A stretch of DNA of 64,000 nt, from positions 128,001 to 192,000 of the forward strand of contig CBDCSU010000004.1 in NCBI GenBank assembly GCA_965221775.1, read 5' to 3'. The translations under genes were made by a program, and so were the position numbers. The first letter of the stretch is position 1. Each line of letters opens with the position of its first letter. This DNA is from Candidatus Latescibacterota bacterium. GTDB taxonomy: Bacteria > Latescibacterota > UBA2968 > UBA8231. Shown piece after piece: positions 1 to 64,000 of this stretch. The notes beneath the pieces were generated by a model, which did no database searches, was not told the origin of the DNA, and was given only the letters and a program-made list of their open reading frames with translations.

Positions 1-412
1 AGGTCCTGCCCTCGTGCTGGTAACGCTCCAGGCTGCCGGGCAGGAAGGACTCGCGCCAGCTTCGGTCGCCCTCCCAGCTCGGCCCGTCGAGGTAGTCGTC
101 GAGGGGCAGGATCTCGCCGTTGCGGATCAGGGCCCAGTAGTTGAGGCCGGCGTTGCTGACCTCGGGGAAGGTCCCCTCGAGGATGCGCACCCGCACCTTG
201 TCGGCGATGCGCGGGTCGCCGTAGAGATCGACCTCGACGTCGGGGCGGACCTTCTCGTACTCGCGGGCGGCGTGGAAGAAGAAGCTCAGCCCCTCGCCGC
301 CCTCGAAGACGGGCACCTCGATGCGGGTGCGCTCCTCGGCGCCGGCGGGGGCCAGCAGGGCGAGGGGGAGCAGCCCCCTCAGCATCCGTCGGTAGATGGC
401 GCGCGCGGCCAC
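1..412 (-). CDS. Extracellular solute-binding protein (carbohydrate ABC-type), runs off the window edge
   Basis: Not in the ORF track. Translated by hand from GTG 412 or ATG 385: MLRGLLPLALLAPAGAEERTRIEVPVFEGGEG...YEKVRPDVEVDLYGDPRIADKVRVRILEGTFPEV...ILPLDDYLDG. This is a signal peptide plus an SBP_bac_1-like N-terminus, starting 3 nt after the Rieske stop. Confidence 0.7.
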   Translation of the reverse strand, partial: MAARAIYRRMLRGLLPLALLAPAGAEERTRIEVPVFEGGEGLSFFFHAAREYEKVRPDVEVDLYGDPRIADKVRVRILEGTFPEVSNAGLNYWALIRNGEILPLDDYLDGPSWEGDRSWRESFLPGSLERYQHEGRT

Positions 413-415
413 GGG

Positions 416-841
416 TCAGGGCAGCTCCACGACCACGTAGTGCTCGTCCACGGAGACCGGGTAGGTCTCGACCACGTACGGCCCTTTTCGCGGACCGGCC
501 ACCTCCTCTCCCGCCACCACCTCCACCTCGTAGCTGCGGGCGCGGGTGCGGCCCGGGTCCCACCAGGACTGGCCGGTGCGGATGTCGAACTCCCAGCCGT
601 GCCAGGGGCAGCGCAGGATCTCGCCCTTTCGCGTGTACGTGTAGTCCCCCGGCCCCCGCGACTGCAGGAAGCCGGTGAGCCGGCCCTTGCACAGGGGGCC
701 TCCCTGGTGGGCGCAGCGGTTGCGCAGGGCGAAGAACTCGCCCTCCAGGTTGAAGACGCCGATGGAGCGGCCCTCGACCTCCACCAGCTTGCGGCCCCCC
801 GGGGGGATCTCCGCCACCGTGCCGACCACGTGGCGCGCCAT
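416..841 (-). CDS. Rieske [2Fe-2S] ferredoxin
   Basis: CAH...CPWH Rieske ligand boxes (NRCAHQGGPL; RCPWHGWEF). Confidence 0.92.
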   Translation of the reverse strand: MARHVVGTVAEIPPGGRKLVEVEGRSIGVFNLEGEFFALRNRCAHQGGPLCKGRLTGFLQSRGPGDYTYTRKGEILRCPWHGWEFDIRTGQSWWDPGRTRARSYEVEVVAGEEVAGPRKGPYVVETYPVSVDEHYVVVELP

Positions 842-844
842 GCC

Positions 845-1945
845 TCAGTCCAGCCCGTAGAGACGGCGGGCGTTGCCGGACAGGATCGCCTTGCGCAGAT
901 CCCGGTCGAGGCGCGCCGGCAGGGCCTGCGCCGGCGAGTCGAAGTCCCAGTGCGGGTAGTCGGTGGCGAACATGAGGCGGCCGTCCATGTCCATCCATTC
1001 CAGCATCTGCTCGAAGTAGGCCGGATCGGGCGGTTCTTCCATGGGCTGGGTGGTGACCCAGAAGTGCTCGCGCACGTACTCCGAGGGCGGCCGCCGCAGA
1101 TGGCCCAGCTCGGCGCCCATGCGCTTCCAGCAGTGGTCGAGGCGCCACATGAGCGGCGCCAGCCACCCGAAGCCGCCCTCGATGAGGACCACCTTCAGGG
1201 TGGGGAAGCGCTCGAAGACGCCCTCGTACACGAGGCTGGCCACCTGGGGCTGGAAGGACTGGGGCATGCCGCCGTGGTCCTCCACGTAGTGGGAGGGCCA
1301 GCCGGCGCCGGTGATCGGCCCGCCCCCGGCGCCGCCGAAGTGGATGGCCACCGGCAGATCGTGGCGCGCGGCGGCCTCGTACATCTTCCAGTACTTGCGG
1401 TGGCCCAGGGGCTCGCGGGTGCGCACCAGCACCAGCAGCTGCAGGAAGCCGGGGTGGCCGCCCACGCGCTCGACCTCGGCCGCCGCCAGATCGCCGTCCT
1501 CGTAGGGCACCACGATGGAACCGCGCAGCCGCGGCTCCTTGTCGATCCACTCGGCCAGCTGCCAGTCGTTCATCGCCCGGGCGAGGGCGGCGCCGTACTC
1601 CAGGTTGACGTCCCCCCCGGCGCGGATGAGGGGGGTCAGGATGCCGTAGTCCATCTCCCACTCGTCGAGCAGCTGCATCCGCAGGAAGTCCAGGTCCGAG
1701 CCCGGCGGGCCTCCGGAGGGCGGCCAGGCGTCGTGTCGCGCCGCGTTCGGCGCGATCCGCGGGTACGCCGAGCCGACGTGGCCGCGCATGCCGATGGTGC
1801 GGTGGTGCTCGCGCCACTCCGGGGGCAGGAAGCGCTCCGTCGTTCCGTCCTCGGGCATGTACACGTGGATGTCGGTGTCGATGACGGCCAGCTTCCGCGG
1901 CCGCTCGGCCGCGGCGGACGTTGGTTCGACGAGCGTGGTGGTCAT
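845..1945 (-). CDS. Amidohydrolase_2 family TIM-barrel metalloprotein
   Basis: IDTDIH, AIHFGG, IEGGFGW and FATDYPHWDFD motifs. AAGGAGG RBS lies upstream of ATG 1945. Confidence 0.88.
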   Translation of the reverse strand: MTTTLVEPTSAAAERPRKLAVIDTDIHVYMPEDGTTERFLPPEWREHHRTIGMRGHVGSAYPRIAPNAARHDAWPPSGGPPGSDLDFLRMQLLDEWEMDYGILTPLIRAGGDVNLEYGAALARAMNDWQLAEWIDKEPRLRGSIVVPYEDGDLAAAEVERVGGHPGFLQLLVLVRTREPLGHRKYWKMYEAAARHDLPVAIHFGGAGGGPITGAGWPSHYVEDHGGMPQSFQPQVASLVYEGVFERFPTLKVVLIEGGFGWLAPLMWRLDHCWKRMGAELGHLRRPPSEYVREHFWVTTQPMEEPPDPAYFEQMLEWMDMDGRLMFATDYPHWDFDSPAQALPARLDRDLRKAILSGNARRLYGLD

Positions 1946-1959
1946 CCTCAATTCCTCCT

Positions 1960-3027
1960 TCACAGCCGGTAGAAGGCGCGGGCGTTCTCCGACCAGATCC
2001 TCCCCGTCAGGGCCTCGTCCAGGCGCACCGGCCAGGCCTCTTCGGGCGAATCGAACCACCCGTGGGGGTAGTCGGTGGCGAACATCAGCATCTCGTCCGA
2101 GTCCATCTGCCCGATGATCTGCCCCAGCGGCTCCGGGTCCGCGGGCGCGTCCCAGGGCTGCACGGTGAGGCGGATGTGCTCGCGCATGTACTCCGAGGGC
2201 GGGCGCCTCACCCACGGCGTGTCGCTGCGCAGCCCCTTCCACTCCTTGTCGAGGCGCCACATGAGCGACGGCATCCACGTGAAGCCGCTCTCCACGAGGG
2301 CGACGCGCAGCTCCGGGAAGCGGTCGAAGGCGCCGTCCATGATCAGGCTGTTCACCTGCGACTGGAAGAGGGCGGCCATGCCCGCGTACTCCTCGACGAA
2401 GCTCGTGGGCCACCCCGAAGGCGTCGAGGGGTGACCGGGGGCGCCGCCGTAGTGGACGGCCACCGCCAGGCCGTGGCGTACCGCCGCCGCGTAGATGGGG
2501 TCGTATCGCCGGTTTCCGTAGGGGACCAGGGAGCGCACCGGCAGGATCACCTGCACGAACCCGGGGACGCCGCCGACGCGGTCGATCTCGGCGGCGGCCA
2601 GCACCGGGTCCTGGGACGGCACCACCACCGAGGCGCGCAGCCTCGGCTCGGGTTCCAGCCACTCCTCGATCTGCCAGGTGTTGACCGCCGCTGCCAGGGC
2701 CGCCCCGAGGTCGGCGTTGTGAACCGAGGAGGCCTGGTAGTTGCAGGTCAGGATCCCGTGCTCCAGCTCCCAGGCGTCGAGGACGTGGCCGCGGACCTGC
2801 GCCAGGGTGGACCCCGGGGCCCCGCCTCCCTCGCCCCGGAAGTCGGACCGCGCCGTCAGCGGCAACCCCGGCGGATAGTCGGAAGCGTCGGGCCCGCGAA
2901 AGCCCGAGTGGGAGGTGTAGTCGACCCAGTGGTCGGGCAGGTGCGCCTGCAGGTTCTCGAGGGCGGGCTCGTTGTGGATGTCGCAGTCGATGAGGGGGCG
3001 GCCCCCGCGGTCGCCGAGGGTCCGCAT
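1960..3027 (-). CDS. Amidohydrolase_2 family protein, paralog of the adjacent gene
   Basis: IDCDIH, AVHYGG, VESGFTW and FATDYPHGW motifs. Confidence 0.88.
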   Translation of the reverse strand: MRTLGDRGGRPLIDCDIHNEPALENLQAHLPDHWVDYTSHSGFRGPDASDYPPGLPLTARSDFRGEGGGAPGSTLAQVRGHVLDAWELEHGILTCNYQASSVHNADLGAALAAAVNTWQIEEWLEPEPRLRASVVVPSQDPVLAAAEIDRVGGVPGFVQVILPVRSLVPYGNRRYDPIYAAAVRHGLAVAVHYGGAPGHPSTPSGWPTSFVEEYAGMAALFQSQVNSLIMDGAFDRFPELRVALVESGFTWMPSLMWRLDKEWKGLRSDTPWVRRPPSEYMREHIRLTVQPWDAPADPEPLGQIIGQMDSDEMLMFATDYPHGWFDSPEEAWPVRLDEALTGRIWSENARAFYRL

Positions 3028-3028
3028 C

Positions 3029-3781
3029 TCAGAAGCGCTCCAGCAGCAGGCCGGTGATGGCGTTGGGCCGCTGGTAGTAGCGGCGGACCGCCTCGTCGCC
3101 GTGCTCCCACAGCCGCCGCGGGAAGATGGTGTAGTTGCTGACGGGCGGCGCCGAGCGGCGGCCGCAGTAGACGTGGATGGTGCGCCGCTCCACCGGGCTG
3201 CGGCGGACGTTGCCGGCGTGGAACATGCCGGCGTTGAAGAGGATCGCCGTGCCCTTCTCCCCCTCGACGTGGTGGGCCGTGTCCAGGTCGTAGTGCTCCA
3301 GTGGCGGTAGCTCCTCGCCCTGGGCCGAGCCGGGGATGAGGCTGAAGGTGTGGGTGGTGGCGTCCACGTCGCTCAGGTAGTAGGCGACGGAGAGGTAGTG
3401 GGTGGAGAAGGGAGGCCGCGGTCCGAGATGGGGCCAGCCGCCGCCGTCGCGGTGCCAGTTGCAGTAGGGTTCGCCGTCGTGGGGCCGGCGGATGCGCACC
3501 GAGTGCTCCTCGGCGCACAGCTCGGGTCCGAGGATCGCCTCCAGCAGCGGCAGCAGGGACGGGGGCCGCATGGTGACGTCCATCTCCTCGTGGGCCAGCA
3601 GCATGTGCACGTTGAGGGTGACGTGGCCCTCCTCGCGCTCGATCCAGAACGGCGTGCCGGCAGCCAGGTCGCGGTCGATGGCGTCGTTGGCCGCTTCCAC
3701 CTGGCCGGAGTCCAGTGCGCCGGGCACCACGAGGTATCCCGTGCGGCGGTAGTCTTCGAGCTGTTCGTCGAGAGTGGTCAT
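3029..3781 (-). CDS. Phytanoyl-CoA dioxygenase (PhyH) family Fe(II)/2OG oxygenase
   Basis: YRRTGYLVVPGAL N-terminus, WHRD, IPGS, MFHAG. Start reassigned to MTTLDEQ. Confidence 0.85.
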   Translation of the reverse strand: MTTLDEQLEDYRRTGYLVVPGALDSGQVEAANDAIDRDLAAGTPFWIEREEGHVTLNVHMLLAHEEMDVTMRPPSLLPLLEAILGPELCAEEHSVRIRRPHDGEPYCNWHRDGGGWPHLGPRPPFSTHYLSVAYYLSDVDATTHTFSLIPGSAQGEELPPLEHYDLDTAHHVEGEKGTAILFNAGMFHAGNVRRSPVERRTIHVYCGRRSAPPVSNYTIFPRRLWEHGDEAVRRYYQRPNAITGLLLERF

Positions 3782-3840
3782 GGCCGCGGGGACGATAATC
3801 CCGGGGGGCCGCGGCCGTCCACAGGCGGCGCCGAGGGAGT

Positions 3841-4596
3841 TCAAGCGGTCCAGGGCTCCGGATCGGCGAAGAGGGTTCGAGCCTCCGGGCCCAGGCGGGC
3901 GGCCGCCTCCAGGCTCAGGGCGCTGGAGAACACCATGTGCGGGTCGTCGCGCCGGCAGAAGAAGCTGGTCAGGCTGTGGCGCGGCTCGCCGCTGTCGTTG
4001 CGGGTGGTGCCGTGCCACATGTGGCTGTTGATGACGATCACGGTGCCGGCCTCGCCGGGCACCAGCCTCTCCTCCGGGTGGGGGGCGGCTGGATCGTCCA
4101 GGACGTCGGGAGCCTGCTCTCGAAGATGGGTGCCGGGAATCACCCGCGTGGCGCCGTTGGCCTCGGTGAAATCGGAGAGCATCCAGATCGAGTTGGCGAC
4201 CGCGCAGCGCCCGGGCCGCGGCGGCGGGCCGTTGTAATCGACGTGGAGCTTCTGCTGCTCGGCCCCGGGGGGATGAGGACGGCCGTGGACGCCGAAGGAC
4301 TTGACGTGTCCGTCGAGGAGGTGGCAGACGGCGGCCAGCACCCGGGGGTGGGTGAAGCAGATGTCGAAGCCGGCGGCCTTGTTCTGCATGTAGCTGGACT
4401 CGGCGGGGCCGTCCGGGCAGCCCGTGCCTTCGCCGGCGTAGACCGCCTCCGCCGCGGCGATGAGCCCCGCGATCTGTTGAGCGTTCAGGATGCCGGGCAG
4501 CGGCAGGTACCCCTCCCGGTCGAGGTGCGCCTTCTCGTCCTCGGAGAGGGTGTCCGGCCGGACGCCCAGAGCCTCCAGGGCTTCGGGGAGCGTCAC
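3841..4596 (-). CDS. PhyH family dioxygenase
   Basis: LDREGYL, LHVD, NGATRVIPGTH, MWHGT. GTG start at 4596. Confidence 0.85.
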   Translation of the reverse strand: MTLPEALEALGVRPDTLSEDEKAHLDREGYLPLPGILNAQQIAGLIAAAEAVYAGEGTGCPDGPAESSYMQNKAAGFDICFTHPRVLAAVCHLLDGHVKSFGVHGRPHPPGAEQQKLHVDYNGPPPRPGRCAVANSIWMLSDFTEANGATRVIPGTHLREQAPDVLDDPAAPHPEERLVPGEAGTVIVINSHMWHGTTRNDSGEPRHSLTSFFCRRDDPHMVFSSALSLEAAARLGPEARTLFADPEPWTA

Positions 4597-4744
4597 CGGC
4601 CTGCGGTCCCGTCTTCGGCCGGGTCCTCGCTGCCATAGCCGGGCGCCTCCGGCGCCCGGGGCCGGGTGACGCGTCCTCCGCGGCTGGCCCGCGGCCCTCG
4701 GCGTGATCCAGGTGCGCCCGGCCCATCCACGGCTTCGGGCACGG

Positions 4745-5782
4745 TCACGGCCCCGTCGATCCGCCGCCAGCGGCTTGATCCGCCGCGGCGGCGCGCACGT
4801 CGTCCTCGGTGATCCGTCCCGTGCGGCCGGTGCCGCGGACCTTCCGCCAGTCGATGCCGAGCTGCTGCGCCAGGCGCCGGGCCCGGGGGCTGATGGCGGG
4901 GGCGGCGGACGGGGCTCCCCCGGGCGCATCGGATCCGGCTTCCGATGTCGGCGACTTCGCGCCCCCTGCAGGCTCGCCCCCGGCCGACGCCGGCGCGTTG
5001 CTCGCATCGGGCGCCGCCGCGCTCTCTGCCTGGCTCGCCGTAGGTGGACCGGCTTCCGGTGCCGATGGCCCCCTCGCGGATCCCGGTGAGGCGCTGCCTG
5101 GAGGGCTCGCCGCGGATGGCCCGGCTTCCGGTGCCGGCTGCCCGCCAGCGGATCCCGCTGACGCGGTGCCGGCCGGGCCCGGCGCGCTCGAGGCGGGTGG
5201 GGACGCCGCATCGGCATCGGACCCTGGAGGTGACGCGCTCCCAGCCGGGCTCCCCGCCGGTGCCGCGGCTTCCTCCCCCGGCCGGCCGGCGGCCCCCTTG
5301 GGCACGCCTCCGACGGCGGGTGGCGCGGGCGCCGCATCGGCACCGGATCCTGGCGGCGGCGCCGGTCCTGCTCCCGCCGGCGCCTCGCTCCCCGCGCCGG
5401 CCGCCGCGGCTGAGGCAGCCGCCTCCGACGCCGGGGCACTGGCGGCCCCTGGGCGCGCGCCCTCCGAGGACGCCGCGGGTGCCGCACCGGCCCCGGCCCC
5501 TGCGGCCGGCGCCTGCACCGAGGCCGGCGGTTCCTCTCCCTCGGCCAGCAGAAACCCCAGCACCGTGCCCACGGGCACCGTGGCCCCGGGGCCGGGGGCG
5601 TCCCCGGGGATGTGCAGCCGCCCGGCGTCGAAGGACTCGACCTCGTTGATCGCCTTGTCCGTCTCCACCGTGAGCAGGACCTCGCCGGCCTGCACCGCCT
5701 CGCCCGGCTTCTTCAGCCACTCCACGAGGGTGCCCTCCTCCATGGTCCAGCCGAGCCGGGGCATGACGATCTCGACGGCCAC
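4745..5782 (-). CDS. Lipoyl-domain / E3-binding-domain protein (E2-like, no acyltransferase catalytic domain)
   Basis: MPRLGWTMEEG...VETDKA lipoyl domain, then a long Ala/Pro/Ser/Gly linker, then the ISPRARRLAQQLGIDWRKVRGTGRTGRITEDDV PSBD, then a stop. Confidence 0.85.
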   Translation of the reverse strand: MAVEIVMPRLGWTMEEGTLVEWLKKPGEAVQAGEVLLTVETDKAINEVESFDAGRLHIPGDAPGPGATVPVGTVLGFLLAEGEEPPASVQAPAAGAGAGAAPAASSEGARPGAASAPASEAAASAAAAGAGSEAPAGAGPAPPPGSGADAAPAPPAVGGVPKGAAGRPGEEAAAPAGSPAGSASPPGSDADAASPPASSAPGPAGTASAGSAGGQPAPEAGPSAASPPGSASPGSARGPSAPEAGPPTASQAESAAAPDASNAPASAGGEPAGGAKSPTSEAGSDAPGGAPSAAPAISPRARRLAQQLGIDWRKVRGTGRTGRITEDDVRAAAADQAAGGGSTGP

Positions 5783-5784
5783 GA

Positions 5785-6768
5785 CTACTCCTCGGCCAGC
5801 CCGCGCACGGCGTCGGCCACGTGTTCGGCGGTGGGCGCCACCGCCGCCTCCAGGGGCGCGCTGTAGGGGGTCGGCGCGTGGGCGCCGTTGAGGCGGCGCA
5901 CCGGGGCGCCGAGATCGTCGAAGCCGTGCTCCATCACCCGGGCGGAGATCTCGGCGCCGACGCCGCAGGGGCCGAAGGACTCGTCGGCCACCAGCAGCTT
6001 CCCGGTCTTGCGCAGCGACGCCAGGATCGTCTCCAGGTCGAGGGGCGCCAGGGTGCGCGGGTCGATGACCTCCACCGAGATCCCCTCGCCGGCGAGGGTG
6101 TCGGCGGCCTGCAGGCTCCGGGGCACCATGGGGCCGATGGCGACGACGGTGATGTCCGTGCCCTCGCGGCAGATCCGCGCCTGGCCGAAGGGCACCTCGA
6201 AGTCGTCCTCGGGGACCTCGCCGCGCTGGCCGAGGAGGGACTTGTGCTCCAGGTAGATCACCGGGTCGTCGCCGCTGAGGGCGGAAGCCATCAGCCCCTT
6301 GGCGTCGTATGGTGAGGCGGGCACGGCCACCCGCAGGCCGGGGACGTTGACGAAGAGCGGGTAGTAGCTGCCCGAGTGATGGGTGGCGTGGCCGCCGCCG
6401 ATGCCGACGCAGCCGCGCAGGAGCACGGGCATCCGCAGGCGGCCTCCGGACATGTACTGGATCTTGGCGATCTGGTTGGTCAGCTCGCCGGCAGCGTCGA
6501 GGAGGAAGTCGACGAACATGAAGTCGACCACCGGCCGGGTGCCGGTCATGGCGGCGCCGGCGCACAGGCCGACGAAGCCGCGCTCGCAGATCGGCGTGTC
6601 CCGCAGGCGCCGGGGGCCGAAGCGGTCGTAGAGGCCGGTGGTGGTGTTGAAGTTGCCGCCGCGCTCGCCGATCCCCTCGCCGAGGACGAAGATCGTCGGG
6701 TCGCGCTCCATGGCCGCGGTCAGGGCCTCGCGGGCGGCCTCGGTGTAGGTGATCCGGCGGCCGGCCAT
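5785..6768 (-). CDS. 2-oxoacid/acetoin dehydrogenase E1 beta subunit
   Basis: DTPICERGF, YLEHK and EVIDPRTL motifs. TGATG coupling with the alpha gene. Confidence 0.92.
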   Translation of the reverse strand: MAGRRITYTEAAREALTAAMERDPTIFVLGEGIGERGGNFNTTTGLYDRFGPRRLRDTPICERGFVGLCAGAAMTGTRPVVDFMFVDFLLDAAGELTNQIAKIQYMSGGRLRMPVLLRGCVGIGGGHATHHSGSYYPLFVNVPGLRVAVPASPYDAKGLMASALSGDDPVIYLEHKSLLGQRGEVPEDDFEVPFGQARICREGTDITVVAIGPMVPRSLQAADTLAGEGISVEVIDPRTLAPLDLETILASLRKTGKLLVADESFGPCGVGAEISARVMEHGFDDLGAPVRRLNGAHAPTPYSAPLEAAVAPTAEHVADAVRGLAEE

Positions 6769-7739
6769 CAGGAGCCGCCTCCGTACACGTGGTCGCTCAC
6801 GGTGGCCGCGTCCGGCCAGGGGCTGGCCTCGGCGAAGGCGGCGGCCTCCGCGATCTCGGCGTCCACGTCGGCGGCGACCGCCTCCAGGTCGTCCGCCGAC
6901 GCCGCGGAGCCGTCCAGCAGGGCGTGCGCGAGCAGGGGAATGGGGTCCCGCTGCCGCCAGCGGTCGATCTCCTCCCGGGAGCGGTAGCCGCCGTCGCCCA
7001 TGCCCTCGGCGTGGGGCCGCGTGCGGTAGGTGCGGCACTCCAACAACGACGGGCCGCCGCCGGACCGGGCCCGCTCCACGGCCTTCCCGGCCGCCGCGTA
7101 CAAGGCCAGCGCGTCGTTGCCGTCGACGCACTCGCCCGGCATGCCGTAGCCGCCAGCGCGGCCGGCCACGTCGGTGTTGCGCGCCGCGTAGTCGAAGGCG
7201 ACCTCGGTGGCATACAGGTTGTTCTCGCAGACGAAGAGCACCGGCAGGTCCCAGATGGCGGCCAGGTTCAGCCCCTCGTGGAAGGCGCCGTTGCCCACGG
7301 CGCCGTCGCCGAAGAAGGCGACGCCCACCCGGTCGGTCTCCAAAAGCTGGAAGGAGTAGCCGGCGCCGGCGGCCTGGAGGATGCAGGGGCCGACGATGCC
7401 ACTGGTGCCCATCATCCCTATTTCCGGGGCGAAGAGGTGCATGCTGCCGCCGCGGCCCCCGGAGCAGCCCGTGGCCCGTCCGAAGAGCTCGGCCATCAGC
7501 GCCCGGGGCGGCACGCCCTTGGCCAGGGCGTGGCCGTGGCCGCGGTGGGTGCTGAAGACGGCGTCGTCGTGGCGCAGGTGGGCGCAGACCCCGGCGGCCA
7601 CCGCCTCCTGGCCGACGTAGGTGTGGCAGGCGCCGGTGATCCGGCCGGCGGCGTACGACCGCGCCAGCTGCTCCTCGCAGCGGCGGATGCGCAGCATCGT
7701 GCGGTAGAGGTCCAGCTGGGTGGCGGCGGAGGGGGTCAT
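6768..7739 (-). CDS. 2-oxoacid/acetoin dehydrogenase E1 alpha subunit (ThDP)
   Basis: STHRGHGH, GRGGSMH, and the GDGA...ENN ThDP motif. Confidence 0.93.
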   Translation of the reverse strand: MTPSAATQLDLYRTMLRIRRCEEQLARSYAAGRITGACHTYVGQEAVAAGVCAHLRHDDAVFSTHRGHGHALAKGVPPRALMAELFGRATGCSGGRGGSMHLFAPEIGMMGTSGIVGPCILQAAGAGYSFQLLETDRVGVAFFGDGAVGNGAFHEGLNLAAIWDLPVLFVCENNLYATEVAFDYAARNTDVAGRAGGYGMPGECVDGNDALALYAAAGKAVERARSGGGPSLLECRTYRTRPHAEGMGDGGYRSREEIDRWRQRDPIPLLAHALLDGSAASADDLEAVAADVDAEIAEAAAFAEASPWPDAATVSDHVYGGGS

Positions 7740-7743
7740 GCGC

Positions 7744-8559
7744 TCATCCCGTGATCCCCGGCCCCCCGGGGTAGGAAGCGCCGGCGTTCATGGCGAGGTT
7801 GCCGCCGTCCACGGGCAGCAGCACCCCGGTGACCCAGCGCGACGCATCCGAGGCCAGGAAGACGGCGGCCCCCTTCACGTCGTCCGGTTGGCCCAGGCGG
7901 CCCCGGGCCAGGCCCCGCAGCCACTGCTCCTCCATGCGCGGGTCCCGCTCGATGCGCTCCCGCAGGTTGGGGTTGAGGATCTGCGCCAGGAGGATGGCGT
8001 TGACGCGCACCCCGCGGCTGGCCCACTCGGTGCTCAGCTCGCGGGTCATCTGGGCGACGCCGCCCATGGCGGTGCTGTAGGCCATGTGGCCTCGCCCCAT
8101 GGCGGTCAGGCTCGCCAGGGAGCCGATGTTGATGATGCTGCCGCCGCCGGCGGCGAGCATGCGGCGCCCCGCCTCCTGGCAGCTGCAGAACCGCCCCACC
8201 ACCAGCCCCTGGAGCGACTCCTTGACGCTGTCGAGGTCGAGCTGCTCCGGCGGCCCGAGGACGATCTCGCCGCCGGCGACGTTGGCGAGGGCGTCGATGC
8301 GGCCGAACTCGCGGTCGAGGCGCTCGAACATGGGCCGGACCTGCTCCGGGTCGGAGACGTCGCAGCGCACCGGCACGGCGCGCCGGCCCAGGGCCTCGAT
8401 GTTGGCGGCGGTGGCCTCGGCGCCGGACCCGTCGAGGTCGGCCAGCATCAGGTCGGCGCCGGCCTCGGCCAGGGCCAGGCTGATGGCGCGGCCCACGCCC
8501 CGGGCGGCGCCCGAGACCAGGGCCACGCGCCCGCTCATATCGAACAGGGAGTTGGTCAT
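7744..8559 (-). CDS. Short-chain dehydrogenase/reductase (YxxxK reads YSTAM)
   Basis: SGAARGVG, INIGS, VRVNAI and VDGG motifs. Confidence 0.88.
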   Translation of the reverse strand: MTNSLFDMSGRVALVSGAARGVGRAISLALAEAGADLMLADLDGSGAEATAANIEALGRRAVPVRCDVSDPEQVRPMFERLDREFGRIDALANVAGGEIVLGPPEQLDLDSVKESLQGLVVGRFCSCQEAGRRMLAAGGGSIINIGSLASLTAMGRGHMAYSTAMGGVAQMTRELSTEWASRGVRVNAILLAQILNPNLRERIERDPRMEEQWLRGLARGRLGQPDDVKGAAVFLASDASRWVTGVLLPVDGGNLAMNAGASYPGGPGITG

Positions 8560-9623
8560 CCATCCTCCAGAACGGCGGGGTCGTGGAGCTTCAGCGGCAC
8601 CCGGGGCACGACCTCGGGGTTGACGACTTGATCGGGGCGGGGCATGTGGCCGCGGAGCACGCAGGCCAGGTTCTCGACGCTGCCGGTGGCCACGTCCCGC
8701 GTCGAGTCCACGGAGAGGGCCGAGACGTGGGGCGTGGCGATGACGTTGGGGGCGGTGATGAGCGGGTGGGTCGGCACCTCCTCGGTCTCGCCGAAGATCT
8801 CGATGATGCCGAAGGTGTCGAGGCCGGCGCCGCCGAGGCGTCCGGCGCGCAGCAGCTCGTCCAGAGCGTCCTCGTCGACGATGTCGCCCCGCGAGGCGTT
8901 GATCAGGAAGGCGCCGGGCTTCATGCGCTCCAGGCGCTCCCGGTCGAGGAGCCGGTGCGTCTGTCCGGTCAAGGGCAGGTGCAGGGAGACGAAGTCCGAG
9001 CGCTGCAGCAGCTCGTCGAGGCCGACCATCTCGACCCCCAGCTCATCGGCCTCCGGCGAGGGCCGGTCCATGTCGCGGCGGGTGGCGATCACGGTGAGGC
9101 CGCAGGGCCGGGCGCGGCGCGTCACGGCGATCGCCGAGGCGCCCCAGCCGACGAGGCCCAGGGTGAGGCTCGACAGGCGGCGCAGGGCCAGCGACTCGAC
9201 GCGGGCCTTGCGGTAGGCGCCGTCCAGCATGTGGCGGGCCATGCGCGGGATGAGGCGGCCCAGGGAGAGGATCATGGCCATCACGTGGTCGGCCATCTCC
9301 TCGGTGCTGAAGTCGGGCACGTTGGAGACGACGATGCCGCGCTCGGTGGCGCGGGCCACGTCGATGCGGTCGGTGCCGTTGCCGATGCGCGAGATGAGGG
9401 CGCAGCGCTCCAGGCCGTCGACGACGGCGGCGGGCAGCTTGGCCGAGACCACGCAGACCGCGTCGGCATCGCGCACGTGGGGCAGGATCTGCTCCGGCTC
9501 GGCGGCCTCGACCTCCACCGGGCGGATGCCGAGGCGGTCGAGGAGCCGGCGCTCGGTCCCGGACATGGGGAACAGCTCGGCGTTGAGGCGGACCACCCGG
9601 GCCTCGGCAGGTGATGGCAGCAA
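8556..9623 (-). CDS. D-isomer-specific 2-hydroxyacid dehydrogenase (SerA/CtBP-like)
   Basis: VSNVPDF, SLHLPLT, INASRG, TPH motifs. Start uncertain (TTG). Confidence 0.88.
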   Translation of the reverse strand: MLPSPAEARVVRLNAELFPMSGTERRLLDRLGIRPVEVEAAEPEQILPHVRDADAVCVVSAKLPAAVVDGLERCALISRIGNGTDRIDVARATERGIVVSNVPDFSTEEMADHVMAMILSLGRLIPRMARHMLDGAYRKARVESLALRRLSSLTLGLVGWGASAIAVTRRARPCGLTVIATRRDMDRPSPEADELGVEMVGLDELLQRSDFVSLHLPLTGQTHRLLDRERLERMKPGAFLINASRGDIVDEDALDELLRAGRLGGAGLDTFGIIEIFGETEEVPTHPLITAPNVIATPHVSALSVDSTRDVATGSVENLACVLRGHMPRPDQVVNPEVVPRVPLKLHDPAVLEDG

Positions 9624-9735
9624 ACGGCGAATCCTCCGGAGGGGCAGCGGTGGCCGCCGGCCGGGGCCGCCGGCGAACCGGGCGACAAGGTAGTGCTCCG
9701 GCCGAGAGCCGAAAACGCGCCGGCCGAGGGCGGCC

Positions 9736-10950
9736 TCAGGCCCACCCGGCGATGAAGCTGTCCACGGTGAGGGACTCGGGGACCTCGTTGAAGAAGTAGC
9801 GCGTCGACCGCCCCTGGAAGCCGGGGACGGTCTGCTTCTCCTCGCCCCGCAGGCTCCGGTCGACGGGCTCGAAGCGCGCCCACAGAGCCTCTGCCTCCGC
9901 GTTGGAGAAGCGGTCGCCCAGCCGCCGGCCCCACTGCAGGGTCATGGGGTGGACCATGGCGGCGAACTTGCGGTCCTTCTCCGGCAGACTCTCGAAGTCG
10001 GGATGCTTCAGGTTGCGGATGTCCCGGGCCGACTTGCTCAGGAAGATGGTGCTCTGTCGCCTGGCCATGGGGCCCGAGCCCGGGTGCAACGTCTCGAGAG
10101 CCTGATGGTAGCCCGGGCCGTCGCCTTGCAGAACGGCCCTCAGGGCGGACTCCACGTGGTCGAGGGCGAGGTCGCTGCGTCCGCGCCAGCGCTCGAAGGT
10201 GGCCTGCGCCCCGGGCGAGAGATGCTCGATGTAGTGCGGGTCCGGGTAGTGGGTGAAGTTCGAGAAGCCGCCGTGGATGACGCGCCGCAGGCGGGTGCTG
10301 TAGTCGCTGGCCCAGTGCAGGATCGGCAGGATGTAGGCGACCCCGTCACCGGCGGCCAGGCGGGTCTGCACGCCGCTGTCGAGGGGGGCGCGGTCGTTGC
10401 GGCTCAGCTGCTCCGCCTCCTCCGGCGTGTTCGGCCGCAGGTGGCTGCCGGGCACCACCCAGAGGACGTCGTCGTCGTAGAGGGTGAGGTTCCACTGCAC
10501 GTAGCGGGGGCCGCTCTCGCGGATGTCCTCGGCGTAGCCCATGACGGTGGAGCTGTGGGCCGGGGAGAAGTCCCGGTGCCAGCGCGCCGGACCGTGATCG
10601 CGCACCGGGCTGCACATGAGCATCATCTCCGTCACCGCCGCGTCCTCGACGCCGAGGAGCCGGCTGCTGACGCCCTGCACGTTCTCGTGGAGCCAGATCT
10701 CGACGGCGCCGGCGGTGGAGGCGTCGATCTCCCCGGCCATGTCGGTGAGGATCAGCCGCGGCTGGGCGCCGGTCTCCCAGTGGCCGCCCGGCGGGTCCCC
10801 GGGGGCGCGGTCCCGGGCCCAGACGGCGCGCTGGCGGTCGACGAGGATCTCGTAGACGCGGCGCAGCTCCTCGAGCTGGTCGGGAGGGATGACCTGCCGC
10901 AGGATGACATAGCCCTCTTCGAGAAAGCGCTGGCGGTCCACCTCCATCAC
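9736..10950 (-). CDS. PhyH family dioxygenase with C-terminal extension
   Basis: FLEEGYVILRQVI, WHRD, VVPGSH, ILHW. Confidence 0.8.
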   Translation of the reverse strand: MMEVDRQRFLEEGYVILRQVIPPDQLEELRRVYEILVDRQRAVWARDRAPGDPPGGHWETGAQPRLILTDMAGEIDASTAGAVEIWLHENVQGVSSRLLGVEDAAVTEMMLMCSPVRDHGPARWHRDFSPAHSSTVMGYAEDIRESGPRYVQWNLTLYDDDVLWVVPGSHLRPNTPEEAEQLSRNDRAPLDSGVQTRLAAGDGVAYILPILHWASDYSTRLRRVIHGGFSNFTHYPDPHYIEHLSPGAQATFERWRGRSDLALDHVESALRAVLQGDGPGYHQALETLHPGSGPMARRQSTIFLSKSARDIRNLKHPDFESLPEKDRKFAAMVHPMTLQWGRRLGDRFSNAEAEALWARFEPVDRSLRGEEKQTVPGFQGRSTRYFFNEVPESLTVDSFIAGWA

Positions 10951-11039
10951 GAACCCTCCTGTCCGTCTTGCCGTGCAAGGCTGCTCGCGGCACCATAGGT
11001 TGTCGAGCGCCCCGAGGTCAACCTGCCAGGAGAGCGACC

Positions 11040-11408
11040 GTGACCGAAATGCCCATCGCCAAGGAGCCCTTCTACAACACCACCCGCCGCGCCGGCGACA
11101 CCCTGTACCTGTCCGGCTTCGGCCCCGTCGATCTCGACTTGAACGTCGTCGGCCGGGACATCATCGAGCAGACCCGGTACACCATGCAGCTCATGGTGCA
11201 GGCCATGAAGAAGGAAGGAGCGACCACCGCGGACCTGGTGCGCGTGAACGTCTTCCTCCTCGACATGGCCGACCGCGACGGCTTCAACGAGGCCTACATG
11301 GAGTTCTTCGACGGGCCGCCCATGCCGACGCGGCGGCTCATCGGCGCCGGCGACCTCTTCAAGGGGATCCTCGTCGAGATCGACGGCATCGCCTGGATGG
11401 GAGACTGA
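11040..11408 (+). CDS. RidA/YjgF/UK114 family protein
   Basis: TLYLSG, VRVNVFL, FNEAY..FF..P.PTR, VEIDGIA. AGGAG RBS before GTG 11040. Confidence 0.85.
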   Translation: MTEMPIAKEPFYNTTRRAGDTLYLSGFGPVDLDLNVVGRDIIEQTRYTMQLMVQAMKKEGATTADLVRVNVFLLDMADRDGFNEAYMEFFDGPPMPTRRLIGAGDLFKGILVEIDGIAWMGD

Positions 11409-11411
11409 CAG

Positions 11412-12353
11412 ATGACCACGAGAGTCGGATCGGGAGACCACCGCTTCGAGGAGCGGCACGACTGGCCGCGGCTGCCGGAGGGCTGGAGCTTCCGGGAAGT
11501 GGTGGACGTGGCCGTGGACGCGCAGGACCGGGTCTGCGTCTTCGGCCGCGGCCAGCAGCCGGTCATGGTCTTCGAGGCCGACGGCTCCCTCGCCGGGGCC
11601 TGGGGCGAAGGCATGTTCACGCGGCCCCACGGCGTCACCGCGGGGCCCGACGGCGCCCTCTGGACCGCTGACGACGACGGCCACTGCGTGCGCCGCTTCA
11701 CCTGGGACGGCGAGCTGCAGCTGACCATCGGCACGCCGGGGCAGGGTTCGCCGGTGCACAGCGGCGACCCCTTCAACCGGCCCACCAAAATCGCCGTCGA
11801 CCCCCGCTCCGGGGCGCTCTACATCGCCGACGGCTACGGCAACGCCAGGGTCCACAAGTACTCCCCGGAAGGCGAGCACCTGCTCTCCTGGGGCGAGTTC
11901 GGCACCGGCCCGGGGCAGTTCAACCTGGTCCACAGCGTCTGCACCGACGACGCCGGCCGCGTCTACATCGCCGACCGCGAGAACCACCGCGTGCAGATCT
12001 TCGACGACCAGGGCACCTGCCTCGACCAGTGGAACAACATGCACCGCCCCTGCGGCCTGCTCGTCTCCGGCGACCGCGTCTACATCGGCCAGCTGCCCAG
12101 CCACCTCGACGTCAACGCCGCCTACCCCAACATCGGCGCCTGCGTCACCATCCACGACCTGCAGGGGAACCAGCTCGCCCGCCTCGGCGGCGCCCACCCC
12201 GGCGAGGGTCCGGGGGAGTACACGGCGCCCCACGGTTTGGCGGTGGACTCGCGGGGGGATCTGTATGTGGGCGAGGTTTCCTGGAGAGCCTACGGTCGGC
12301 GGCTGGATCCGCCGCGGCTGGTGCGCTGCTTCCGCAAGCTGGTCCGGGTGTGA
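11412..12353 (+). CDS. NHL-repeat beta-propeller (peptidylamidoglycolate lyase-like)
   Basis: RPHG, FNRPT.IAVD, YIADGYGNARV, YIADRENHRVQIFD, PHGLAVD repeats. Confidence 0.88.
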   Translation: MTTRVGSGDHRFEERHDWPRLPEGWSFREVVDVAVDAQDRVCVFGRGQQPVMVFEADGSLAGAWGEGMFTRPHGVTAGPDGALWTADDDGHCVRRFTWDGELQLTIGTPGQGSPVHSGDPFNRPTKIAVDPRSGALYIADGYGNARVHKYSPEGEHLLSWGEFGTGPGQFNLVHSVCTDDAGRVYIADRENHRVQIFDDQGTCLDQWNNMHRPCGLLVSGDRVYIGQLPSHLDVNAAYPNIGACVTIHDLQGNQLARLGGAHPGEGPGEYTAPHGLAVDSRGDLYVGEVSWRAYGRRLDPPRLVRCFRKLVRV

Positions 12354-12395
12354 GGGGCGGACGACTCCCTGACCTCCCTTCGACTTTCTTGCATC

Positions 12396-14819
12396 GTGTT
12401 GTTGGCCCCCCTCCTGTTCCTGCTGGACAGCCGGGCCCAGGACTACACCTACCGGAATCTGCCCGAAGGGGCCATCGCACGCCTGGGAAAGGGACACTTC
12501 ACGGGGACTGTCTATTCGCCCGACGGGTCGCTTCTGGCTATAGGCAGGAGCATCGGTCTCTCGATCTACGAGGTGAGTACCGGCAGGGAGGTCGCTTTTC
12601 TGCAGGACAGCAGTCCCAGGAAGACCCGTTCTATGGTCTTCTCTCCGGACGGAAGTACCCTGGCCTGTATCATCGGCGCCTCTGCTTCCAAGGACAATTC
12701 GATTCTCCTGTGGGATGTATCTACCTGGGAGATGATCGCTTCCTTGGAGGGACACGAATGGAGCATCCACTTGGTAGCGTTCTATCCGGACGGGGAGAAG
12801 CTGATCAGTTCCAGCTCGGAGATGATCCGCCTATGGGATGTGGATACCGGGTCTGTGGAGTTCACCGAAGAAACGGGCCAAGAGAGTGCTACTTCTCCGG
12901 TACTGTCGCCGGAGGGGGATATCCTGGTCAGAGGGATTGATGATGATGTAGAGATACGGGATGCCTCCACCGGAGAGCTGTTGCATACTCTGGAGTCAAG
13001 TGGAGAATCCCGCACTATGGATTCAAACCCGGGTGATGTCAGGTTTCTGGAGTTTTCGCCGGACGGCGCCACTCTGGCTGTGGGCAGATGGAGCGGCTAC
13101 GTAGACCTCCTCGACGTAGCCACTTGGAGCGTGCTGGCCACACTCGGGGACCATGGCAAGGAAGTGGAATCCCTGACCTTTTCACCCGATGGCCAGACCG
13201 TGGCAGGTGCCAGCAGATTCACGGTCCTCCTGTGGGACCTGGCTACCGGGGGCCTGGTAAAGGCCCTTGAAAGACCTGGGCAAGAGTGGGTTGTCGATTC
13301 TGTGACTTTCTCCGCGGACGGCACTCTTCTGGCCAGCAGCAGCCGGGCGATTTCGCACCTGTGGGATCCGTCGAGTGGAGAGAGACTGGTCACGGTGGCA
13401 GGCCGGTTCAAGGCGTTCTCTCCGACGGGCGACAGCTTCGTCAGTGCAGATCCCAACGGATTGGTCAGTCTGTGGGACATCGACGGATCTCTGATCGCCA
13501 CCTTCGAATCTGACAGTCCTGTCGCCTCTCTCGTCTTTTCCCCGGACAGCCGGACCCTGGCGAGTGTCAGCTATCGCTACACCCGCCTGTGGGACGTGTC
13601 CAGCAGGACGCTGATCACAGCTCTGGAAGGCGCGGACGGGGGGCCACGTTGTCTGGCATTCTCCCCGGACGGAGAGACCGTAGCTACCGGCCATTTCGCT
13701 CAGATTCTGCTGTGGGATGCCACCGGGAGTCCCTTGAGTGCCCTCGAGGGTCCTACCTCTTACGTGTTCTCTCTGATGTTCTCGCCAGACGGAAGCCTCC
13801 TGGCCAGTCGCGGCCAGGAAGAAACCCTCTATCTGTGGAATACGTCAGACTGGACGCTGGTGACTACCCTTGCAGGCCACGATCATGACCATGAGGTCCG
13901 TTCGATGCGCTTTTCCCCGGACGGCTCTCTCCTGGCCACTGCGAGAAGGGGAGATGGGATCGTCCGTCTATGGAATACGTCCAACTGGACTCTCGCAGGC
14001 ACCCTCGATCACAGCAGGTCCGTCAGGACCGTACTATTCTCCCCTGACGGGAGCATTCTGGCCACTGTCAGTGGTGACAAAGGCTGGTTGTGGGATCTTT
14101 CTACCGGAGAGGCCCTGATCACTATCGACGGGTGGTTGCGGGAGGGGTCGGAGAGACCGATGGGTATCGGCTTTCTGGAGTTCTCTCCCGATGGGACGAT
14201 GTTGGCCGCTGGCAGCGGCGACGGGGTTCTCCTGTGGGACGTGGCCGGGAGAACCCGGATCGCCAGACTCGAAGGCCATACGTACATACTCCTTTCGATG
14301 GCTATCTCTCCCGACGGGAGAATCCTGGCCAGTGGGAGCGGCGGCTGGGACAAGACCATCCGCCTGTGGAACACGTCCACGGCGGACTCGGTCATCACCC
14401 TCGCGGGGCACTCGGACGATATTTCCAGCCTCGTGTTCTCTCCTGATGGAAGAGTCTTGGCCAGCGGCGGCGAGGACGCTGCGATCCTGCTGTGGGACGT
14501 ACCCTATGAGAGGGTCCAGTCCTTCGGAGTCTCCCGGCCGGCCCATACCGTCCTGCTGCCCAACTACCCCAACCCATTCAACGGTGGCACGGAGATCCCT
14601 TACCGGCTGGCAGATCCCGGCCCGGTGCAGCTGGTCGTCTACAATCTCCTGGGGCAGCCGGTGCGCACGTTGGTGGATCAATTCCAGGACCTCGGTCCGC
14701 ACCGGGTCCCCTGGGACGCCAGGGACGGGCTGGGGGCTGGGGTAGCCTCCGGGGTCTATCTTGCCCATCTTCGGTATCCTGGTGGGACCCAGACGCGCCG
14801 GCTGCTCTACCTCGAGTAG
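12396..14819 (+). CDS. Secreted WD40-repeat protein with C-terminal FlgD/T9SS-type-A-like 'PNPFN' domain
   Basis: Signal-like N-terminus, about 16 (F/Y)SPDG...LWD repeats, and a C-terminal NYPNPFN...YNLLGQ.VRTLV...WD.RD..G..VASGVY. Confidence 0.9.
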   Translation: MLLAPLLFLLDSRAQDYTYRNLPEGAIARLGKGHFTGTVYSPDGSLLAIGRSIGLSIYEVSTGREVAFLQDSSPRKTRSMVFSPDGSTLACIIGASASKDNSILLWDVSTWEMIASLEGHEWSIHLVAFYPDGEKLISSSSEMIRLWDVDTGSVEFTEETGQESATSPVLSPEGDILVRGIDDDVEIRDASTGELLHTLESSGESRTMDSNPGDVRFLEFSPDGATLAVGRWSGYVDLLDVATWSVLATLGDHGKEVESLTFSPDGQTVAGASRFTVLLWDLATGGLVKALERPGQEWVVDSVTFSADGTLLASSSRAISHLWDPSSGERLVTVAGRFKAFSPTGDSFVSADPNGLVSLWDIDGSLIATFESDSPVASLVFSPDSRTLASVSYRYTRLWDVSSRTLITALEGADGGPRCLAFSPDGETVATGHFAQILLWDATGSPLSALEGPTSYVFSLMFSPDGSLLASRGQEETLYLWNTSDWTLVTTLAGHDHDHEVRSMRFSPDGSLLATARRGDGIVRLWNTSNWTLAGTLDHSRSVRTVLFSPDGSILATVSGDKGWLWDLSTGEALITIDGWLREGSERPMGIGFLEFSPDGTMLAAGSGDGVLLWDVAGRTRIARLEGHTYILLSMAISPDGRILASGSGGWDKTIRLWNTSTADSVITLAGHSDDISSLVFSPDGRVLASGGEDAAILLWDVPYERVQSFGVSRPAHTVLLPNYPNPFNGGTEIPYRLADPGPVQLVVYNLLGQPVRTLVDQFQDLGPHRVPWDARDGLGAGVASGVYLAHLRYPGGTQTRRLLYLE

Positions 14820-14897
14820 CTCGAGCCTGGTGATGGCCCATCCAGCTCTGCCGAAGCAGCCGCCGTGGCATCCAGTGACGATCACAAGGAGTCTGCA

Positions 14898-16250
14898 ATG
14901 CGGCCGAACGCTCGATGGATGGTGTTGGTCCTCATGTCCGTGATGACTCTCCAACTCGGCTCCGCCCACGGGCAGGCAGCGGAGTTGAGCCGCGGCAAGC
15001 GCTGGGTGCGCAGCCACCCGTTCACCACGATGGCGCTGACGATCGTGCCGAACACGTTCAACGCCGATCACTACGCCCGGGCCAACCTGACGAAGGTCCT
15101 GGCTTGGAAGATCAGGCCCAAGCTGCTGGAAAAGGCGGCGGCCAAGGGGCTGAGTTGGCACCAGCACGTGCGCCCGCACATGGACGGCCTGACCGACGAG
15201 CTCAAAGCCACGCTGCAGGGGCTGAATGCCGACTATCCCGGGCAGACGGGGTGGCTGGTCTGGGACGAGCCGAACCGGCCGAAGATGTTCAAGGCCGCCA
15301 GGACGGTGGAGTGGCTCAGACAGACCTATCCCGACGCCCTGGTCTACTCCTGCGCCTTTCCGATGGGCGCGACGGCGGAGAGGTACTACGGAGGGCCGGT
15401 GCCCGAGGGTGGTTACAGCTACGAAGACTACCTGCGCGACTTTGCCACGATCATTGACCCGGACGTGGTGCTGTTCAACGCCTATCCCTTCATGGAGGAC
15501 GGGGGGACGAAGAACCTCTTTCCCACGTTGATGACCGCACGCAAGACCGGCAAGGAGAGAGACGCGCCGTACTGGGCCTTCGTGCAGGCATACGCCGACG
15601 ACAGGCGCGGCTATCGCATGCCCAGTGAATCGGACGTGCGCATGCAGGTGTTCATGCACCTGACCTGCGGGTACACGGGGATCGCGTACTTCACCTACGA
15701 AGACCAGCAGGGTCCGGCCATGATCGAGGGGGGCACCGGCCGGCGTCGGCCGATCTACTACGACGTGGCCCGGCTGAACATCGAAGTGGGCAACCTCGGC
15801 GCGGCGCTGCGCTTCCTGGAGAGCACGGCCGTGCGCTACGTGCCGCAAGGCGGCAATGGTGTCCCCGACGGGGTGACCGCCTGGAAGCCGGGCGACGGGG
15901 GTGACACGATCATCGAGGCGATCACCATCGAAGGCGGCGAGCCCGCCCCGGGGAGAGACCTGCTCATCGGGTTCTTCAAGGACGACGATGGCCAGGACTA
16001 CTTCATGCTGACCAACCTGTGGCACGGCATGGGCGCGCCGTCGGCCGAGCGGGCGGTGACGGTGACGTTGACGCTGGACCCGAAGGTGCGAGTCATCGGC
16101 CGGCTGTCACGCGAGACGGGGCAGCCGGAAGCGTTGGCCGTCGAAAGGGGTGAGTTCCGCATCACCTTGCCCGGCGGCACGGGTGAGCTGCTGCGCTTCG
16201 GGGACTCCGGGTTCCCCGGGTTGGATCCGTCCGGGCGTCAAACCCGCTGA
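14898..16250 (+). CDS. Secreted hypothetical protein, possibly a glycoside-hydrolase-like TIM barrel
   Basis: AAGGAG RBS and signal peptide (..GSAHG). WDEP, NAYP and G.TGIAYF motifs recall GH-A-like barrels. Confidence 0.55.
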   Translation: MRPNARWMVLVLMSVMTLQLGSAHGQAAELSRGKRWVRSHPFTTMALTIVPNTFNADHYARANLTKVLAWKIRPKLLEKAAAKGLSWHQHVRPHMDGLTDELKATLQGLNADYPGQTGWLVWDEPNRPKMFKAARTVEWLRQTYPDALVYSCAFPMGATAERYYGGPVPEGGYSYEDYLRDFATIIDPDVVLFNAYPFMEDGGTKNLFPTLMTARKTGKERDAPYWAFVQAYADDRRGYRMPSESDVRMQVFMHLTCGYTGIAYFTYEDQQGPAMIEGGTGRRRPIYYDVARLNIEVGNLGAALRFLESTAVRYVPQGGNGVPDGVTAWKPGDGGDTIIEAITIEGGEPAPGRDLLIGFFKDDDGQDYFMLTNLWHGMGAPSAERAVTVTLTLDPKVRVIGRLSRETGQPEALAVERGEFRITLPGGTGELLRFGDSGFPGLDPSGRQTR

Positions 16251-16305
16251 CTCTCATGTCGTCTGCTCATCGACATTCACGGGTTTCCTTCCGAGGGAGC
16301 GTCCT

Positions 16306-18852
16306 ATGCCGAAGTACAGGAGAGGCGGGTACGTTGGCTTTCTCACCGGACTGCTGGTGCTGATGGCCTCGATCGATCCGGCTGCGCACGCACAGATCGA
16401 ACTGGCCCATGCGGGAGAGGCCAGGGCTGTCATCGTGGCCGACGAGTGGGTGCCCGAAGCAACCGCGGCCTTCAGGCAGTTGTCCGTTTCCGCCGGGGAA
16501 GAGGGCGACCTTCTTGGTGAGACCTTCGAAGGAGCGACTGGTCAGCCCATCGAGACCCGGGGCTGGACGAACGTGGAGGGTGCGCATGTGGTCTCCCATG
16601 ACGGTGAGGAGTCGGGATACTCGGCCAGACCCCGCTCCCCGGGCTCTCCGCAGTTCGCGGCGGTTTCCGACAAGAAGCTGTCCCGGCCGCACACGGTCAC
16701 CGAGGACGCGCCGCTGACGCTGGAATATGTGCTCGCGCGGCCAGCCGACACCAGCCACGAGTCGTGGGCACACGCTGGCATTCATACGGAGGGTGGAGAG
16801 CGATGGGCCCATGGTGTCCACATCGCTCGGGGCGGAGATTTCTCCTTCGAGTTCGCGGCCGAAGGGGCCGATCCCGATCGCGTACCGATGCCCGGCGAGG
16901 CGGGCCGGGTATTGGATCTGAAGATGGAGATGCGGCCGGCCACCGTCCGGTGGTACTGGCGCAACCATGGGTCCGGCGAGCCATACAAGAGATGCCAGGA
17001 AGGGACGATCGCCGGCCCCGTAACGATCACCGGCGTTCGCATCAGCACGATGAGTCATCTCGGGGACAGCAAGAGAGATCTTGCCGGCATTCGACAGAAT
17101 GCGGCAACGGGCGACCTGAAGAAGTACCTCGACGTCGTCACCGGGGCAGAGTTCGCGATTGCGCGGCCAATGGAAGTCCCCGACGGCGTGGCGAGGATTC
17201 TCGTGGGCGATTCGCAGCACGCCCGAGCGCTTGCGCCCGACGTGGATTGGGACTCGCTGGGAACGGATGACATCGTGATCAAGACCGTCGGCAATTATCT
17301 GATACTGGCCGGGGGCCAACCACGCGGCACCGTGTACGCCATCTACACGTTTCTCCAGGACGCGCTCGGTTGCCGCTGGTGGGCACCTGGCGCCGCAAGC
17401 ATCCCCAGCCAGCCGAACTTGAGCGTGCCGCCGATGGATGTCGTGTACCGACCCCCTTTCAACATGCGCGTCCATGCCGGCACCTACGGCGCGACCCACG
17501 AACCGCGGGTCTGGCATCGGATGAGCTTCGACGTGAACTACGACTGGACCACCCACAGTTTCCCCAAACTGCTGCCCCCCAGTGAGCACTTCCTCGAGCA
17601 TCCCGATTGGTACATGTACTGCAAAGAGGATGGCAGTGAGGATGAGAGGTACAGCTATCTGTACACCCTCAGCGCGTTGGAGAGAGAGAGCAAGACCGAT
17701 CGGCCAGACTCCGCGTTGATCCGCCAGTATGTGGAAGTCGCCAGGCAGACCCGGCGCCTGCCCGGGCAGCCGTGCCCGAACAGCGAGGGGGGGGAGCGGA
17801 CGATTACCGCCAACGTCCTGGCCGAGCTGGAGCGCGACTATCCGGGCTGGATATATCCACAGAAGATTGCGTGGGTGCTTCAGGGGGACGGCCGGAACAT
17901 GTGCACGTGCGATCGCTGTGACGCGATGCGCCGGGAGGAAGGATCCGATGCGGCCAACTGGATGCGACTGGTCAATGCCATTGCGGAAAAGGTCGAGCGG
18001 AAGTATCCCGATGTCCTCGTCGGCATGTTTGCCTATCTGCATACCGAAGCGCCGCCCCGCACGATGCGTCCGCGGAAGAACGTGCTGGTCTACCAGGCGT
18101 TGCTCGACATGAACCGGCTGGACCCGGTGCCGAGCTACGCCTTTCACCGGGAGGCGATGAAGAAGTGGGCCGACATGAGCTCCCAGGTGTTCGTCTGGGA
18201 CTACGATGGCAACTTCCGCCATCACTTCCAGCCCCATCCGAACTACTTCAACATGGGTGTCAACGCCCGGTTCTTCCAGGAGATCGGGGTGGACGGCATC
18301 CTGCTCCAGGCCAGCTACGGGACCGCGGCGGACATGGGCCCCATGCGCACCTGGGTGGCCGGGCAGATGATGTGGGATCCACGACAGGACCAGCGAGAGC
18401 TGATGATAGAGTTTCTCAATGGCTACTACGGACCGGCTGGACCGTACTTGATGGAGTACATCGATGCCATGGTAGCCGCCGCGCACCGCCACGGTGACGA
18501 TTTCTGGCTGTCATGCTTCGAGACCGATACCGCCAACTGGGCGACCCTGGAGGATCTCAATGAGGCGACGCGTCTCTTCGATGAAGCGGCGGCTGCAATA
18601 GCCGGGGACGGGGTCTTGTCAGAGCGATTGTGGCTGGCTCGTTCGTCGATCGATATGGCCTGGTTGGACCGGTATGACGAGTTGCGTCAGGATGCGGAGC
18701 GCAGAGGGGTGCGGTTTGGCGGGCCAGAGAATCCAGCAGAGGTGGTGGATGGATGGGCACCCTATCGGCACGCATGGGGACAATTCAAGTTGCCGGGGCA
18801 GTTCTCGGAGTATTTCGACAGCATGCGAGAGAGATTTCCTTCGGCAAATTGA
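16306..18852 (+). CDS. Secreted DUF4838-like protein with an inserted N-terminal domain
   Basis: Signal peptide (AAHA), LILAGGQPRGTVYAIYTFL..LGCRWW, C.CDRC, MFAYLHT..PP, VWDY, FL..YYGPAG. Confidence 0.75.
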   Translation: MPKYRRGGYVGFLTGLLVLMASIDPAAHAQIELAHAGEARAVIVADEWVPEATAAFRQLSVSAGEEGDLLGETFEGATGQPIETRGWTNVEGAHVVSHDGEESGYSARPRSPGSPQFAAVSDKKLSRPHTVTEDAPLTLEYVLARPADTSHESWAHAGIHTEGGERWAHGVHIARGGDFSFEFAAEGADPDRVPMPGEAGRVLDLKMEMRPATVRWYWRNHGSGEPYKRCQEGTIAGPVTITGVRISTMSHLGDSKRDLAGIRQNAATGDLKKYLDVVTGAEFAIARPMEVPDGVARILVGDSQHARALAPDVDWDSLGTDDIVIKTVGNYLILAGGQPRGTVYAIYTFLQDALGCRWWAPGAASIPSQPNLSVPPMDVVYRPPFNMRVHAGTYGATHEPRVWHRMSFDVNYDWTTHSFPKLLPPSEHFLEHPDWYMYCKEDGSEDERYSYLYTLSALERESKTDRPDSALIRQYVEVARQTRRLPGQPCPNSEGGERTITANVLAELERDYPGWIYPQKIAWVLQGDGRNMCTCDRCDAMRREEGSDAANWMRLVNAIAEKVERKYPDVLVGMFAYLHTEAPPRTMRPRKNVLVYQALLDMNRLDPVPSYAFHREAMKKWADMSSQVFVWDYDGNFRHHFQPHPNYFNMGVNARFFQEIGVDGILLQASYGTAADMGPMRTWVAGQMMWDPRQDQRELMIEFLNGYYGPAGPYLMEYIDAMVAAAHRHGDDFWLSCFETDTANWATLEDLNEATRLFDEAAAAIAGDGVLSERLWLARSSIDMAWLDRYDELRQDAERRGVRFGGPENPAEVVDGWAPYRHAWGQFKLPGQFSEYFDSMRERFPSAN

Positions 18853-18931
18853 CCGAGAGTGGTTTCCCAGGGAGTGGGAGTTTCTCCAATCCCGTAGAGG
18901 CGGATCGTTCCAGCCAGTGGAGAGGGTATCG

Positions 18932-19129
18932 ATGATCTACAAGGTCGCGCTGCGAGAGTCCGATGAAGGATACAGCGTTTCTGTGCCGGGGCTACCCGGT
19001 TGCTGGTCCCAGGGAGCAACGGAGACGGAGGCGCTTGCAAACATCGAAGTGGCCATACGCGAGTATCTGGAAGCTGTCGACGAGCTCCTGGATAGCGGTG
19101 AAGTCCGAGAGGTCGAGTTGACCATTTAG
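18932..19129 (+). CDS. hicB: HicB-family antitoxin (short, no DNA-binding domain)
   Basis: EGYSVSVPGLPGCWSQGAT..EALANIE.AIREYL. Confidence 0.88.
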   Translation: MIYKVALRESDEGYSVSVPGLPGCWSQGATETEALANIEVAIREYLEAVDELLDSGEVREVELTI

Positions 19130-19345
19130 ATGCCGAGGATCCCAGGAGTCGGTCACCTACGGGCAGTACGTGCCCTTGAGAGGGCAGGATTCTATGTAGT
19201 CCGGCAGGGGAAACACACTGTAATGAGCGACGGTACCAGGATCCTGACAATCCCTCGAAGCAACCCCGTCAATGCCTTTACCATGGGCGGTATCGTTCGC
19301 GATGCTGGTCTAACGGTCGAGCAATTCCGCAATCTCTTGAACTAG
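19130..19345 (+). CDS. hicA: HicA-family mRNase toxin
   Basis: RALERAGF..VRQGKH..M......LTIP...I.RDAGLT.E.F. Starts immediately after the hicB stop. Confidence 0.85.
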   Translation: MPRIPGVGHLRAVRALERAGFYVVRQGKHTVMSDGTRILTIPRSNPVNAFTMGGIVRDAGLTVEQFRNLLN

Positions 19346-19360
19346 TGTTGTGTCGCAGAG

Positions 19361-20338
19361 ATGTGTTCACAGCTGAACAGCTTTGGGCGCCAGCCTCTTG
19401 CCCTTGCGCCACTCGAGTCCTACGAGGTCCTGCTTGGAGCCATGATCTACCCCTGTGCGGTCGAAGGCATCCTGCGGCAGGAGGGCCTCGATGATCCCGT
19501 CTTCCTCGGAGCGGGCGAGGATGCCTGGGCTTTCGCACTCTCCGACACCGAGGCGATCCGCATCTTCCCGCACGCGTCGCAAGACTTCGTCTCGGAGCTG
19601 GTGCGTCTCTACGAGCGACTCCAGGGACACTCCTTCTCCTTCCAGTGTCCGCGCATCCATGAGGTGCGGGTCCACGAGGGGATCGTCTACACCATCGAGG
19701 CGAGGCTGCCCGGACGGCCGATGGGGGAGTTCTGTCGGCAGGTCGATGGGGAAGCCCGGCGGCGGGTCCTGCGGAACTACCTGGGTGCGCTCCGGGAGCT
19801 TGGGGAGGTCGAGATTGGCGATCGCGACTTCGGGGGCCTGAGCGCTTCAGCGGTCTGGCCCACGGCCGGGACGTGGAGGGAGTTTCTCCGGCGGGCTCTG
19901 GAGACGTCGTGGCGGCAAGTCGGACCGGGGCTGACGGAAGAGTGCCCAGATCTTCGGCGGACCGTCTCGCGGCTCGAGGCGCTGATTGAAGAAGACCAGA
20001 TGAACTGGGACCGGAAGTCCCTTGTCCATGGCGACGCCTATCCCGGCAATGTGCTCGTCGATGACGACGGAGAGGTCGCAACGATCCTGGACTTCGGGCG
20101 GTACAGCCTGGTCGGAGACCCGCGCCTGGACGTGGCCATCGCCATCGAGCTCACCGAGATGGCTGGGGGTTTCAGCCCGGAGGACACGGAGTTCCTGCGC
20201 GGACTGATCGAGGAGGACCCGGCGGCGGCGGCCTACCGGGCCTGGACGGCGATCGTGCTGGCAGCCGTGTATGGCGGCGACTCCCGGATCGTGCGGAAGT
20301 GCATGAGAACCCTTCGTGAGACGGCTGGTCGGCTCTGA
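19361..20338 (+). CDS. Aminoglycoside phosphotransferase-like kinase
   Basis: LVHGDAYPGNVLV, ILDFG and GDPRLD motifs. Start could be ATG 19442. Confidence 0.8.
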   Translation: MCSQLNSFGRQPLALAPLESYEVLLGAMIYPCAVEGILRQEGLDDPVFLGAGEDAWAFALSDTEAIRIFPHASQDFVSELVRLYERLQGHSFSFQCPRIHEVRVHEGIVYTIEARLPGRPMGEFCRQVDGEARRRVLRNYLGALRELGEVEIGDRDFGGLSASAVWPTAGTWREFLRRALETSWRQVGPGLTEECPDLRRTVSRLEALIEEDQMNWDRKSLVHGDAYPGNVLVDDDGEVATILDFGRYSLVGDPRLDVAIAIELTEMAGGFSPEDTEFLRGLIEEDPAAAAYRAWTAIVLAAVYGGDSRIVRKCMRTLRETAGRL

Positions 20339-20342
20339 CCCC

Positions 20343-20918
20343 ATGGCGGCGAGGTGGTCATCACCCCATGCACTCCGCGTGCAGAAAACGCGGCGGAGCA
20401 CCTTCGAACGCGAACGGGTCCGCTGGCCGATCTCTCTCCGCCGAAGGCAGTCGACGGATGCCGGCCGAATCTGGGTCTTCACCGATGGGGGCGGGAACGG
20501 CAGGTTCTCGGCGGTCGTCCTCCGTCCGGGAACCGAGGAGCACCGGATGGCCGGGCGGCGGGGAACCGCCACCAACAGCGTGGTGGCCGAGCTCGACGGG
20601 GTCGTGCTGGGTCTGGAGAGCTGTCGGCCCCGTGAGAGGGTCACCATCGTCTCCGACTACCTCTGGACGGCCTACTACATCAACGGCTGGCACCGGGTGC
20701 ATCACCCGCATCTGCGCGAAGCGGTGATCCGGGCGAGGTTCTGCCTCGAGGAGTTGGCGAGCGCCGTGTTCGTCCATTACGTGTTGGAGACGGGCGGCGA
20801 GTGCGCCTTCCGGCGATGGAACGCGGTCGCCCATGACCTGTGTCAGGAGCACCCGACCACGTGGCACTACTATCAAGACGCAGATTCAACTTCACTTCCC
20901 ATGGCGAGGCCACCATGA
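20343..20918 (+). CDS. RNase H-like protein
   Basis: VFTDGG, TN..AELDG, IVSDY, and a terminal N..AH.L motif. Confidence 0.65.
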   Translation: MAARWSSPHALRVQKTRRSTFERERVRWPISLRRRQSTDAGRIWVFTDGGGNGRFSAVVLRPGTEEHRMAGRRGTATNSVVAELDGVVLGLESCRPRERVTIVSDYLWTAYYINGWHRVHHPHLREAVIRARFCLEELASAVFVHYVLETGGECAFRRWNAVAHDLCQEHPTTWHYYQDADSTSLPMARPP

Positions 20919-22102
20919 CCAGCACTTTGACCGACCAACAGATCGCCGACTACCATTCTGACGGCTACCTCATCATCCGCGATGTCGTCTCCTCCCGGGA
21001 GACCTCGGAGCTGAGGCGAATCGTCCAGAGGATGGTTCGCGAAGAAGCGGACCCATCCTCTCGGAAGTACCCCGCGCCCGGCAAGTACACCATCGCCGGC
21101 AATCGGATGGCCGAACCCGGATTGGCGCCCATTGCCGAGCATCCGGCAGTGGTCGATGCCGTCGAGGCCGTACTGGGGCAAGCCGCTCATCTGACTGCCT
21201 ACGTCGCCTATCTGCGCGCTCCGGGCGACAAGGGCGGCAGTCCTCACTGCGACTACAAGCGATGGCGCCCCGTGGGCTCTTCGATGCGCTGGCTCTTCGC
21301 CATCATTCCGCTGAACGACTTCAACCGCGAATACGGCCCGCTGCTGGTCTCGCCCGGCTCCCACAAGCTCACGCGGGTCGTCGACCCGGAGGCGCACATC
21401 CTGGATGTGACGCCCCCCGATCGCGAGCAACTGCCCGACTTCGTCGATCCCGAGCTCAGGGCCGGCGACCTTCTGCTGATGGACATGCATACCTGGCACG
21501 ATGCACCGGCGGGGACGAGCACCGATGACCGCGTCGGGATCTTCAACAAGTACTGTGCCGTCAACGCGCCGCCCGCCGCGGGCTACTATCCATACGATCC
21601 CGCCGCCCACCATGCGATGAGCGACGCCGGCAAGCGGCTGATCCCCCTCCACTTCGACCGGCCGATCACGGACACGCGGCTCCTCATCGAATCGACATCC
21701 GGTGCGGAGCCGCGGTATCTCCTCACCAGCGCCGACGGCAACGGGAGCCGGGAACTGCCCGGCGGCCCGGGTCGGGAAGAGGAAAGGGCGGGCTGGGACA
21801 TCGGTTGTCGGATCGGCTCCCTGCAGTCCCTCGTCAAGAGCCGGCTGAACCTGGATCTCCCGTGGGCCTCCTACATCGAGGACGTGGCAACCGATGTCGG
21901 CGTATCCCGCGTCTACGGGTATGCGGACGGCGAGGTGGATCGCGGATCACTCGGCGCCGGAGACTGGTTCACGCACGACCAGCTCCTGAACATGCTCGGC
22001 GAGTCCCACTCCATCTGTCGCGCCGTCTCGACCTGGCACCGGGAGGACCTCATCCGGGGCCGAGGCAAGGCTGTCAGCCAGAAGGAAGTGCAGTTCGAAT
22101 AG
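20915..22102 (+). CDS. PhyH family dioxygenase with C-terminal NUDIX-like domain
   Basis: YHSDGYLIIRDV, PHCD, VSPGSH, TWHD, plus C-terminal ELPGG..REEE. ATGA overlap with the upstream gene. Confidence 0.8.
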   Translation: MTSTLTDQQIADYHSDGYLIIRDVVSSRETSELRRIVQRMVREEADPSSRKYPAPGKYTIAGNRMAEPGLAPIAEHPAVVDAVEAVLGQAAHLTAYVAYLRAPGDKGGSPHCDYKRWRPVGSSMRWLFAIIPLNDFNREYGPLLVSPGSHKLTRVVDPEAHILDVTPPDREQLPDFVDPELRAGDLLLMDMHTWHDAPAGTSTDDRVGIFNKYCAVNAPPAAGYYPYDPAAHHAMSDAGKRLIPLHFDRPITDTRLLIESTSGAEPRYLLTSADGNGSRELPGGPGREEERAGWDIGCRIGSLQSLVKSRLNLDLPWASYIEDVATDVGVSRVYGYADGEVDRGSLGAGDWFTHDQLLNMLGESHSICRAVSTWHREDLIRGRGKAVSQKEVQFE

Positions 22103-22112
22103 GTGATGGAAG

Positions 22113-23015
22113 GTGATGGCAGAGATCCGTCTGGAGTCGCTTCCTGATAGCGGTGGCTATTGGCTCTATCAGTTTGGCGATATGGTTCTGCGCACGGAGT
22201 CTCTGTCCAAAGCGGATCGCCAGCGAGTGATCCCTTTGGGGCAAGCCAGCGGCATCCTGATGGCCTATATAGCACGGCATCGCGATCTCTTGGAGAGGAA
22301 AAGGGTCATCGAGCCTTTTGCAGGTAGTGGTCCATTGGGTCTCCTGGCCCTTCACGTAGGAGCAGAGTCAGCTCATTTTGTGGATCTCAATCCCAGAGTC
22401 AGGGACTTCATTCACTACAATGCGATGAGGAACGACATACCCAGTCATCGCTATGCAGTCCACATTTCTGATGTAGAGAGGTTTCATCCCCAGGAGCCAT
22501 TCGATTGGCTCTTTGCCAACCCCCCTTTTGTCCCCACGCCTCCCGGAGTTCCGGGTGTCCTTCATTCAGCGGCCGGGCCGGATGGGAGTCGCCTGGCGGA
22601 ACTCTTGATAGCACGGATTCCACACTTGCTTCATGCCAGTGGCGAAGCCCTGATCTGTCTCTTGCAGTTGGAAGTAGCTGGGCGTCCATTGGTATCCCTG
22701 GCCTGCGAGGAACTTCTGCCGGATCGGTCTGTCGAGTTCACCAAGGGCTGGCAATACCAGCTTCCCTTCGAGCGCCTGGTTGCAGCCTACCGCGATCAGG
22801 TTCCTGAGAAGAGAGCCGCTATTGATGAGTGGTCTTTCTCTCTCTCGGAAGAACTGGGAGGAGAGCTGTTCATGGACTCGTATGTGATCCACATTGGGCC
22901 CGTGGGAGCTCAGCCGGGAGTACGTATCCGCAACTATGACGGAACAAAGTATGGCAATGGGTTTTTCCGCTCTCGTGACTCTTTGCATGAGGTTGTTGGG
23001 GAGAACTTGATTTGA
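22113..23015 (+). CDS. Class I SAM-dependent methyltransferase (NPPF motif, HemK-like)
   Basis: EPFAGSG, VDLNP and FANPPF motifs. Visibly more AT-rich than its neighbours. Confidence 0.8.
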   Translation: MMAEIRLESLPDSGGYWLYQFGDMVLRTESLSKADRQRVIPLGQASGILMAYIARHRDLLERKRVIEPFAGSGPLGLLALHVGAESAHFVDLNPRVRDFIHYNAMRNDIPSHRYAVHISDVERFHPQEPFDWLFANPPFVPTPPGVPGVLHSAAGPDGSRLAELLIARIPHLLHASGEALICLLQLEVAGRPLVSLACEELLPDRSVEFTKGWQYQLPFERLVAAYRDQVPEKRAAIDEWSFSLSEELGGELFMDSYVIHIGPVGAQPGVRIRNYDGTKYGNGFFRSRDSLHEVVGENLI

Positions 23016-23093
23016 CAGCCGTCCTCTGAGCCCTATAGCTCGGTACGGCCAGACTGCGCAGACACGAGATAGCTCTTCTCTGCATTCGGAGCC

Positions 23094-24365
23094 TTGATGA
23101 CACGCCATACCGTTGCCGGCCATCGACCGCGCGAGCACGCCCGCTACGGAGCCGCTTCCCAGCAGGAGGCCGAAGGACCGCTGCCGCAGCCCTTCCCGCG
23201 GCAGATCGGAGCGCGGGCCATGGAGTACCTCCAGGAGGTCGTCGACTCCGGTCTCACCAGCGACATGGGGACCCGTTTCGAGCAGGCCTTCGCCGAGGCC
23301 CACGGCGCCGCCTACTGCATCGCCACGCCGGGATGCACGCCGGCCCTGGCGGTGCTCGCAGCGGCCTTCGACTTCGAGCCGGGCGACGAGATCGTGGTCA
23401 GCTCGGTGAGCGACTACGGCACGGTGCAGGGTCTGATCAGCGCCGGCTACATCCCCGTCTTCGCCGACACCGCGCCCGGCACCGTGATCGTCGACGCGGA
23501 GACCGTGGAGGCCTGCATCTCCGAGCGCACCCGGGCGATCCTGGTCGTGCACCTGACGGGGCTGATCTGCGACATGGACGGCATCAACGAGGTCGCGGCG
23601 GGCCACGGGCTGGTCGTGTACGAGGACGCATGCCAGGCCGTCTTCGGCCGCTACAAGGGCCGCTGGGCCGGGACCCTGGCCGCGGCGGGCGCCTTCTCCT
23701 TCGACTCGGAGAAGACCATGGGTTCCGACGTGGGCGGCTGCATCCTCACCGACGACGACCGGCTGGCCGAGCGCGCCCGCTTCGTCGGCCAGAGCCGCGG
23801 CGGCGAGATGGTGGAGCACTTCGGGCGCGTGCACACGGTGAACGGCTTCGCCCACCGAATGACCCAGTCCACGGCCGCCATCAGCCTCGCCCAACTGGAG
23901 GTCATCTGTCCGCAGGTCGAGCACCGGGACCGTATGATCCGCCTGTTGAGCGCCCTCCTCGACGAGATCCCCGGCGTGTCGGCCCTGCCGATCCCGCCGG
24001 AGACCGAGGTCTACTCCTGCTGGATGGCGGGCTTCACCATCGACCCGGAGCAGTTTCGGTGCTCCACGGAGGAGTTCGGCGACCGCGTGGCGGCGGCCGG
24101 CATCCCGGGGGCGGGACAGGCGCGATACTACCTGCTGCCGGCGGCCTTGCCCTATCTCACCGAGGCGGCCGAGAGACGCAGCTACCCGTACTCGCAGCCG
24201 CCGGCGTCGCGGACCTACCGCTACGACGCGTCCACCTGCCCCAACGCGCAGGCCGTGCTGGAGCGCTTCGTCCGCTGGAGCAGTTTCTGCGAGAAGTACG
24301 AGCCCCGCCACTGCGAGCAGGCGGCGGAGATCGTGCGCCGCGTCGCCGAGGAGTGCAGGAGATGA
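23094..24365 (+). CDS. DegT/DnrJ/EryC1/StrS PLP-dependent aminotransferase
   Basis: VHLTG, EDACQA and FSFDSEKTMG..GG motifs. Confidence 0.9.
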   Translation: MMTRHTVAGHRPREHARYGAASQQEAEGPLPQPFPRQIGARAMEYLQEVVDSGLTSDMGTRFEQAFAEAHGAAYCIATPGCTPALAVLAAAFDFEPGDEIVVSSVSDYGTVQGLISAGYIPVFADTAPGTVIVDAETVEACISERTRAILVVHLTGLICDMDGINEVAAGHGLVVYEDACQAVFGRYKGRWAGTLAAAGAFSFDSEKTMGSDVGGCILTDDDRLAERARFVGQSRGGEMVEHFGRVHTVNGFAHRMTQSTAAISLAQLEVICPQVEHRDRMIRLLSALLDEIPGVSALPIPPETEVYSCWMAGFTIDPEQFRCSTEEFGDRVAAAGIPGAGQARYYLLPAALPYLTEAAERRSYPYSQPPASRTYRYDASTCPNAQAVLERFVRWSSFCEKYEPRHCEQAAEIVRRVAEECRR

Positions 24366-25138
24366 CCGGGGCCGCTCTGCAGCTCGAGGCCCGCTACTAC
24401 CGGGCCCTGCCCATCGACCGCCCGGGATACGAGGAGGTGACGCTGTCGCTGCCGGTGGAGAAGACAGCCCTGGTGGGCATGCACTGCTGGAACATCGGCT
24501 GCCCCGACGGCCCGCCCGTGGACGTGGACTACTGCGTCGGCATGGGCTGGCCCCAGTCGACGGAGGAAGCCGGGCGCATCATGGCCGAGGTCATCCGCCC
24601 GGCCATGGACGAGGCCCGCGCCATTGGCATGGCGGTCTGCCACGTGGAGAGCGACTGGATGGACCACCAGTATCCCCACATCGAGTCGCGGCGCTCGGGC
24701 GGGCCGGGGTCTCTACACCCGTACCAGCAGGAGATGCTCGAACGGGCTCACGGCGTCGACTACATGAGACGCTCGCCGCTGGCGAAGATGCGCCGCGCCG
24801 AGGTCGTCTCGCCGGTGGGGGACGAGCCTCTCGTGTTCTACACCGACGTGCTCGACGAGTACCTCCGCGGCCGCGGCGTGGAGACCCTCATCTACATGGG
24901 CTTCGCCGCCGACATGTGCCTCCTCGGCGCCGAGGGGGGAGCCCGGGCGATGCTGGCCCGCGGCTATCGCTGTGTGGTCATGCGCGACGCCACCGTCGGC
25001 GTGGAGACCCCCGAGAGCTTCCCGCGGCGGCTGGCCACCGACTACGCCCTTCACATCTTCGAGTGGAGCCTCGGCTTCGGCTGCACCTCCGCGCAGTTCC
25101 GCGAGGCTGTCCACCGGTTGCGGGAGGAGCAGCCATGA
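24362..25138 (+). CDS. Isochorismatase-like cysteine hydrolase
   Basis: LRGRGVETLIYMGFAADMCL, ARGY..VVMRDAT. ATGA overlap with the upstream gene. Confidence 0.75.
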   Translation: MTGAALQLEARYYRALPIDRPGYEEVTLSLPVEKTALVGMHCWNIGCPDGPPVDVDYCVGMGWPQSTEEAGRIMAEVIRPAMDEARAIGMAVCHVESDWMDHQYPHIESRRSGGPGSLHPYQQEMLERAHGVDYMRRSPLAKMRRAEVVSPVGDEPLVFYTDVLDEYLRGRGVETLIYMGFAADMCLLGAEGGARAMLARGYRCVVMRDATVGVETPESFPRRLATDYALHIFEWSLGFGCTSAQFREAVHRLREEQP

Positions 25139-26139
25139 GCCTGAGCATCTGCCCGTGGAAGTACGGCAAGCGCTGGGTCTACTCGATCACCTACGACGAG
25201 GCCCTGGCCGACCTGCACCGCTTCGCCGTGCCCATGCACGAGGAGTACGGCATCCCCGGCCACGTGGAGATCCTCGTCGGCCAGATGGGCGAGATCCGCA
25301 AGGCCGGCAACTCCAGCTACAACGGATTCCGTCACATGAGCGGGGAGGAGCTGCGCGACCTGCTCGCCCGCGGCTGGGGCGTGGGCAACCACTCCTGGAG
25401 CCACGAGGTGATCACCCCGGAGACGGTGGACGAGGAGATCGGCCGCGCCAGGCAGGTCCTGGAGGAAGCCCTCGGTGAACCGATCATCCTCTACTGCTCG
25501 CCCGGCAACAACACGAACATGGCCGATCACGTCCTCGAGGCCTGCCGCCGCTACGGGTACCTGGGCGCCATGAGCCTGACGGACGCCCTCAACCGGCCCG
25601 GGGACGAGCTGTTCTGGATCAACCGCACGGCCCTGCACGACCACTACTACGAGCCGTTCTACAGCGCCTACGATCCGTACCGCAACATCCGCCAGGCCGA
25701 GGCCGTGCAGGGCTGGCTCATCGACTACTGCCACTGCCCGCTGGAGGAGCCGGTGCATCCCAACAAGGACTGCTCCGAGGCCCAGCTGCGGCAGCGCTTC
25801 GAGACGGTGCTGTCCGAGGGGGGCGACGAGGTCTGGTGCGCCGTGCCCGAGGAGGCCCTCGGCTACCACCTGACGCGGCGCCACGCCCGCATCGAAGTCG
25901 TGGAGGGCGGCGATGGGGAACAGCGCTATCGCATCGGGCTGGCGGGACTGCCGGAGCAGGTGCCGTACCGCAGCCTTACGCTGGAGGCGGACGTGCCGGC
26001 GGCCTGGTGCCGGGACCCGCGCGTTGTCGTGGACGGGCGGGAGCTGGCGGCGGAGGTGGTGCGTCCCGGCGTTCTGCGGGTGACGACACCGGTCAGCGAC
26101 GGGATGGAGGTCGAGGTGCGCGTCTCGCCGCGGCCCTGA
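25135..26139 (+). CDS. Polysaccharide deacetylase (NodB/CE4-like)
   Basis: SITYDE and GNHSWSH motifs. ATGA overlap with the upstream gene. Confidence 0.8.
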   Translation: MSLSICPWKYGKRWVYSITYDEALADLHRFAVPMHEEYGIPGHVEILVGQMGEIRKAGNSSYNGFRHMSGEELRDLLARGWGVGNHSWSHEVITPETVDEEIGRARQVLEEALGEPIILYCSPGNNTNMADHVLEACRRYGYLGAMSLTDALNRPGDELFWINRTALHDHYYEPFYSAYDPYRNIRQAEAVQGWLIDYCHCPLEEPVHPNKDCSEAQLRQRFETVLSEGGDEVWCAVPEEALGYHLTRRHARIEVVEGGDGEQRYRIGLAGLPEQVPYRSLTLEADVPAAWCRDPRVVVDGRELAAEVVRPGVLRVTTPVSDGMEVEVRVSPRP

Positions 26140-26141
26140 CC

Positions 26142-26957
26142 ATGTCAGGCGACTCTCGGTCGAATTCCGACGCGCAGACCCGCCTCATGCCGACGGAGGC
26201 GCACTCGAGCCGTGGCTCGGAGTACGACAAGGCAGGCGACTTCTACCTGAGATGGCTGGACAGGAATGTCCCGGACAGGGACCGGCGCATCCAGGCCTCG
26301 ACGGGGATCATGCTGGCCATGCTGGGAGATGTCGAGGGAATCCGTGTGTGTGACCTGGGATGCGGTGAGGGGTACCTGTCCCGCATCCTGGCGAGCCGAG
26401 GCGCTCTGGTCACGGGCGTCGACATCTCACGGGTCCTGCTGCAGCATGCGAGGGAGCACTCCGACGGCCAGGACATCACGTATCTCCTGGACGATGCGCA
26501 ATCGCTGAGTCAGCTCTCCGACGCCGGCATGGACGCCGTCATCTGCCACATGGCGCTCATGGACATCCCCAACCTGGCGGCAACACTGTCCAGTGTCCGC
26601 CGCATACTCGTCGACCATGGCAGGTTCGTCTTCACGATCCTGCACCCGTGCTTCTATTCTCCCTTCGACGCGGAGAACCCCGGGGAGGATCTCGACGAAG
26701 AGGGCCACTTCAAGGCCGTGCGAATCTCACGCTATGGCCGTGAAGGCAAGTGGTACTCCGATGGAAGCGGGATGTGCGGGACCCTCGGCAGTCACCACCG
26801 AACGCTGTCGACCTACTTCAACACCCTGATCAATAGCGGATTCCAGCTCTCCGAGATCTCGGAACCGCTCGATTCCGCAGCAGGCCCGGAGGAGCGGCGC
26901 CGCGAGAGCGTGGTGCCCACACTGCTCATCGGGGGGGCGACCGCCCTGCCATCCTGA
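26142..26957 (+). CDS. Class I SAM-dependent methyltransferase
   Basis: DLGCGEG, GVDIS, HPCF, HRTLSTY.N.L...GF. Confidence 0.88.
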   Translation: MSGDSRSNSDAQTRLMPTEAHSSRGSEYDKAGDFYLRWLDRNVPDRDRRIQASTGIMLAMLGDVEGIRVCDLGCGEGYLSRILASRGALVTGVDISRVLLQHAREHSDGQDITYLLDDAQSLSQLSDAGMDAVICHMALMDIPNLAATLSSVRRILVDHGRFVFTILHPCFYSPFDAENPGEDLDEEGHFKAVRISRYGREGKWYSDGSGMCGTLGSHHRTLSTYFNTLINSGFQLSEISEPLDSAAGPEERRRESVVPTLLIGGATALPS

Positions 26958-26982
26958 GTGTTCGCCGAGCTCGCCGGAGGAG

Positions 26983-27570
26983 CTACGGCTTGCGCGCCAG
27001 AAGCTGTACCACCGCTTCCTGCCTTCCGTCCTCGAGCTTGTTCACCCTTTCGGCAAACCGCAGCAGCTCCCAATCGGCAAAGGCGCGCCGCAACTCCCGC
27101 GGGTCGGCGAGGTGGTCGGGATTGGTGGGGCCCCATCCGAACTCCGCCTGCGCCCTGGCATAGGTCTGAAACAGGAAGTGGCCGCCGCGCCTGAGGGCCG
27201 ACCGGACACGGGGAAAGACCGCCGGCTCGTGGAAGTAGAGGTTGGTCACCAGGTCCCAGCTTTCCACGCCGGCGTCGAAGGAGAGCACGTCGGCCGCGAT
27301 CGTCTCGACCTCGACACCGCCCTCGGCGGCCAGCCGCCGGCACCACGCCAGTCCGGTTGGAGCGATGTCGACGGCGGTCACCGCGAAACCGAGCTGCGCC
27401 AGGAAGACGGCGTTCCGGCCGGCACCGGCGGCCAGGCACAAGGCGCGGCCCGGTTCCAGTCGGCTCGCTTCCGCCGCGAGAAACGGCACCGGCTCGCGCT
27501 TCGGCTCGTAGTCGCCGGAGCGGTAGCGGGACTCCCACTTCTCCCTGGGAGATAGGGGTGGTTCTGCCAT
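26983..27570 (-). CDS. TehB-like SAM-dependent methyltransferase
   Basis: W..RY, ALCLAAGAGRNAVFLA..GF.VTAVD. Confidence 0.85.
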   Translation of the reverse strand: MAEPPLSPREKWESRYRSGDYEPKREPVPFLAAEASRLEPGRALCLAAGAGRNAVFLAQLGFAVTAVDIAPTGLAWCRRLAAEGGVEVETIAADVLSFDAGVESWDLVTNLYFHEPAVFPRVRSALRRGGHFLFQTYARAQAEFGWGPTNPDHLADPRELRRAFADWELLRFAERVNKLEDGRQEAVVQLLARKP

Positions 27571-27583
27571 ATGGCGCCGGTCG

Positions 27584-28531
27584 CTACTTCCGGTCTCCGG
27601 CGCCGAAGCCCCCGTCGAAGAACGTCTTCAGGCCGGGGTGCTCCTGGATGTAGCTCTTGAGCTCCAGGACGATGTTCTCCTGGAGCTGGATGCTGTGGCC
27701 GCCGTCGACGGGCAGCACCACGCCGGTGATGAAGGCGGCTTCTTCCGAGCACAGGAAGGAGACCGCGTTGCCGATGTCTTCCGGCACCCCGGTGCGCCGC
27801 ACCGGGTACTGAAGCTCGTGAAGCCGGAACCCGGCCTCGTCGCCCACCTCGGACCACAGCTTCTCCAGACCCTCGGTCACGATATGGCCGGGAGCGATGG
27901 CGTTCACCGTGATCCCCAGGGGCCCGAAGTCGATCGCCATCTGGCGCGTGAGACCGATGACCGCCGCCTTCCCGGACTCGTAGATCATGGCCCCCGCCGC
28001 CTGCAGCAGCCCGTGCACGGAGGAGATGTTGACGATGCGGCCGACCTCCATGGCCGGCGGCGAGCCGTGGCGCAGGCCGTGGCCCTCCCACGGCCCGGGA
28101 TCGTATCCCTCGGGCGGTCCCGACTCGGTCATGGCCGGCACCCCGTACTTGGCGCCGAGGAAGTGGGCCATCACCAACAGGTCCATCCCCGTGCGCCAGG
28201 ACTCGACGTCCACTTCGAGGGCGCTGCCGTCCGAGTAGCCGATGACGCCGAAGGCGTTCTGAACGAGGATGTCGAGGCGCCCGTATTCCTCGACGGCCCG
28301 TGCGACCATCTCCTGGGCGACCTCTTCCTTCGACACGTCGCCGAGCATGGAGGAGGCGCGGCCACCCCCATCCCGGATCCCATCGGCGCTGGCAGCCGCC
28401 CCGTCCTCGTCGATGTCGACGATGAGGACCGCCGAGCCGTCGGCGGCCAGCTTGCGGGCGATGCCGGCGCCGATCCCGGTGGCCCCGCCCGTCACGATGG
28501 CGACCTTGCCGTGCAGTTTCTTCCGATCCAT
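27584..28531 (-). CDS. Short-chain dehydrogenase/reductase
   Basis: TGGATGIG, NISSVH, YESGK and VDGG motifs. CAGGAGG RBS before ATG 28531. Confidence 0.9.
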   Translation of the reverse strand: MDRKKLHGKVAIVTGGATGIGAGIARKLAADGSAVLIVDIDEDGAAASADGIRDGGGRASSMLGDVSKEEVAQEMVARAVEEYGRLDILVQNAFGVIGYSDGSALEVDVESWRTGMDLLVMAHFLGAKYGVPAMTESGPPEGYDPGPWEGHGLRHGSPPAMEVGRIVNISSVHGLLQAAGAMIYESGKAAVIGLTRQMAIDFGPLGITVNAIAPGHIVTEGLEKLWSEVGDEAGFRLHELQYPVRRTGVPEDIGNAVSFLCSEEAAFITGVVLPVDGGHSIQLQENIVLELKSYIQEHPGLKTFFDGGFGAGDRK

Positions 28532-28575
28532 GCGGTTGCCTCCTGGCGACGAAGATGCCCGCGGCTTCAGGGCGG

Positions 28576-31074
28576 TCAAGTGGAGCGTGGGTGCAGAATG
28601 GCGCCGCCTTGGCGGGACACGTCGAAGGCAAGCTCCCTGCCGCCGGCGCGCAGCCGGAACCCTTCCTCCTGCTGGACGACCCTCGCCTTCGCCGAGCGGC
28701 TGCAGAAGGCGAGGACGAGGACGTCGTCCTCCGTGCCCGCCACCAGCCGGGTCGACGCCTCGGCGGCGTCCGGGAGAAAGCTCACGAGGCTGCCGGCGGC
28801 CAGTCCCGAGGGCGCGAAGGGGACCTCCTCGGTCCGCAGTTGCAGGCCCTCCCCGAAGGCCGCGAACACCTCCACCACGCGGGGCCCGGCTCCGAGACGG
28901 GCGCGACTCCGGCTCACACCGCGCAGTTCCACCGGGTTCAGCTTGTAAGCGAGCTCGCCGCCGCCCGTCTCGGGTCCCGCGCCGTGGGCCGGGTCCACCG
29001 TGAGCCGCCGGCGCCCCGGGCAGCTCAGGTCGACGAGGGCCAGATCGCAGGCCCCCGAGACGCCTGGCGTCTGCAGGGCGCCGCCGAAGGCCAGGGATGT
29101 GTGGGGGTGCACGTAGAAGGTGCGCGGCTCCTGCCGCGAGGCGAGTCCCTGGGAGTCGCGGCCCATCTCGCCGAAGGTGGCCGGCTCGTCCTGCCGCCTC
29201 GACCTGCCGTCCAGGGAGGCCTCCATCCACGGCCGTCCGGCGCGCCGGTTGAAGCCGCCCCAGCCGATCTCGGCCTCGTGCCAGGCTCCGGTCTTCACCC
29301 GCCCCGGTGCGGCGACGGTGACCTCGTGGTTGCGCTGGCTCTGCACGGTGAAGCGCAGCCGGCCGTCCTCTTCGACGACGAGGGCGAAGGTGTTGACCCC
29401 CGTGCCGCGGAGGCCGCCGGCGCCGTGACCGGTGTTGAACAGGACCCGGGACCCGGTGCGTCGCCCCCGCAGCCTCAAGCGCAGTCGCAGGCGTCCCCCG
29501 TGGGGGCGGAACCAGGGGGCGGCCTCGTACTGCAGGGCGTCCCCGCCGCTCAGTCGGAGCAGAGAACAACCGGCCTCCTGGATCCGCCGCAGCCCCCGCG
29601 CTCTGCGCCTCAGGGCCAGCAGCAGGACCGGATGCTCCCCGGGCCGCAGCCAGTACTCCTGCTCGGTGCGCCGGCCGGAGACCCGCAGCCGCTGCCAGTC
29701 CCCCTTCCGCTCCGGCGCACCGGGCACCGCGACGACCTCGTTCTGGCCGCCCACGCAGGGCAGGCTGCCGCAGCTCACGGGCTGGGCCTCGGCGGCGCTG
29801 ATCGTGCGCAGCAGGGGATGCCCCGCCCACTGCAGGTGGAGGTTCATGAAGCCATGGGCGACGCCGCCGTCGTAGCCGCTGACGCAGAGGATCGCCGCCC
29901 CGGGTCCGTGGCCGCTGCGCATCACCGCCGAGCGGCCGGTCCGGGCGGAGAACCGCCGCGCCAGCGGAGCAGGCCGGCGGGACCCGGCGGCGCCGAAGGC
30001 GGGGTCGTGGAAGCAGTAGGCGTAGGGTCCGTAGGAGATCATGCACTCCGCCGTGGAGCCCTTGACGCCGGCGCCGAAGCGGTAGAGCCGCCCCAGGCGC
30101 GGGTCGGCGAGGGCGGCGTCTCGCATCTCTCCGTCTCCCGCCTCCTGGGCGAGCCACAGCAGGGCGGGGGAGCAGGCGTCGAGCTGGGTGCCGAGGACGG
30201 TGGCGTTGGCCGGATAGTAGAGCCGGTCGGGGATCCGCCGGGGCGCCGCCCGGTGGGCGCGGAACCAGGTCAGGGGCCGCCGGAACCGCGCCGGCGCCTC
30301 GCGGACGAGGTCGATGCCGGTGACGTTGCGCAGGGCCTCGGCGAACTGCAGCAGCCACAGGTTCTCCCAGGGCCAGAAGGAGGGGCCGTCCACCGGCTCG
30401 CCGGCGGGTCCGCATCCGTGGGGCAGGATGGCCGCGCGGAAGCGGTCGATCACCGCCTGCACCCACTCCTCGGCGTCGGGGTGGTCGCCCAGCAGGTGCA
30501 GGGCGGCGACGCCGAAGTGGCCGTTGTCGACGACGGCGTGATGCCCGCCCTCCGGCGAGCGGCGCTGCCCGTCGACGTCCGGCCACCAGCGCTCCAGAAG
30601 GCGCACCAGGCAGACGCGGGCCGACTCCTTCTCGGCGGCCGGCAACTCGCCGTCGAGCAGGTCGAGGGCCACGGCGAAGGCCTGCATGTAGCGGTTGGCC
30701 GTGTAGAAGTGCTCCTCTACCGTGTCGTCGTGGTCCCAGGCCGCTGCCGCCCGCAGCCAGGCGCGGGCCCGGCCGAGCCAGCGGCGGTCGCCCGTCAGCC
30801 GCCAGGCGAAGGCGTAGTTCTCGATCAGCGCCGTGGCCTGCATGCCGGTGTAGAAGGTCAGGTAGAGCTGGTGGTACGGGTGGGGGCTGTCGGGCCGCCG
30901 GGGGATGCTGCGCCACGGCCGCCGGTTCGCGTACAGCTCGCAGTCGGCCAGCAGGTTGGCGAGGATGCGCCGGCGCACCGGGTCGGCTGCCGGCTCGAAG
31001 CGGAAGTCCGGATCGTCGTGCGGCCGCAGCAGCCGCGGGCGCTGGCGGCGGATCACCGGCAGGGCGGCGGGCAT
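28576..31074 (-). CDS. Heparinase II/III / DUF4962-like protein (alpha-toroid plus beta domain with LamG-like insert)
   Basis: AFAWRLTGD..W...A, G...DGPSFW.W, AVMRSG...GH.H-like region, and RLRF...WH..E..W jelly-roll-like segment. Confidence 0.55.
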   Translation of the reverse strand: MPAALPVIRRQRPRLLRPHDDPDFRFEPAADPVRRRILANLLADCELYANRRPWRSIPRRPDSPHPYHQLYLTFYTGMQATALIENYAFAWRLTGDRRWLGRARAWLRAAAAWDHDDTVEEHFYTANRYMQAFAVALDLLDGELPAAEKESARVCLVRLLERWWPDVDGQRRSPEGGHHAVVDNGHFGVAALHLLGDHPDAEEWVQAVIDRFRAAILPHGCGPAGEPVDGPSFWPWENLWLLQFAEALRNVTGIDLVREAPARFRRPLTWFRAHRAAPRRIPDRLYYPANATVLGTQLDACSPALLWLAQEAGDGEMRDAALADPRLGRLYRFGAGVKGSTAECMISYGPYAYCFHDPAFGAAGSRRPAPLARRFSARTGRSAVMRSGHGPGAAILCVSGYDGGVAHGFMNLHLQWAGHPLLRTISAAEAQPVSCGSLPCVGGQNEVVAVPGAPERKGDWQRLRVSGRRTEQEYWLRPGEHPVLLLALRRRARGLRRIQEAGCSLLRLSGGDALQYEAAPWFRPHGGRLRLRLRLRGRRTGSRVLFNTGHGAGGLRGTGVNTFALVVEEDGRLRFTVQSQRNHEVTVAAPGRVKTGAWHEAEIGWGGFNRRAGRPWMEASLDGRSRRQDEPATFGEMGRDSQGLASRQEPRTFYVHPHTSLAFGGALQTPGVSGACDLALVDLSCPGRRRLTVDPAHGAGPETGGGELAYKLNPVELRGVSRSRARLGAGPRVVEVFAAFGEGLQLRTEEVPFAPSGLAAGSLVSFLPDAAEASTRLVAGTEDDVLVLAFCSRSAKARVVQQEEGFRLRAGGRELAFDVSRQGGAILHPRST

Positions 31075-32168
31075 CAGAAGTGGTCGGGCTCCCAGTAGAG
31101 GACCTCGCGCCGGGGGAACCACTCCTCGAGGTCGTCGATCGCACCGGCGCCGAGAGGGATCCCGCGGCCGCGGAGGACCGGCTCCAGGTCGCGGCCGGAG
31201 GACTCGCCGAAGAGCAGCCGGCAGGTGAGGTCGTGGGGCAGCCGGCGCACCCACTCCTCGGCTTCGGGCGCGGCCCGGGCGATCAGCTCGTCCAGCTGCA
31301 GGGGCAGGACCATCATCGAGGCCTCCCCCGTCAGGTGCAGGTCCGCTCCCGAGGCGCCGACCACGGCGTCGACGAAGGGATGGCCGTGGGGGATCCCGCC
31401 CTCCACCCGCTTTAGCCCGGCCGCCGCGCACTTCTTGAGCAGGTAGCCCACGAGGGCCTCCAGGGCGGCAGCGCTCTCCCAGGCGACTTCGTTCACCCAG
31501 GCGCCGCCGCCGTCGGCCCTCTCCCAGTTGATGTACCCGCCGAGGGCGGCGCCGTCACGGACGACGGCCGTGGGCAGCACGCCCCGCAGGCGCGAGGGTG
31601 CGTAGTCCCAGTAAGGGCGGGGGCGCAGCAGGGTGCCGCTGCGGCCGGCGTTGTGGCGCTGGTAGAGGGCCGCCGTGTCGTCGAGGTCGCGGCTCTCGTC
31701 GAAGGGGTGCACATCGAGGCCGGACCGTCCCGGCCGGGGATCCGCCTGCCACTCGGCGCGGAATCCCATGAGGGGCACGCAGCTCCACCCCATTCGCAGG
31801 TAGAACCGCGCCGGGATCGCCGAGAACAGCAAGCCCAGGTCGCAGCCGTCGTCGCGCAGTTGCCCCGCCGTGTGCCGCATGAGCCGGGTCGCCAGGCCGC
31901 GCCCCCGGTGATCGGGATGGGTGGTGACACCGCCGATGCCGCCCATGCGCACGGGCGTGGCGCCGAGGTGGATCCACCGGTCCCAGATGCGCAGGGTCGA
32001 CACCAGGCGGCCGTCCGCCTCGATGACCGGGGTGTGGGACGGGCGCCAGGTGGGGTCGCCCTCGATGTAGCCCCGGTAGCGCTCGTGGCCCCGGGGGTTG
32101 TGGGAGGTGCAGAGCAAGTCGATCAGCTCGTCGAGCTCCGACTCGCGCAGGGGACGGATCGATTCCAT
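31074..32168 (-). CDS. GNAT acetyltransferase (Eis-like)
   Basis: MGGIGGVTTHPDHRGRGLA..LM and FYLRMGW motifs. Confidence 0.88.
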   Translation of the reverse strand: MESIRPLRESELDELIDLLCTSHNPRGHERYRGYIEGDPTWRPSHTPVIEADGRLVSTLRIWDRWIHLGATPVRMGGIGGVTTHPDHRGRGLATRLMRHTAGQLRDDGCDLGLLFSAIPARFYLRMGWSCVPLMGFRAEWQADPRPGRSGLDVHPFDESRDLDDTAALYQRHNAGRSGTLLRPRPYWDYAPSRLRGVLPTAVVRDGAALGGYINWERADGGGAWVNEVAWESAAALEALVGYLLKKCAAAGLKRVEGGIPHGHPFVDAVVGASGADLHLTGEASMMVLPLQLDELIARAAPEAEEWVRRLPHDLTCRLLFGESSGRDLEPVLRGRGIPLGAGAIDDLEEWFPRREVLYWEPDHF

Positions 32169-32302
32169 GGGGATCAGGAAGTCCTGGCGGGCGGGGATGC
32201 CGGGGGGAGTCCAGGCTGGTTGCCCGGGGGCGGGGGATGTATCAAGCTCATGGGGGGAGACAAGATAGAGGCCCATGGGGGAAGGCGCCGGAGGGTGAGT
32301 CG

Positions 32303-33058
32303 ATGAGTCTGAAGGAGGCGACGGCCCTGGTGACGGGGGGCGGCCGAGGCATCGGCCGGGCGGTGGCGGAGGCGTTGGCGAAGGCCGGCGCCGCGGTGGT
32401 GGTGAACTACCTGGCCGACGAGGCCGCGGCGCAGCGGACCGTCGACGGCATCCGGGGCTCCGGGGGACGGGCCTGGGCGGTGCCGGCCGATGTGGCCGAC
32501 CCGGCCCAGGTGGAAGGCCTGTTCGCCGAGACCCGGCGTCTCCTCGGCGGCCGGCTGGACATCCTCGTGAACAACGCCGGCGGCCCGGGGGTGCGCCGGC
32601 CGGTGGCGGAGCTGAGCCTGGAGGAGTGGCGGCGCTGCCTGGAGGTGAACCTCGACGGCGTCTTCCTGTGCACCCGGGCGGCCCTGCCGCTGCTGCCCGA
32701 CGGCCGCGGCCGCATCGTCAACGTGACCTCCATCTCGGCGCGCTCGGGCGGCGGCCCCGGGGGCTCTGCCTATGCCGCCGCCAAGGCCGGGGTCAGCAAC
32801 TTCACGCGGGCCTGCGCCAAGGAGCTGGCGCCGCGGCGGATCACCGTGAACGGCGTCGCCCCCGGGGTGATCGACACCGACCTGCACCGGCGGGGCACGC
32901 CCCCGGAGGAGCTGGCGGCGGTGACCGCCCAGGTCCCCCTCGGGCGCATCGGCGGCGCCGGGGAAGCGGCGGCGGCGGTGGTCTTCCTCTGCGGCGGGGA
33001 GGCCGGCTACATCACCGGCGAGATCCTCGAGGTCAACGGCGGCCTGCGCATGGACTGA
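32303..33058 (+). CDS. Short-chain dehydrogenase/reductase (FabG-like)
   Basis: TGGGRGIG, NNAG and YAAAK motifs. Confidence 0.92.
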   Translation: MSLKEATALVTGGGRGIGRAVAEALAKAGAAVVVNYLADEAAAQRTVDGIRGSGGRAWAVPADVADPAQVEGLFAETRRLLGGRLDILVNNAGGPGVRRPVAELSLEEWRRCLEVNLDGVFLCTRAALPLLPDGRGRIVNVTSISARSGGGPGGSAYAAAKAGVSNFTRACAKELAPRRITVNGVAPGVIDTDLHRRGTPPEELAAVTAQVPLGRIGGAGEAAAAVVFLCGGEAGYITGEILEVNGGLRMD

Positions 33059-33059
33059 G

Positions 33060-35006
33060 ATGCTCCCCGGATCTCGCAAGACCTCGGGAGTGACGCTGCG
33101 CGCGGTCCTCACCGGCGCGGTGCTGATGGCGGCGATCTGCGCGCTCGGCCCCTGGGCGATCCTGATGGTCAAGGGATCGCAGCTCACCAATACCGCCATC
33201 CCCATCATCGCCGTCCTCTTCCTCTTCGGCATGACCGCCGTGGCCGTGCCCGTTCTCGGGGCGCTCCACCGCCGGCTGGCCTTCTCCCGCTCCGAGGTGA
33301 TCACCGTCTACGGGATGATGCTGGTGGGCGCCACCATCGTCACCGGTTTCACCGGCCACTTCCTGTCGGTCATCACCGGGGCGATGTACTACGCCAGCCC
33401 CGAGAACGACTGGAAGGCGATGTTCGTGGAGCACCAGCATCCCTGGGTGTCGCCCACCGACCCCGGGGCCGTGCGCTCCCTCTACGAGGGGCTTGCCGGG
33501 GGCATGGCCGTTCCCTGGTCGGCCTGGGCCCTCACCCTGGCCCTGTGGATGCCCTTCATGGCCGTCCTCTACTGGTGCGTGTTCTGCCTGGCGGTGCTGC
33601 TGCGCGGCCAGTGGATCGAGAACGAGCGGCTCCTCTTTCCGCTCACGAGCCTGCCCCTGGCCATGACCCGGGACCCGGGGAAGTCAGGTGGCCTCTTCAG
33701 CCCTCTCCTTAGAAGCCGGCTCATGTGGCTCGGGTTCGCCCTGCCCTTGCTGCTGCACTCCTGGAACTCCCTCTCCGCCTACCACGACGGCATTCAGGCC
33801 CTGGCCCTGACCGGTTCCTTCAGCCTGCTCCAGGGGGAGGTGGGGGTGCCCTTCCGCCTCAACTTCCCGATCATCGGCGTGGGCTACCTGATGTCGCTGG
33901 GGGTCTCCTTCAGCATCTGGTTCTTCTTCGTCCTGGGCGTGGTGCAGGCCTGGGTCTTCGCGCGCATCGGCCTGGAGATCGGCGGCGGCGACGTGTGGAA
34001 CTCCGGTGGCGCTCCCGCGGCGATCATGCACCAGCAGGCCGGGGCCCTCGTGGTCCTGGTGGGGTTCGTGCTGTGGACGGCGCGGCGGCACCTGGGCGGC
34101 CTGGTGCGCCAGGCCCTGGACAACAAGGGGGGCGGTGAGGAGGTCGTGGCGCCGCGCACCGCGGTCCTCGGCCTGCCGGCGGGCGTGGCCCTCCTGGTGG
34201 CGTGGCTCACCCTGACTGGTCTCAGCCTGTACGTGGCCGTGCTGCTGGTGCTGGGGGCCCTGATCGTCTACATCGGCGTAGCCCGCGTCATCTGCGAGGC
34301 CGGCCTGCCCGGGGTCCAGACGCCGATGGTGCCCCAGGCCTTCATCACCCGCGGTTTCGGACCGTCCGTGCTGGGCCTGCGGAACATGACCGGACTGGGG
34401 CTGAGCACGGTGTGGGTGGGGGCCGGGGGGCTCACCACCATGACGAGCGCCATGCTCCACACCTTCAAGCTGAAGGCCACCGCCGGAGAGCGGCCCGACC
34501 GCCGTCTGCCCTGGATCTTCCTGGCGGCCATCATCGTCGGGATGGCCGGCTCGATCTGGGTCACCATGCGCATTTGCTACGCCCACGGCGGCATCAACAT
34601 GCACGGGTGGTTCTTCGAGGGAGCTCCCAAGTGGCCCCTGACCTACATGGCCTCGGTCTACAACGATCCGGAATCGTCCTTCGCCCCGAGGATGCTGTTC
34701 ACCGGCCTGGGGGGCGGCTTCATGGCCCTGCTGTTCTTCCTGCGCCAGCGCCTGCCCTGGTGGCCCCTTCACCCTATCGGCTTTCCCATCGCCACCACCT
34801 ACCCCATCGTCTCCTACGATTGGTTCGCCCTGTTCATGGCCTGGATCATCAAGGCACTGGTCCTGCGCCACGGCGGGGTGCGGGCCTACCGCTCCCTCGT
34901 GCCCTTCTTCCTGGGCCTGATCCTGGGCGAGTTCTCCACCGCATGCATGTGGGTCTTCATCGACGGGGCCCACGGTGTGGAGGGGAACATGATCTTCAAT
35001 TTCTGA
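33060..35006 (+). CDS. Polytopic membrane protein, DUF6785/DUF6784-like (putative transporter)
   Basis: Many hydrophobic segments. ASPENDW, QWIENERLLFPL..LP, EAGLP, WWPLHPIG, PFFLGLILG. Confidence 0.8.
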   Translation: MLPGSRKTSGVTLRAVLTGAVLMAAICALGPWAILMVKGSQLTNTAIPIIAVLFLFGMTAVAVPVLGALHRRLAFSRSEVITVYGMMLVGATIVTGFTGHFLSVITGAMYYASPENDWKAMFVEHQHPWVSPTDPGAVRSLYEGLAGGMAVPWSAWALTLALWMPFMAVLYWCVFCLAVLLRGQWIENERLLFPLTSLPLAMTRDPGKSGGLFSPLLRSRLMWLGFALPLLLHSWNSLSAYHDGIQALALTGSFSLLQGEVGVPFRLNFPIIGVGYLMSLGVSFSIWFFFVLGVVQAWVFARIGLEIGGGDVWNSGGAPAAIMHQQAGALVVLVGFVLWTARRHLGGLVRQALDNKGGGEEVVAPRTAVLGLPAGVALLVAWLTLTGLSLYVAVLLVLGALIVYIGVARVICEAGLPGVQTPMVPQAFITRGFGPSVLGLRNMTGLGLSTVWVGAGGLTTMTSAMLHTFKLKATAGERPDRRLPWIFLAAIIVGMAGSIWVTMRICYAHGGINMHGWFFEGAPKWPLTYMASVYNDPESSFAPRMLFTGLGGGFMALLFFLRQRLPWWPLHPIGFPIATTYPIVSYDWFALFMAWIIKALVLRHGGVRAYRSLVPFFLGLILGEFSTACMWVFIDGAHGVEGNMIFNF

Positions 35007-35013
35007 GCTGTTC

Positions 35014-36387
35014 ATGCCGAGTGAATGGATCGCGTGGCTGCTGGCCGCCGCGGCCGCGGTCACGGCCTGGCTGGTTGGAAGGACCGCCGCCCGGGGCGTG
35101 GCCCGCCCCATGGGCTGGGGTTCCTTCGGGCTGTTCACCGTGGGGGCCGGCCTCTGGCTGTTCGGCGATACCTGCGCCTACTACCACGCCGGGAAGGAGC
35201 CGGCCCTGCGGTTCTCCTACTGGGGCTCCTACCGCGAGCACCAGATGTGGGGGGAGATCGTCGAGGCCTTCCGGCGGCTCCACCCGGAGATCGACGTCCG
35301 GCGGGAGTACATCACCGGCCGCTACACCGACAAGATCCAGAAGCTGCTGCTGGCCGGCGAGGCGCCGGACGTCATGATGTTCGCCGACGAGCACTTCCCG
35401 CGCTTCGCCCCCAGCGGCAAGCTGGAGGCCCTCGACGGGTACTGCCGGTCAGCGGACCGTCCGCTGGACCTGGAGAGGGACTTCTTCGAGACCTCGGCGG
35501 CCCACTTCCAGGCCGACGGCCGGGCCTACGGGATCCCCGTCTTCGGCGGCAACTGTCTGATCCTCTACAACCGCGACGCCTTCCGCGAGGCCGGGCTGCC
35601 GGAGCCGCCCGACCGCTGGACCCTGGACGAGTTCCTCGCCGCCTGCCGGCGCCTCACGGCGGACACCGACAACGACGGCCGCATCGACCGCTACGCCTTC
35701 CTGGTGCCCGGCTGGGTCTACTGGATGCCCTTCCACTTCGCCCACGGCGGCCGCTATCTCGACCCGACCCGGCGCCACTGGCGCCTGTGGGGCCCGGAGG
35801 CCGAGACCTCCTTCGCCTTCTGGCAGGATCTGCGTCACCGCCACCACGTGGCGCCCCACCGCGACGAGCTGGGCGAGACCGGCGGGGTCGCCTTCATGAC
35901 GGGCCGGGTGGCGATGCAGGTGAACGGGCCGTGGGCGATGCCGCCCCTCAACGCCGCCGGGGTGAGCTACGACGTGGCGCACACGCCGGCCGGTCCCGAT
36001 GGGCGGGCGACCCGGGTGACCTGGGACGGGCTGGTCATGTTCAGCGGATCGCGGAAGAAGGACCAGGCCTGGAAGTTCATCCATTTCGCCCTCGGTCTGG
36101 AGGCCCAGGAGACCGTGGCCCGCTACCAGCGCTCGGTTCCCGCCCTCAAGGCGGCGGGGCCGGCCTTCATCGACGCCAACCCGGAGGTCCGCGCCGGGCG
36201 CTTCATCGAGGCCCTGGAGTACTCGCGCTTCCAGCCGATCACGGCGGACTGGGCCCTCATGTCCCGGGAGATGTCCGGCGAGGTCGACCTTATGCTCGAC
36301 GGCCGGCAGACGCCGCGCCAGACTCTGCTGGAGCTGGTGCGCAACGCGCACCTGTCCGAGCGGTTCATCATGCCCGAAATGGAATGA
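35014..36387 (+). CDS. Sugar-type solute-binding protein with an N-terminal two-helix membrane anchor
   Basis: FSYWG, F...HPEIDV, G.APDV, YNRD.F..AGL..P..WT.DEF, F..G..AM..NGPW. Confidence 0.85.
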   Translation: MPSEWIAWLLAAAAAVTAWLVGRTAARGVARPMGWGSFGLFTVGAGLWLFGDTCAYYHAGKEPALRFSYWGSYREHQMWGEIVEAFRRLHPEIDVRREYITGRYTDKIQKLLLAGEAPDVMMFADEHFPRFAPSGKLEALDGYCRSADRPLDLERDFFETSAAHFQADGRAYGIPVFGGNCLILYNRDAFREAGLPEPPDRWTLDEFLAACRRLTADTDNDGRIDRYAFLVPGWVYWMPFHFAHGGRYLDPTRRHWRLWGPEAETSFAFWQDLRHRHHVAPHRDELGETGGVAFMTGRVAMQVNGPWAMPPLNAAGVSYDVAHTPAGPDGRATRVTWDGLVMFSGSRKKDQAWKFIHFALGLEAQETVARYQRSVPALKAAGPAFIDANPEVRAGRFIEALEYSRFQPITADWALMSREMSGEVDLMLDGRQTPRQTLLELVRNAHLSERFIMPEME

Positions 36388-37646
36388 CGACGGAGGAGGG
36401 ACCGATGCCCATGCGCGAACGCCCCGACCTGCTGACCGGGGACAGCCCCGAGGGTCTGCGGGTCTTCCAGCTGACCACACAGGAGTCGCCCTCCTCCCAC
36501 ATCTACATGGAGGCGCAGATCTTCACGCCCGACTCGCGGCGGTTCCTCCTCCATCACCCGGCCCGGGCCCACGGCATCGACTTCATGGACCCGGCCCACC
36601 GCTACCTGGTCTGCGATCTCGATTCCGGCGGCGAGCTGACGCCGGTCATCGAGGAGGTGGGCGCCACGGCGCCGTCGGTGTCGCCGGACGGCCGGTTCCT
36701 CTACTACTTCGTCGACGCCACGAACCCCTGCGAGCCCGGGCGCCTGACCCTCAAGCGGGTCGGCCTGGACGGCGGCGGCCGCGAGGAGGTCGCCGTCCTC
36801 GACGGCGTCCCCGCCGGCTGGCCGGGGCCGTTCTCGCGGCCGTACTCGCTGTCGACGATCTCCTCCGACGGCGCCCGGCTGGCGATCTCCGGCTTCCTCG
36901 GCGACGGCCGTTCGGAGAACGCGCCCTGGGGGCTGGTGGTCTTCGATGTCGCCTCCGGCGGGGCGGAGCTGATCCTGCAGGGGCCGTCGTGGTGCAACGT
37001 CCACGCCCAGTACTGCCGCTCCACCGACCCCGAGGCCGCGCGCGACATCCTGATCCAGGAGAACCACGGCAACCTGTGCGACGCCACGGGCCGCTGCACG
37101 CGGCTGGTGGGCGGCGACGGCGCCGACGTGCACGTCATCCGCGACGACGGCACCGGGTTCCGCGACCTGCCCTGGGGGCGCGACGGCAACGAGTTCTGCC
37201 AGGGCCACCAGTGCTGGGTCGGCCGCAGCCGGCGCGCCGTCACCAGCACCTCCCGGCGCGAGCCCCGCTGCGCCGAGCTGATCGAGGGGAGCGCCGCGCC
37301 CCATGCGGGCCACGTGGGGCTGCGCACCCCGGGAGGGCAGCGCAACGACCTGTCGCGCGGCTTCCCGGCGCCCAGCTTCTGCCACTTCGCCACCGACATC
37401 GCCGGACGGCGGCTGATCTCGGACTCCGGCCCCCGGGAGGGCGGCGGCGGTCTGTGGCTGGGAACTCTGCCCGCCGACGGCCGGTCGCCGGTGGAGGACT
37501 GGACGTGGCTGCTGAACCCGCGCTCGACGTGGCGCAAGGAGAGCCACATCCACCCCTTCCTGTCGCCCGACGGGCGCACGGGGTTCTTCAACTCCGACGA
37601 GAGCGGCGTCCACCAGTGCTACATGGTGAGAGGCTGGGAGGACTAG
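36384..37646 (+). CDS. Beta-propeller, oligogalacturonate lyase/TolB-like
   Basis: HIYME..FTPDS, GHQCW, H.HPF.SPDG...FNSD. ATGA overlap with the upstream gene. Confidence 0.6.
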   Translation: MTTEEGPMPMRERPDLLTGDSPEGLRVFQLTTQESPSSHIYMEAQIFTPDSRRFLLHHPARAHGIDFMDPAHRYLVCDLDSGGELTPVIEEVGATAPSVSPDGRFLYYFVDATNPCEPGRLTLKRVGLDGGGREEVAVLDGVPAGWPGPFSRPYSLSTISSDGARLAISGFLGDGRSENAPWGLVVFDVASGGAELILQGPSWCNVHAQYCRSTDPEAARDILIQENHGNLCDATGRCTRLVGGDGADVHVIRDDGTGFRDLPWGRDGNEFCQGHQCWVGRSRRAVTSTSRREPRCAELIEGSAAPHAGHVGLRTPGGQRNDLSRGFPAPSFCHFATDIAGRRLISDSGPREGGGGLWLGTLPADGRSPVEDWTWLLNPRSTWRKESHIHPFLSPDGRTGFFNSDESGVHQCYMVRGWED

Positions 37647-37659
37647 CCCCGGGCCGGGC

Positions 37660-38742
37660 TCAGTTGCCGAAGCCCTCGCTGTCGTAGCGGGCGTGGATGC
37701 GGCCCTCGTCCTCGAGGTTGGAGTTGCCGAGGATGGCGACCTCGAGCTGCTCCTTGTTGGACTCGGGGTTGGTGATGGGGCTGGTGTAGGTGAGCAGGTA
37801 GAAGCTCCTCGACAGGTCGGTGATCTCCTTCTGGATCTCGAGGAAGGCCTGCTTCAGCTCGGAGATGATGTCGGCCTCGAAGAAGCCCATGGTGCGGAAG
37901 GTGAGGCGCCGCAGGGGCCCCCGTTCGAGGTCTTCGGTGTTGAGGGCGGCCACGTAGATCTTCTTGAGCTCGCCGCCGGAGCCCACCATGGCGTCGATGG
38001 CGTCCTCGACCTGCAGGCTCGGGTCGGCGTTGTGGAAGCCGTCGGTGAAGACCACCAGGCTGCCGTCGACGATCCCGGTGAGGGAGACCCGGTCCTCCCA
38101 CAGGCCGGCCACGTCCATGATCGCCCCGTAGAGGTTGGTCGAGGGGATCAGGTCGTCCTCGGGGATCGAGGCCACGGCCTCGGCCAGGACCGCGGGGTCG
38201 GAGGTGAAGTCCTGGACCCGCCGCGTCCGGCTGTCGAAGACGTAGATGGCCATCTCCTGGTTGTCGCTGATGCTCTGCACCAGGAAGGTGACGGCCTCCT
38301 TGATCTGCGGCACCTGGCCGCGCACGCTGGAGCTCATGTCGAGGAGGAGCACCGTGGGGATGGTGAAGGGGATCGCCGAGGTGCTCACCGTGAGGCCGGA
38401 CTCGACGCCGACCTTGCGGCCGTTCTCGGCGACGACGAAGTCGGCATCGCCGAGGCCGGGGACGCCGCGGCCGCCGGCGTCCTTCACCTGCAGCAGGAGG
38501 CCCACCTCGCGCGCCTGCGGATCGACGGAGAGCTCGTACTCGGTGAGGTGGTAGAACCGTTCGGAGTCGTAGGTGCAGCTGCCGTCGTCGGTGTTGGCGG
38601 ACCTCGAGAAGTTGAGGCCCGCTATGTCGGTGCAGCCCGGAATCTCCGGCTCCCCGGGGATGTCGACGGGGTTGCCGCCGCCCCCGCAGCCGATGGCAAC
38701 GGCCGCCGCCAGGCCTGTCAGGAAGAGCGCGTTTCGTGTCAT
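37660..38742 (-). CDS. Lipoprotein with von Willebrand factor A domain
   Basis: AIGC lipobox, MIDAS LDMSSS...T.LY.A...FTDG. Confidence 0.85.
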   Translation of the reverse strand: MTRNALFLTGLAAAVAIGCGGGGNPVDIPGEPEIPGCTDIAGLNFSRSANTDDGSCTYDSERFYHLTEYELSVDPQAREVGLLLQVKDAGGRGVPGLGDADFVVAENGRKVGVESGLTVSTSAIPFTIPTVLLLDMSSSVRGQVPQIKEAVTFLVQSISDNQEMAIYVFDSRTRRVQDFTSDPAVLAEAVASIPEDDLIPSTNLYGAIMDVAGLWEDRVSLTGIVDGSLVVFTDGFHNADPSLQVEDAIDAMVGSGGELKKIYVAALNTEDLERGPLRRLTFRTMGFFEADIISELKQAFLEIQKEITDLSRSFYLLTYTSPITNPESNKEQLEVAILGNSNLEDEGRIHARYDSEGFGN

Positions 38743-38750
38743 CGTGCTCT

Positions 38751-38831
38751 TCGATAGCCACGTTCCCCGGGAATGTCAAGCAGGGAAAGAGGGGCCTTCT
38801 TCTTGAGGGAGTTAGCGCCGCGGGGTAAGAT
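38751..38831. promoter_or_regulatory. Divergent sigma70-like promoters
   Basis: Minus strand: TTGACA (38779-38774)-N17-TATCGA. Plus strand: TTGAGG (38803)-N17-TAAGAT (38826). They lie between divergent genes. Confidence 0.45.
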
Positions 38832-38858
38832 GATGAGCCCCATGGACGAGGACATCCG

Positions 38859-40805
38859 ATGACGCAGCACTCCGCCGCCGCCGCCGGTCCGGTGCGGGCG
38901 CCGCGCACCCTGATCGCCGGCTCGGCGATGTGCGTCCTCATCGCCGCCTGGGGGCCCTACAACCTGCTCGTCCTGCGCGGGTCCTGCCTGACCATCGACT
39001 TCTCCACGGGGGCGGCGATCGCCGTCCTGTTCTTCGCCGCCTTCTTCCTCAACGGCCTGCTGCGCGCCTTCCTGCCGGTCCTGTCCCTGTCCTCGGGGGA
39101 GCTGTCCATCACCTACCTGATGGCGGCCATCGCCTGCTCGATCTGCACCATGGGGCTGACCCTGCAGCTCGTGCCCCTGGTGCCGGCCATGGATTACCTC
39201 GCCTCGCCGGAGAACGAGTGGGCCCGCGACATCCTGCCCTACGTGCCTCACTGGCTGCGGCTGCAGGGGGAAGACGTGATCCTCGGCTTCTACGAGGGCC
39301 TCTCCGAGGGCGAGTCGATCCCCTGGGGGGCCTGGGCGAAGCCGCTGCTGGCGTGGATGCCCGTGATCGTCGGTCTCTACCTGGTCATGATCTCCCTGGC
39401 CGTGCTCTTCAGCCGCCAGTGGATCGAGCACGAGCGCCTCGCCTACCCCCTGGCCCAGGTGCCCCTGGTCATGACCTCCCAGGAGGAGGGCCGGGCCCTG
39501 AACGCCTTCTTCCGCAACCCGGTCATGTGGCTGGGCTTCTCCGTGCCCTTCACCATCACCGGCATGAACGGCCTCCACTTCTATCACCACTTCGTGCCGA
39601 ATTTCTATCTGAGCACTCACATCAACCTCTTCCACGACATGCCCGCCCTGTGGTTGAACCTGACCTTCTCCATGATGGGCTTCGCCTACCTGGTGCACCA
39701 GGAGGTGGCCCTGAGCGTCTGGCTGTTCTACCTGGTGGGCTACGCCGTCTCCGGCGTGTTCTCCCAGGTCGGCATCACCCGGAGCGTGACGCTCGACTTC
39801 TACGCCCAGCGCGACGGCGGTCCGATCTTCTCCTACGTCCAGTTCGGCGCCCTCATGGCCCTGGTCGGCTATACCCTGTGGACGGCGCGGGGGCATCTGC
39901 GCGGCAGCTGGAGGGCCGCCTGGCGCTCGTCGACCTCCTCGGCCGGGGACGCCATGTCCATGCGCAGCGTCTACGTGCAGCTGATCCTGGGGCTGGTGCT
40001 GATGACGGGATGGTTCACCGCCGCGGGCGTGCCCCTCTGGGCGGGGGCGGCCTTCGTCCTGGTGATGACAGTCACCTTCCTGGGGATCACCCGCATCCTC
40101 TGCGAGGCCGGGCTGGCCCGGACGCGGGCGCAGCTTCCCACGCCCACGGTGCTGCGTTCCATGGTCGGCACCGCCCACCTGGGCCCGGCCGGGACGATCG
40201 GCGTCCTGGGCTACGGGCAGGTCTGGATGAGCGACGTGCGCACCTTCGTCATGGCCGCCGCCGCCAACGGCCTCAAGCTGACGGCCTCGATCCGGGGCAA
40301 GGCCCTGGTCCTGGGGAGCACGGTGCTGGCCGTGGTGCTCGCCCTCGTGGCGTCGATCGGGTCGACCCTCTACTTCGCCTACGAGAGCGGCGCCCACAAC
40401 GCCAACAGCTGGTTCTTCATCCGCGCTCCCCGGTACATCGTCGATTTCGCCGCCGGCTACGTGCGCGAGCCGGCCGCCGTCGACGTGGCGGGCCTGGGGC
40501 TGATGGGGCTGGGCGGCGCCGGCATGCTCGGCCTCTACTGGATCCGCGCCCACTTCCTGGGCTTTCCCATCCACCCCCTGGGGCTGGCCGTCTCGCAGAT
40601 GGCCCTCACCCGGCACATGTGGTTCAGCATGTTCGTCGTGTGGCTGCTGAAGGCGGTGATGATCCGCTACGGCGGCCCCCGCCTGCTGCTGCGGGTGCGG
40701 CCCTTCTTCCTCGGCTTCATCCTCGGGGAGTTCGTGGCCCTCTCCATGTGGCTGATGATCGATCTGGCCACGGGGGCCCAGGGCAACAGCCTCTTCAACG
40801 TCTGA
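38859..40805 (+). CDS. Polytopic membrane protein, DUF6785/DUF6784-like (second paralog)
   Basis: ASPENEW, RQWIEHERLAYPLAQVP, CEAGL, FPIHPLG, PFFLGFILGE. Confidence 0.8.
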   Translation: MTQHSAAAAGPVRAPRTLIAGSAMCVLIAAWGPYNLLVLRGSCLTIDFSTGAAIAVLFFAAFFLNGLLRAFLPVLSLSSGELSITYLMAAIACSICTMGLTLQLVPLVPAMDYLASPENEWARDILPYVPHWLRLQGEDVILGFYEGLSEGESIPWGAWAKPLLAWMPVIVGLYLVMISLAVLFSRQWIEHERLAYPLAQVPLVMTSQEEGRALNAFFRNPVMWLGFSVPFTITGMNGLHFYHHFVPNFYLSTHINLFHDMPALWLNLTFSMMGFAYLVHQEVALSVWLFYLVGYAVSGVFSQVGITRSVTLDFYAQRDGGPIFSYVQFGALMALVGYTLWTARGHLRGSWRAAWRSSTSSAGDAMSMRSVYVQLILGLVLMTGWFTAAGVPLWAGAAFVLVMTVTFLGITRILCEAGLARTRAQLPTPTVLRSMVGTAHLGPAGTIGVLGYGQVWMSDVRTFVMAAAANGLKLTASIRGKALVLGSTVLAVVLALVASIGSTLYFAYESGAHNANSWFFIRAPRYIVDFAAGYVREPAAVDVAGLGLMGLGGAGMLGLYWIRAHFLGFPIHPLGLAVSQMALTRHMWFSMFVVWLLKAVMIRYGGPRLLLRVRPFFLGFILGEFVALSMWLMIDLATGAQGNSLFNV

Positions 40806-40811
40806 CGCCCC

Positions 40812-41558
40812 TCAGCCCTCCTGCTCCTTCTTCCAGGCCTCGTACTCGGGGCGCGCCTCCTCCGACAGGGGGTAGTACTTCCTCAGGTGGCCGCCCTCGA
40901 GCAGCCGCAGGCGGCTGAACTCCTCCCACTCGGCGTGGGAGCCGGCGGCCTCCACCAGCTCGGCAGCCAGCTTCGCCGGCACCGCCACGACCCCGTCGTC
41001 GTCGGCGACGATGATGTCCCCGGGCAGGACCAGGCTGTCGTTGAGGGCGACGGGCACGTTCACCGCGTAGGGGAAGATGCTGGTCTGGGTGTGGAAGTTC
41101 GGCGTCACCCCCCGCAGCCACAGGCCCAGGTCGAGGTCCCGCTGCACGATGGGGTAGTCGCGGATGCAGCCGTCGACGACGACGCCGGCGCCGCCGCGGC
41201 CCTGGAAGAAGGTGAGCATCATGTTGCCGAAGACGCCGCTCTTCATGTCGCCCCGGGCGTCGACGCAGACCACGTCCCCCGGCCGCGCGTGGTAGAGCAC
41301 GTGCCGGTGCAGCTGCGACTCCGGGTCGGCGTACTCGTCCTGGTCGTACACGTCCTCCCGCTGGGGCATGAACTGCAGGGTGAGGGCCGGGCCGACGACG
41401 CTCCGGCCGGGGGTGAAGGGCACGGGCCCGAGGACGTGCGGGTCCTGGATGCCGAGGCGCTTGAGCTCACCGGCGGCGGTGGCCGAGCCGATGTGGCGGA
41501 GCCCGTCGATGATCTCCGCGGGCGGGCGCTCGATGTCGGGGGTGTGGGTGTCGGCCAT
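40812..41558 (-). CDS. RraA-like / HMG aldolase family protein
   Basis: GPALTLQF.P, GVFG.M, VVDGCIRD, PGDIIVADDDGVV. GAGGAG RBS. Confidence 0.85.
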   Translation of the reverse strand: MADTHTPDIERPPAEIIDGLRHIGSATAAGELKRLGIQDPHVLGPVPFTPGRSVVGPALTLQFMPQREDVYDQDEYADPESQLHRHVLYHARPGDVVCVDARGDMKSGVFGNMMLTFFQGRGGAGVVVDGCIRDYPIVQRDLDLGLWLRGVTPNFHTQTSIFPYAVNVPVALNDSLVLPGDIIVADDDGVVAVPAKLAAELVEAAGSHAEWEEFSRLRLLEGGHLRKYYPLSEEARPEYEAWKKEQEG

Positions 41559-41707
41559 CTGGTTCTCCTCGGCGGTTTCGGTTGGACCCTGTCTCGCGGG
41601 CGGGAGAAGGTAAGGCAGAACCCCGGGGGCATGGCGTCCGCACCCGACGGCTGGTTGACGGCCCCGGCGGCATGACGTTAGCTCCCTGACCGCCGAAGGC
41701 ATCCTGC

Positions 41708-43555
41708 ATGACCGAAGCCCTCCTCATCGCCGCCGCCGTCGTCGTCCTCGCCGCCCTCGTCGCTCTGCGCAGCCGGCGGGGGAGCGCCGGCCACCTCGAC
41801 AGCTCCTACGACGAGTCCGAGGGCCAACGCCGCCTGCACAAGTGGGGCTACGCCGACACCCGCTTCGAGTTCGACGGCCCGCGCAGCGTCCGCGTCACCG
41901 GCTCCCGCTACCCGCTGGCCGGGTACAGCCTGCCGTTCTTCGTCCCCTTCGCCGAGGAGGTTCTCGGCGTGCCGATCACCCCCGGGGAGATGATGCCCGA
42001 GGTCGAGCGCGGCCCCCTGCCTCCGGGCCGCCCCTGCGAGGCCTTCCTCGGCGCCTGCCGGCAGCGGCTGGGCGAGGATCGCCTCGCCACCGACGACGAG
42101 ACCCGCCTGACCCACAGCCACGGCCAGCTCAGCGTCGACGAGATCTACCGCCTCCTCTACATCGGCAGCCTGCCGCGCGTCGCCGACCTCGTGGTCTTCC
42201 CCGAGAGCGAGGAGGAGGCGGGGCAACTCGTGAGCCTGGCGGCGGAGCACGGCGTCTGCCTGGTGCCCTACGGGGGCGGCACCAACGTCAGCGGCGCCCT
42301 CTCCCTGCCGCCGGGGGAGGAGCGCCCCATCGCCTCCGTCGACATGAGCCGCATGAACCGCATTCTGTGGCTGGACGAGGACAACCTGCAGGCCTGCGTC
42401 GAGGCCGGGATCACCGGCAAGGAGCTGGAGCGCCTCCTCGGAGAGCGCGGTTACACCACGGGGCACGACCCCGACAGCGTCGAGCTCTCCACCCTCGGCG
42501 GCTGGATCGCCACCAACGCCAGCGGCATGAAGAAGAACCGCTACGGCAACATCGAGGAGATCGTCGTCGAGGCGACCCTGGTGACCCCGGCGGGGGAGGT
42601 CGAGTCCCGGCGGGCGACGCCGCGCAACTCCATCGGGGTGGCGCCGCGCCTGTGGCTCTTCGGCTGCGAGGGCAACCTCGGCCTGATCACCAAGGCGGTG
42701 ATCAAGATCCACCCGCGGCCCGAGGCGCGCGAGTACGGCTCCCTGGTCTTCCCCTCCCTCGACCACGGGGTCCGCTACCTGAAGGCCCTGCGCCGGGAGG
42801 GGGCCCTGCCGGCGAGCATCCGGCTGGTGAACAACACCGAGTTCCGCTTCGGCCAGGCCCTGAAGCCGGCGCCGTCGGCCGTGACCCGCGTCAAGACGGC
42901 GGTGCAGCGTTTCGTCCTCCAACGGGTGAAGGGCTTCGACCTGCGAAAGCTGGCGGCGTGCACCATCGTCATGGAGGGCACCCGCCGCGAGTTGGCCTGG
43001 CAGCGCAGGATCATCTTCTCCCTGGCCAGGAGGTTCGGCGGCGTCAGCGGCGGCTCCCACAACGGCCGCCGTGGCTACATGCTCACCTTCGCCATCGCCT
43101 ACATCCGCGACTTCCTCAACCAGTTCCACATCATGGGCGAGACCTTCGAGACCTCGGTGCCCTGGGACCGCATCCACGACGTGACCGGCGCCGTCGAGGA
43201 GAAGCTCGCCGAGCAGTGCCGCGGCCACGGCGTGCGCGGGACTCCCTACCTGTCCTACCGCATCACCCAGACCTACCACACCGGGGTGTGCATCTACTTC
43301 ACCATGGGCTTCAGCGGCAAGGGCCTGGAGGCGCCCGACCGCGTCTACCACGACGTGGAGGCGAGCCTGCGGCAGGCGATCCTCGACCACGGCGGGTCCC
43401 TGTCCCACCACCACGGTGTCGGCAAGATCCGCGCCGCCTTCCTTCCGGAGGTCCAGACCGAGGCCAGCCTGAGGATCCTGCGCGAGACCAAGCGGGCCAT
43501 GGATCCGGACGACGTCTTCGGCATCGCCAACGGCGCCCTCGCCGCCGACCGCTGA
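41708..43555 (+). CDS. agpS: Alkyl-dihydroxyacetonephosphate synthase (FAD-linked), with N-terminal TM anchor
   Basis: PYGGGT.VS, MNRILWLDEDNL.A.VEAGITG.ELE, GHDPDS.E.STLGGW..T.ASGMKKN.YGNIE, ETFETSVPWD, RITQTYHTG.CIYF, SLSHHHGVGKIR. Confidence 0.9.
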   Translation: MTEALLIAAAVVVLAALVALRSRRGSAGHLDSSYDESEGQRRLHKWGYADTRFEFDGPRSVRVTGSRYPLAGYSLPFFVPFAEEVLGVPITPGEMMPEVERGPLPPGRPCEAFLGACRQRLGEDRLATDDETRLTHSHGQLSVDEIYRLLYIGSLPRVADLVVFPESEEEAGQLVSLAAEHGVCLVPYGGGTNVSGALSLPPGEERPIASVDMSRMNRILWLDEDNLQACVEAGITGKELERLLGERGYTTGHDPDSVELSTLGGWIATNASGMKKNRYGNIEEIVVEATLVTPAGEVESRRATPRNSIGVAPRLWLFGCEGNLGLITKAVIKIHPRPEAREYGSLVFPSLDHGVRYLKALRREGALPASIRLVNNTEFRFGQALKPAPSAVTRVKTAVQRFVLQRVKGFDLRKLAACTIVMEGTRRELAWQRRIIFSLARRFGGVSGGSHNGRRGYMLTFAIAYIRDFLNQFHIMGETFETSVPWDRIHDVTGAVEEKLAEQCRGHGVRGTPYLSYRITQTYHTGVCIYFTMGFSGKGLEAPDRVYHDVEASLRQAILDHGGSLSHHHGVGKIRAAFLPEVQTEASLRILRETKRAMDPDDVFGIANGALAADR

Positions 43556-43563
43556 GCCGCCCG

Positions 43564-44418
43564 GTGCCCCGGGAACCCTCGGTCGTCATCACCGGCGCCT
43601 CTTCCGGTCTGGGAGCGGCCCTGGCCGCGGCCTTCGCCCGGGACGGCGCCCGCCTGACCCTGATGGCCCGGCGGGCGGAGAGGCTGGCGCAGGTCGCCGA
43701 GGCCTGCGGCGCCGCCGAGGTGGAGACGGTGAAGGGGGACGTCACCGTCGCCGCCGACGGGGAGCGGCTCGTGGAGGCGGCGGTCGCCGCCCACGGCGGC
43801 ATCGACTGCCTCGTCGCCAACGCCGGAGTGAGCATGTGGGCGCCCTTCGAGGAGGTGCGCGACCTGTCCCTGTTCCGCCGGCTCATGGAGGTCAACTACC
43901 TCGGCGCCGTGCACTGCGTCCACCCGGCGCTGCCCCATCTGAAGGAGAGCCGCGGGCAGTTCGTGGCGATCTCGTCGATCCAGGGCCGCGTCGGGGTGCC
44001 GCAGCACACCGGGTACTCGGCCTCCAAGCACGCCCTGCAGGGGTTCTGCGACGCCCTGCGCATGGAGTTGGAGGGCAGCGGCGTCAACGTCCTCACCGTG
44101 GTCCTCCACTGGCTCGGCGGCACGGAGCTGCGGGGGCAGGCCCTGGCCGCCGACGGCCGGCCCTTCGGCGAGGGCCGCCGCCGGCCGAGCCGGGACGCCA
44201 TCGGCCTCGAGGAGACCTGCGGCGCCGTCCTGCGGTCGGTGAAGGAGCGCCGCCGCGAGCTGGTGATGCCCTGGAAGCTGAAGGCCCTCCTCGCCATCCG
44301 CGCCCTGCGGCCGCGGCTGTCGGAGGCGATCGTGCGCCGGGCCGTGGACCGCCAGGGGGGCGAGGCCGTGGGCGGGGCTGCGGACACCGGCACCGAAGAC
44401 GGGAGGCAGCGACCGTGA
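43564..44418 (+). CDS. SDR of the DHRS7/DHRS7B-like group
   Basis: ITGASSGLG, NAGVS, MEVNYLG, AISSIQG, YSASKHALQGF.DALRME. GTG start 8 nt after the agpS stop. Confidence 0.85.
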   Translation: MPREPSVVITGASSGLGAALAAAFARDGARLTLMARRAERLAQVAEACGAAEVETVKGDVTVAADGERLVEAAVAAHGGIDCLVANAGVSMWAPFEEVRDLSLFRRLMEVNYLGAVHCVHPALPHLKESRGQFVAISSIQGRVGVPQHTGYSASKHALQGFCDALRMELEGSGVNVLTVVLHWLGGTELRGQALAADGRPFGEGRRRPSRDAIGLEETCGAVLRSVKERRRELVMPWKLKALLAIRALRPRLSEAIVRRAVDRQGGEAVGGAADTGTEDGRQRP

Positions 44419-44692
44419 ACCCCGGATCTGCCATCGGCCTCCCTCCACCGGACCGGGAAGGACCTCGCGCTGTGCTCGCCGACCGCCCGGGGTTCACCGA
44501 AGCCTGGATCGGCACCGCCATGGTGATCGCCCACCGCTGGAACCGCGAGGCCCTCCGGAGGGCCCCCCTCGAGCGCCTCGCCCTCGACATCGCACCGAGG
44601 CTGCCCTGAGCCGGCGATTGCCCGCATCCGCAATCGTTGGCAAGTTTTCCACGCTTTCCCTTCCGCCTCTACCCCGTCGAACTGGATTCGCC

Positions 44693-47575
44693 ATGACGCG
44701 CCGGCCCTTGCCCGCCCTGGTCCTCCCCCTTCTCGCCGTCGCCGGTCTGACCCTCGCCGGCTGCGCCGCCCGGCCTCCCGCCTCCGGAACCGCCCCCGAG
44801 GCGGCCTCCGACGGCCCGGACACGGTGCTGCCTGTCGATCCCAAGGTCACCCTCGGCACCCTCGACAACGGCCTGCGCTACATCATCCGGCCGAATGCCA
44901 AGCCCGAGAACCGGGCCGAGCTGCGCCTCGCCCTCGACGTGGGCTCGATCCTGGAGACCGACGAGGAGCAGGGGCTGGCCCACTTCGCCGAGCACATGGC
45001 CTTCAACGGCACCACCCACTTCGAGAAGCAGGAGCTGTGGTCCTACCTCGAGTCGGTGGGGCTGCGCACCGGGGCCGACCTCAACGCCCACACCAGCTTC
45101 GACGAGACCGTGTACAAGCTCACCGTGCCCCTCGACTCGGTGCAGGTCGTGGAGCAGGCTTTCCAGATCTTCGAGGACTGGGCCCACGGCATCACCTTCG
45201 ACGGCGAGGAGATCGAAAAGGAGCGGGGCGTCGTCATCGAGGAGTGGCGCCGCGGCCAGGGCGCCGGTCTGCGCATGCTCTACAAGCAGCTCCCCGTGCT
45301 CTTCGCCGACTCCAGGTACGCCGACCGCATTCCCATCGGCCAGAAGGCCGTCCTCGACACCTTCCACCACGACACGCTGCGCGGGTTCTACCGCCGCTGG
45401 TACCGGCCGGACCTGATGGGCTTCGTCGCCGTGGGCGACTTCGAGCCCGCCTGGATGGAGAGCCTGATCACCGAGTACATGGGGCGGGTCCCGGCCGCCG
45501 GGGAGCCGACGGTGCGGCCCGAGGCGCCGGTGCCCGATCACGAGGAAACCCTCTTCGCCATCGTCACCGATCCGGAGGCCACCTCCAACGTCGTCCGGGT
45601 CATGCACAAGGAGGACCCGAGCGACGACTCGACCCGGGGCGCCTACCGGCAGCGCCTGATGGAGAGCCTCTACCACGGCATGCTCAACCGGCGCCTCTAC
45701 GAGCTGACCACCCGGGCCGAGCCGCCCTTCCTCGGGGCGTTCTCCGGCGGCTACTACTCGGTGCGCACCAAGGAGATGATCCAGCTCGCCGCGGGCGTCG
45801 AGAACAACGGCTTCGACAGCGGCCTGGAGGCCCTGCTCACCGAGGCCGAGCGCGTCCGCCAGCACGGGTTCACGGCCACGGAGCTGGCGCGCCAGAAGAA
45901 GGAGCAGCTGCGCGCCATGGAGCAGTCCTGGCGCGAGCGCGACAAGCTGCAGTCGCGGGGCTTCGCCGCCGAGTACATCCGCCACCTGCTGGAGGACGAG
46001 CCGATCCCCGGCATCGAGGGCGAGTACCAGCTCCACCAGGAGCTGCTGCCCACCATCAGCCTCGAGGAGGTGAACGAGCTGGCGGGGGAGTGGACCGGCG
46101 GCGGCAACCGCGTCATCACCGTCACCGCCCCCGACAGGGAGGGGGTCGGCGTGCCCACCGAGGAGGAGCTGCTCGCCACTCTGGAGATGGTCGCCGCCCG
46201 GCCGGTGGAGGCCTACGTCGACCAAGGGGCCGACCTGCCGCTGCTGCCCGACGAGCCCACGCCGGGGTCGGTGGCCTCCCGCGCCGAGATCCCGGAGCTC
46301 GGGGTCACGCGCTGGGAGCTGTCCAACGGCGTGCGCGTCTTCCTCAAGTCGACGGACTTCAAGAACGACCAGATCCTGTTCGCGGCGTACAGCCCCGGCG
46401 GCCACTCCCTGGTGGAGGACGGGGAGTTCGTCGCCGCCTCCACCGCCGCCACCGTGGTCACCGAGGGCGGCCTCGGGAACTTCGACAAGGTGGGCCTCAT
46501 CAAGTGGCTCAGCGGCAAGGTGGTGAGCGTCTCGCCGTACGTCTCGGAGCTGGAGGAGGGGCTGTCGGGCTCGGCCTCGCCCCAGGACGCGGAGACGATG
46601 TTCCAGATGATCCACGCCTACTTCACCGCCACGCGCTCGGACAGCGCCGCTTTCGCCTCCCTCCACACCCGCCTGCGGGCGTGGCTGGAGAACCGCAGCG
46701 CCGACCCCGAGACCGCCTTCGCCGACACGGTCTCGGTGACCATGTCCCAGTACCACCACCGGGCCCGGCCCTGGTCGCTGGCCATGCTCGACGAGCTCGA
46801 CCTGGAGGCCTCGGTGCGGATCTTCCGCGACCGCTTCGCCGACGCCTCGGACTTCACCTTCATCTTCGTCGGCAACTTCACCGCCGAGGCGCTGGAACCC
46901 CTGGTCAACCGCTACCTGGCCAGCCTGCCGGCCCCGGAGCGCGGAGAGAGCTGGCGCGACATGGACATGGACCCGCCCGCCGGGGTGGTGCGGAAGGTCG
47001 TCCGCGCCGGCCTGGAGCCGAAGAGCCAGACCCGCATCCTCTTCACCGGCCCCTTCGACTTCGACGTGCGCGCCGACCGGGTCCAGCTGAGCCTGATGGC
47101 CCAGGCCTTCCAGATCAAGCTGCGAGAGGTTCTGCGCGAGGACCTGGGGGGCACCTACAGCGTCGGCGTGCGCGCCTCCCTCTCCCACTGGCCCGAGGAG
47201 CGCTACCAGCTCCGGGTGAGCTTCGGCAGCGACCCGGAGCGGGCCGAGGAGCTGACCGCCGTCGTCTTCGATCAGATCGACAGTCTGCGCTCCTCCGGCC
47301 TCGACTCGACGTACGTGGAGAGGGTCCGGGAGATCCGCCGCCGCGAGCACGAGGTCGCCCTGAAGGAGAACAACTGGTGGCTCGGCAGCCTGCGCTACGC
47401 CGACACCCACGGCATCGACCCGCTGCTGATCCTCGACCGGTCCCTGGTGGAGGGGCTGACCGCGGCCGACGTGCACCGCCTGGCGCAGCGCTTCGACACC
47501 GGCAACTACGCCCAGTTCGTGATGATGCCGGCACAGGTGGACAGCACCGCCGCCGAGGCGGCGCCCGGGCCGTGA
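44693..47575 (+). CDS. M16 zinc metallopeptidase (PqqL-like) lipoprotein
   Basis: LAGC lipobox, GLAHFAEHMAFNG (HxxEH), NAHTSFDET, LSNG second half, LREDLGGTYSV. Confidence 0.92.
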   Translation: MTRRPLPALVLPLLAVAGLTLAGCAARPPASGTAPEAASDGPDTVLPVDPKVTLGTLDNGLRYIIRPNAKPENRAELRLALDVGSILETDEEQGLAHFAEHMAFNGTTHFEKQELWSYLESVGLRTGADLNAHTSFDETVYKLTVPLDSVQVVEQAFQIFEDWAHGITFDGEEIEKERGVVIEEWRRGQGAGLRMLYKQLPVLFADSRYADRIPIGQKAVLDTFHHDTLRGFYRRWYRPDLMGFVAVGDFEPAWMESLITEYMGRVPAAGEPTVRPEAPVPDHEETLFAIVTDPEATSNVVRVMHKEDPSDDSTRGAYRQRLMESLYHGMLNRRLYELTTRAEPPFLGAFSGGYYSVRTKEMIQLAAGVENNGFDSGLEALLTEAERVRQHGFTATELARQKKEQLRAMEQSWRERDKLQSRGFAAEYIRHLLEDEPIPGIEGEYQLHQELLPTISLEEVNELAGEWTGGGNRVITVTAPDREGVGVPTEEELLATLEMVAARPVEAYVDQGADLPLLPDEPTPGSVASRAEIPELGVTRWELSNGVRVFLKSTDFKNDQILFAAYSPGGHSLVEDGEFVAASTAATVVTEGGLGNFDKVGLIKWLSGKVVSVSPYVSELEEGLSGSASPQDAETMFQMIHAYFTATRSDSAAFASLHTRLRAWLENRSADPETAFADTVSVTMSQYHHRARPWSLAMLDELDLEASVRIFRDRFADASDFTFIFVGNFTAEALEPLVNRYLASLPAPERGESWRDMDMDPPAGVVRKVVRAGLEPKSQTRILFTGPFDFDVRADRVQLSLMAQAFQIKLREVLREDLGGTYSVGVRASLSHWPEERYQLRVSFGSDPERAEELTAVVFDQIDSLRSSGLDSTYVERVREIRRREHEVALKENNWWLGSLRYADTHGIDPLLILDRSLVEGLTAADVHRLAQRFDTGNYAQFVMMPAQVDSTAAEAAPGP

Positions 47576-48624
47576 AGGTCACCTCCCTGGAGCAGGAGGA
47601 GCTCTTCGTCGGCGGCGAGGGCGGCTGCCACACCTACCGCATCCCCGCCCTGGCGGTGACCGCCGGGGGCGCGGTCCTGGCCTTCTGCGAGGGCCGCCGC
47701 CACAGCCGGTCGGACAGCGGCCAGATCGACCTGCTCCTGCGCCGCAGCACCGACGGCGGCCGCACCTGGAGCCCTCTCCAGGTGGTGGTTACCGAGCCGG
47801 GCATGACCTGCGGCAACCCCTGTCCCGTGGTCGACGCCGCCACCGGCCGGGTGTGGCTGCCGTTCTGCAAGAACCTGGCCGACGGCCCGGAGAGCATGAT
47901 CATCGAGGGCCGGGCGCCGCGCACCGTGTGGATCACCCACTCCGACGACGACGGCGCGAGCTGGTCCGAGCCCCGGGAGATCACGGCGCAGGTGAAGGCG
48001 CCGGAGTGGACCTGGTACGCCACCGGCCCCTGCCACGGGATCCAACTGAGCAGCGGACGGCTGGTGGTCCCCTGCGACCACATCGTGGGTCTCCACCACG
48101 ACGCCCGGCGCGACCCCTACCACTCGCACGTGATCCTCTCCGACGACGGCGGAGAGAGCTGGCGCATCGGCGGCCTCGTCGACGAGGGCACCAACGAGTG
48201 CTGCGTGGTGGAGACGGCGGACGGCTCCCTCTACCTCAACGCCCGCAGCTACCATGGGCGCAAGCTCCGGTCCAGCGCCCGCAGCGATGACGGCGGCGGC
48301 AGCTTCGGCCCGCGGGTCTGCGAGGAGGGCCTGCCGGAGCCGGTCTGCCAGGCGAGCCTGGTGAGCCTGGCGCCGCCCGGTGGGCCGCCCACCGACCGCG
48401 CCTTGTTCGCCAATCCCGCCAGCACCGAGGCGCGGGAGAACCTCACCCTGCGGTTCACGGACGACGGCGGCCGCAACTGGTCGGTGGTGCGCAGCCTCTA
48501 CGAGGGACCGTCGGCCTATTCCGACCTGGCGGTCACCGCCTCGGGCGAGGTCCTCTGCCTCTACGAGCGCGGCGCCGACCACCCATACGAAGCCCTCACC
48601 CTGGCGCGCTTCACCCTCGGCTGA
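47572..48624 (+). CDS. Sialidase (GH33/BNR)
   Basis: YRIP motif, Asp boxes STDGGRTW, SDDDGASW, SDDGGESW, TDDGGRNW, and AYSDL. GTGA overlap with the upstream gene. Confidence 0.9.
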   Translation: MKVTSLEQEELFVGGEGGCHTYRIPALAVTAGGAVLAFCEGRRHSRSDSGQIDLLLRRSTDGGRTWSPLQVVVTEPGMTCGNPCPVVDAATGRVWLPFCKNLADGPESMIIEGRAPRTVWITHSDDDGASWSEPREITAQVKAPEWTWYATGPCHGIQLSSGRLVVPCDHIVGLHHDARRDPYHSHVILSDDGGESWRIGGLVDEGTNECCVVETADGSLYLNARSYHGRKLRSSARSDDGGGSFGPRVCEEGLPEPVCQASLVSLAPPGGPPTDRALFANPASTEARENLTLRFTDDGGRNWSVVRSLYEGPSAYSDLAVTASGEVLCLYERGADHPYEALTLARFTLG

Positions 48625-48640
48625 TCCGGCGCCGCCTGCT

Positions 48641-48668
48641 TTGACCGGCTGCCGGGCGCGCCTAGCTT
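48641..48668 (+). promoter_or_regulatory. sigma70-like promoter
   Basis: TTGACC-N16-TAGCTT, upstream of an AAGGAGG RBS and ATG 48709. Confidence 0.45.
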
Positions 48669-48708
48669 TGGCCCCCCGAGCGCTCGAGCTATTCAAGGAG
48701 GCACGACC

Positions 48709-49704
48709 ATGGAACGGGCCACCAACTTCGCACTCGCCCTGGCCGCCATCGTTCTCGCCGCCGGCGACCCGGTGACGGGACAGACCCGGGAGCAGGGCCC
48801 CTGGTGGCCCCACCCGCTCTGGGGGCCCGAGGACGAGGCCGGCGGCTCGAACTGGATCACCCCCGAGGTCGTCCTGCGCGCCGCGCGGCTGGTGGAGACG
48901 GGCAAGGTCTACGAACTGGGCCAGGTCTACGAGCTGGGCATGCCCCTCTTCGGGCAGCGCACCTACGCCTTGAGCATCCCCGGCTCGCCCACGGGCGGAC
49001 CTTTCGGGGAGAACAACCAGCTCGTCTACTTCGACGACTTCCTGTGCGGCGAGATCGGCCAGATCGGCACCCAGTTCGACGGCCCCGGCCACATCGGCAC
49101 GCGCATGACCATGGGCGACGGCTCCACGGCCGACGTGTTCTACAACGGTTTCACCCGGCGGGAGATAGAGGGCTCCTACGGGCTGAGGAAGCTGGGCATC
49201 GAGAACGTCAAGCCTTTCTTCACCCGGGGCGTGCTCATCGACATCGCCGGCCTCAAGGGGGTCGACGCCCTCGACCACAGCTACGAGGTCACCGTGGCCG
49301 ACGTGCGCGGCGCCCTCGAGCGCCAGGGGATGTCGGAAGGGGAGTTGCAGCCGGGCGACGCCCTGCTCTTCCGCTACGGCTGGTCGAAGTACTGGAAGGA
49401 GCCGGGGAAGTACAACACCAACCCGCCCGGCATCGGCATGGAGGTGGCGGCCTGGCTCGTCGAGCGCCAGCCGTCGATGATCGGCTCCGACCAGTGGACT
49501 ACCGAGGTGGTGCCGAACCCGGACCCGGAGCTGCAGTTCCCCGTGCACCAGGAGCTGATCACCAAGGCCGGCATCTGGAACCTGGAGAACATGGTCTACG
49601 ACGGTCTCGTGGAGGACGAGGTCCACGAGTTCCTCTTCGTCTTCGCGCCGATCCCCTTCAAGGGCGGGACGGGGTCCCCCGGCCGGCCGATCGCCATCCG
49701 ATGA
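48709..49704 (+). CDS. Secreted cyclase (kynurenine formamidase-like) family protein
   Basis: WG..DE.G..N, GTQFDGPGH, RGVLID, GSD, H..L....GI..LEN, GGTGSP.RP.A. Confidence 0.85.
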   Translation: MERATNFALALAAIVLAAGDPVTGQTREQGPWWPHPLWGPEDEAGGSNWITPEVVLRAARLVETGKVYELGQVYELGMPLFGQRTYALSIPGSPTGGPFGENNQLVYFDDFLCGEIGQIGTQFDGPGHIGTRMTMGDGSTADVFYNGFTRREIEGSYGLRKLGIENVKPFFTRGVLIDIAGLKGVDALDHSYEVTVADVRGALERQGMSEGELQPGDALLFRYGWSKYWKEPGKYNTNPPGIGMEVAAWLVERQPSMIGSDQWTTEVVPNPDPELQFPVHQELITKAGIWNLENMVYDGLVEDEVHEFLFVFAPIPFKGGTGSPGRPIAIR

Positions 49705-52367
49705 CGGTCCCCACCCCCGCCTCCTTGCGCAGGCTCTGCCGCGGCGCCCTGCCCGAGATCCTCGGCGCCAGCGACGGCAAGGGCATGATGAAGATGGTGG
49801 AGGAGGTCGTCCGCCACGACCGCTGGAACTCCTTCGACCGCTTCCACGACACCACGCGGGTCCTCGTCGAGATGTACGAGAAGGCGGGGGCCGGCGCCGA
49901 GGTGACCCCGGTGCAGACCGGCGGCCGCATCGGCACCGGGCGCTGGATCATCCAGGAGGCCCAGGACGTCAGTTCCGCCACCCTCGACGTGGTGCGGCCT
50001 TTCCGCGAGCGCGTCGCCGACTACCGCGACAACCCCTGGCACGCGGTGCAGTGGACGGCGGCTACGCCGAAAGGCGGGCTGCGCTGCGAGCTGGTGGTAG
50101 TCGATGATGAGGAAACCCTCGACCGCATGGGGCCCGATGGGCTCGAGGGGCGGGCGGTGCTCACGCGCCTCGACATCCGCAGCCGCATGGAGCGGTTCGC
50201 CCAGAAGGGGGCGGCGGCGGTGATCATGGAGAAGGAGGTGGCCAACAACCCCGGCGCCGTGGCCTGGATCAAGTTCGGCTGGGGCGCCGTGCCCATGAAC
50301 CACGCCACGGCGAAGCTGGTGGGGCTGGTGGTATCGCGCCATCAGGGGGACCGCCTCCGGGGGCAGCTTCGGCAGCATGGGCGCCTCGTCGTGCAGGTCC
50401 GCGTCGACGCCCGGCGCTACGTGGGCACCCACGACGTCGTCTGCGGGCTGGTCCCCGGCCGCGACGACCCGCAGGACGAGGTCTGGGCCATCGCTCACTC
50501 CGCCGAGCCGGGGGCCGTGGACAATGCCTCGGGCTGCGCCGTCACCGTCGAGATCGCCCGGGTTCTGGAGGGGCTCATCGCCTCCGGGGCGCTGCCGCGG
50601 CCGAGGCGGACGATCCGCCTGATCAACGGCTACGAGTGCTACGGCTTCTTCGCCTACCTGGAGAGGGTGAAGCGGCTGCAGCCGCCCCTGGCCGGGGTCT
50701 GCATCGACACCCTCGGCTCGCGGCCGGGGATCTGCGACGGCCGCCTCGAGTGGCGGTCGACGGTGCCGGGCTCGGCCGGCTTCGTCGACTGGATCGGGGC
50801 GAAGATCCTGCGCTCCACCCTGCGCCAGTACCGGGCCGCCGGTTACCACCTCGCCCTCGGTCCCTTCATGGCCACCAGCGACACCCTCATCGGCGATCCC
50901 CAGTACGGCTACCCCTGCCCCTGGATCACCAACCACCACAAGCGCGACGGCAGCTCCTGGGACGCCTACCACACCTCGGCGGACCAGCTCGAGCTGCTGA
51001 GCCCGGCCGGGCTCAAGACCTGCGCCGCCGCCATGGCCGCCTACCTCTACTACCTGGCCGACGCCGCCACGCCGGAAGTCGTGGAGATCGCCCGCTCCGA
51101 GACCGACCGCCTCACCGGGGAGGTGCGCGCCCACCGCCGCCGCCTCGACGGCGACGGCGCCGAGTTCCTGCGCCGCGCCCACGAGACCAGCCTGACGCGC
51201 CTGCAGCGCTGGCTCTGGGGCGGCGACCGCCGCGAGGTGATGGCCGAGCTGGGCGGGATGAGCCGCGAGATGGGGCAGGCCGCCGCCAGCGTCCGCCGCG
51301 GACCGGCGATCCGCTCCACCGCGTCCCTGCGCCGTATCCCGCGGCGCAAGGCCCTGCTGACCCCGACCACCGAGAACCTGCCGGCACCGGTGGCCCGCGA
51401 GATCTCCGGCGCCCGCCAGAGCCCCTGGGCGCTGTACTGGGCCGACGGCCGCCGCACCCTCGCCGAGATCACCGCCGCCCTGGCCTGGGAGCGGGGGGGC
51501 CTGCTGGCGCCCGGGGCCACCCCGAGGCGCGGCGAGGTCAGGGCCGAGGATGTGGTCCGGTTCTTCGAGGCCCACGCCGAGATCGACTACGTCGACCTGC
51601 CGGAGCGCGATGAGATGGTCGACAAGGCGAGGATCGTCGCCGACCTGCGCCGTCTCGGCGTCGAGCGCGGCATGGACCTCATGGTCCACAGCTCGCTGTC
51701 GGAGATCGGGCATGTCGAGGGCGGCGCCGACACGGTCGTCTCGGCCCTGCTGGAGGCGGTGGGATCATCGGGGACGCTGCTCATGCCCTCCTTCAACCAC
51801 CGCGCCGCCCAGGTCTACAACAAGATGGCGACGCCGACCACCAACGGCGCCATCCCCGATGCCTTCTGGCGCCGCCCCGCGGCGGTGCGCAGCGAGCATC
51901 CCACGCATGCCGTGGCGGCCCTCGGCCCCCGCGCCGAGCGCTACTGCGCCTCCCACCTGGAGGCGGGGATCTGGGAGCCGGAGAGCCCCATCGGCCAGCT
52001 CGTCCACGGCGGCGGCTGGATCCTCGCCCTCGGCACCACCCACTGGACCTCCACGGCCTACCACGTGGCCGAGATGTCCGTGCCCTGCGGCTGCATCGAC
52101 CCCTTCGGCAACACCGACCGCGTCGTCGGCGGCGACGGCCGCGTCGAGGAGGTCTGGGGGCTGGCCTTCCGCAAGGGGGCGTGCCCGGTGGAGATCTCCC
52201 CGAAGCTGGACGACGCCCTCGACCGCCGCGGCCTGCAGCGGCGCGGCAAGGTGGGGCAGGCGGAGTGCGAGCTGGTACGGGCCGAGGATCTGTGGCGGGT
52301 GCGCCGCGAGCACCTGCGGCCGGTCTGCCCCACCTGCCCCATCGCCCCGAGCTACCGGGACGGCTGA
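49701..52367 (+). CDS. Fusion of M28/DUF4910-like peptidase and AAC(3)-family N-acetyltransferase
   Basis: AHSAEPGAVDNASG, YE..G, SD, YHTSAD, then L..LGV..G..LMVHSSLS.IG.V.GG, GTLLMPSF, RSEHPTHAVAA.G, YHVAE, all in one frame. Confidence 0.85.
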   Translation: MTVPTPASLRRLCRGALPEILGASDGKGMMKMVEEVVRHDRWNSFDRFHDTTRVLVEMYEKAGAGAEVTPVQTGGRIGTGRWIIQEAQDVSSATLDVVRPFRERVADYRDNPWHAVQWTAATPKGGLRCELVVVDDEETLDRMGPDGLEGRAVLTRLDIRSRMERFAQKGAAAVIMEKEVANNPGAVAWIKFGWGAVPMNHATAKLVGLVVSRHQGDRLRGQLRQHGRLVVQVRVDARRYVGTHDVVCGLVPGRDDPQDEVWAIAHSAEPGAVDNASGCAVTVEIARVLEGLIASGALPRPRRTIRLINGYECYGFFAYLERVKRLQPPLAGVCIDTLGSRPGICDGRLEWRSTVPGSAGFVDWIGAKILRSTLRQYRAAGYHLALGPFMATSDTLIGDPQYGYPCPWITNHHKRDGSSWDAYHTSADQLELLSPAGLKTCAAAMAAYLYYLADAATPEVVEIARSETDRLTGEVRAHRRRLDGDGAEFLRRAHETSLTRLQRWLWGGDRREVMAELGGMSREMGQAAASVRRGPAIRSTASLRRIPRRKALLTPTTENLPAPVAREISGARQSPWALYWADGRRTLAEITAALAWERGGLLAPGATPRRGEVRAEDVVRFFEAHAEIDYVDLPERDEMVDKARIVADLRRLGVERGMDLMVHSSLSEIGHVEGGADTVVSALLEAVGSSGTLLMPSFNHRAAQVYNKMATPTTNGAIPDAFWRRPAAVRSEHPTHAVAALGPRAERYCASHLEAGIWEPESPIGQLVHGGGWILALGTTHWTSTAYHVAEMSVPCGCIDPFGNTDRVVGGDGRVEEVWGLAFRKGACPVEISPKLDDALDRRGLQRRGKVGQAECELVRAEDLWRVRREHLRPVCPTCPIAPSYRDG

Positions 52368-52377
52368 GGGCGTTCTC

Positions 52378-53136
52378 TTGAGCGAGCTCTCCTTCCGCGC
52401 TCCGGGCGAGGTGATCGACGCCAACGTCGGCGTCGGCCACCGCCACGACCGGCCCGCCCCCATGGAGGACGCCGCCGGCCTGCTGGCGGAGATGGACCGC
52501 CACGGCGTCGACGCCGCCGTGGTCTACCACGTGCAGGGAGAATCGGTGAGCGCCCTCGACGGCAACGACCTGCTCCGAGAGTGGGTGCAGGACCAGCCGC
52601 GGCTGATTCCCCAGTGGGTGGCCGGCTCCGACCCTGCCACCCACCGGCAGCTGGAGGGGCTGCAGGCGGAGGGCCGGCTGCGCAGCGTGCGCCTCCACGA
52701 CACCGCGTCCTGCCGCGCCCCCTTCACCGACTGGATCTACGGCGACCTGCTCGCGTGGCTGGAGGCGGAGGGGATCCCCTTGTGGATCTCCCTGGCGGAC
52801 AACGACATCGAACAGATGGCCGACACCCTCGGGCGGTATCCTGAGCTGGTGAGCGTGCTCGTGGGCGCCCACTACACGCACGCCGCTCTCGTGCGCCCGC
52901 TGATGCGGAAGCTGCCGCGGTCGCTGCTGGAGCTGAGCCGGCACGAGACCCCCGGCGACGTGGAGGCCCTGGCGCGCGACGTGGGGGTGCGGCGGCTGGT
53001 GTACGGATCCTTCTACCCCCGCTACGCCATGGGGCCCATCCTCTACTACCTGCACCGCTGCGACCTCACGGCCCCCCAACTCGACCTGATCTGCGCCGGC
53101 AACGTGGGCCGCCTCCTCGGGGAGGAGGGCGGATGA
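52378..53136 (+). CDS. Amidohydrolase-like protein with degenerate metal motif
   Basis: IDANVGVG in place of IDxHxH, MDRHGVD.AVV, RLVYGSFYP, I..GN..RLL. Confidence 0.7.
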   Translation: MSELSFRAPGEVIDANVGVGHRHDRPAPMEDAAGLLAEMDRHGVDAAVVYHVQGESVSALDGNDLLREWVQDQPRLIPQWVAGSDPATHRQLEGLQAEGRLRSVRLHDTASCRAPFTDWIYGDLLAWLEAEGIPLWISLADNDIEQMADTLGRYPELVSVLVGAHYTHAALVRPLMRKLPRSLLELSRHETPGDVEALARDVGVRRLVYGSFYPRYAMGPILYYLHRCDLTAPQLDLICAGNVGRLLGEEGG

Positions 53137-53879
53137 TCTCCGGCACCCGCGTCATCGACGCCCACGGCCACGTGGGCCACTGGGAGGTCCTCGGCATGCG
53201 CGACGACGCCGGCGAGATCCTGCGGACCATGGACCGCGCCGGTATCGACGTGGCCGTGGTCTTCGGCATCTTCCACCCCGAGGGCCGCAGGTCCAACGAC
53301 GCGGCCGCCGCCTTCGTGGCCGCTCACCCCGACCGCTTCGCCGCCCTGGCCTACGCCTCTCCGCTGATGCCGGACGGCATGGTGTCCGAGTTGCGCCGCG
53401 CCATCGACGACCTCGGCTTTCTGGGGGTGAAGATCTATCCGCCGTACACGCCTTGGCCCCTCGACCACGAGGCCTGGGACCCGATCTACGCCTTCGTCGA
53501 GGAGCGCGGTCTGCCGCTGCTGTCCCACACCGACGCCGGGGACGTCTCCCGGCCGGCCCAGCTGGCGGCGGCAGCCCGGCGCTTCCCCGGGGCCGCCTTC
53601 ATCGCCGGCCACTCCGGCAACATGGAGCCGGCCCGCTCGGAGGCGATCCAGGCCGCCCGGGAGCTGCCCAACTTCTATCTGGAGACCTGCTCCACCTACC
53701 GCACCCCCGGCGTCATCGAGGAACTGGTGGCCGGCGCCGGCGCCGACCGGGTGCTCTTCGGGTCCGACCAGCCGCTGATGGACCCGCGCCCCCAGCTGGG
53801 CAAGATCACCGCCGACCTGAGCGACGAGGAGAAGCGCCTCGTCCTCGGCGGCAACGCCGCACGTCTCCTGGGTCTGTAA
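53133..53879 (+). CDS. Amidohydrolase_2 family protein
   Basis: IDAHGH, GVKIYP, LSHT, GHSG, LFGSDQP. Confidence 0.88.
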   Translation: MISGTRVIDAHGHVGHWEVLGMRDDAGEILRTMDRAGIDVAVVFGIFHPEGRRSNDAAAAFVAAHPDRFAALAYASPLMPDGMVSELRRAIDDLGFLGVKIYPPYTPWPLDHEAWDPIYAFVEERGLPLLSHTDAGDVSRPAQLAAAARRFPGAAFIAGHSGNMEPARSEAIQAARELPNFYLETCSTYRTPGVIEELVAGAGADRVLFGSDQPLMDPRPQLGKITADLSDEEKRLVLGGNAARLLGL

Positions 53880-53882
53880 CCC

Positions 53883-54782
53883 GTGGCCGAGCCCCTGACC
53901 CTGCTCAGCATCGGCGCCCACCCGGCCGACATCTTCGACCAGTCGGGCGGCACCATGGCCCACCACGTGGAGCGCGGCGACCGCGTCGCCTGCGCCGTCC
54001 TCACCCACGGGGCCCGCGTCCACGACGCCGAGATCAGCGACGCCATGTTCCACCGGGAACAGGTGCCGGAGGCCGGGGAGCTGAGCGACCTGATGGCGGA
54101 GCGCGCCGAGGTGAAGGCGGGGGAGGTCCGGCGCGCCTGCGCCTTCCTCGGCGTGGAGGAGATCCACTTCCTCGGCTTCGACGACGCCGTGCTCGAGGCC
54201 ACCGAGGAGATCGTGCGCCGCGTGGCGAGCCTGCTGCGCCAGGTCCGCCCGCACGTCGTCCTGACCCACTTCCCGTACGAGGGCGACGCCGTCAACGCCC
54301 ACGCCGTCACCGGCCGCATCTGCCTGCTGGCCCTCGGGCTGGCCGGCAGCGTCGATCCCGGCGACCGCAACCCGCCGCACAAGACGGCCCAGGTCTTCTT
54401 CTTCGGTACGGGGGCGGCGCCCCTGCCGCGGAATGTGTGGGGCGCCCGGGGCGGTTTCTACAACGACGTCTTCATCGACATCGGCGACGTGGTGGAGAAG
54501 AAGCTGGCCGCCCTCGACGCCCTGGTCAGCCAGGGCTACGGCGGAGCCTACGCCCGCAAGCGCATCGAGACCTCGGACGGCGCCTTCGGCAACGCCGCCC
54601 ACTGCAGCTACGCCGAGGGCTTTATCAAGATGAACGCCGAGTGCCACCACTACCTGCCGGTGACGGACCGGGCCCTCGAGCTGGCGGGGTTGAGCGACCA
54701 TCAGGTGATCCCCCGGGCCTCCCTGCGGCACCGATCGGGTCCCCCCGGGGCCGAGCCCGAAGGCCCGGATCGTACGGCTTGA
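53883..54782 (+). CDS. PIG-L/LmbE family metalloenzyme
   Basis: GAHPAD...GG, LTHG, E.RRA...LG, RP..VLTH, IDI....EKK..A, YAEGF. Confidence 0.8.
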   Translation: MAEPLTLLSIGAHPADIFDQSGGTMAHHVERGDRVACAVLTHGARVHDAEISDAMFHREQVPEAGELSDLMAERAEVKAGEVRRACAFLGVEEIHFLGFDDAVLEATEEIVRRVASLLRQVRPHVVLTHFPYEGDAVNAHAVTGRICLLALGLAGSVDPGDRNPPHKTAQVFFFGTGAAPLPRNVWGARGGFYNDVFIDIGDVVEKKLAALDALVSQGYGGAYARKRIETSDGAFGNAAHCSYAEGFIKMNAECHHYLPVTDRALELAGLSDHQVIPRASLRHRSGPPGAEPEGPDRTA

Positions 54783-54807
54783 CATCGGGCGCGCCCCGGC
54801 GTAAGGT
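54779..54807 (+). promoter_or_regulatory. sigma70-like promoter for the intergenic RNA
   Basis: Perfect TTGACA (54779-54784), 17-bp spacer, TAAGGT (54802-54807). Confidence 0.65.
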
Positions 54808-54812
54808 ACAGA

Positions 54813-54974
54813 CATCCCCACGGCCGGCTCCTCCGGGATCCGGCCAAAACCGGAGCGACGGTAGGCCGCCTCGTACCGGCGTTCCGGAAAAGTCGAGCGG
54901 TCCTCTGCTTTCTCCTACGCTCGACTCTGTTTCTCCATAGACAGGGGGCCCTCGGGCCTCCTGTCTATTTTCTT
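54813..54974 (+). ncRNA. Putative ~160-nt multi-hairpin small RNA
   Basis: Bounded by a promoter and a terminator. Four consecutive stem-loops (54822-54845, 54850-54887, 54891-54926, 54937-54968). No plausible ORF. Confidence 0.65.
54937..54974 (+). terminator. Intrinsic terminator
   Basis: ATAGACAGGGGGCC-CTCG-GGCCTCCTGTCTAT forms a 14-bp stem, followed by TTTCTT. Confidence 0.75.
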
Positions 54975-55010
54975 GCGCCCCTGACGGACTCCTCCTCGAG
55001 CCCCCGGCCC

Positions 55011-56273
55011 ATGCCCCTCGCCCCCGAAGCCGCCGCCGCCCTCGACCGGCGGCTGGCCCTGGTCGACGCCGCCGAGCCCCGGATCCGGGCCCTGGTCCCG
55101 GAGCAGGACCGCCGCCTGCGCCTCGCCGCCGAGTTGGAGGCCGCGCCCGAGGGCCCCCTGCGGCACCTGCTGGTGGGCGTGAAGGACATCTTCCACGCGC
55201 GGGGACTGCTCACCCGGGCAGGTACCGAGTTGCCGGGAGGCCTCTTCGCCGCGGAGGGCGCGGAGGAGGCCGACGCCGACTGCGTCGCCGCCCTGCGGGC
55301 GGCGGGAGCGGTGGTCCTCGGCAAGGCGGTGACCACCGAGTTCGCCTACTTCGAGCCCGGGCCGACGCGCAACCCGCGAGACCCCGCCCACACCCCCGGC
55401 GGTTCCTCCAGCGGCTCGGCGGCGGCGGTGGCGGCCGGGTACTGCGAGCTGGCCCTGGGGTCGCAGACGGTGGGCTCGGTCATGCGGCCGGCCGCGTTCT
55501 GCGGCGTCGTCGGGTTCAAGCCGACCTTCGGGCGCGTCTCCCGGGGCGGTCTGCTGCCCTGCTCCCCCTCGGTGGACACGGTGGGACTATTCGCCCCGGA
55601 TACGGCTACCGCGGCCCGGGGGGCGGCGGTCATCGTCGATGCGTGGGGTCCCGCCGCCGCCGAGGGCCACTGGGAGTCGCCCCGGCCCGTCCTCGGGATC
55701 CCGGAGGGGCCGTACCTGCGCCAGGCCTCGCCCGAGGGACTGGCGGGGTTCGAGGAGCAGGCGGCGAGGCTGGAGTCCGCGGGCTTCCGGGTGAAGCGGC
55801 TGGAGGTCCTGACCGACATCGACGAGGTCAACCAGCGCCACCGCGACCTGCACGCGGCGGAGATGGCCCTCGTGCACGCCCCATGGATGGAGGAGCACCT
55901 CGATTTCTACAAGCCGCTGACCCGCCAGTTCCTGCTGCGCGGCCGGGCGATCCCCGAGGCGCGGCTCCTGGCCGGCAGGGAGGGGCGCGGCCTCCTGCGG
56001 CTCCAGTTGGAGCAGGCCATGGCGGCCGAAGGCGTCGACCTCTGGATCTGTCCGTCGGCGCCGGGACCGGCCCCCCGCGGCCTGCACGCCACGGGGGATC
56101 CCATCATGAACCTGCCCTGGACCCACGCCGGCCAGCCGGCCCTGAGCCTGCCGGCGGGGCTCGTGGGCCGGCTGCCCCTGGGGCTGCAGTGCGTCGCCGC
56201 CCACGGCCGCGACGAGGCCCTCCTGGCATGGGGCGCCGCCCTCGAGGCGGCCCTCGGTTCCGGCGGCGACTGA
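55011..56273 (+). CDS. Amidase signature family protein
   Basis: VGVKD, TPGGSSSGSAAAVAAG, LGSQTVGSV.RPAAFCGV.GFKPT. Confidence 0.92.
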   Translation: MPLAPEAAAALDRRLALVDAAEPRIRALVPEQDRRLRLAAELEAAPEGPLRHLLVGVKDIFHARGLLTRAGTELPGGLFAAEGAEEADADCVAALRAAGAVVLGKAVTTEFAYFEPGPTRNPRDPAHTPGGSSSGSAAAVAAGYCELALGSQTVGSVMRPAAFCGVVGFKPTFGRVSRGGLLPCSPSVDTVGLFAPDTATAARGAAVIVDAWGPAAAEGHWESPRPVLGIPEGPYLRQASPEGLAGFEEQAARLESAGFRVKRLEVLTDIDEVNQRHRDLHAAEMALVHAPWMEEHLDFYKPLTRQFLLRGRAIPEARLLAGREGRGLLRLQLEQAMAAEGVDLWICPSAPGPAPRGLHATGDPIMNLPWTHAGQPALSLPAGLVGRLPLGLQCVAAHGRDEALLAWGAALEAALGSGGD

Positions 56274-56276
56274 ACG

Positions 56277-56305
56277 TCGACCGCCCCGGGCGGCGGTCCT
56301 ATATT
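56277..56305 (+). promoter_or_regulatory. sigma70-like promoter
   Basis: TCGACC-N17-TATATT upstream of a GGAGAGGA RBS and ATG 56339. Confidence 0.4.
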
Positions 56306-56338
56306 TCAACGATTCATCAGTTTCGGCGGAGAGGACGG

Positions 56339-57205
56339 ATGCAGCTGACAAAGGACCAGATCGAGTTCTATCGCGAGAGGGGTTACCTCGGCGTCGAGGG
56401 CGTGTTCTCGGCGGCCGAGGTCGCCGAGTTGCAGCGGGTGACCGACGAGTTCGTGGAGAAGTCGCGCAGCGTCACCGAGCACGACGACATCTTCGACCTC
56501 GAGCCCGACCACACCCCGGAGTTTCCCAAGCTGCGGCGCCTGAAGACTCCCGCCAGGCAGCACGTGGTCTACGACCGCGCCCTGCGCAACGACCGCGTCC
56601 TCGACATCGTCAGCCAGCTCGTCGGCACCGAGGCCGTGCGCGGCCACGGCAACAAGCTCAACATCAAGGCCGCCGACTTCGGCAGCCCCGTGGAGTGGCA
56701 CCAGGACTGGGCCTTCTACCCCCACACCAACGACGACATGCTGGCCGTGGGCGTCTGCATCGACGAGATGACCGAGGCCAACGGCTGCCTCCTCATCATC
56801 CCCGGCTCGCACAAGGGGCCCGTCCTCGACCACCACCTGGACGGCCGCTTCGCCGGCGCCGTCACCGAGCCCGGCTTCGACGACTCCACGGCCGAGAAGG
56901 TGGAGCTGCCCGCCGGCGGCATCTCCCTGCACCACGTGCGCGTCCTCCACGGCTCGCTGCCCAACCGCTCGCCGAACCCGCGCCGCCTGCTGCTCTTCGA
57001 GTACGCCGCCGGCGACGCCTGGCCGCTCAGGGGCTCGGACTGGGACGGCTTCTGCGACTCCTTCGTCCGCGGCGAGCCCTCCAACGAGCCCCGCCTGGAG
57101 CCCGTCCCGGTGCGGCTGGCCCTGCCGGTGGCGCTCCGGGGCGGCTCGATCTACGAGAACCAGAGCGTCCTCAGGGGCACGACCTTCAAGTCCGCCGGGG
57201 GCTGA
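56339..57205 (+). CDS. PhyH family dioxygenase
   Basis: FYRERGYL, WHQD, NGCL.IIPGSH, LHGS..N.S...RR. Confidence 0.92.
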   Translation: MQLTKDQIEFYRERGYLGVEGVFSAAEVAELQRVTDEFVEKSRSVTEHDDIFDLEPDHTPEFPKLRRLKTPARQHVVYDRALRNDRVLDIVSQLVGTEAVRGHGNKLNIKAADFGSPVEWHQDWAFYPHTNDDMLAVGVCIDEMTEANGCLLIIPGSHKGPVLDHHLDGRFAGAVTEPGFDDSTAEKVELPAGGISLHHVRVLHGSLPNRSPNPRRLLLFEYAAGDAWPLRGSDWDGFCDSFVRGEPSNEPRLEPVPVRLALPVALRGGSIYENQSVLRGTTFKSAGG

Positions 57206-57209
57206 TCCC

Positions 57210-58205
57210 GTGGCCGGCCACCCCATCGACCGCATCGAACCGGGCCTGAAGATCGCCGCCCAGGTGACTCCCGAGCCGACGCCGGAGGACCTGGACTTCG
57301 TGCGCCGCATGGGCGTGGAGCACGTCGTCTGCTGGACCGATGCCGCCCACTCCAGCTACGACTACTACGCCAGCCGCCGCGACCTCTTCGGCGAGGCCGG
57401 TATCCAGGTCTACGGCTTCGGCAACGGCGACGTCCACAACCAGGACGCCATCGTCCTCGGGCTGGCCGGCCGCGACGCCAAGATCGAGCAGTACAAGCGG
57501 CACATCACCGACCTCGGCCGCGCCGGCATCCCGTACACGACCTATGCCCACATGGGCAACGGCATCTGGAGCACGGAGCGCGAGACCACCCGCGGCGGCG
57601 CCCCGGCCCGCGGCTTCGACCTGGAGCGCGCCGAGGCGGGCCACTGGGGCGGGCGGAGGTACCCCTTGCCCCTGACTCACGGCCGCGAGTTCTCCGAGAA
57701 GGAGATGTGGTCCCACTTCGAGCACTGGGCGCGGGAGGTGCGGCCCGTGGCGGAGGAAGCCGGGGTGCTCATCGGCATCCACCCCGACGACCCACCGGTG
57801 CCCGATCTCGGCGGCGTGCCGCGGTGCATCTTCTCCAGCTTCGACGGCTACCAGAAGGCGATGGAGATCGCCGACAGCCCCAACATCGGCATCTGCTTCT
57901 GCATGGGGAGGGACGTGCTCTCCGCCATCGAGCACTTCGGCGGGCGGCAGATCTTCAAGGTCCACTTCCGCAACGTCGACCGGCCCCTGCCGCACTTCGT
58001 GGAGACCTTCGTCGACGACGGCTGCCAGGACATGTACGTGGTGATGAAGGCCCTGGAGCGGGCCGGCTTCCGCGGCGTCCTGATCCCCGACCACATCCCG
58101 GAGATGGCCGACGACCCGCGGGTGGGCACGGCCTGGACGATCGCCTACATGAAGGCGTTGAAGAAGCGCGCCGAGGAGGAAGTCGCCCTGGAGAGGGCGA
58201 ACTGA
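57210..58205 (+). CDS. Mannonate dehydratase (UxuA)-like protein
   Basis: IHPDDPP, VHFRNV, ETFVDDG, IPDH.P, AYMKAL. Confidence 0.8.
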   Translation: MAGHPIDRIEPGLKIAAQVTPEPTPEDLDFVRRMGVEHVVCWTDAAHSSYDYYASRRDLFGEAGIQVYGFGNGDVHNQDAIVLGLAGRDAKIEQYKRHITDLGRAGIPYTTYAHMGNGIWSTERETTRGGAPARGFDLERAEAGHWGGRRYPLPLTHGREFSEKEMWSHFEHWAREVRPVAEEAGVLIGIHPDDPPVPDLGGVPRCIFSSFDGYQKAMEIADSPNIGICFCMGRDVLSAIEHFGGRQIFKVHFRNVDRPLPHFVETFVDDGCQDMYVVMKALERAGFRGVLIPDHIPEMADDPRVGTAWTIAYMKALKKRAEEEVALERAN

Positions 58206-59026
58206 TGGGCACCGTCGACTCCCTGCGGGACCAGGTCCTCGACCGGGGCTTCTGCACTCTCGAAGACGTCATCCCCGCCGGCCGCGTCGGCACGGTCCGC
58301 GACGATGTGCTGCGGGCGGCGGCCTCCCACAACCGGGCCGACGCCCCGGCCAACCGCGGCGCCGTCTCCGGGCTGATCAACCACACCCAGGAGTTCGCGC
58401 CCTACCTGGCCGACCCGCGGCTGACGGGCCTGACCGAGGCCCTGCTGGGCCGGCCGGTGCGCGTCTCCTTCACCTCCACCATCATCAGCTACCCGGGGGC
58501 CGAGCGCCTGCAGTGGCACGCCGACTGGCCCTTCAACCAGAACAACGCCGGCCACATCCCGGCGCCCTACCTCGACGCCGTCGTCCACCTCACCTCGATC
58601 TGGATGCTCAGCGACTTCACCGTCGCCAACGGCGCCACCCTCATCGTGCCGGGCAGCCACCGCGAGCCGAACAACCCCACCGGCGGCAACGGCGTGCCCA
58701 TGTTCGAGCCGCACGCGGACGAGATCCACGTGGAGGGCAAGGCGGGGACGGTGATGGTCATGGACAGCCGCATGTGGCACGCCACCCCGGCCAACGACAG
58801 CGGCCAGATCCGCGTGGGGCTGGCGATCCGCTGGGCCCCGTGGTGGCTGAACCTCGACGTGCTGATGCCGGCCTCGGACGACCGCGCCCGCCAGCTGGAG
58901 GAGACGGGGGGCAAGGAGAACCAGGTGCCCCTGGTGGAGCCGGAGGTCTTCGCGGCCCTGCCGGCGGACGTGCAGCCCCTGTTCCGGCACTGGCTCCGCG
59001 GCGGCGGCAACTGGCCCGGGGCCTGA
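58205..59026 (+). CDS. PhyH family dioxygenase
   Basis: WHAD, NGAT.IVPGSH, MWHA. TGATG coupling with the upstream gene. Confidence 0.9.
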   Translation: MGTVDSLRDQVLDRGFCTLEDVIPAGRVGTVRDDVLRAAASHNRADAPANRGAVSGLINHTQEFAPYLADPRLTGLTEALLGRPVRVSFTSTIISYPGAERLQWHADWPFNQNNAGHIPAPYLDAVVHLTSIWMLSDFTVANGATLIVPGSHREPNNPTGGNGVPMFEPHADEIHVEGKAGTVMVMDSRMWHATPANDSGQIRVGLAIRWAPWWLNLDVLMPASDDRARQLEETGGKENQVPLVEPEVFAALPADVQPLFRHWLRGGGNWPGA

Positions 59027-59219
59027 GTCCGGCCGCAGCCGCCCCAGCCCTCACCCGACGGCCTTCGGGGCGTCCGCTCCACCTGCCCTTCAGGCAGGAC
59101 CATGCCGCCTTGGGCCGGAGAAGCCCGAGGGTGTGGGCATCTCCTTGATGCGGCGAGGCGGTCCCTCCTCAACGGATGCGCGCCAAGTGACGGCCGGACC
59201 TTCCGCCGGAGCGCCCAGA

Positions 59220-59666
59220 CTACTCCGAGATCTCCTTCTCCATTCGTGCGGTCTGCAGGTGCTGTTCGATATTCACGACGATCTCTGCGGCGGTGTTCTT
59301 CTTCGTCACCGTCTCCAGCAGTCTGTTGTCCCGCGCATCGATGAGCAGGACCAGGCCGGTCTTGTTGTTGGCCTTCAAGTGCTCCTCCACCCCCAGGGCG
59401 GCCGCCAGGAGCCGGGCCTGGGCCGTCCGGGTCGAGTCGGTGACGTCCAGCTGCACGAAGAGGACGGGCTCGTCGGCGACCGCGGCCTGGACTTCCTTCA
59501 GGATGGGCACCAAGGTCTGGCAGGAGCCGCACCAGTCGGCGTGGACCTTGGCCACGTACAGGTCCGGGCCGCCTTCGCCTTCCACCGGGACCGCGGCGGC
59601 GAGGGTGGGGGCCGGGGCCAGCAGGAAGGCCAGGGCGGCGACGGCGAAGACGCATCGGGTCAGCAT
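59220..59666 (-). CDS. Exported thioredoxin-like protein
   Basis: Signal peptide followed by HADWCGSC (CxxC). Confidence 0.8.
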   Translation of the reverse strand: MLTRCVFAVAALAFLLAPAPTLAAAVPVEGEGGPDLYVAKVHADWCGSCQTLVPILKEVQAAVADEPVLFVQLDVTDSTRTAQARLLAAALGVEEHLKANNKTGLVLLIDARDNRLLETVTKKNTAAEIVVNIEQHLQTARMEKEISE

Positions 59667-59760
59667 GCAGATGTCCCTTCGAAATGAGGTTGGCGGGAGT
59701 CGGGAAGATCGCAGGTCCGTTGAAGGACGTCCGGCCTCGCCGGGGAGTTCCTCGCCCGTG

Positions 59761-60741
59761 CTAGCGCTTGACCACCGGGGCCATGGCCGCGATGTGCTCC
59801 GGCCCCGAGGCGCAGCAACCGCCGATGATCTGCGCCCCCATCTCCTTCCAGCGGCCGGCGAACTCGGCCATGCGCGAGGGGTAGTAGTCGGCGTTCTGCA
59901 GGATGTCGACGCCGGCGCTCGGCTTCTGGTTGGTCAGCATCGGCCGGTCGGCGAGGGGCCCGGTGGGGTTGTAGCCGAGGTTGGGGTAGGCCCCCACCGG
60001 ACCTGAGAAGGCTCGCCGCAGGATCGGCAGGCCGGCGGAGATGCTCTCGGGGTTGCTGCACATGAGCAGGACGGCGTCGACGGGATGTCCCTCGAGGGCG
60101 GCGGCCAGGTCGCCGAAGCTCTCGCCGTACTGCATGGCGCCGTCCTCCTGGATGTGGCGGACCCCGAGAAAGACCGGGAGTCCCGCCTCGCCGCAGGCGT
60201 CGACGGCGGCGACGCAGTCTTCGACGAAGCCCACGTACTCCGCCAGGATCAGGTCCGCCCCCTCGCCGGCCAGGAGCCTGGCGTGGTCGGCCCACTCTCG
60301 GCGGTACGGCTCCAGGCCCATGACGCGGATGTCCGATGAGGGGACATCCGCCGGCATCGGCCACTGGAGACAGGGCGCGGCGATCCCGCCGGCCACGTAT
60401 CCCGAGCCGCCCATGGAGTCGCGGGCCTCGACGGCGTTGCGGACCGCCGCCGCGGCGTAGGTCCGCCAGGCGCGGCTCTCGCCGATGGTGCCGAGACGGG
60501 ACGGCGTCGTCCAGAAGTTGTTGCTGGTGATGATGTCGGCGCCGACCCGCAGGTAGTCGGAGTGCACCTGGCGGACCACGTCGGCGTACTCCACGTTGGC
60601 CGTAGCCGACCACGCCTTGAGCCGGTTCCCGGCTTCCTTGAGCACATCGGCGCCGCGGCGCTGCAACTCCGAGCCGGTGCCGCCGTCGAGCAGCAGCATC
60701 TCGCCCCGGCCCAGGGGCTCATTGATTCTCCGAGGAGCCAT
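59761..60741 (-). CDS. Homocysteine S-methyltransferase family protein
   Basis: LLDGGTGSEL..RG, H.DYL..GADIITSN, LMC, GAYPN, IIGGCC. Start reassigned to ATG 60741. Confidence 0.9.
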   Translation of the reverse strand: MAPRRINEPLGRGEMLLLDGGTGSELQRRGADVLKEAGNRLKAWSATANVEYADVVRQVHSDYLRVGADIITSNNFWTTPSRLGTIGESRAWRTYAAAAVRNAVEARDSMGGSGYVAGGIAAPCLQWPMPADVPSSDIRVMGLEPYRREWADHARLLAGEGADLILAEYVGFVEDCVAAVDACGEAGLPVFLGVRHIQEDGAMQYGESFGDLAAALEGHPVDAVLLMCSNPESISAGLPILRRAFSGPVGAYPNLGYNPTGPLADRPMLTNQKPSAGVDILQNADYYPSRMAEFAGRWKEMGAQIIGGCCASGPEHIAAMAPVVKR

Positions 60742-60775
60742 CGGGTCTGCCTCCGGTGCTCGGTGAACGTACCAT

Positions 60776-63250
60776 CTACTCCAGGTGAACGAGACGCCGT
60801 GTCTGGCGCCCGCCAGGGTAGCGCAGGGCGGCGAGGTAGACCCCGGCCGCCAGCGCCCGGCCCGATTCGTCCCGGGCATCCCAGTGGACGCGGTGCCATC
60901 CGGAGGCCTGGACCTGGTCGACCAGGGTGCGCACGACCTGACCGAGAAGGTTGTGGACCTCCAGGCGCACCGGACCGGCCTCGGTCAGACGGTAGGGGAT
61001 GGAGGTGCCGGCGTTGAAGGGGTTGGGGAAGGAGGGGTCGAGGCCGCTGGCCGCGGGCCCCGCCGGGGCCGCGGCCGGTTTGGCGGCGGCGAGGGATTCG
61101 ACGGTATCCAGGCGGACGGTGCCGCTCATGGCGAAATACAGCACGTGACGCCGGTGGGGGTTGAGGGGTATGCTGTGCCAGCGCCCCGCTACCTGCCCGT
61201 CGGGGGTGCGGGCGCGGGCCTGATAGAGACCGGTGACGCCGGGGGGAGAGAGGGAGGTCATGGTGAGCAGCAGGCTCCCGTCCCTGTCGGTGCGGCCGCT
61301 CCAGACGTAGTCGGGGCGGCGGCCGGAGATGGCGCGAGAGAACTCGAGGGTGAGGCCGGGGTCGGCGTCGCCGTGGAGAGTGGCCAGTATCGTTGCGGTA
61401 TCGTGGCAGGGAGGCAGTTGGTCGACCCATGGGGCCAGGGGCCTGGGCACGCATCCGGAGAGCCGAAGGCCCTGGACACGCAGGTCCTGCAGCCGCGTGA
61501 GCCAGACCAGTTCCGGGGGGAATCGGCCCGCCAGGCCGGTCTCGTGGAGGAAGAGGAGCCGCAGCTGGGCCAGCTTGCCCAGCTCGCGCGGAATCGGGCC
61601 GGTCAGGGCGTTGCCGGAGAGAAGCAGTTCCCGGAGCCGGGTCAAGTGGCCCAGACCGGGCGGGATGGACCCGGTCAGGCGGTTGTCGTGCAGCCACAAC
61701 AGCTCCAGGTGCTCCAGTTGGTCGAGGGGGGGGATTTCTCCCGTCAGGGCGTTGCCCGAAAGGAGCAGCACACTCAACTGGCTCAGCAGCCCCAGTTCGG
61801 GCGGGATCGGTCCGGTGAGCTGGTTGTCGTGCAGCAGCAGGTACGCGAGCCGGCTCGGTCCCCCCAACTCGGGCGGGACCGGACCGCTCAGGCCGTTGCC
61901 GTGGAGTCCAAGACTCCGCAGCTCTGTCAGTCCGCCCAACTCGGGGGGAATCGTCCCGGTCAGGTGGTTGCCCGAGAGGAGCAGCTCGCGGAGGTCCGTC
62001 AGGTCGCTCAACTGAGGGGGGATCGTTCCTGTCAGCTGGTTGTCCTGGAGCCACAGGAACTGCAGGTTGGCGAGCCGGCCGATCTCCGCAGGGATCGGCC
62101 CCGTCAAGCCGTTGCCATGGAGCAGCAACAAGCCGAGCGAGGTCAGTTGGCCGAGCTCGGGTGGGATCGGCCCCGTCAACTGGTTCCCGGACAGGACCAA
62201 CTCCACGAGCTCGGGCATCTGACCGAGTTCCGCGGGGATGCGCCCGGTCAGGGCATTGGAGCTGAGATCCAACTTCTGCAGGTTCGTCAGGCGGGCCAGG
62301 TCCGGAGGTATCCCTCCGGTCAACCGATTGGAGTGGAGGCCCAGCTCGCGCAGGCTGGCCAGCTGCGCCAGCTGGGAGGGAACGGGTCCCGTCAACTCGT
62401 TGTCGGACAGCAGCAGCCAGTTCAACTTGGCCAGCAGGGCCAGCTCGGTCGGAATCAACCCCGTCAATCCGTTGGCCTGAAGGGCCAACAGCTCCAACTC
62501 CGCCAGTCGGCTCAGCCGGGGTGGAATGGCGCCCGTCAACCCGTTGTCGTGGAGATACAGGGCCGTCAGGTTGGACAACTCACTCAGTTCGGGGGGAATC
62601 GACCCTGTCAGTTCGTTGCCGCGGAGGTTGAGCACCCTCAGCTCCCGCAGTTGTCCCAGCTCGGGGGGGATGGCACCCGTCAAGCCGTTGCCGTGGAGAT
62701 ACAACCCCTGAAGGTTGGCCAAGCCGCTCAGCTCGGGGGGGATCGGACCCGCAAGCTCGTTGTGGGACAGCGCCAGCCACCGCAGGCCCGCGATCTGCCC
62801 TATCTCGGGCGGGATCGGCCCCGTCAGCTCGTTCTGGAAGATGTAGAGTGTTTCCAGGTTGGTCAGTTGTCCGAGCTGTGGGGGCAGCGTGCCCGACAGC
62901 CTCATGCCCGCCAGGACCAGCCGCCGGACGTGGGTGTGATCGACCCAGACCCCCCTCCATCTGGTAATCGGCCTCTCCGGCGACCAGTTCAGGAAAGCGT
63001 CCCCGGCCAGCTCGTCGCGGAGCCCGAGGAGCACCTCGCAGTCGGCCACCAGCAAGGCGTGGTCTTCCGGCTCGGGCACGACAATGCCGTTGGTGCACGG
63101 GTTCGGGAGCGGGTCTTCCCCGGCCGCCATCCGTCCTGGCCATCCGGCCGCGCAAGCGATGAGAAGCGCCACGGCTGGCCGGACGAAGCGAGCCCGGGGA
63201 CGGATGTGAGGCTCGCGGTCCGTCCCGGCCGGCGAAGTACTGCATTCCAT
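60776..63250 (-). CDS. Secreted plant-type LRR protein with C-terminal 'PNPFN' (FlgD/T9SS-type-A-like) domain
   Basis: Signal-like segment, LRRNT-like cap (DC..LL.LRD...LNW...W.GV), about 21 24-aa LxxLxLxxNxLtGxIP repeats, and a C-terminal FPNPFN...NLLGQ.VRTLV. Confidence 0.92.
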   Translation of the reverse strand: MECSTSPAGTDREPHIRPRARFVRPAVALLIACAAGWPGRMAAGEDPLPNPCTNGIVVPEPEDHALLVADCEVLLGLRDELAGDAFLNWSPERPITRWRGVWVDHTHVRRLVLAGMRLSGTLPPQLGQLTNLETLYIFQNELTGPIPPEIGQIAGLRWLALSHNELAGPIPPELSGLANLQGLYLHGNGLTGAIPPELGQLRELRVLNLRGNELTGSIPPELSELSNLTALYLHDNGLTGAIPPRLSRLAELELLALQANGLTGLIPTELALLAKLNWLLLSDNELTGPVPSQLAQLASLRELGLHSNRLTGGIPPDLARLTNLQKLDLSSNALTGRIPAELGQMPELVELVLSGNQLTGPIPPELGQLTSLGLLLLHGNGLTGPIPAEIGRLANLQFLWLQDNQLTGTIPPQLSDLTDLRELLLSGNHLTGTIPPELGGLTELRSLGLHGNGLSGPVPPELGGPSRLAYLLLHDNQLTGPIPPELGLLSQLSVLLLSGNALTGEIPPLDQLEHLELLWLHDNRLTGSIPPGLGHLTRLRELLLSGNALTGPIPRELGKLAQLRLLFLHETGLAGRFPPELVWLTRLQDLRVQGLRLSGCVPRPLAPWVDQLPPCHDTATILATLHGDADPGLTLEFSRAISGRRPDYVWSGRTDRDGSLLLTMTSLSPPGVTGLYQARARTPDGQVAGRWHSIPLNPHRRHVLYFAMSGTVRLDTVESLAAAKPAAAPAGPAASGLDPSFPNPFNAGTSIPYRLTEAGPVRLEVHNLLGQVVRTLVDQVQASGWHRVHWDARDESGRALAAGVYLAALRYPGGRQTRRLVHLE

Positions 63251-63336
63251 GATCTGTTCCAGAGATGGCCGCCAGGATGGTCGTCCGCTTAGATTCGGCC
63301 CATGTCAGCCTCGACCGTCAAGGGAGATCCTAGTCC

Positions 63337-64000
63337 ATGCGCGACTACGAAGCCAACGCCGTCCTGTCGACGAAGGAGTACCGCGTCGTGGGGCGCCGTC
63401 CGGTGCGCCACGACGGCACCGACAAGGTGACGGGCAAGGCGCGCTACGGCGCCGACATGGTCCTGCCGCGGATGCTCCACGGCCGGATCCTGCGCTCGCC
63501 TCACGCCCACGCCCGCCTCGAGTCCCTCGACACGAGCCGCGCCGAGGCCGCCCCCGGAGTGAAGGCGGTGATCACGGCCCGGGACTTCCCGGAACCGGGT
63601 GAGCCGCCCGGCTCCTTCCAGCTGCTCAACCTGATGGCCCGGGACAAGGTGCTCTACAAAGGGCACGCCGTCGCCGCCGTCGCCGCCGCCAGTCCCCACG
63701 AGGCCGAAGAGGCCCTCGACCTGATCGACGTGAGATACACGCCGCTCCCGGCGGTCTTCGACGCGCCGCAGGCCATGGCCGATGGCGCCCCCCTGCTCCA
63801 CGAGGACCTGCAGGAGGCCATCGACCCGGACAGCCTCGACCTGGAGACCTGGCCCCCCAACGTGGGCAACCATCTCGAGAGCGAGATCGGCGACGTTGAC
63901 GAGGGTTTCCGCCGGGCCGAGGTGATCGTGGAGAAGAGCACCACCACGAAGGCCGTGCACCAGGGATACATCGAGCCCCACGCGGGCACCGCCATGTGGC
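63337..64000 (+). CDS. Xanthine dehydrogenase/CoxL-family molybdopterin-binding subunit, partial
   Basis: Not in the ORF track. Hand translation: VVG..PVRHDG.DKVTGKARYGAD..LP.MLHG.ILRSPHAHA...DKVLYKGHAVAAVAA...HQGYIEPH. Confidence 0.9.
   Translation, partial: MRDYEANAVLSTKEYRVVGRRPVRHDGTDKVTGKARYGADMVLPRMLHGRILRSPHAHARLESLDTSRAEAAPGVKAVITARDFPEPGEPPGSFQLLNLMARDKVLYKGHAVAAVAAASPHEAEEALDLIDVRYTPLPAVFDAPQAMADGAPLLHEDLQEAIDPDSLDLETWPPNVGNHLESEIGDVDEGFRRAEVIVEKSTTTKAVHQGYIEPHAGTAMW

Follow-up and report, generated by a model that had tools for sequence, protein, structure and literature searches.

In the mammalian pathway of ether-lipid synthesis, a reductase of the SDR type is described as acting after AGPS (PMC7517302; PMC13200781; PMC9131029). 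The corresponding operon of Myxococcus xanthus comprises AGPS, a FAR-AT fusion, and a NAD-dependent reductase-like gene (10.1101/2025.10.10.681575; PMC9131029), and MXAN_1676 is reported to be experimentally implicated in ether-lipid synthesis (10.1101/2025.10.10.681575). The occurrence of AGPS in Latescibacterota is already published; ElbD and Agps homologs are described as co-occurring there (10.64898/2026.06.23.733905; PMC11868695).

Here, we analyze an AGPS gene directly followed by the gene of a classical SDR (Table 1) in a 64-kb stretch of a Latescibacterota genome, the whole of which is called the window below. The locus is not an operon of the M. xanthus type: it has neither an adjacent FAR–acyltransferase fusion nor an epimerase-family reductase. 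We know of no bacterial alkyl-DHAP reductase identified to date, and an SDR that tracks AGPS over two deep bacterial clades would be the first good, directly testable candidate. No mention of the SDR partner, or of the acyltransferase-fold protein X treated below, was found in the literature searched.

Table 1. Positions of the AGPS/SDR locus in the window and of the putative partner genes elsewhere in the same genome.
Feature	Position	Strand	Remarks
Divergent intergenic region, RraA-like gene / AGPS	41562..41707	.	presumed promoter region
AGPS (alkyl-DHAP synthase, alkylglycerone-phosphate synthase)	41708..43555	+	615 aa, FAD_binding_4 and FAD-oxidase_C
N-terminal hydrophobic helix of AGPS, residues 4–20	41717..41767	+	followed by RSRR; read from the translation
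Spacer, AGPS stop to SDR start	43556..43563	+	8 nt
Classical SDR, candidate alkyl(acyl)-DHAP reductase	43564..44418	+	284 aa, GTG start
ElbD-like protein with FAR domain	G000:C4:1035407-1039597		1397 aa; NAD_binding_4, Sterile, and AMP-binding domains
Orphan acyltransferase-fold protein X	G000:C6:650180-652123		window genome

The AGPS Gene and Its Product

The AGPS reading frame, backed by GC3-based gene calling, starts with ATG and ends with TGA at 43553–43555. The protein has the VAO-type architecture (Pfam PF01565, 129.2 bits, and PF02913, 121.9 bits). Its residues 42–608 match guinea-pig AGPS (4bby) with E 3e-153 and 514.7 bits; 2uuu scores 311.1 bits, the next match, D-lactate dehydrogenase, 83.2 bits, and other VAO-family enzymes about 83 bits or less. 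All stretches in which the first-pass annotation had recognized mammalian AGPS are present in the translation, with identical or near-identical counterparts in 4bby. Its term "animal-type" holds for the close similarity to the mammalian enzyme, but not for the tree, where the protein groups with a Poribacteria-labelled protein in a clade of bacterial sequences that is separate from the eukaryotic one. A plasmid search with AGPS (tblastn) yields four actinobacterial matches at about 32% identity.

In Dictyostelium ADPS, R352, R447, and Y508 are reported to be important (PMC3509576). These align to R372, R467, and Y530 of the window AGPS, and it is precisely at the Y530 and R372 columns that chains 4bca and 4bc7 deviate from wild-type 4bby. 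The three residues and H567–569 (the HHH loop, which we take to be part of the catalytic set) are invariant among the 19 homologs of alignment A1. It is very unlikely that the protein forms no ether bonds in this lineage and is instead a VAO-family oxidase or dehydrogenase with another substrate. There is indeed a more distant "AGPS-like" clade (31–35% identical) of no assigned function, but the window protein matches solved AGPS over the full length with all catalysis-linked residues kept, its gene clusters with FAR and an acyltransferase-fold gene (see below), and in other lineages AGPS occurs in fusions with FAR and AT domains. By orthology and the kept catalytic residues, the flavoprotein is very probably a true alkyl-DHAP synthase.

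The N-terminal transmembrane helix proposed earlier is visible as the hydrophobic run listed in Table 1 and is probably a membrane anchor. Homologs share no conserved sequence over their first 30 residues, but the consensus has RR at about residue 21.

The SDR Gene and the Surroundings of the Pair

As initially annotated, the SDR gene begins 8 nt past the AGPS stop, with GTG at 43564; the frame is supported by homologs and domain matches. The protein matches Pfam PF00106 at 161.1 bits and passes NCBIfam NF004825 (PRK06181) with 278.6 bits at a cut-off of 215. Its closest solved relatives are the NADPH-dependent clavaldehyde dehydrogenase 2jah (E 3.7e-30) and then 11beta-HSD1. The motifs from which the first-pass annotation had proposed a DHRS7B-like reductase, a label that is tentative here, are found in the translation; an Atlas look-up returns generic SDR clusters only, none bearing the DHRS7B name, and the JGI label of the homologs is just "short-subunit dehydrogenase".

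The motif TGASSGLG occupies residues 10–17, and N111, Y151, and K155 are present. In an alignment of 40 sequences, conservation reaches at least 95% at T10, G11, G15, G17, N111, Y151, and K155, and falls below this value at the catalytic Ser position. Family-specific conserved residues are S90, M91, W92, H148, H156, W183, T187, and R190. Arg35-Arg36 come after the second strand and presumably hint at NADP(H); by analogy, NADPH is the assumed cofactor.

The pair is flanked by an RraA-like gene and an M16 peptidase gene. The former probably starts at Met48 (40812–41561, minus strand), since its NCBIfam match begins at residue 57. A consensus scan of 41300–44800 for sigma-70 promoters and terminators gives no match. 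The AGPS/SDR junction is bridged by RNA-library contigs X2 (0 mismatches), X3 (3), and X1 (14); contigs over the spacer weakly suggest co-transcription, as they cannot prove a single transcript and may stem from DNA carry-over; gaps in the contig cover are uninformative.

Linkage of the SDR to AGPS

The synteny survey suggested in the first-pass annotation was performed on 80 loci from related genomes (AGPS identity 60–96%, SDR ortholog identity 49–93%). The SDR ortholog lies downstream of AGPS, on the same strand, in 74 of them, and in 59 within 190 nt. Among the six loci without it, three have at most 1056 nt of downstream sequence; the other three, with sufficient room, belong to genomes with one SDR ortholog each elsewhere. 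In about 10 loci, small unrelated ORFs are inserted between the two genes. These ORFs, the three genomes with unlinked genes, and the promiscuity of SDRs as gene neighbors would agree with an SDR whose substrate is some other lipid or an unrelated carbonyl compound (e.g., a 3-oxoacyl or a head-group intermediate) and which is merely co-regulated with AGPS.

The phylogenetic profile speaks against this. Among 168 genomes of the phylum, 125 are AGPS-positive and 119 SDR-positive; the SDR profile is strictly nested in that of AGPS (119/119), and no genome (0 of 168) has the SDR without AGPS. The six AGPS-positive genomes that lack the SDR ortholog are three fragmentary assemblies, two genomes with a divergent AGPS only, and G034.

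We also surveyed 80 metagenome loci seeded from one Neomarinimicrobiota-labelled AGPS, 57 of them evaluable. An SDR of the window type directly follows AGPS in 24 of the 57; in 23 cases it is the best own-genome match of the window SDR (150–313 bits; runner-up, 66–99 bits), and in the remaining one (L135) the match falls at the same place. Most of these loci (18/24) belong to a clade that is not Latescibacterota-like, and in 17 loci of this clade a PF01553-like acyltransferase lies just 5' of AGPS. This second clade, represented by a protein with the Neomarinimicrobiota label, has the order acyltransferase–AGPS–SDR; FAR is not seen there within the flanks fetched. Ten further evaluable loci carry a different SDR directly after AGPS, 23 of the 57 have no adjacent SDR, and six metagenome loci show the myxobacterial order AGPS, FAR, AT. 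Among 18 long AGPS-containing proteins, fusions of the types FAR-AT-AGPS, AT-AGPS, and AGPS-like-GlpD are found, and none with an SDR.

Since the adjacency persists down to 41% AGPS identity in the second clade, and ten further loci have another kind of SDR in that place, a mere co-regulated neighbor with another substrate is unlikely. The AGPS–SDR pairing is not due to chance; synteny, profile, and the second clade functionally link the SDR to AGPS. Together with the four-gene cluster of sister families (below), synteny and profile also support and extend the initial proposal that one operon may encode two successive reactions of ether-lipid synthesis by the DHAP route.

FAR and the Acyltransferase-Fold Protein X

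GNPAT-type and FAR-type genes are absent near the pair (Pfam, 14 neighboring ORFs, 33–58 kb of the window), in agreement with the first-pass annotation. In 28 of the 80 genome loci, the gene order is FAR, X, AGPS, SDR, which is the arrangement of sister families; a cluster of the G052 type spans L102:4674-11291. In the window genome, only AGPS and SDR are still adjacent, and FAR and X are found at other places. The genome search for FAR and GNPAT/PlsB proposed earlier is successful for FAR, located in the ElbD-like protein about 870 kb away from AGPS and the sole match of the FAR domain in this genome; on the acyltransferase side, X is the candidate. In other families of the class, the FAR part occurs alone, as a 545-aa gene.

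The FAR of the 28 clusters bears a C-terminal "Sterile" domain. This combination marks alcohol-forming reductases, hence a separate aldehyde reductase would be redundant. This bears on the SDR, which could act as a fatty-aldehyde reductase feeding fatty alcohol to AGPS, not as an alkyl-DHAP reductase: an aldehyde substrate is conceivable because clavaldehyde dehydrogenase, its best solved relative, reduces an aldehyde, and the second-clade loci show no FAR in the fetched flanks. However, besides the presence of FAR in the clusters, the keto group of alkyl-DHAP would still need a reductase, for which the cluster offers no other candidate; we regard the aldehyde substrate as improbable. Judged by its linkage to AGPS and by the logic of the pathway, the SDR is most likely an alkyl(acyl)-DHAP reductase.

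Protein X is an orphan of about 650 aa without sequence matches in Pfam, NCBIfam, or PDB; seven X proteins show no match to PF01553 at E ≤0.01. Comparison of X with an AT-AGPS fusion by hhalign gives a probability of 7%, with the block III/IV motifs nevertheless aligned. The predicted structure (pLDDT 86.6) has PlsC 5kym as the top Foldseek match (E 3.9e-4, probability 1.00, target-normalized TM 0.63), followed by PatA, GPATs, LpxM, and GPAT1. An HX4D-like motif is present, with H449 and H455 invariant and D454 conserved to at least 90%. The model suggests that X has the PlsC/GPAT fold and is a candidate for a new acyltransferase family, flagged by the four-gene cluster.

Other sources of acyltransferase activity were also considered. 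Searches of the own genome with the AT domains of AGPS fusions P0248, P0267, P0289, P0349, and P0274 give no match. The C-terminal region of the ElbD-like protein has neither a PF01553 match nor an HX4D motif, and shows no relation to the X profile. A 437-aa PF01553 acyltransferase was rejected as the DHAPAT of the pathway because of its patchy distribution (24/75 in family f1, none in f3 and f4). A search for CarF/PEDS1 (PF10520) gives no match, the positive controls being equally silent.

Proposed Pathway and Its Implications

As a conserved module, AGPS and the SDR probably carry out the second and third steps of the DHAP route to 1-O-alkyl-glycerolipids. The FAR domain of the ElbD-like protein would provide the fatty alcohol, and X would most likely supply acyl-DHAP. 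AGPS, anchored by its N-terminal helix, would swap the acyl chain of 1-acyl-DHAP for the fatty alcohol on FAD, yielding 1-O-alkyl-DHAP; we infer this exchange chemistry from orthology and the conserved catalytic residues. The SDR would then reduce the C2 keto group to give 1-O-alkyl-sn-glycerol-3-phosphate, open to acylation at sn-2. With only four genes, FAR, X, AGPS, and the SDR would be a compact set with which to reconstitute the synthesis of alkylglycerolipids.

Unexpectedly, GpsA and PlsY are found nowhere in this class of Latescibacterota, and PlsX in just one genome. A speculative and rather doubtful explanation is that the class discarded GpsA and PlsX/PlsY (or PlsB) and makes its lipid backbones from DHAP via X, FAR, AGPS, and the SDR. 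If so, a peroxisome-like acyl/alkyl-DHAP route would be the main, perhaps sole, route to membrane lipids, with ether lipids at the core, and class-wide loss would matter for understanding the life of these bacteria. The idea that the SDR serves the GpsA-less class at large as its acyl-DHAP reductase is weakened by eight members without AGPS and SDR, and by G008, which has FAR and X only.

The module is relevant to the question of where alkylglycerols in sponges and the sea come from; as a point against the proposed pathway, a sponge preprint reports that short-chain plasmalogens were not detected (10.64898/2026.06.23.733905). The module also bears on the debate over whether eukaryotes owe their ether-lipid pathway to bacteria, in which AGPS is described as phylogenetically uninformative (10.1101/2025.10.10.681575).

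Comparison with Known Systems

The mammalian peroxisomal pathway (FAR1, GNPAT, AGPS, DHRS7B/PexRAP, DHRS7) comprises the same four activities as implied here, and its AGPS is a clear ortholog of the window enzyme. The differences are that the bacterial genes are clustered; that candidate X is not recognizable as a PF01553/GNPAT member; and that the window AGPS has an N-terminal membrane helix. Mammalian AGPS carries a peroxisomal targeting signal.

With the NF004825 (PRK06181) family, the SDR has in common the classical-SDR glycine motif and the Asn, Tyr, and Lys residues. That family has no assigned substrate; the AGPS-linked subgroup has conserved residues of its own.

The M. xanthus operon likewise combines a bacterial AGPS with FAR, acyltransferase, and reductase-like functions, and the multidomain ElbD of M. 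xanthus (FAR, acyl-CoA synthetase, ACP, AT) has an ElbD-like counterpart in the window genome. However, the M. xanthus partner of AGPS is an extended-SDR epimerase-family protein, while the Latescibacterota partner is a classical SDR (PF00106, NF004825); and FAR and AT are fused in M. xanthus, while in Latescibacterota FAR and the putative acyltransferase, a member of an orphan family, are separate.

Identity of AGPS and its place in the family tree

Judged from its sequence, the identity of the 615-aa protein as an alkyl-DHAP synthase (AGPS) is secure. Among all solved structures, guinea-pig peroxisomal AGPS (4bby) matches best (E 3e-153, 514.7 bits, residues 42–608), followed by Dictyostelium AGPS (311.1 bits); the next family matched, D-lactate dehydrogenase, reaches only 83.2 bits. 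Y530, R372, and R467 align with Dictyostelium Tyr508, the catalytic base, and with R352 and R447, both named as important in the relevant passages of a review (PMC3509576). In the structure alignments, residue number equals chain index plus 3; chains of 4bca and 4bc7 deviate from 4bby precisely at the Y530 and R372 columns. These three residues and H567–569 are invariant across 19 homologues. The N-terminus shows hydrophobic residues 4–20, then RSRR. The pairing with a downstream classical SDR, noted in the first-pass annotation as a candidate eukaryote-style ether-lipid module (AGPS plus a DHRS7B/PexRAP-like SDR), is real; the SDR GTG start lies 8 nt past the AGPS stop.

Coordinates of the features discussed (window positions unless a contig or locus is named; G000, the studied genome; C4 and C6, its contigs; L, fetched loci)
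Feature	Position	Strand	Description
AGPS	41708–43555	+	615 aa; FAD_binding_4 and FAD-oxidase_C domains
SDR	GTG start 43564	+	284 aa; classical SDR
RraA-like gene	40812–41561	-	aldolase family; NF006093, 269 bits; divergent from AGPS
DUF6785/DUF6784 protein, first	33060–35006	+	648 aa; followed by solute-binding protein
DUF6785/DUF6784 protein, second	38859–40805	+	648 aa; paralogue of the first
887-aa frame	49704–52367	+	M28-peptidase/DUF4910-like and aminoglycoside 3-N-acetyltransferase (PF02522); predicted start
ElbD-like protein	G000:C4:1035407–1039597 (L017:8405–12598)	-	1397 aa; FAR, Sterile, AMP-binding domains
X in G000	C6:650180–652123 (L099:6178–8127)	-	42–46% identical to clustered copies
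X, further copy	L102:6434–8374		orphan 650-aa family

The family tree (FastTree, 88 rows) comprises the window AGPS, four Latescibacterota proteins, and 83 of 150 listed 50%-identity representatives, hand-picked for near-full-length matches. The window AGPS groups, at 100% local support, with one unnamed metagenomic protein and a protein labelled Poribacteria (59% identity); the nearest other rows include a gammaproteobacterial acyltransferase (AT)–AGPS fusion and a Neomarinimicrobiota-labelled protein. The clade that includes Pharyngomonas, Lagenidium, and Chromera stands apart, hence the earlier label "animal-type" holds for similarity (4bby), but not for tree position.

Fusions are seen in other lineages: giants joining fatty acyl-CoA reductase (FAR), AT, and AGPS (one from a diatom), AT–AGPS, and AGPS-like–GlpD. 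Very long ACBP, FAR, acyltransferase, and AGPS fusions include the homologues P0260, P0266, P0274, P0277, P0299, P0318, and others, one being from the diatom Thalassiosira profunda; P0248 and P0378 are listed with the AT–AGPS (gammaproteobacterial MAG) and AGPS-like–GlpD fusions. In P0051 (1060 aa, one 5.8-kb contig), an AGPS sharing 65% identity with that of the window is listed together with the aminotransferase domains PF00155, PF01212, and PF01053; either a fusion or an error of gene calling could account for this.

Conservation of the pair and probable role of the SDR

A scan with one genome per species yielded 318 stretches encoding an AGPS relative, the best 80 of which were retained; all 80 are titled Latescibacterota or Gemmatimonadota-type MAGs (60–96% identity). 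The synteny survey proposed in the first-pass annotation shows the SDR kept downstream of AGPS on the same strand in 74/80 loci (tblastn, 49–93% identity), at a distance of at most 190 nt in 59 of the 74 and of 0.26–1.8 kb in the remaining 15, the larger gaps being filled by small ORFs with no evident lipid link. Among the six loci with no SDR, three have at most 1056 nt of downstream sequence, and for the other three one SDR ortholog is found elsewhere in each genome (E 1e-76 to 1e-91).

Of the phylum's 168 species genomes, 125 carry AGPS (E ≤1e-60): 71/75 in family f1, 1/3 in f2, 22/22 in f3, 29/31 in f4, 1/5 in f14, and the studied genome. The SDR ortholog (E ≤1e-50) is present in 119 (f1, 67/75; f3, 22/22; f4, 29/31; the studied genome; all other families, 0), and all 119 also carry AGPS. 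Since kin genomes are not independent, these counts stem from a few gains and losses rather than from 119 separate events. AGPS occurs without the SDR in six genomes, G093, G117, and G120 being fragmentary assemblies, G152 and G038 having a sole AGPS of 45–47% identity, and the sixth being G034.

The SDR scores 278.6 bits against NCBIfam NF004825/PRK06181 (cut-off 215); among solved structures, clavaldehyde dehydrogenase is closest (E 3.7e-30), with 11beta-HSD1 next (~1e-24). The best-supported reading is that it is probably the alkyl(acyl)-DHAP reductase, on the basis of linkage and pathway logic rather than of DHRS7B orthology or activity. It cannot be a universal reductase of this kind, as eight class members carry neither AGPS nor SDR, and all that G008 has of the pathway is an overlapping FAR–X pair (X, an orphan acyltransferase-fold protein).

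The window genes around the pair have no lipid connection: upstream, beyond the RraA-like gene, lie the DUF6785/DUF6784 proteins, and downstream of the SDR a M16 peptidase, a BNR protein, and a cyclase. The RraA-like gene is divergent from AGPS in 14/80 related loci and lies 2–3 kb downstream of AGPS in two more. The G+C content of the window (G000:C4:128001–192000) is ~71%; the stretch 12001–24000 has 0.61–0.66 vs. 0.70–0.76 elsewhere, and may be an acquired island.

FAR and protein X

FAR, which the first-pass annotation had suggested seeking genome-wide, is found: the best one is the N-terminal part of the ElbD-like protein (NAD_binding_4, Sterile, AMP-binding). Downstream of its gene are an Lgt-like gene and an OYE-type flavin oxidoreductase, and divergent from it a YegS/DAG-kinase-like gene and MlaD. 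At 28 of the 80 loci from genomes, FAR is a stand-alone 545-aa protein and lies with the 650-aa X upstream of AGPS and SDR, all on one strand; in the complete genome G052, FAR, X, AGPS, and SDR are spaced by 125, 53, and 68 nt, and opposite-strand genes flank the cluster.

By sequence, protein X matches nothing in Pfam, NCBIfam, or the PDB. A word-limited protein search gave 167 homologues (E ≤1e-5); among the 120 listed, all NCBI names are "hypothetical protein" from Latescibacteria/Latescibacterota or Gemmatimonadetes/Gemmatimonadota MAGs, and one JGI name is "1-acyl-sn-glycerol-3-phosphate acyltransferase". The structure model from 33 sequences (pLDDT 86.6, pTM 0.89) consists of a helical N-terminal half of ~400 residues and a C-terminal half with a PlsC/GPAT fold and an HX4D-like motif (H449 and H455 invariant, D454 at least 90% conserved). 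Its best fold match is T. maritima PlsC 5kym (E 3.9e-4, probability 1.00, target-normalised TM 0.63), followed by PatA, plant and algal GPATs, LpxM, and human GPAT1. The hhalign match to an AT–AGPS fusion is weak (probability 7%), with block III/IV motifs paired.

Absence of GpsA, PlsX, and PlsY

Unexpectedly, the studied genome (5.36 Mb, six contigs, estimated completeness 96.8%) gives no match for PlsY, PlsX, the GpsA C-domain, PlsB, or GlpD, and no GlpK above cut-off. Positive controls were detected in 6–11 of 14 named genomes for each family except PlsB, which was detected in 2/14. By tblastn, GpsA and PlsY from a genome of the same phylum give best E-values of 0.6–0.7.

In f1–f4 (131 genomes, many of single contigs), GpsA and PlsY are found in 0/131 each and PlsX in 1/131; all three are present in most other families, and gpsA adjoins plsY in sister classes. 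X occurs in f1 (73/75), f2 (3/3), f3 (22/22), f4 (31/31), f8 (1/1), and f14 (1/5), and nowhere else in the phylum search, being restricted within it to the GpsA-less lineages and G034. FAR/ElbD-like proteins are distributed likewise, but with f1 72/75 and f13 1/1. The distribution of X and FAR/ElbD-like is complementary to that of GpsA/PlsY/PlsX, which fits a DHAP-based backbone route.

Comparison with other bacterial clades and published systems

A metagenome scan seeded with an alignment headed by the Neomarinimicrobiota-labelled AGPS P0250 gave 80 loci, 57 evaluable and 23 not (less than 700 nt downstream, no match). Immediately 3' of AGPS, 24/57 have a window-type SDR (at least 150 bits) and 10/57 a different SDR (70–150 bits); no SDR adjoins AGPS in 23/57, one of which has the window-type SDR 1.8 kb downstream. 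For 23 of the 24, the best match in the studied genome is the window SDR (150–313 bits vs. 66–99 for the second-best); the 24th, L135, matches the same place, its alignment beginning upstream. At 18 of the 24, AGPS is merely 41–54% identical to the window's, and at 17 loci of this clade a PF01553-like acyltransferase, resembling the N-terminus of an AT–AGPS fusion, lies immediately upstream, giving the order AT, AGPS, SDR.

A different SDR subfamily directly follows AGPS in metagenome loci of other bacterial clades (L139, L143, L149, L151, L152, L165, L182, L123, L126). Its best matches in the studied genome are other SDR genes (100–113 bits), and it may have taken over this step without being orthologous.

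Literature searches gave nothing on a bacterial alkyl-DHAP reductase of such kind, on X, or on GpsA/PlsX/PlsY loss in the phylum. "DHRS7B" is absent from the main text of a sponge preprint (10.64898/2026.06.23.733905) and of a myxobacterial-origin preprint (10.1101/2025.10.10.681575), and the passages on Agps in PMC11868695 name no reductase partner. Agps and ElbD homologues of Latescibacterota have been published before, in PMC11868695 and in the sponge preprint, the former placing Agps in 67/92 Latescibacterota and 49/134 Marinisomatota MAGs.

Follow-up and report, generated by a model that had tools for sequence, protein, structure and literature searches.

A conserved four-hairpin small RNA gene in one family of uncultured bacteria

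The analyzed window, a stretch of 64,000 nt from a Candidatus Latescibacterota genome, harbors at positions 54779-54975 of the plus strand a conserved gene for a small RNA (sRNA) of about 160 nt, which folds into four hairpins and occurs in one family of uncultured bacteria. The locus is a free-standing sRNA gene, with its own promoter, an intrinsic terminator, no open reading frame and a covarying structure, and it is independent of its genomic context. Upstream lies the ORF of a PIG-L protein (53883-54782; Pfam PF02585), whose TGA stop codon is located inside the -35 hexamer of the sRNA promoter. The following features were assigned:

54779-54807, plus strand: sigma-70-type promoter, with the -35 hexamer TTGACA at 54779-54784, a 17-nt spacer and the -10 hexamer TAAGGT at 54802-54807.
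54814-54821, plus strand: predicted transcription start at A54814 and single-stranded 5' tail AUCCCCAC, from spacing, conservation and folds.
54822-54845, plus strand: hairpin H1 with a C(UCCG)G tetraloop (RNAfold); 5 of 9 pairs with compensatory changes.
54850-54887, plus strand: hairpin H2 with the apical loop GGCCGCCUCG at 54864-54873 (RNAfold); 3 of 14 pairs with compensatory changes.
54891-54926, plus strand: hairpin H3, in which a stem of 9 bp without mismatch closes the 18-nt loop GUCCUCUGCUUUCUCCUA at 54900-54917 (RNAfold).
54927-54936, plus strand: unpaired linker with the second UUUCUCC at 54930-54936 (centroid fold).
54937-54974, plus strand: intrinsic terminator H4, a 14-bp stem with a 4-nt loop (54937-54968) followed by UUUCUU (terminator scan and RNAfold).

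The preliminary description of this DNA had proposed a unit of four hairpins behind a TTGACA-N17-TAAGGT promoter overlapping the PIG-L stop, with two unpaired copies of UUUCUCC, one in the H3 loop and one in the H3-H4 linker. All of these elements were found at the positions given there.

A generic scan for sigma-70 promoters did not list the promoter at 54779-54807, since TAAGGT agrees with TATAAT at only three of six positions. That this promoter is real is supported by its conservation and not by the scan. The arrangement TTGAC(A/T)-N17-TAnnnT was kept in all 18 homologues inspected, with the A of AUCCCC following 6-7 nt later, while the spacer and the upstream flank diverged among the same homologues. 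Transcription would start at A54814, 7 nt past the -10 hexamer. All 18 aligned homologues had the ATCCCCA of the 5' tail unchanged (column identity 0.99), and it was unpaired in every fold. The combination of promoter and AUCCCC was also found at the head of mRNAs and of a tRNA precursor in sister genera, and the invariant AUCCCC may act at the level of the DNA, as an element close to the promoter, rather than as an RNA seed.

The RNA of the plus strand folded much better than expected from its composition. RNAfold returned -85.5 kcal/mol compared to -60.8 ± 4.3 kcal/mol for 200 dinucleotide shuffles (z = -5.70), none of which reached the native value; for the minus strand z was only -2.25. 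The centroid fold consists of four adjacent hairpins, the last of which is the terminator. The stem of H2 comprises 8 and 5 pairs about a 1x1 internal loop, and one further pair was predicted within the apical loop, which is near-invariant (identity 0.985), with CGCCUC.U unchanged in all 18 sequences. In H3, compensatory changes were seen in three of seven modelled pairs. Its pyrimidine-rich loop (identity 0.81) contains CCUC and UUUCUCC, the latter at 54909-54915; this copy and the one in the linker were both unpaired in the minimum-energy and the centroid fold. A motif of the YUCUCC type was present at the position of the H3-H4 linker in most homologues. Hairpin H3 as a whole was absent from one homologue (G009). 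H4 has a CUCG loop and showed compensatory changes in 5 of 12 pairs. The terminator was kept in all homologues, in which the U runs were longer.

We analyzed sequence variation among homologues for support of this structure. In an alignment of 13 homologues with pairwise identities of 56-98%, double-sided compensatory changes were present in 16 of 42 base pairs and affected all four helices. Pairing was possible in 98.9% of the cells of this alignment, compared to 34-52% in controls whose partners had been slid by 1-3 columns. The score for covariation was 0.393 compared to 0.05-0.13 in these slid controls. With 18 sequences, 23 of 36 pairs showed compensatory changes. Among the unpaired parts, identity was 0.99 for the 5' tail, 0.985 for the H2 loop and 0.81 for the core of the H3 loop, and 0.46-0.74 for the other loops and linkers. 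The preliminary description had put its emphasis on anti-Shine-Dalgarno (anti-SD) motifs. The UUUCUCC motifs are indeed exposed, but the AUCCCCA tail and the H2 loop are more constrained. Between two and six unpaired YCYCC motifs were present in every homologue. More distant genera had extra hairpins, again with UCCCCA or CCCCC in the loops, and the number of hairpins varied between genera. No ORF of at least 20 codons started inside the RNA, and the lengths of linker insertions and deletions among homologues were not multiples of three.

Covariance models detected the RNA in 21 of the 132 genomes of the class, all from the family to which the window belongs (20/75), and in none of the 56 genomes from three sister families. 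Within the family, 8 of 18 genera were carriers. The sRNA is present as a single copy in the 5.36-Mb genome of the window (G000), and the relatives also have one copy per genome. The public records with the RNA (n=13) are labelled Candidatus Latescibacterota (7), Gemmatimonadetes/Gemmatimonadaceae (5) or just "bacterium" (1). We also scanned sequence collections with a degenerate pattern. The covariance model confirmed 13 of the 42 contigs picked out from genomes and 7 of the 47 from metagenomes; the remaining matches, in unrelated taxa, were rejected as chance. Two weak matches of the first model (L056 and L057) turned out to be a tRNA T-arm plus a terminator. A form of 87 nt in genus g13 (L064 and L065; about 31 bits) is reduced to the 5' tail, a single hairpin and the terminator; its membership in the family is uncertain. 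With these data, several suppositions about the locus could be judged. The RNA had been taken to be lineage-specific, and its carriers are confined to the window's own family. Conservation and covariation, which had been named as tests, were both strong, and a dispersed repeat or MITE, the artifact considered at the time, does not agree with one copy per genome.

Short metatranscriptome contigs hinted that the sRNA is expressed. Such contigs covered it in three of four RNA runs from two studies. They had lengths of 167 nt (54831-54997), 108 nt (54828-54915) and 162 nt (54795-54956); they are assembled sequences, whose ends do not show the ends of transcripts. One of them begins 19 nt upstream of the predicted start and another goes on to 54997, some 22 nt beyond the U tract. 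Such overruns would agree with transcripts that continue from PIG-L, with leaky termination or with carry-over of DNA. In one RNA run (X2) PIG-L alone was covered, by a contig of 345 nt (54392-54736), and the sRNA was not. For those parts of the stretch that no run covered, the missing cover carries no weight.

We compared the RNA to known families. The preliminary description had recognized no known class, and Rfam supported this view: no match reached the gathering score in the whole window, seven homologous loci gave no match at E ≤ 0.01, and this four-hairpin RNA is not represented by any family of Rfam 15. The best sub-threshold match in 54600-55150 was ar14 (RF02344), with 17.6 bits compared to a cut-off of 58.8 (E = 0.5). 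This family belongs to the cuckoo RNAs (ar14/RSs0680/SmelA075), for which the cited account describes 2-4 adjacent hairpins, anti-SD-like pyrimidine loops, a number of modules that varies between lineages, and CCUCCUCCC in each hairpin loop (PMC4615179). The RNA described here resembles cuckoo RNAs, as portrayed there, in its adjacent hairpins without multiloops and in the variation of hairpin number between genera. It differs in that CCUCCUCCC is absent and its loops (UCCG, GGCCGCCUCG, GUCCUCUGCUUUCUCCUA and CUCG) are different from each other, in having one copy per genome instead of many, and in a host that is not an alphaproteobacterium. We rejected membership in this group on the basis of the score below the gathering cut-off and the differences in loop motif, copy number and host.

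The RsaE/RoxS RNAs are reported to have a duplicated C-rich motif, located once in a hairpin loop and once in an unpaired linker between stems, that pairs with SD regions (PMC6158497). Like these RNAs of Firmicutes, the new RNA is intrinsically terminated and has UUUCUCC both in a loop (H3) and in a linker, and no Hfq was detected in its host. It is longer (about 160 nt, with four or more hairpins), has the motifs AUCCCCA, CGCCUCG and UUUCUCC and comes from another phylum. The two have no homology in sequence or structure: the RsaE model was not among the five Rfam matches at E ≤ 10 in 54600-55150, none of which reached the gathering score. We consider the resemblance as an analogy of design and not as evidence of common descent. 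The 6C RNA of Actinobacteria has C-rich hairpin loops that are thought to contact G-rich ribosome-binding sites. The same is thought of the UCCC loops of Staphylococcus RNAIII, according to PMC4615179. From both, the RNA is set apart by the lack of an Rfam match, by architecture and by taxon. CsrB/RsmZ sponges also carry several copies of a short motif in the loops and linkers of a multi-hairpin RNA; the motif here is C/U-rich and not GGA, and no CsrA gene was found in G000. The only Csr-family match of Rfam near the locus had 10.7 bits and was on the opposite strand. We concluded that the RNA is a new family within an already known sort, the sRNAs with exposed C-rich seeds.

For an sRNA of this sort the translation machinery and RNA chaperones of the host are of importance. 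The 3' end of the host 16S rRNA (...CACCUCCUUU) has the canonical anti-SD sequence, and GGAG/GAGG was enriched at positions -15 to -8 of 3,372 crude ORF starts (3.5-7.1% per position compared to a background of about 1.5%), showing that the host has SD-led translation. In G000, which is 96.8% complete, there were no matches for Hfq (PF17209), which the same search detected in 5 of 14 control genomes, none for CsrA (PF02599), and no ProQ domain was found. An Hfq-dependent sRNA of the enterobacterial type was rejected, as no Hfq was detected in G000.

In two studies (PMC4615179, PMC6158497), C-rich motifs in loops are taken to mark sRNAs whose partners are ribosome-binding sites. We hold with moderate confidence that the RNA acts in trans as a chaperone-independent C-rich sRNA that pairs with SD regions in the manner of RsaE and the cuckoo RNAs. 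It would be transcribed from its own sigma-70-type promoter, with a start near A54814 and an end at the intrinsic terminator near 54974. The transcript would display C/U-rich single strands, namely the AUCCCCA tail, the H2 loop GGCCGCCUCG, the H3 loop with CCUC..CUUUCUCC and the UUUCUCC of the linker. These seeds would pair with the G-rich SD regions of a set of mRNAs, and pairing would block initiation and/or trigger decay. No chaperone of the Hfq type should be required, as for RsaE/RoxS, RNAIII and the cuckoo RNAs. The transcript ends, the pairing with mRNAs and the nature of any target are predictions of this model, as are the regulatory role and the anti-SD mechanism that had been proposed for the RNA.

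We searched the host genome for targets. Duplex energies of the four unpaired segments with the region -60 to +30 of 3,372 ORFs were no better than with gene interiors (linker: -10.25 versus -9.95 kcal/mol; H3 loop: -17.74 versus -17.70 kcal/mol). Of 300 occurrences of GGAGAAA, 15 (5.0%) were located 3-13 nt upstream of a candidate start, and of 229 occurrences of the reversed motif, 6 (2.6%), an excess of at most two-fold with small numbers. Other exact complements were not enriched near candidate starts (GAGGCGG 1.0% versus 1.3%; TGGGGAT 1.0% versus 0.9%). A gap-free complement scan that allowed G:U pairs was swamped by purine-rich coding sequence, and its top match was the antisense strand of the sRNA itself. 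Within the SD window, GGAGAAA or GGGGAT was present in 80 genes, which showed no obvious common theme. The positions of gene starts were estimates based on ORFs and GC3, which makes such single-genome scans blunt; they neither support nor refute mRNA pairing.

The lack of an mRNA target signal in these scans would also agree with a protein-binding or decoy RNA, whose C/U-rich motifs titrate a KH, S1 or cold-shock-domain protein or a factor that recognizes AUCCCC leaders. CsrB and 6S RNA titrate their partners in this way. The several like motifs per molecule, 2-6 unpaired YCYCC in each homologue, fit such a function, and so do the further hairpins with the same loop motif in distant genera. 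The 5' tail and the H2 loop are invariant over genera, which would suit a fixed partner better than changing mRNAs, although invariant seeds are equally normal in base-pairing sRNAs. AUCCCC is also at the 5' end of unrelated transcripts of sister genera, among them a tRNA-Lys precursor. There is, however, no known candidate protein and no constant neighbor except the GNAT/PIG-L pair in a part of the family; the motifs are not GGA, no CsrA gene was found, and the string of hairpins does not resemble the rod of 6S RNA. We regard a decoy function as unlikely, albeit credible.

Within the family, promoter plus 5' AUCCCC stands at the head of the sRNA, of the tRNA-Lys precursor and of mRNAs for an EPSP-synthase/MurA-family protein and a PBP5-type carboxypeptidase. 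The leader of tRNA-Lys strings together the three conserved motifs of the sRNA (AUCCCC-GCCUCGU-UUUCUC). It is conceivable, if improbable, that the sRNA is a trans-acting or decoy member of a lineage-specific system of AUCCCC leaders. In such a system some factor, either a protein, an RNase or the ribosome itself, would recognize the C-rich 5' signature, and the abundant sRNA with its multiple motifs would compete for this factor. We rejected AUCCCC as a general start signal of stable RNAs in the window's genome: none of its 56 predicted tRNA genes had AUCCCC past a promoter-like site. One tRNA upstream region does contain ATCCCC, but within the adjoining tRNA-Cys gene.

A housekeeping RNA of an undescribed class appears very unlikely to us. 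Such an RNA would have the machinery of translation or transcription as its object, for example as a global anti-SD mimic in competition with 16S rRNA, and would not regulate specific genes. The CCUC/CUCC cores do resemble the CCUCC of the 16S anti-SD, and the RNA is single-copy and vertically inherited within the family. The promoter type TTGAC-N17-TAnnnT is common to many tRNA genes of the same genome, which suggests high and constitutive expression. Carriers were found in no more than 8 of the family's 18 genera and in none of the 56 sister-family genomes, which would be unusual for such a function, and H3 is dispensable in one species.

We also considered that the RNA acts in cis. It would then belong either to the upstream PIG-L (or GNAT) gene, as its structured 3' UTR and terminator, or to the amidase gene downstream, as a 5' leader or attenuator. 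Sequence inspection and the terminator scan revealed no terminator in the interval from the PIG-L stop (54782) to the RNA, and PIG-L transcripts must therefore run into it. The RNA contigs that begin at 54795 or extend to 54997 agree with this reading, and in many homologous loci a PIG-L gene or a gene for a GNAT protein of about 330 aa lies upstream in the same orientation. Against this, the full promoter was kept in 18 of 18 homologues, and in other genomes it lies about 240-340 nt from the upstream gene. In four genera (five genomes inspected, L051-L055; a sixth, G023, was found by BLAST) the upstream neighbor is not a protein gene but a small promoter-terminator unit. The amidase gene, for which attenuation had been raised as a possibility, is downstream only in the four closest relatives. 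Elsewhere a sulfatase, a GFO/IDH/MocA oxidoreductase, a PhyH protein or an unknown gene follows, often in convergent orientation. The terminator is strong (14 bp), and the fold showed no alternative anti-terminator pairing. Since the promoter is kept while its spacer and upstream region diverge, and since different genes lie downstream, many of them convergent, we concluded that this is a free-standing gene and not a leader of the amidase gene; a cis function in any form seems very improbable.

Chance hairpins or a functionless fragment of a repeat or mobile element, to which the ready folding of 70% GC DNA and the z of -2.25 on the minus strand might point, are refuted for practical purposes by the single copy, the strand-specific z value, the compensatory changes in four helices and the distribution, with promoter and terminator kept across genera.

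A full-text search of the literature found no description of a regulatory RNA for the lineage labelled Candidatus Latescibacterota or Gemmatimonadetes. The sRNA is a well-supported RNA family of at least 18 sequences with two calibrated covariance models, which can be deposited and used for the annotation of metagenome-assembled genomes (MAGs). As the evidence stands, it is a solid and unsurprising addition to the known sRNAs, and with it a further branch of the bacteria has the recurring design of exposed C-rich seeds in chaperone-independent sRNAs. The link to AUCCCC leaders, if real, would point to a new layer of post-transcriptional control, and such a leader system, if true, would couple the synthesis of stable RNA and of the cell envelope in an uncultured phylum that lacks Hfq.

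A four-hairpin small RNA (sRNA) of about 160 nt lies at 54779-54975 of the window (+ strand, promoter included; inferred start A54814). RNAfold of 54810-54980 reproduced its hairpins (H1 to H4) exactly where the preliminary description had placed them, and a terminator scan agreed that H4 is a terminator.

Features of the sRNA locus (window positions)
53133-53879, Amidohydro_2 gene, preceding the PIG-L deacetylase gene
53883-54782, PIG-L-family deacetylase gene (PF02585), upstream neighbour
54779-54784 and 54802-54807, + strand, -35 (TTGACA) and -10 (TAAGGT) of the sRNA promoter, 17-nt spacer, by sequence inspection
54822-54845, + strand, H1, UCCG tetraloop, by RNAfold
54850-54887, + strand, H2, apical loop GGCCGCCUCG, by RNAfold
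54891-54926, + strand, H3, 9-bp stem and 18-nt loop, by RNAfold
54937-54968, + strand, H4, 14 bp, then a U-rich tail, by RNAfold and terminator scan
55011-56273, amidase gene (PF01425), downstream neighbour

The minimum free energy was -85.5 kcal/mol versus -60.8 +/- 4.3 kcal/mol for 200 dinucleotide-preserving shuffles (z = -5.70); the opposite strand reached a z of only -2.25. No ORF of at least 20 aa starts within the sRNA. The promoter claimed to overlap the PIG-L stop was present in the sequence, with the stop codon inside the -35 hexamer. It was not among the calls of a generic promoter scan because TAAGGT has 3/6 consensus letters, and the case for it therefore rests on the comparison of homologues. 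When 13 homologues were aligned with their flanks, the sequences diverged completely upstream of the -35 region and within the spacer, and 13/13 retained CTTGACA, the 17-nt spacing and TA[A]nnT, followed 6-7 nt on by CAUCCCCA. Many tRNA genes of the same genome have promoters of this TTGAC-N17-TAnnnT type.

After trimming, the alignment (A1; 13 sequences with 56-98% pairwise identity) folded into the same four helices, and in 16 of 42 pairs both sides were changed in at least one sequence. In the proposed structure 98.9% of 538 cells were paired, compared with 34-52% when the 3' partners were slid by 1-3 columns; double-sided cells numbered 54 versus 0-10 and the covariation score was 0.393 versus 0.05-0.13 in these controls. 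Compensatory pairs occurred in every helix (5, 3, 3 and 5 for H1 to H4), which supported the proposed fold by both conservation and covariation. In an 18-sequence alignment (A3), 23 of 36 consensus pairs were compensatory and ATCCCCA and CGCCTC.T were invariant. In A1 the 5' tail had a column identity of 0.99 and the H2 apical loop one of 0.985, compared with 0.84 for paired columns and 0.81 for the H3 loop, whose core CUUUCUCC is nearly invariant; the linkers and the loops of H1 and H4 lay at 0.46-0.74. The indels in the linkers have lengths that are not multiples of three. The earlier emphasis on UUUCUCC was right, but conservation is even higher in the 5' tail and the H2 loop. Each homologue carries 2-6 YCYCC motifs with at least 4/5 bases unpaired, located in the 5' tail (18/18), the H3 loop and the linker, and in eight homologues in the terminator loop (UCCCCA). 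In distant homologues the promoter and the terminator are conserved, as are the 5' AUCCCCA, the apical loop of H2 (..CGCCUCGU..), the loop of H3 (UUUCUCCCC) and the motif in the linker. One or two additional hairpins are inserted behind the 5' tail, and in two genera of the family (g12 and g2) these again have UCCCCA or CCCCC as their loops.

Among 60 relatives, clear BLAST matches (E-values 1.7e-93 to 4.3e-12) came from 9/9 remaining members of the genus and from two additional genera (3 genomes). The covariance model R1, built from A1, found the sRNA in 18/76 family genomes, adding three genera at 55-70 bits (g17, 3/3; g12, 1/1; g2, 1/1). Two weaker R1 matches, each a tRNA T-arm plus a terminator, were discarded. 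R2, built from A3, found it in 21 of 132 genomes of the class, all within the family of the window (20/75 genomes besides the window's own; 8/18 genera); a true homologue from genus g15 (42 bits) was among the new finds. R2 did not find the sRNA in the three sister families searched (56 genomes), which, as for all R1 and R2 genome searches, is to be read as "not found" rather than "absent", since Infernal's stricter filters were used and weak relatives may therefore escape. Genus g13 has an 87-nt RNA-like unit (L064:1501-1587, L065:1501-1587; about 31 bits with R2) consisting of a 5' CA(U/C)CCCUACGA, one hairpin, a CUCUUCCC-type linker and a terminator, which may be a reduced relative. A species of the window's own genus (G009; L019:1448-1576 / L050:1501-1629) has a natural 129-nt variant that lacks H3 and retains the 5' tail, H1, H2, a CACUCCC linker and the terminator.

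With one genome taken for each prokaryote species, a degenerate-pattern scan yielded 42 loci, 13 of them true by R2 (114-162 bits); on metagenome contigs the same pattern gave 47 loci, 7 of them true. The 13 records, all MAGs, are titled Candidatus Latescibacterota (7), Gemmatimonadetes or Gemmatimonadaceae (5) and "bacterium" (1). These submitters' labels conflict although the carrier genomes form one family in the genome collection used, which is why the host is called here no more than an uncultured lineage bearing those labels.

Five metatranscriptomic runs from two studies shared 9-19% of sampled words with a 601-nt stretch, about a quarter of which is the sRNA, and four were compared with 54300-55500. 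A whole 167-nt contig of X1 (marine) matched 54831-54997 with 1 differing letter, a 108-nt contig of X4 (marine) matched 54828-54915 with adapter at its end, and a whole 162-nt contig of X3 (sponge) matched 54795-54956 with 2 differing letters; X2 gave only a 345-nt contig inside PIG-L. One contig starts 19 nt ahead of the inferred start and one stops about 22 nt past the U tract, but such contigs carry no information on ends, strand or level, and RNA libraries may include DNA. The matches hint weakly at transcription of the region. The pieces on the amidase gene (55284-55500) were set aside: they were 28-58 nt of long contigs with several mismatches, and come from other organisms that share the conserved amidase signature, not from the window's gene.

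The host 16S rRNA ends in the canonical anti-SD (...GGAUCACCUCCUUU). At -15 to -8 of 3,372 crudely called ORFs, GGAG/GAGG occurred at 3.5-7.1% per position versus about 1.5% elsewhere, and the top enriched pentamers included AGGAG, GAGGA, GGAGA, AAAGG and GAAAG; SD-led initiation therefore operates in the host. Pfam models for Hfq, CsrA and ProQ had no match in this genome and detected the control genomes. With this host, the anatomy of the sRNA and its conservation as the observed basis, the best-supported reading, towards which we lean, is a base-pairing sRNA whose exposed C/U-rich tail and loops would pair with G-rich ribosome-binding regions, in trans and independently of a chaperone. RsaE/RoxS have an established design in which C-rich motifs recur in loop and linker and bind SD regions (excerpts of PMC6158497); for RNAIII and the cuckoo RNAs, motifs of this kind have been discussed as a general signature (excerpts of PMC4615179). 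By analogy, the sRNA may resemble RsaE/RoxS, as it also has exposed C/U-rich motifs in loop and linker. Single-genome target scans, of little power with guessed gene starts and 70% G+C, gave no enrichment and no outstanding candidate.

The 5' motif also heads other transcripts. The pattern TTGAC-N18-TAnnnT-N5-8-ATCCCC occurred in 48/76 family genomes, versus 2 matches in total for the reversed control pattern. In 24/31 genomes of genus g14 it lies at two or three conserved loci per genome (L122:1501-2855, L123:1501-2663, L135:915-1540) ahead of genes for an EPSP_synthase-family protein (MurA/AroA-like), a Peptidase_S11 (PBP5-type) carboxypeptidase and a GNAT protein. The PBP5 orthologue in the window's genome has a C-rich leader (ACUCCCCUCGCCC) too. 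In g17, a tRNA-Lys(UUU) gene (L142, G025:C1:1916700-1917200, - strand; L143, G035:C11:120440-120940) has the same promoter type and the leader AUCCCCGCCUCGUUUUCUCUGC, the three conserved single-stranded motifs of the sRNA in a row; no AUCCCC motif was found at the tRNA genes of the window's genome. AUCCCC could thus be a promoter-proximal or 5'-end signal common to several transcripts, which weakens the reading of the 5' tail as a seed and lends some weight to an otherwise improbable one in which the sRNA would be a trans-acting or decoy member of a lineage-specific system of AUCCCC-headed transcripts. A role as a protein decoy seems unlikely to us. In one g14 genome (G090; C1 and C2), 13 of 14 pattern matches share one identical 41-nt sequence (TTGACCGTGGTCAAGG...), which resembles the terminus of a mobile element present in many copies.

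Rfam 15 at gathering score gave 0 matches in the whole 64-kb window. A permissive search of 54600-55150 gave five, all sub-threshold, the best on the + strand being alphaproteobacterial ar14 (17.6 bits; cut-off 58.8), and seven homologous loci had no match at E <= 0.01, so the claimed novelty held against Rfam. A literature search on "Latescibacter" sRNA or non-coding RNA, with limited full-text coverage, turned up only unrelated papers. That the sRNA is a housekeeping RNA of an undescribed class is very improbable. The 202-nt stretch is single-copy by BLAST in its 5.36-Mb assembly (6 contigs, 96.8% complete), the remaining matches being chance stretches of 15-32 nt, which speaks against a dispersed repeat or MITE.

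An attenuator of the amidase had been considered as the alternative to a free-standing gene. The amidase follows the sRNA in the four closest genomes only; elsewhere the downstream gene is a sulfatase, a GFO/IDH/MocA oxidoreductase, a PhyH dioxygenase or unknown, and in several loci it is convergent. PIG-L lies directly upstream in the five closest genomes only, and in three others the distance is about 1.3 kb; at five further loci the upstream neighbour is a co-oriented gene for a GNAT-domain protein of about 330 aa, 240-340 nt off. The sRNA is therefore a free-standing gene, and a cis element is highly improbable. No terminator was found between PIG-L and the sRNA in the window, so PIG-L transcripts should read into it, and it may additionally be present as a 3' extension of the PIG-L mRNA.

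In several relatives (L040, L041, L047-L050) the gene for the approximately 330-aa GNAT-domain protein sits between PIG-L and the sRNA; this pair presumably resembles low-molecular-weight-thiol synthesis genes (MshB/MshD-like). A second conserved small unit takes the position directly upstream of the sRNA in g17, g12, g2 and g15 (L051:1700-1850, - strand; also L052-L055, L109-L111). It is about 100 nt long, with its own TTGACA-N17-TAGTAT promoter and the terminator end GGCCGGCAGGAC...GUCCUGUCGGCC-UUUU. It had no Rfam match, and BLAST found it in 0/9 relatives of the window's genus and not in the genome of the window itself. It probably represents a further unannotated sRNA in tandem.

We are highly confident that the four-hairpin sRNA is an independent structured RNA gene. 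It is real, conserved and lineage-restricted, and represents a new RNA family of a known kind, the C-rich, anti-SD-type sRNAs.
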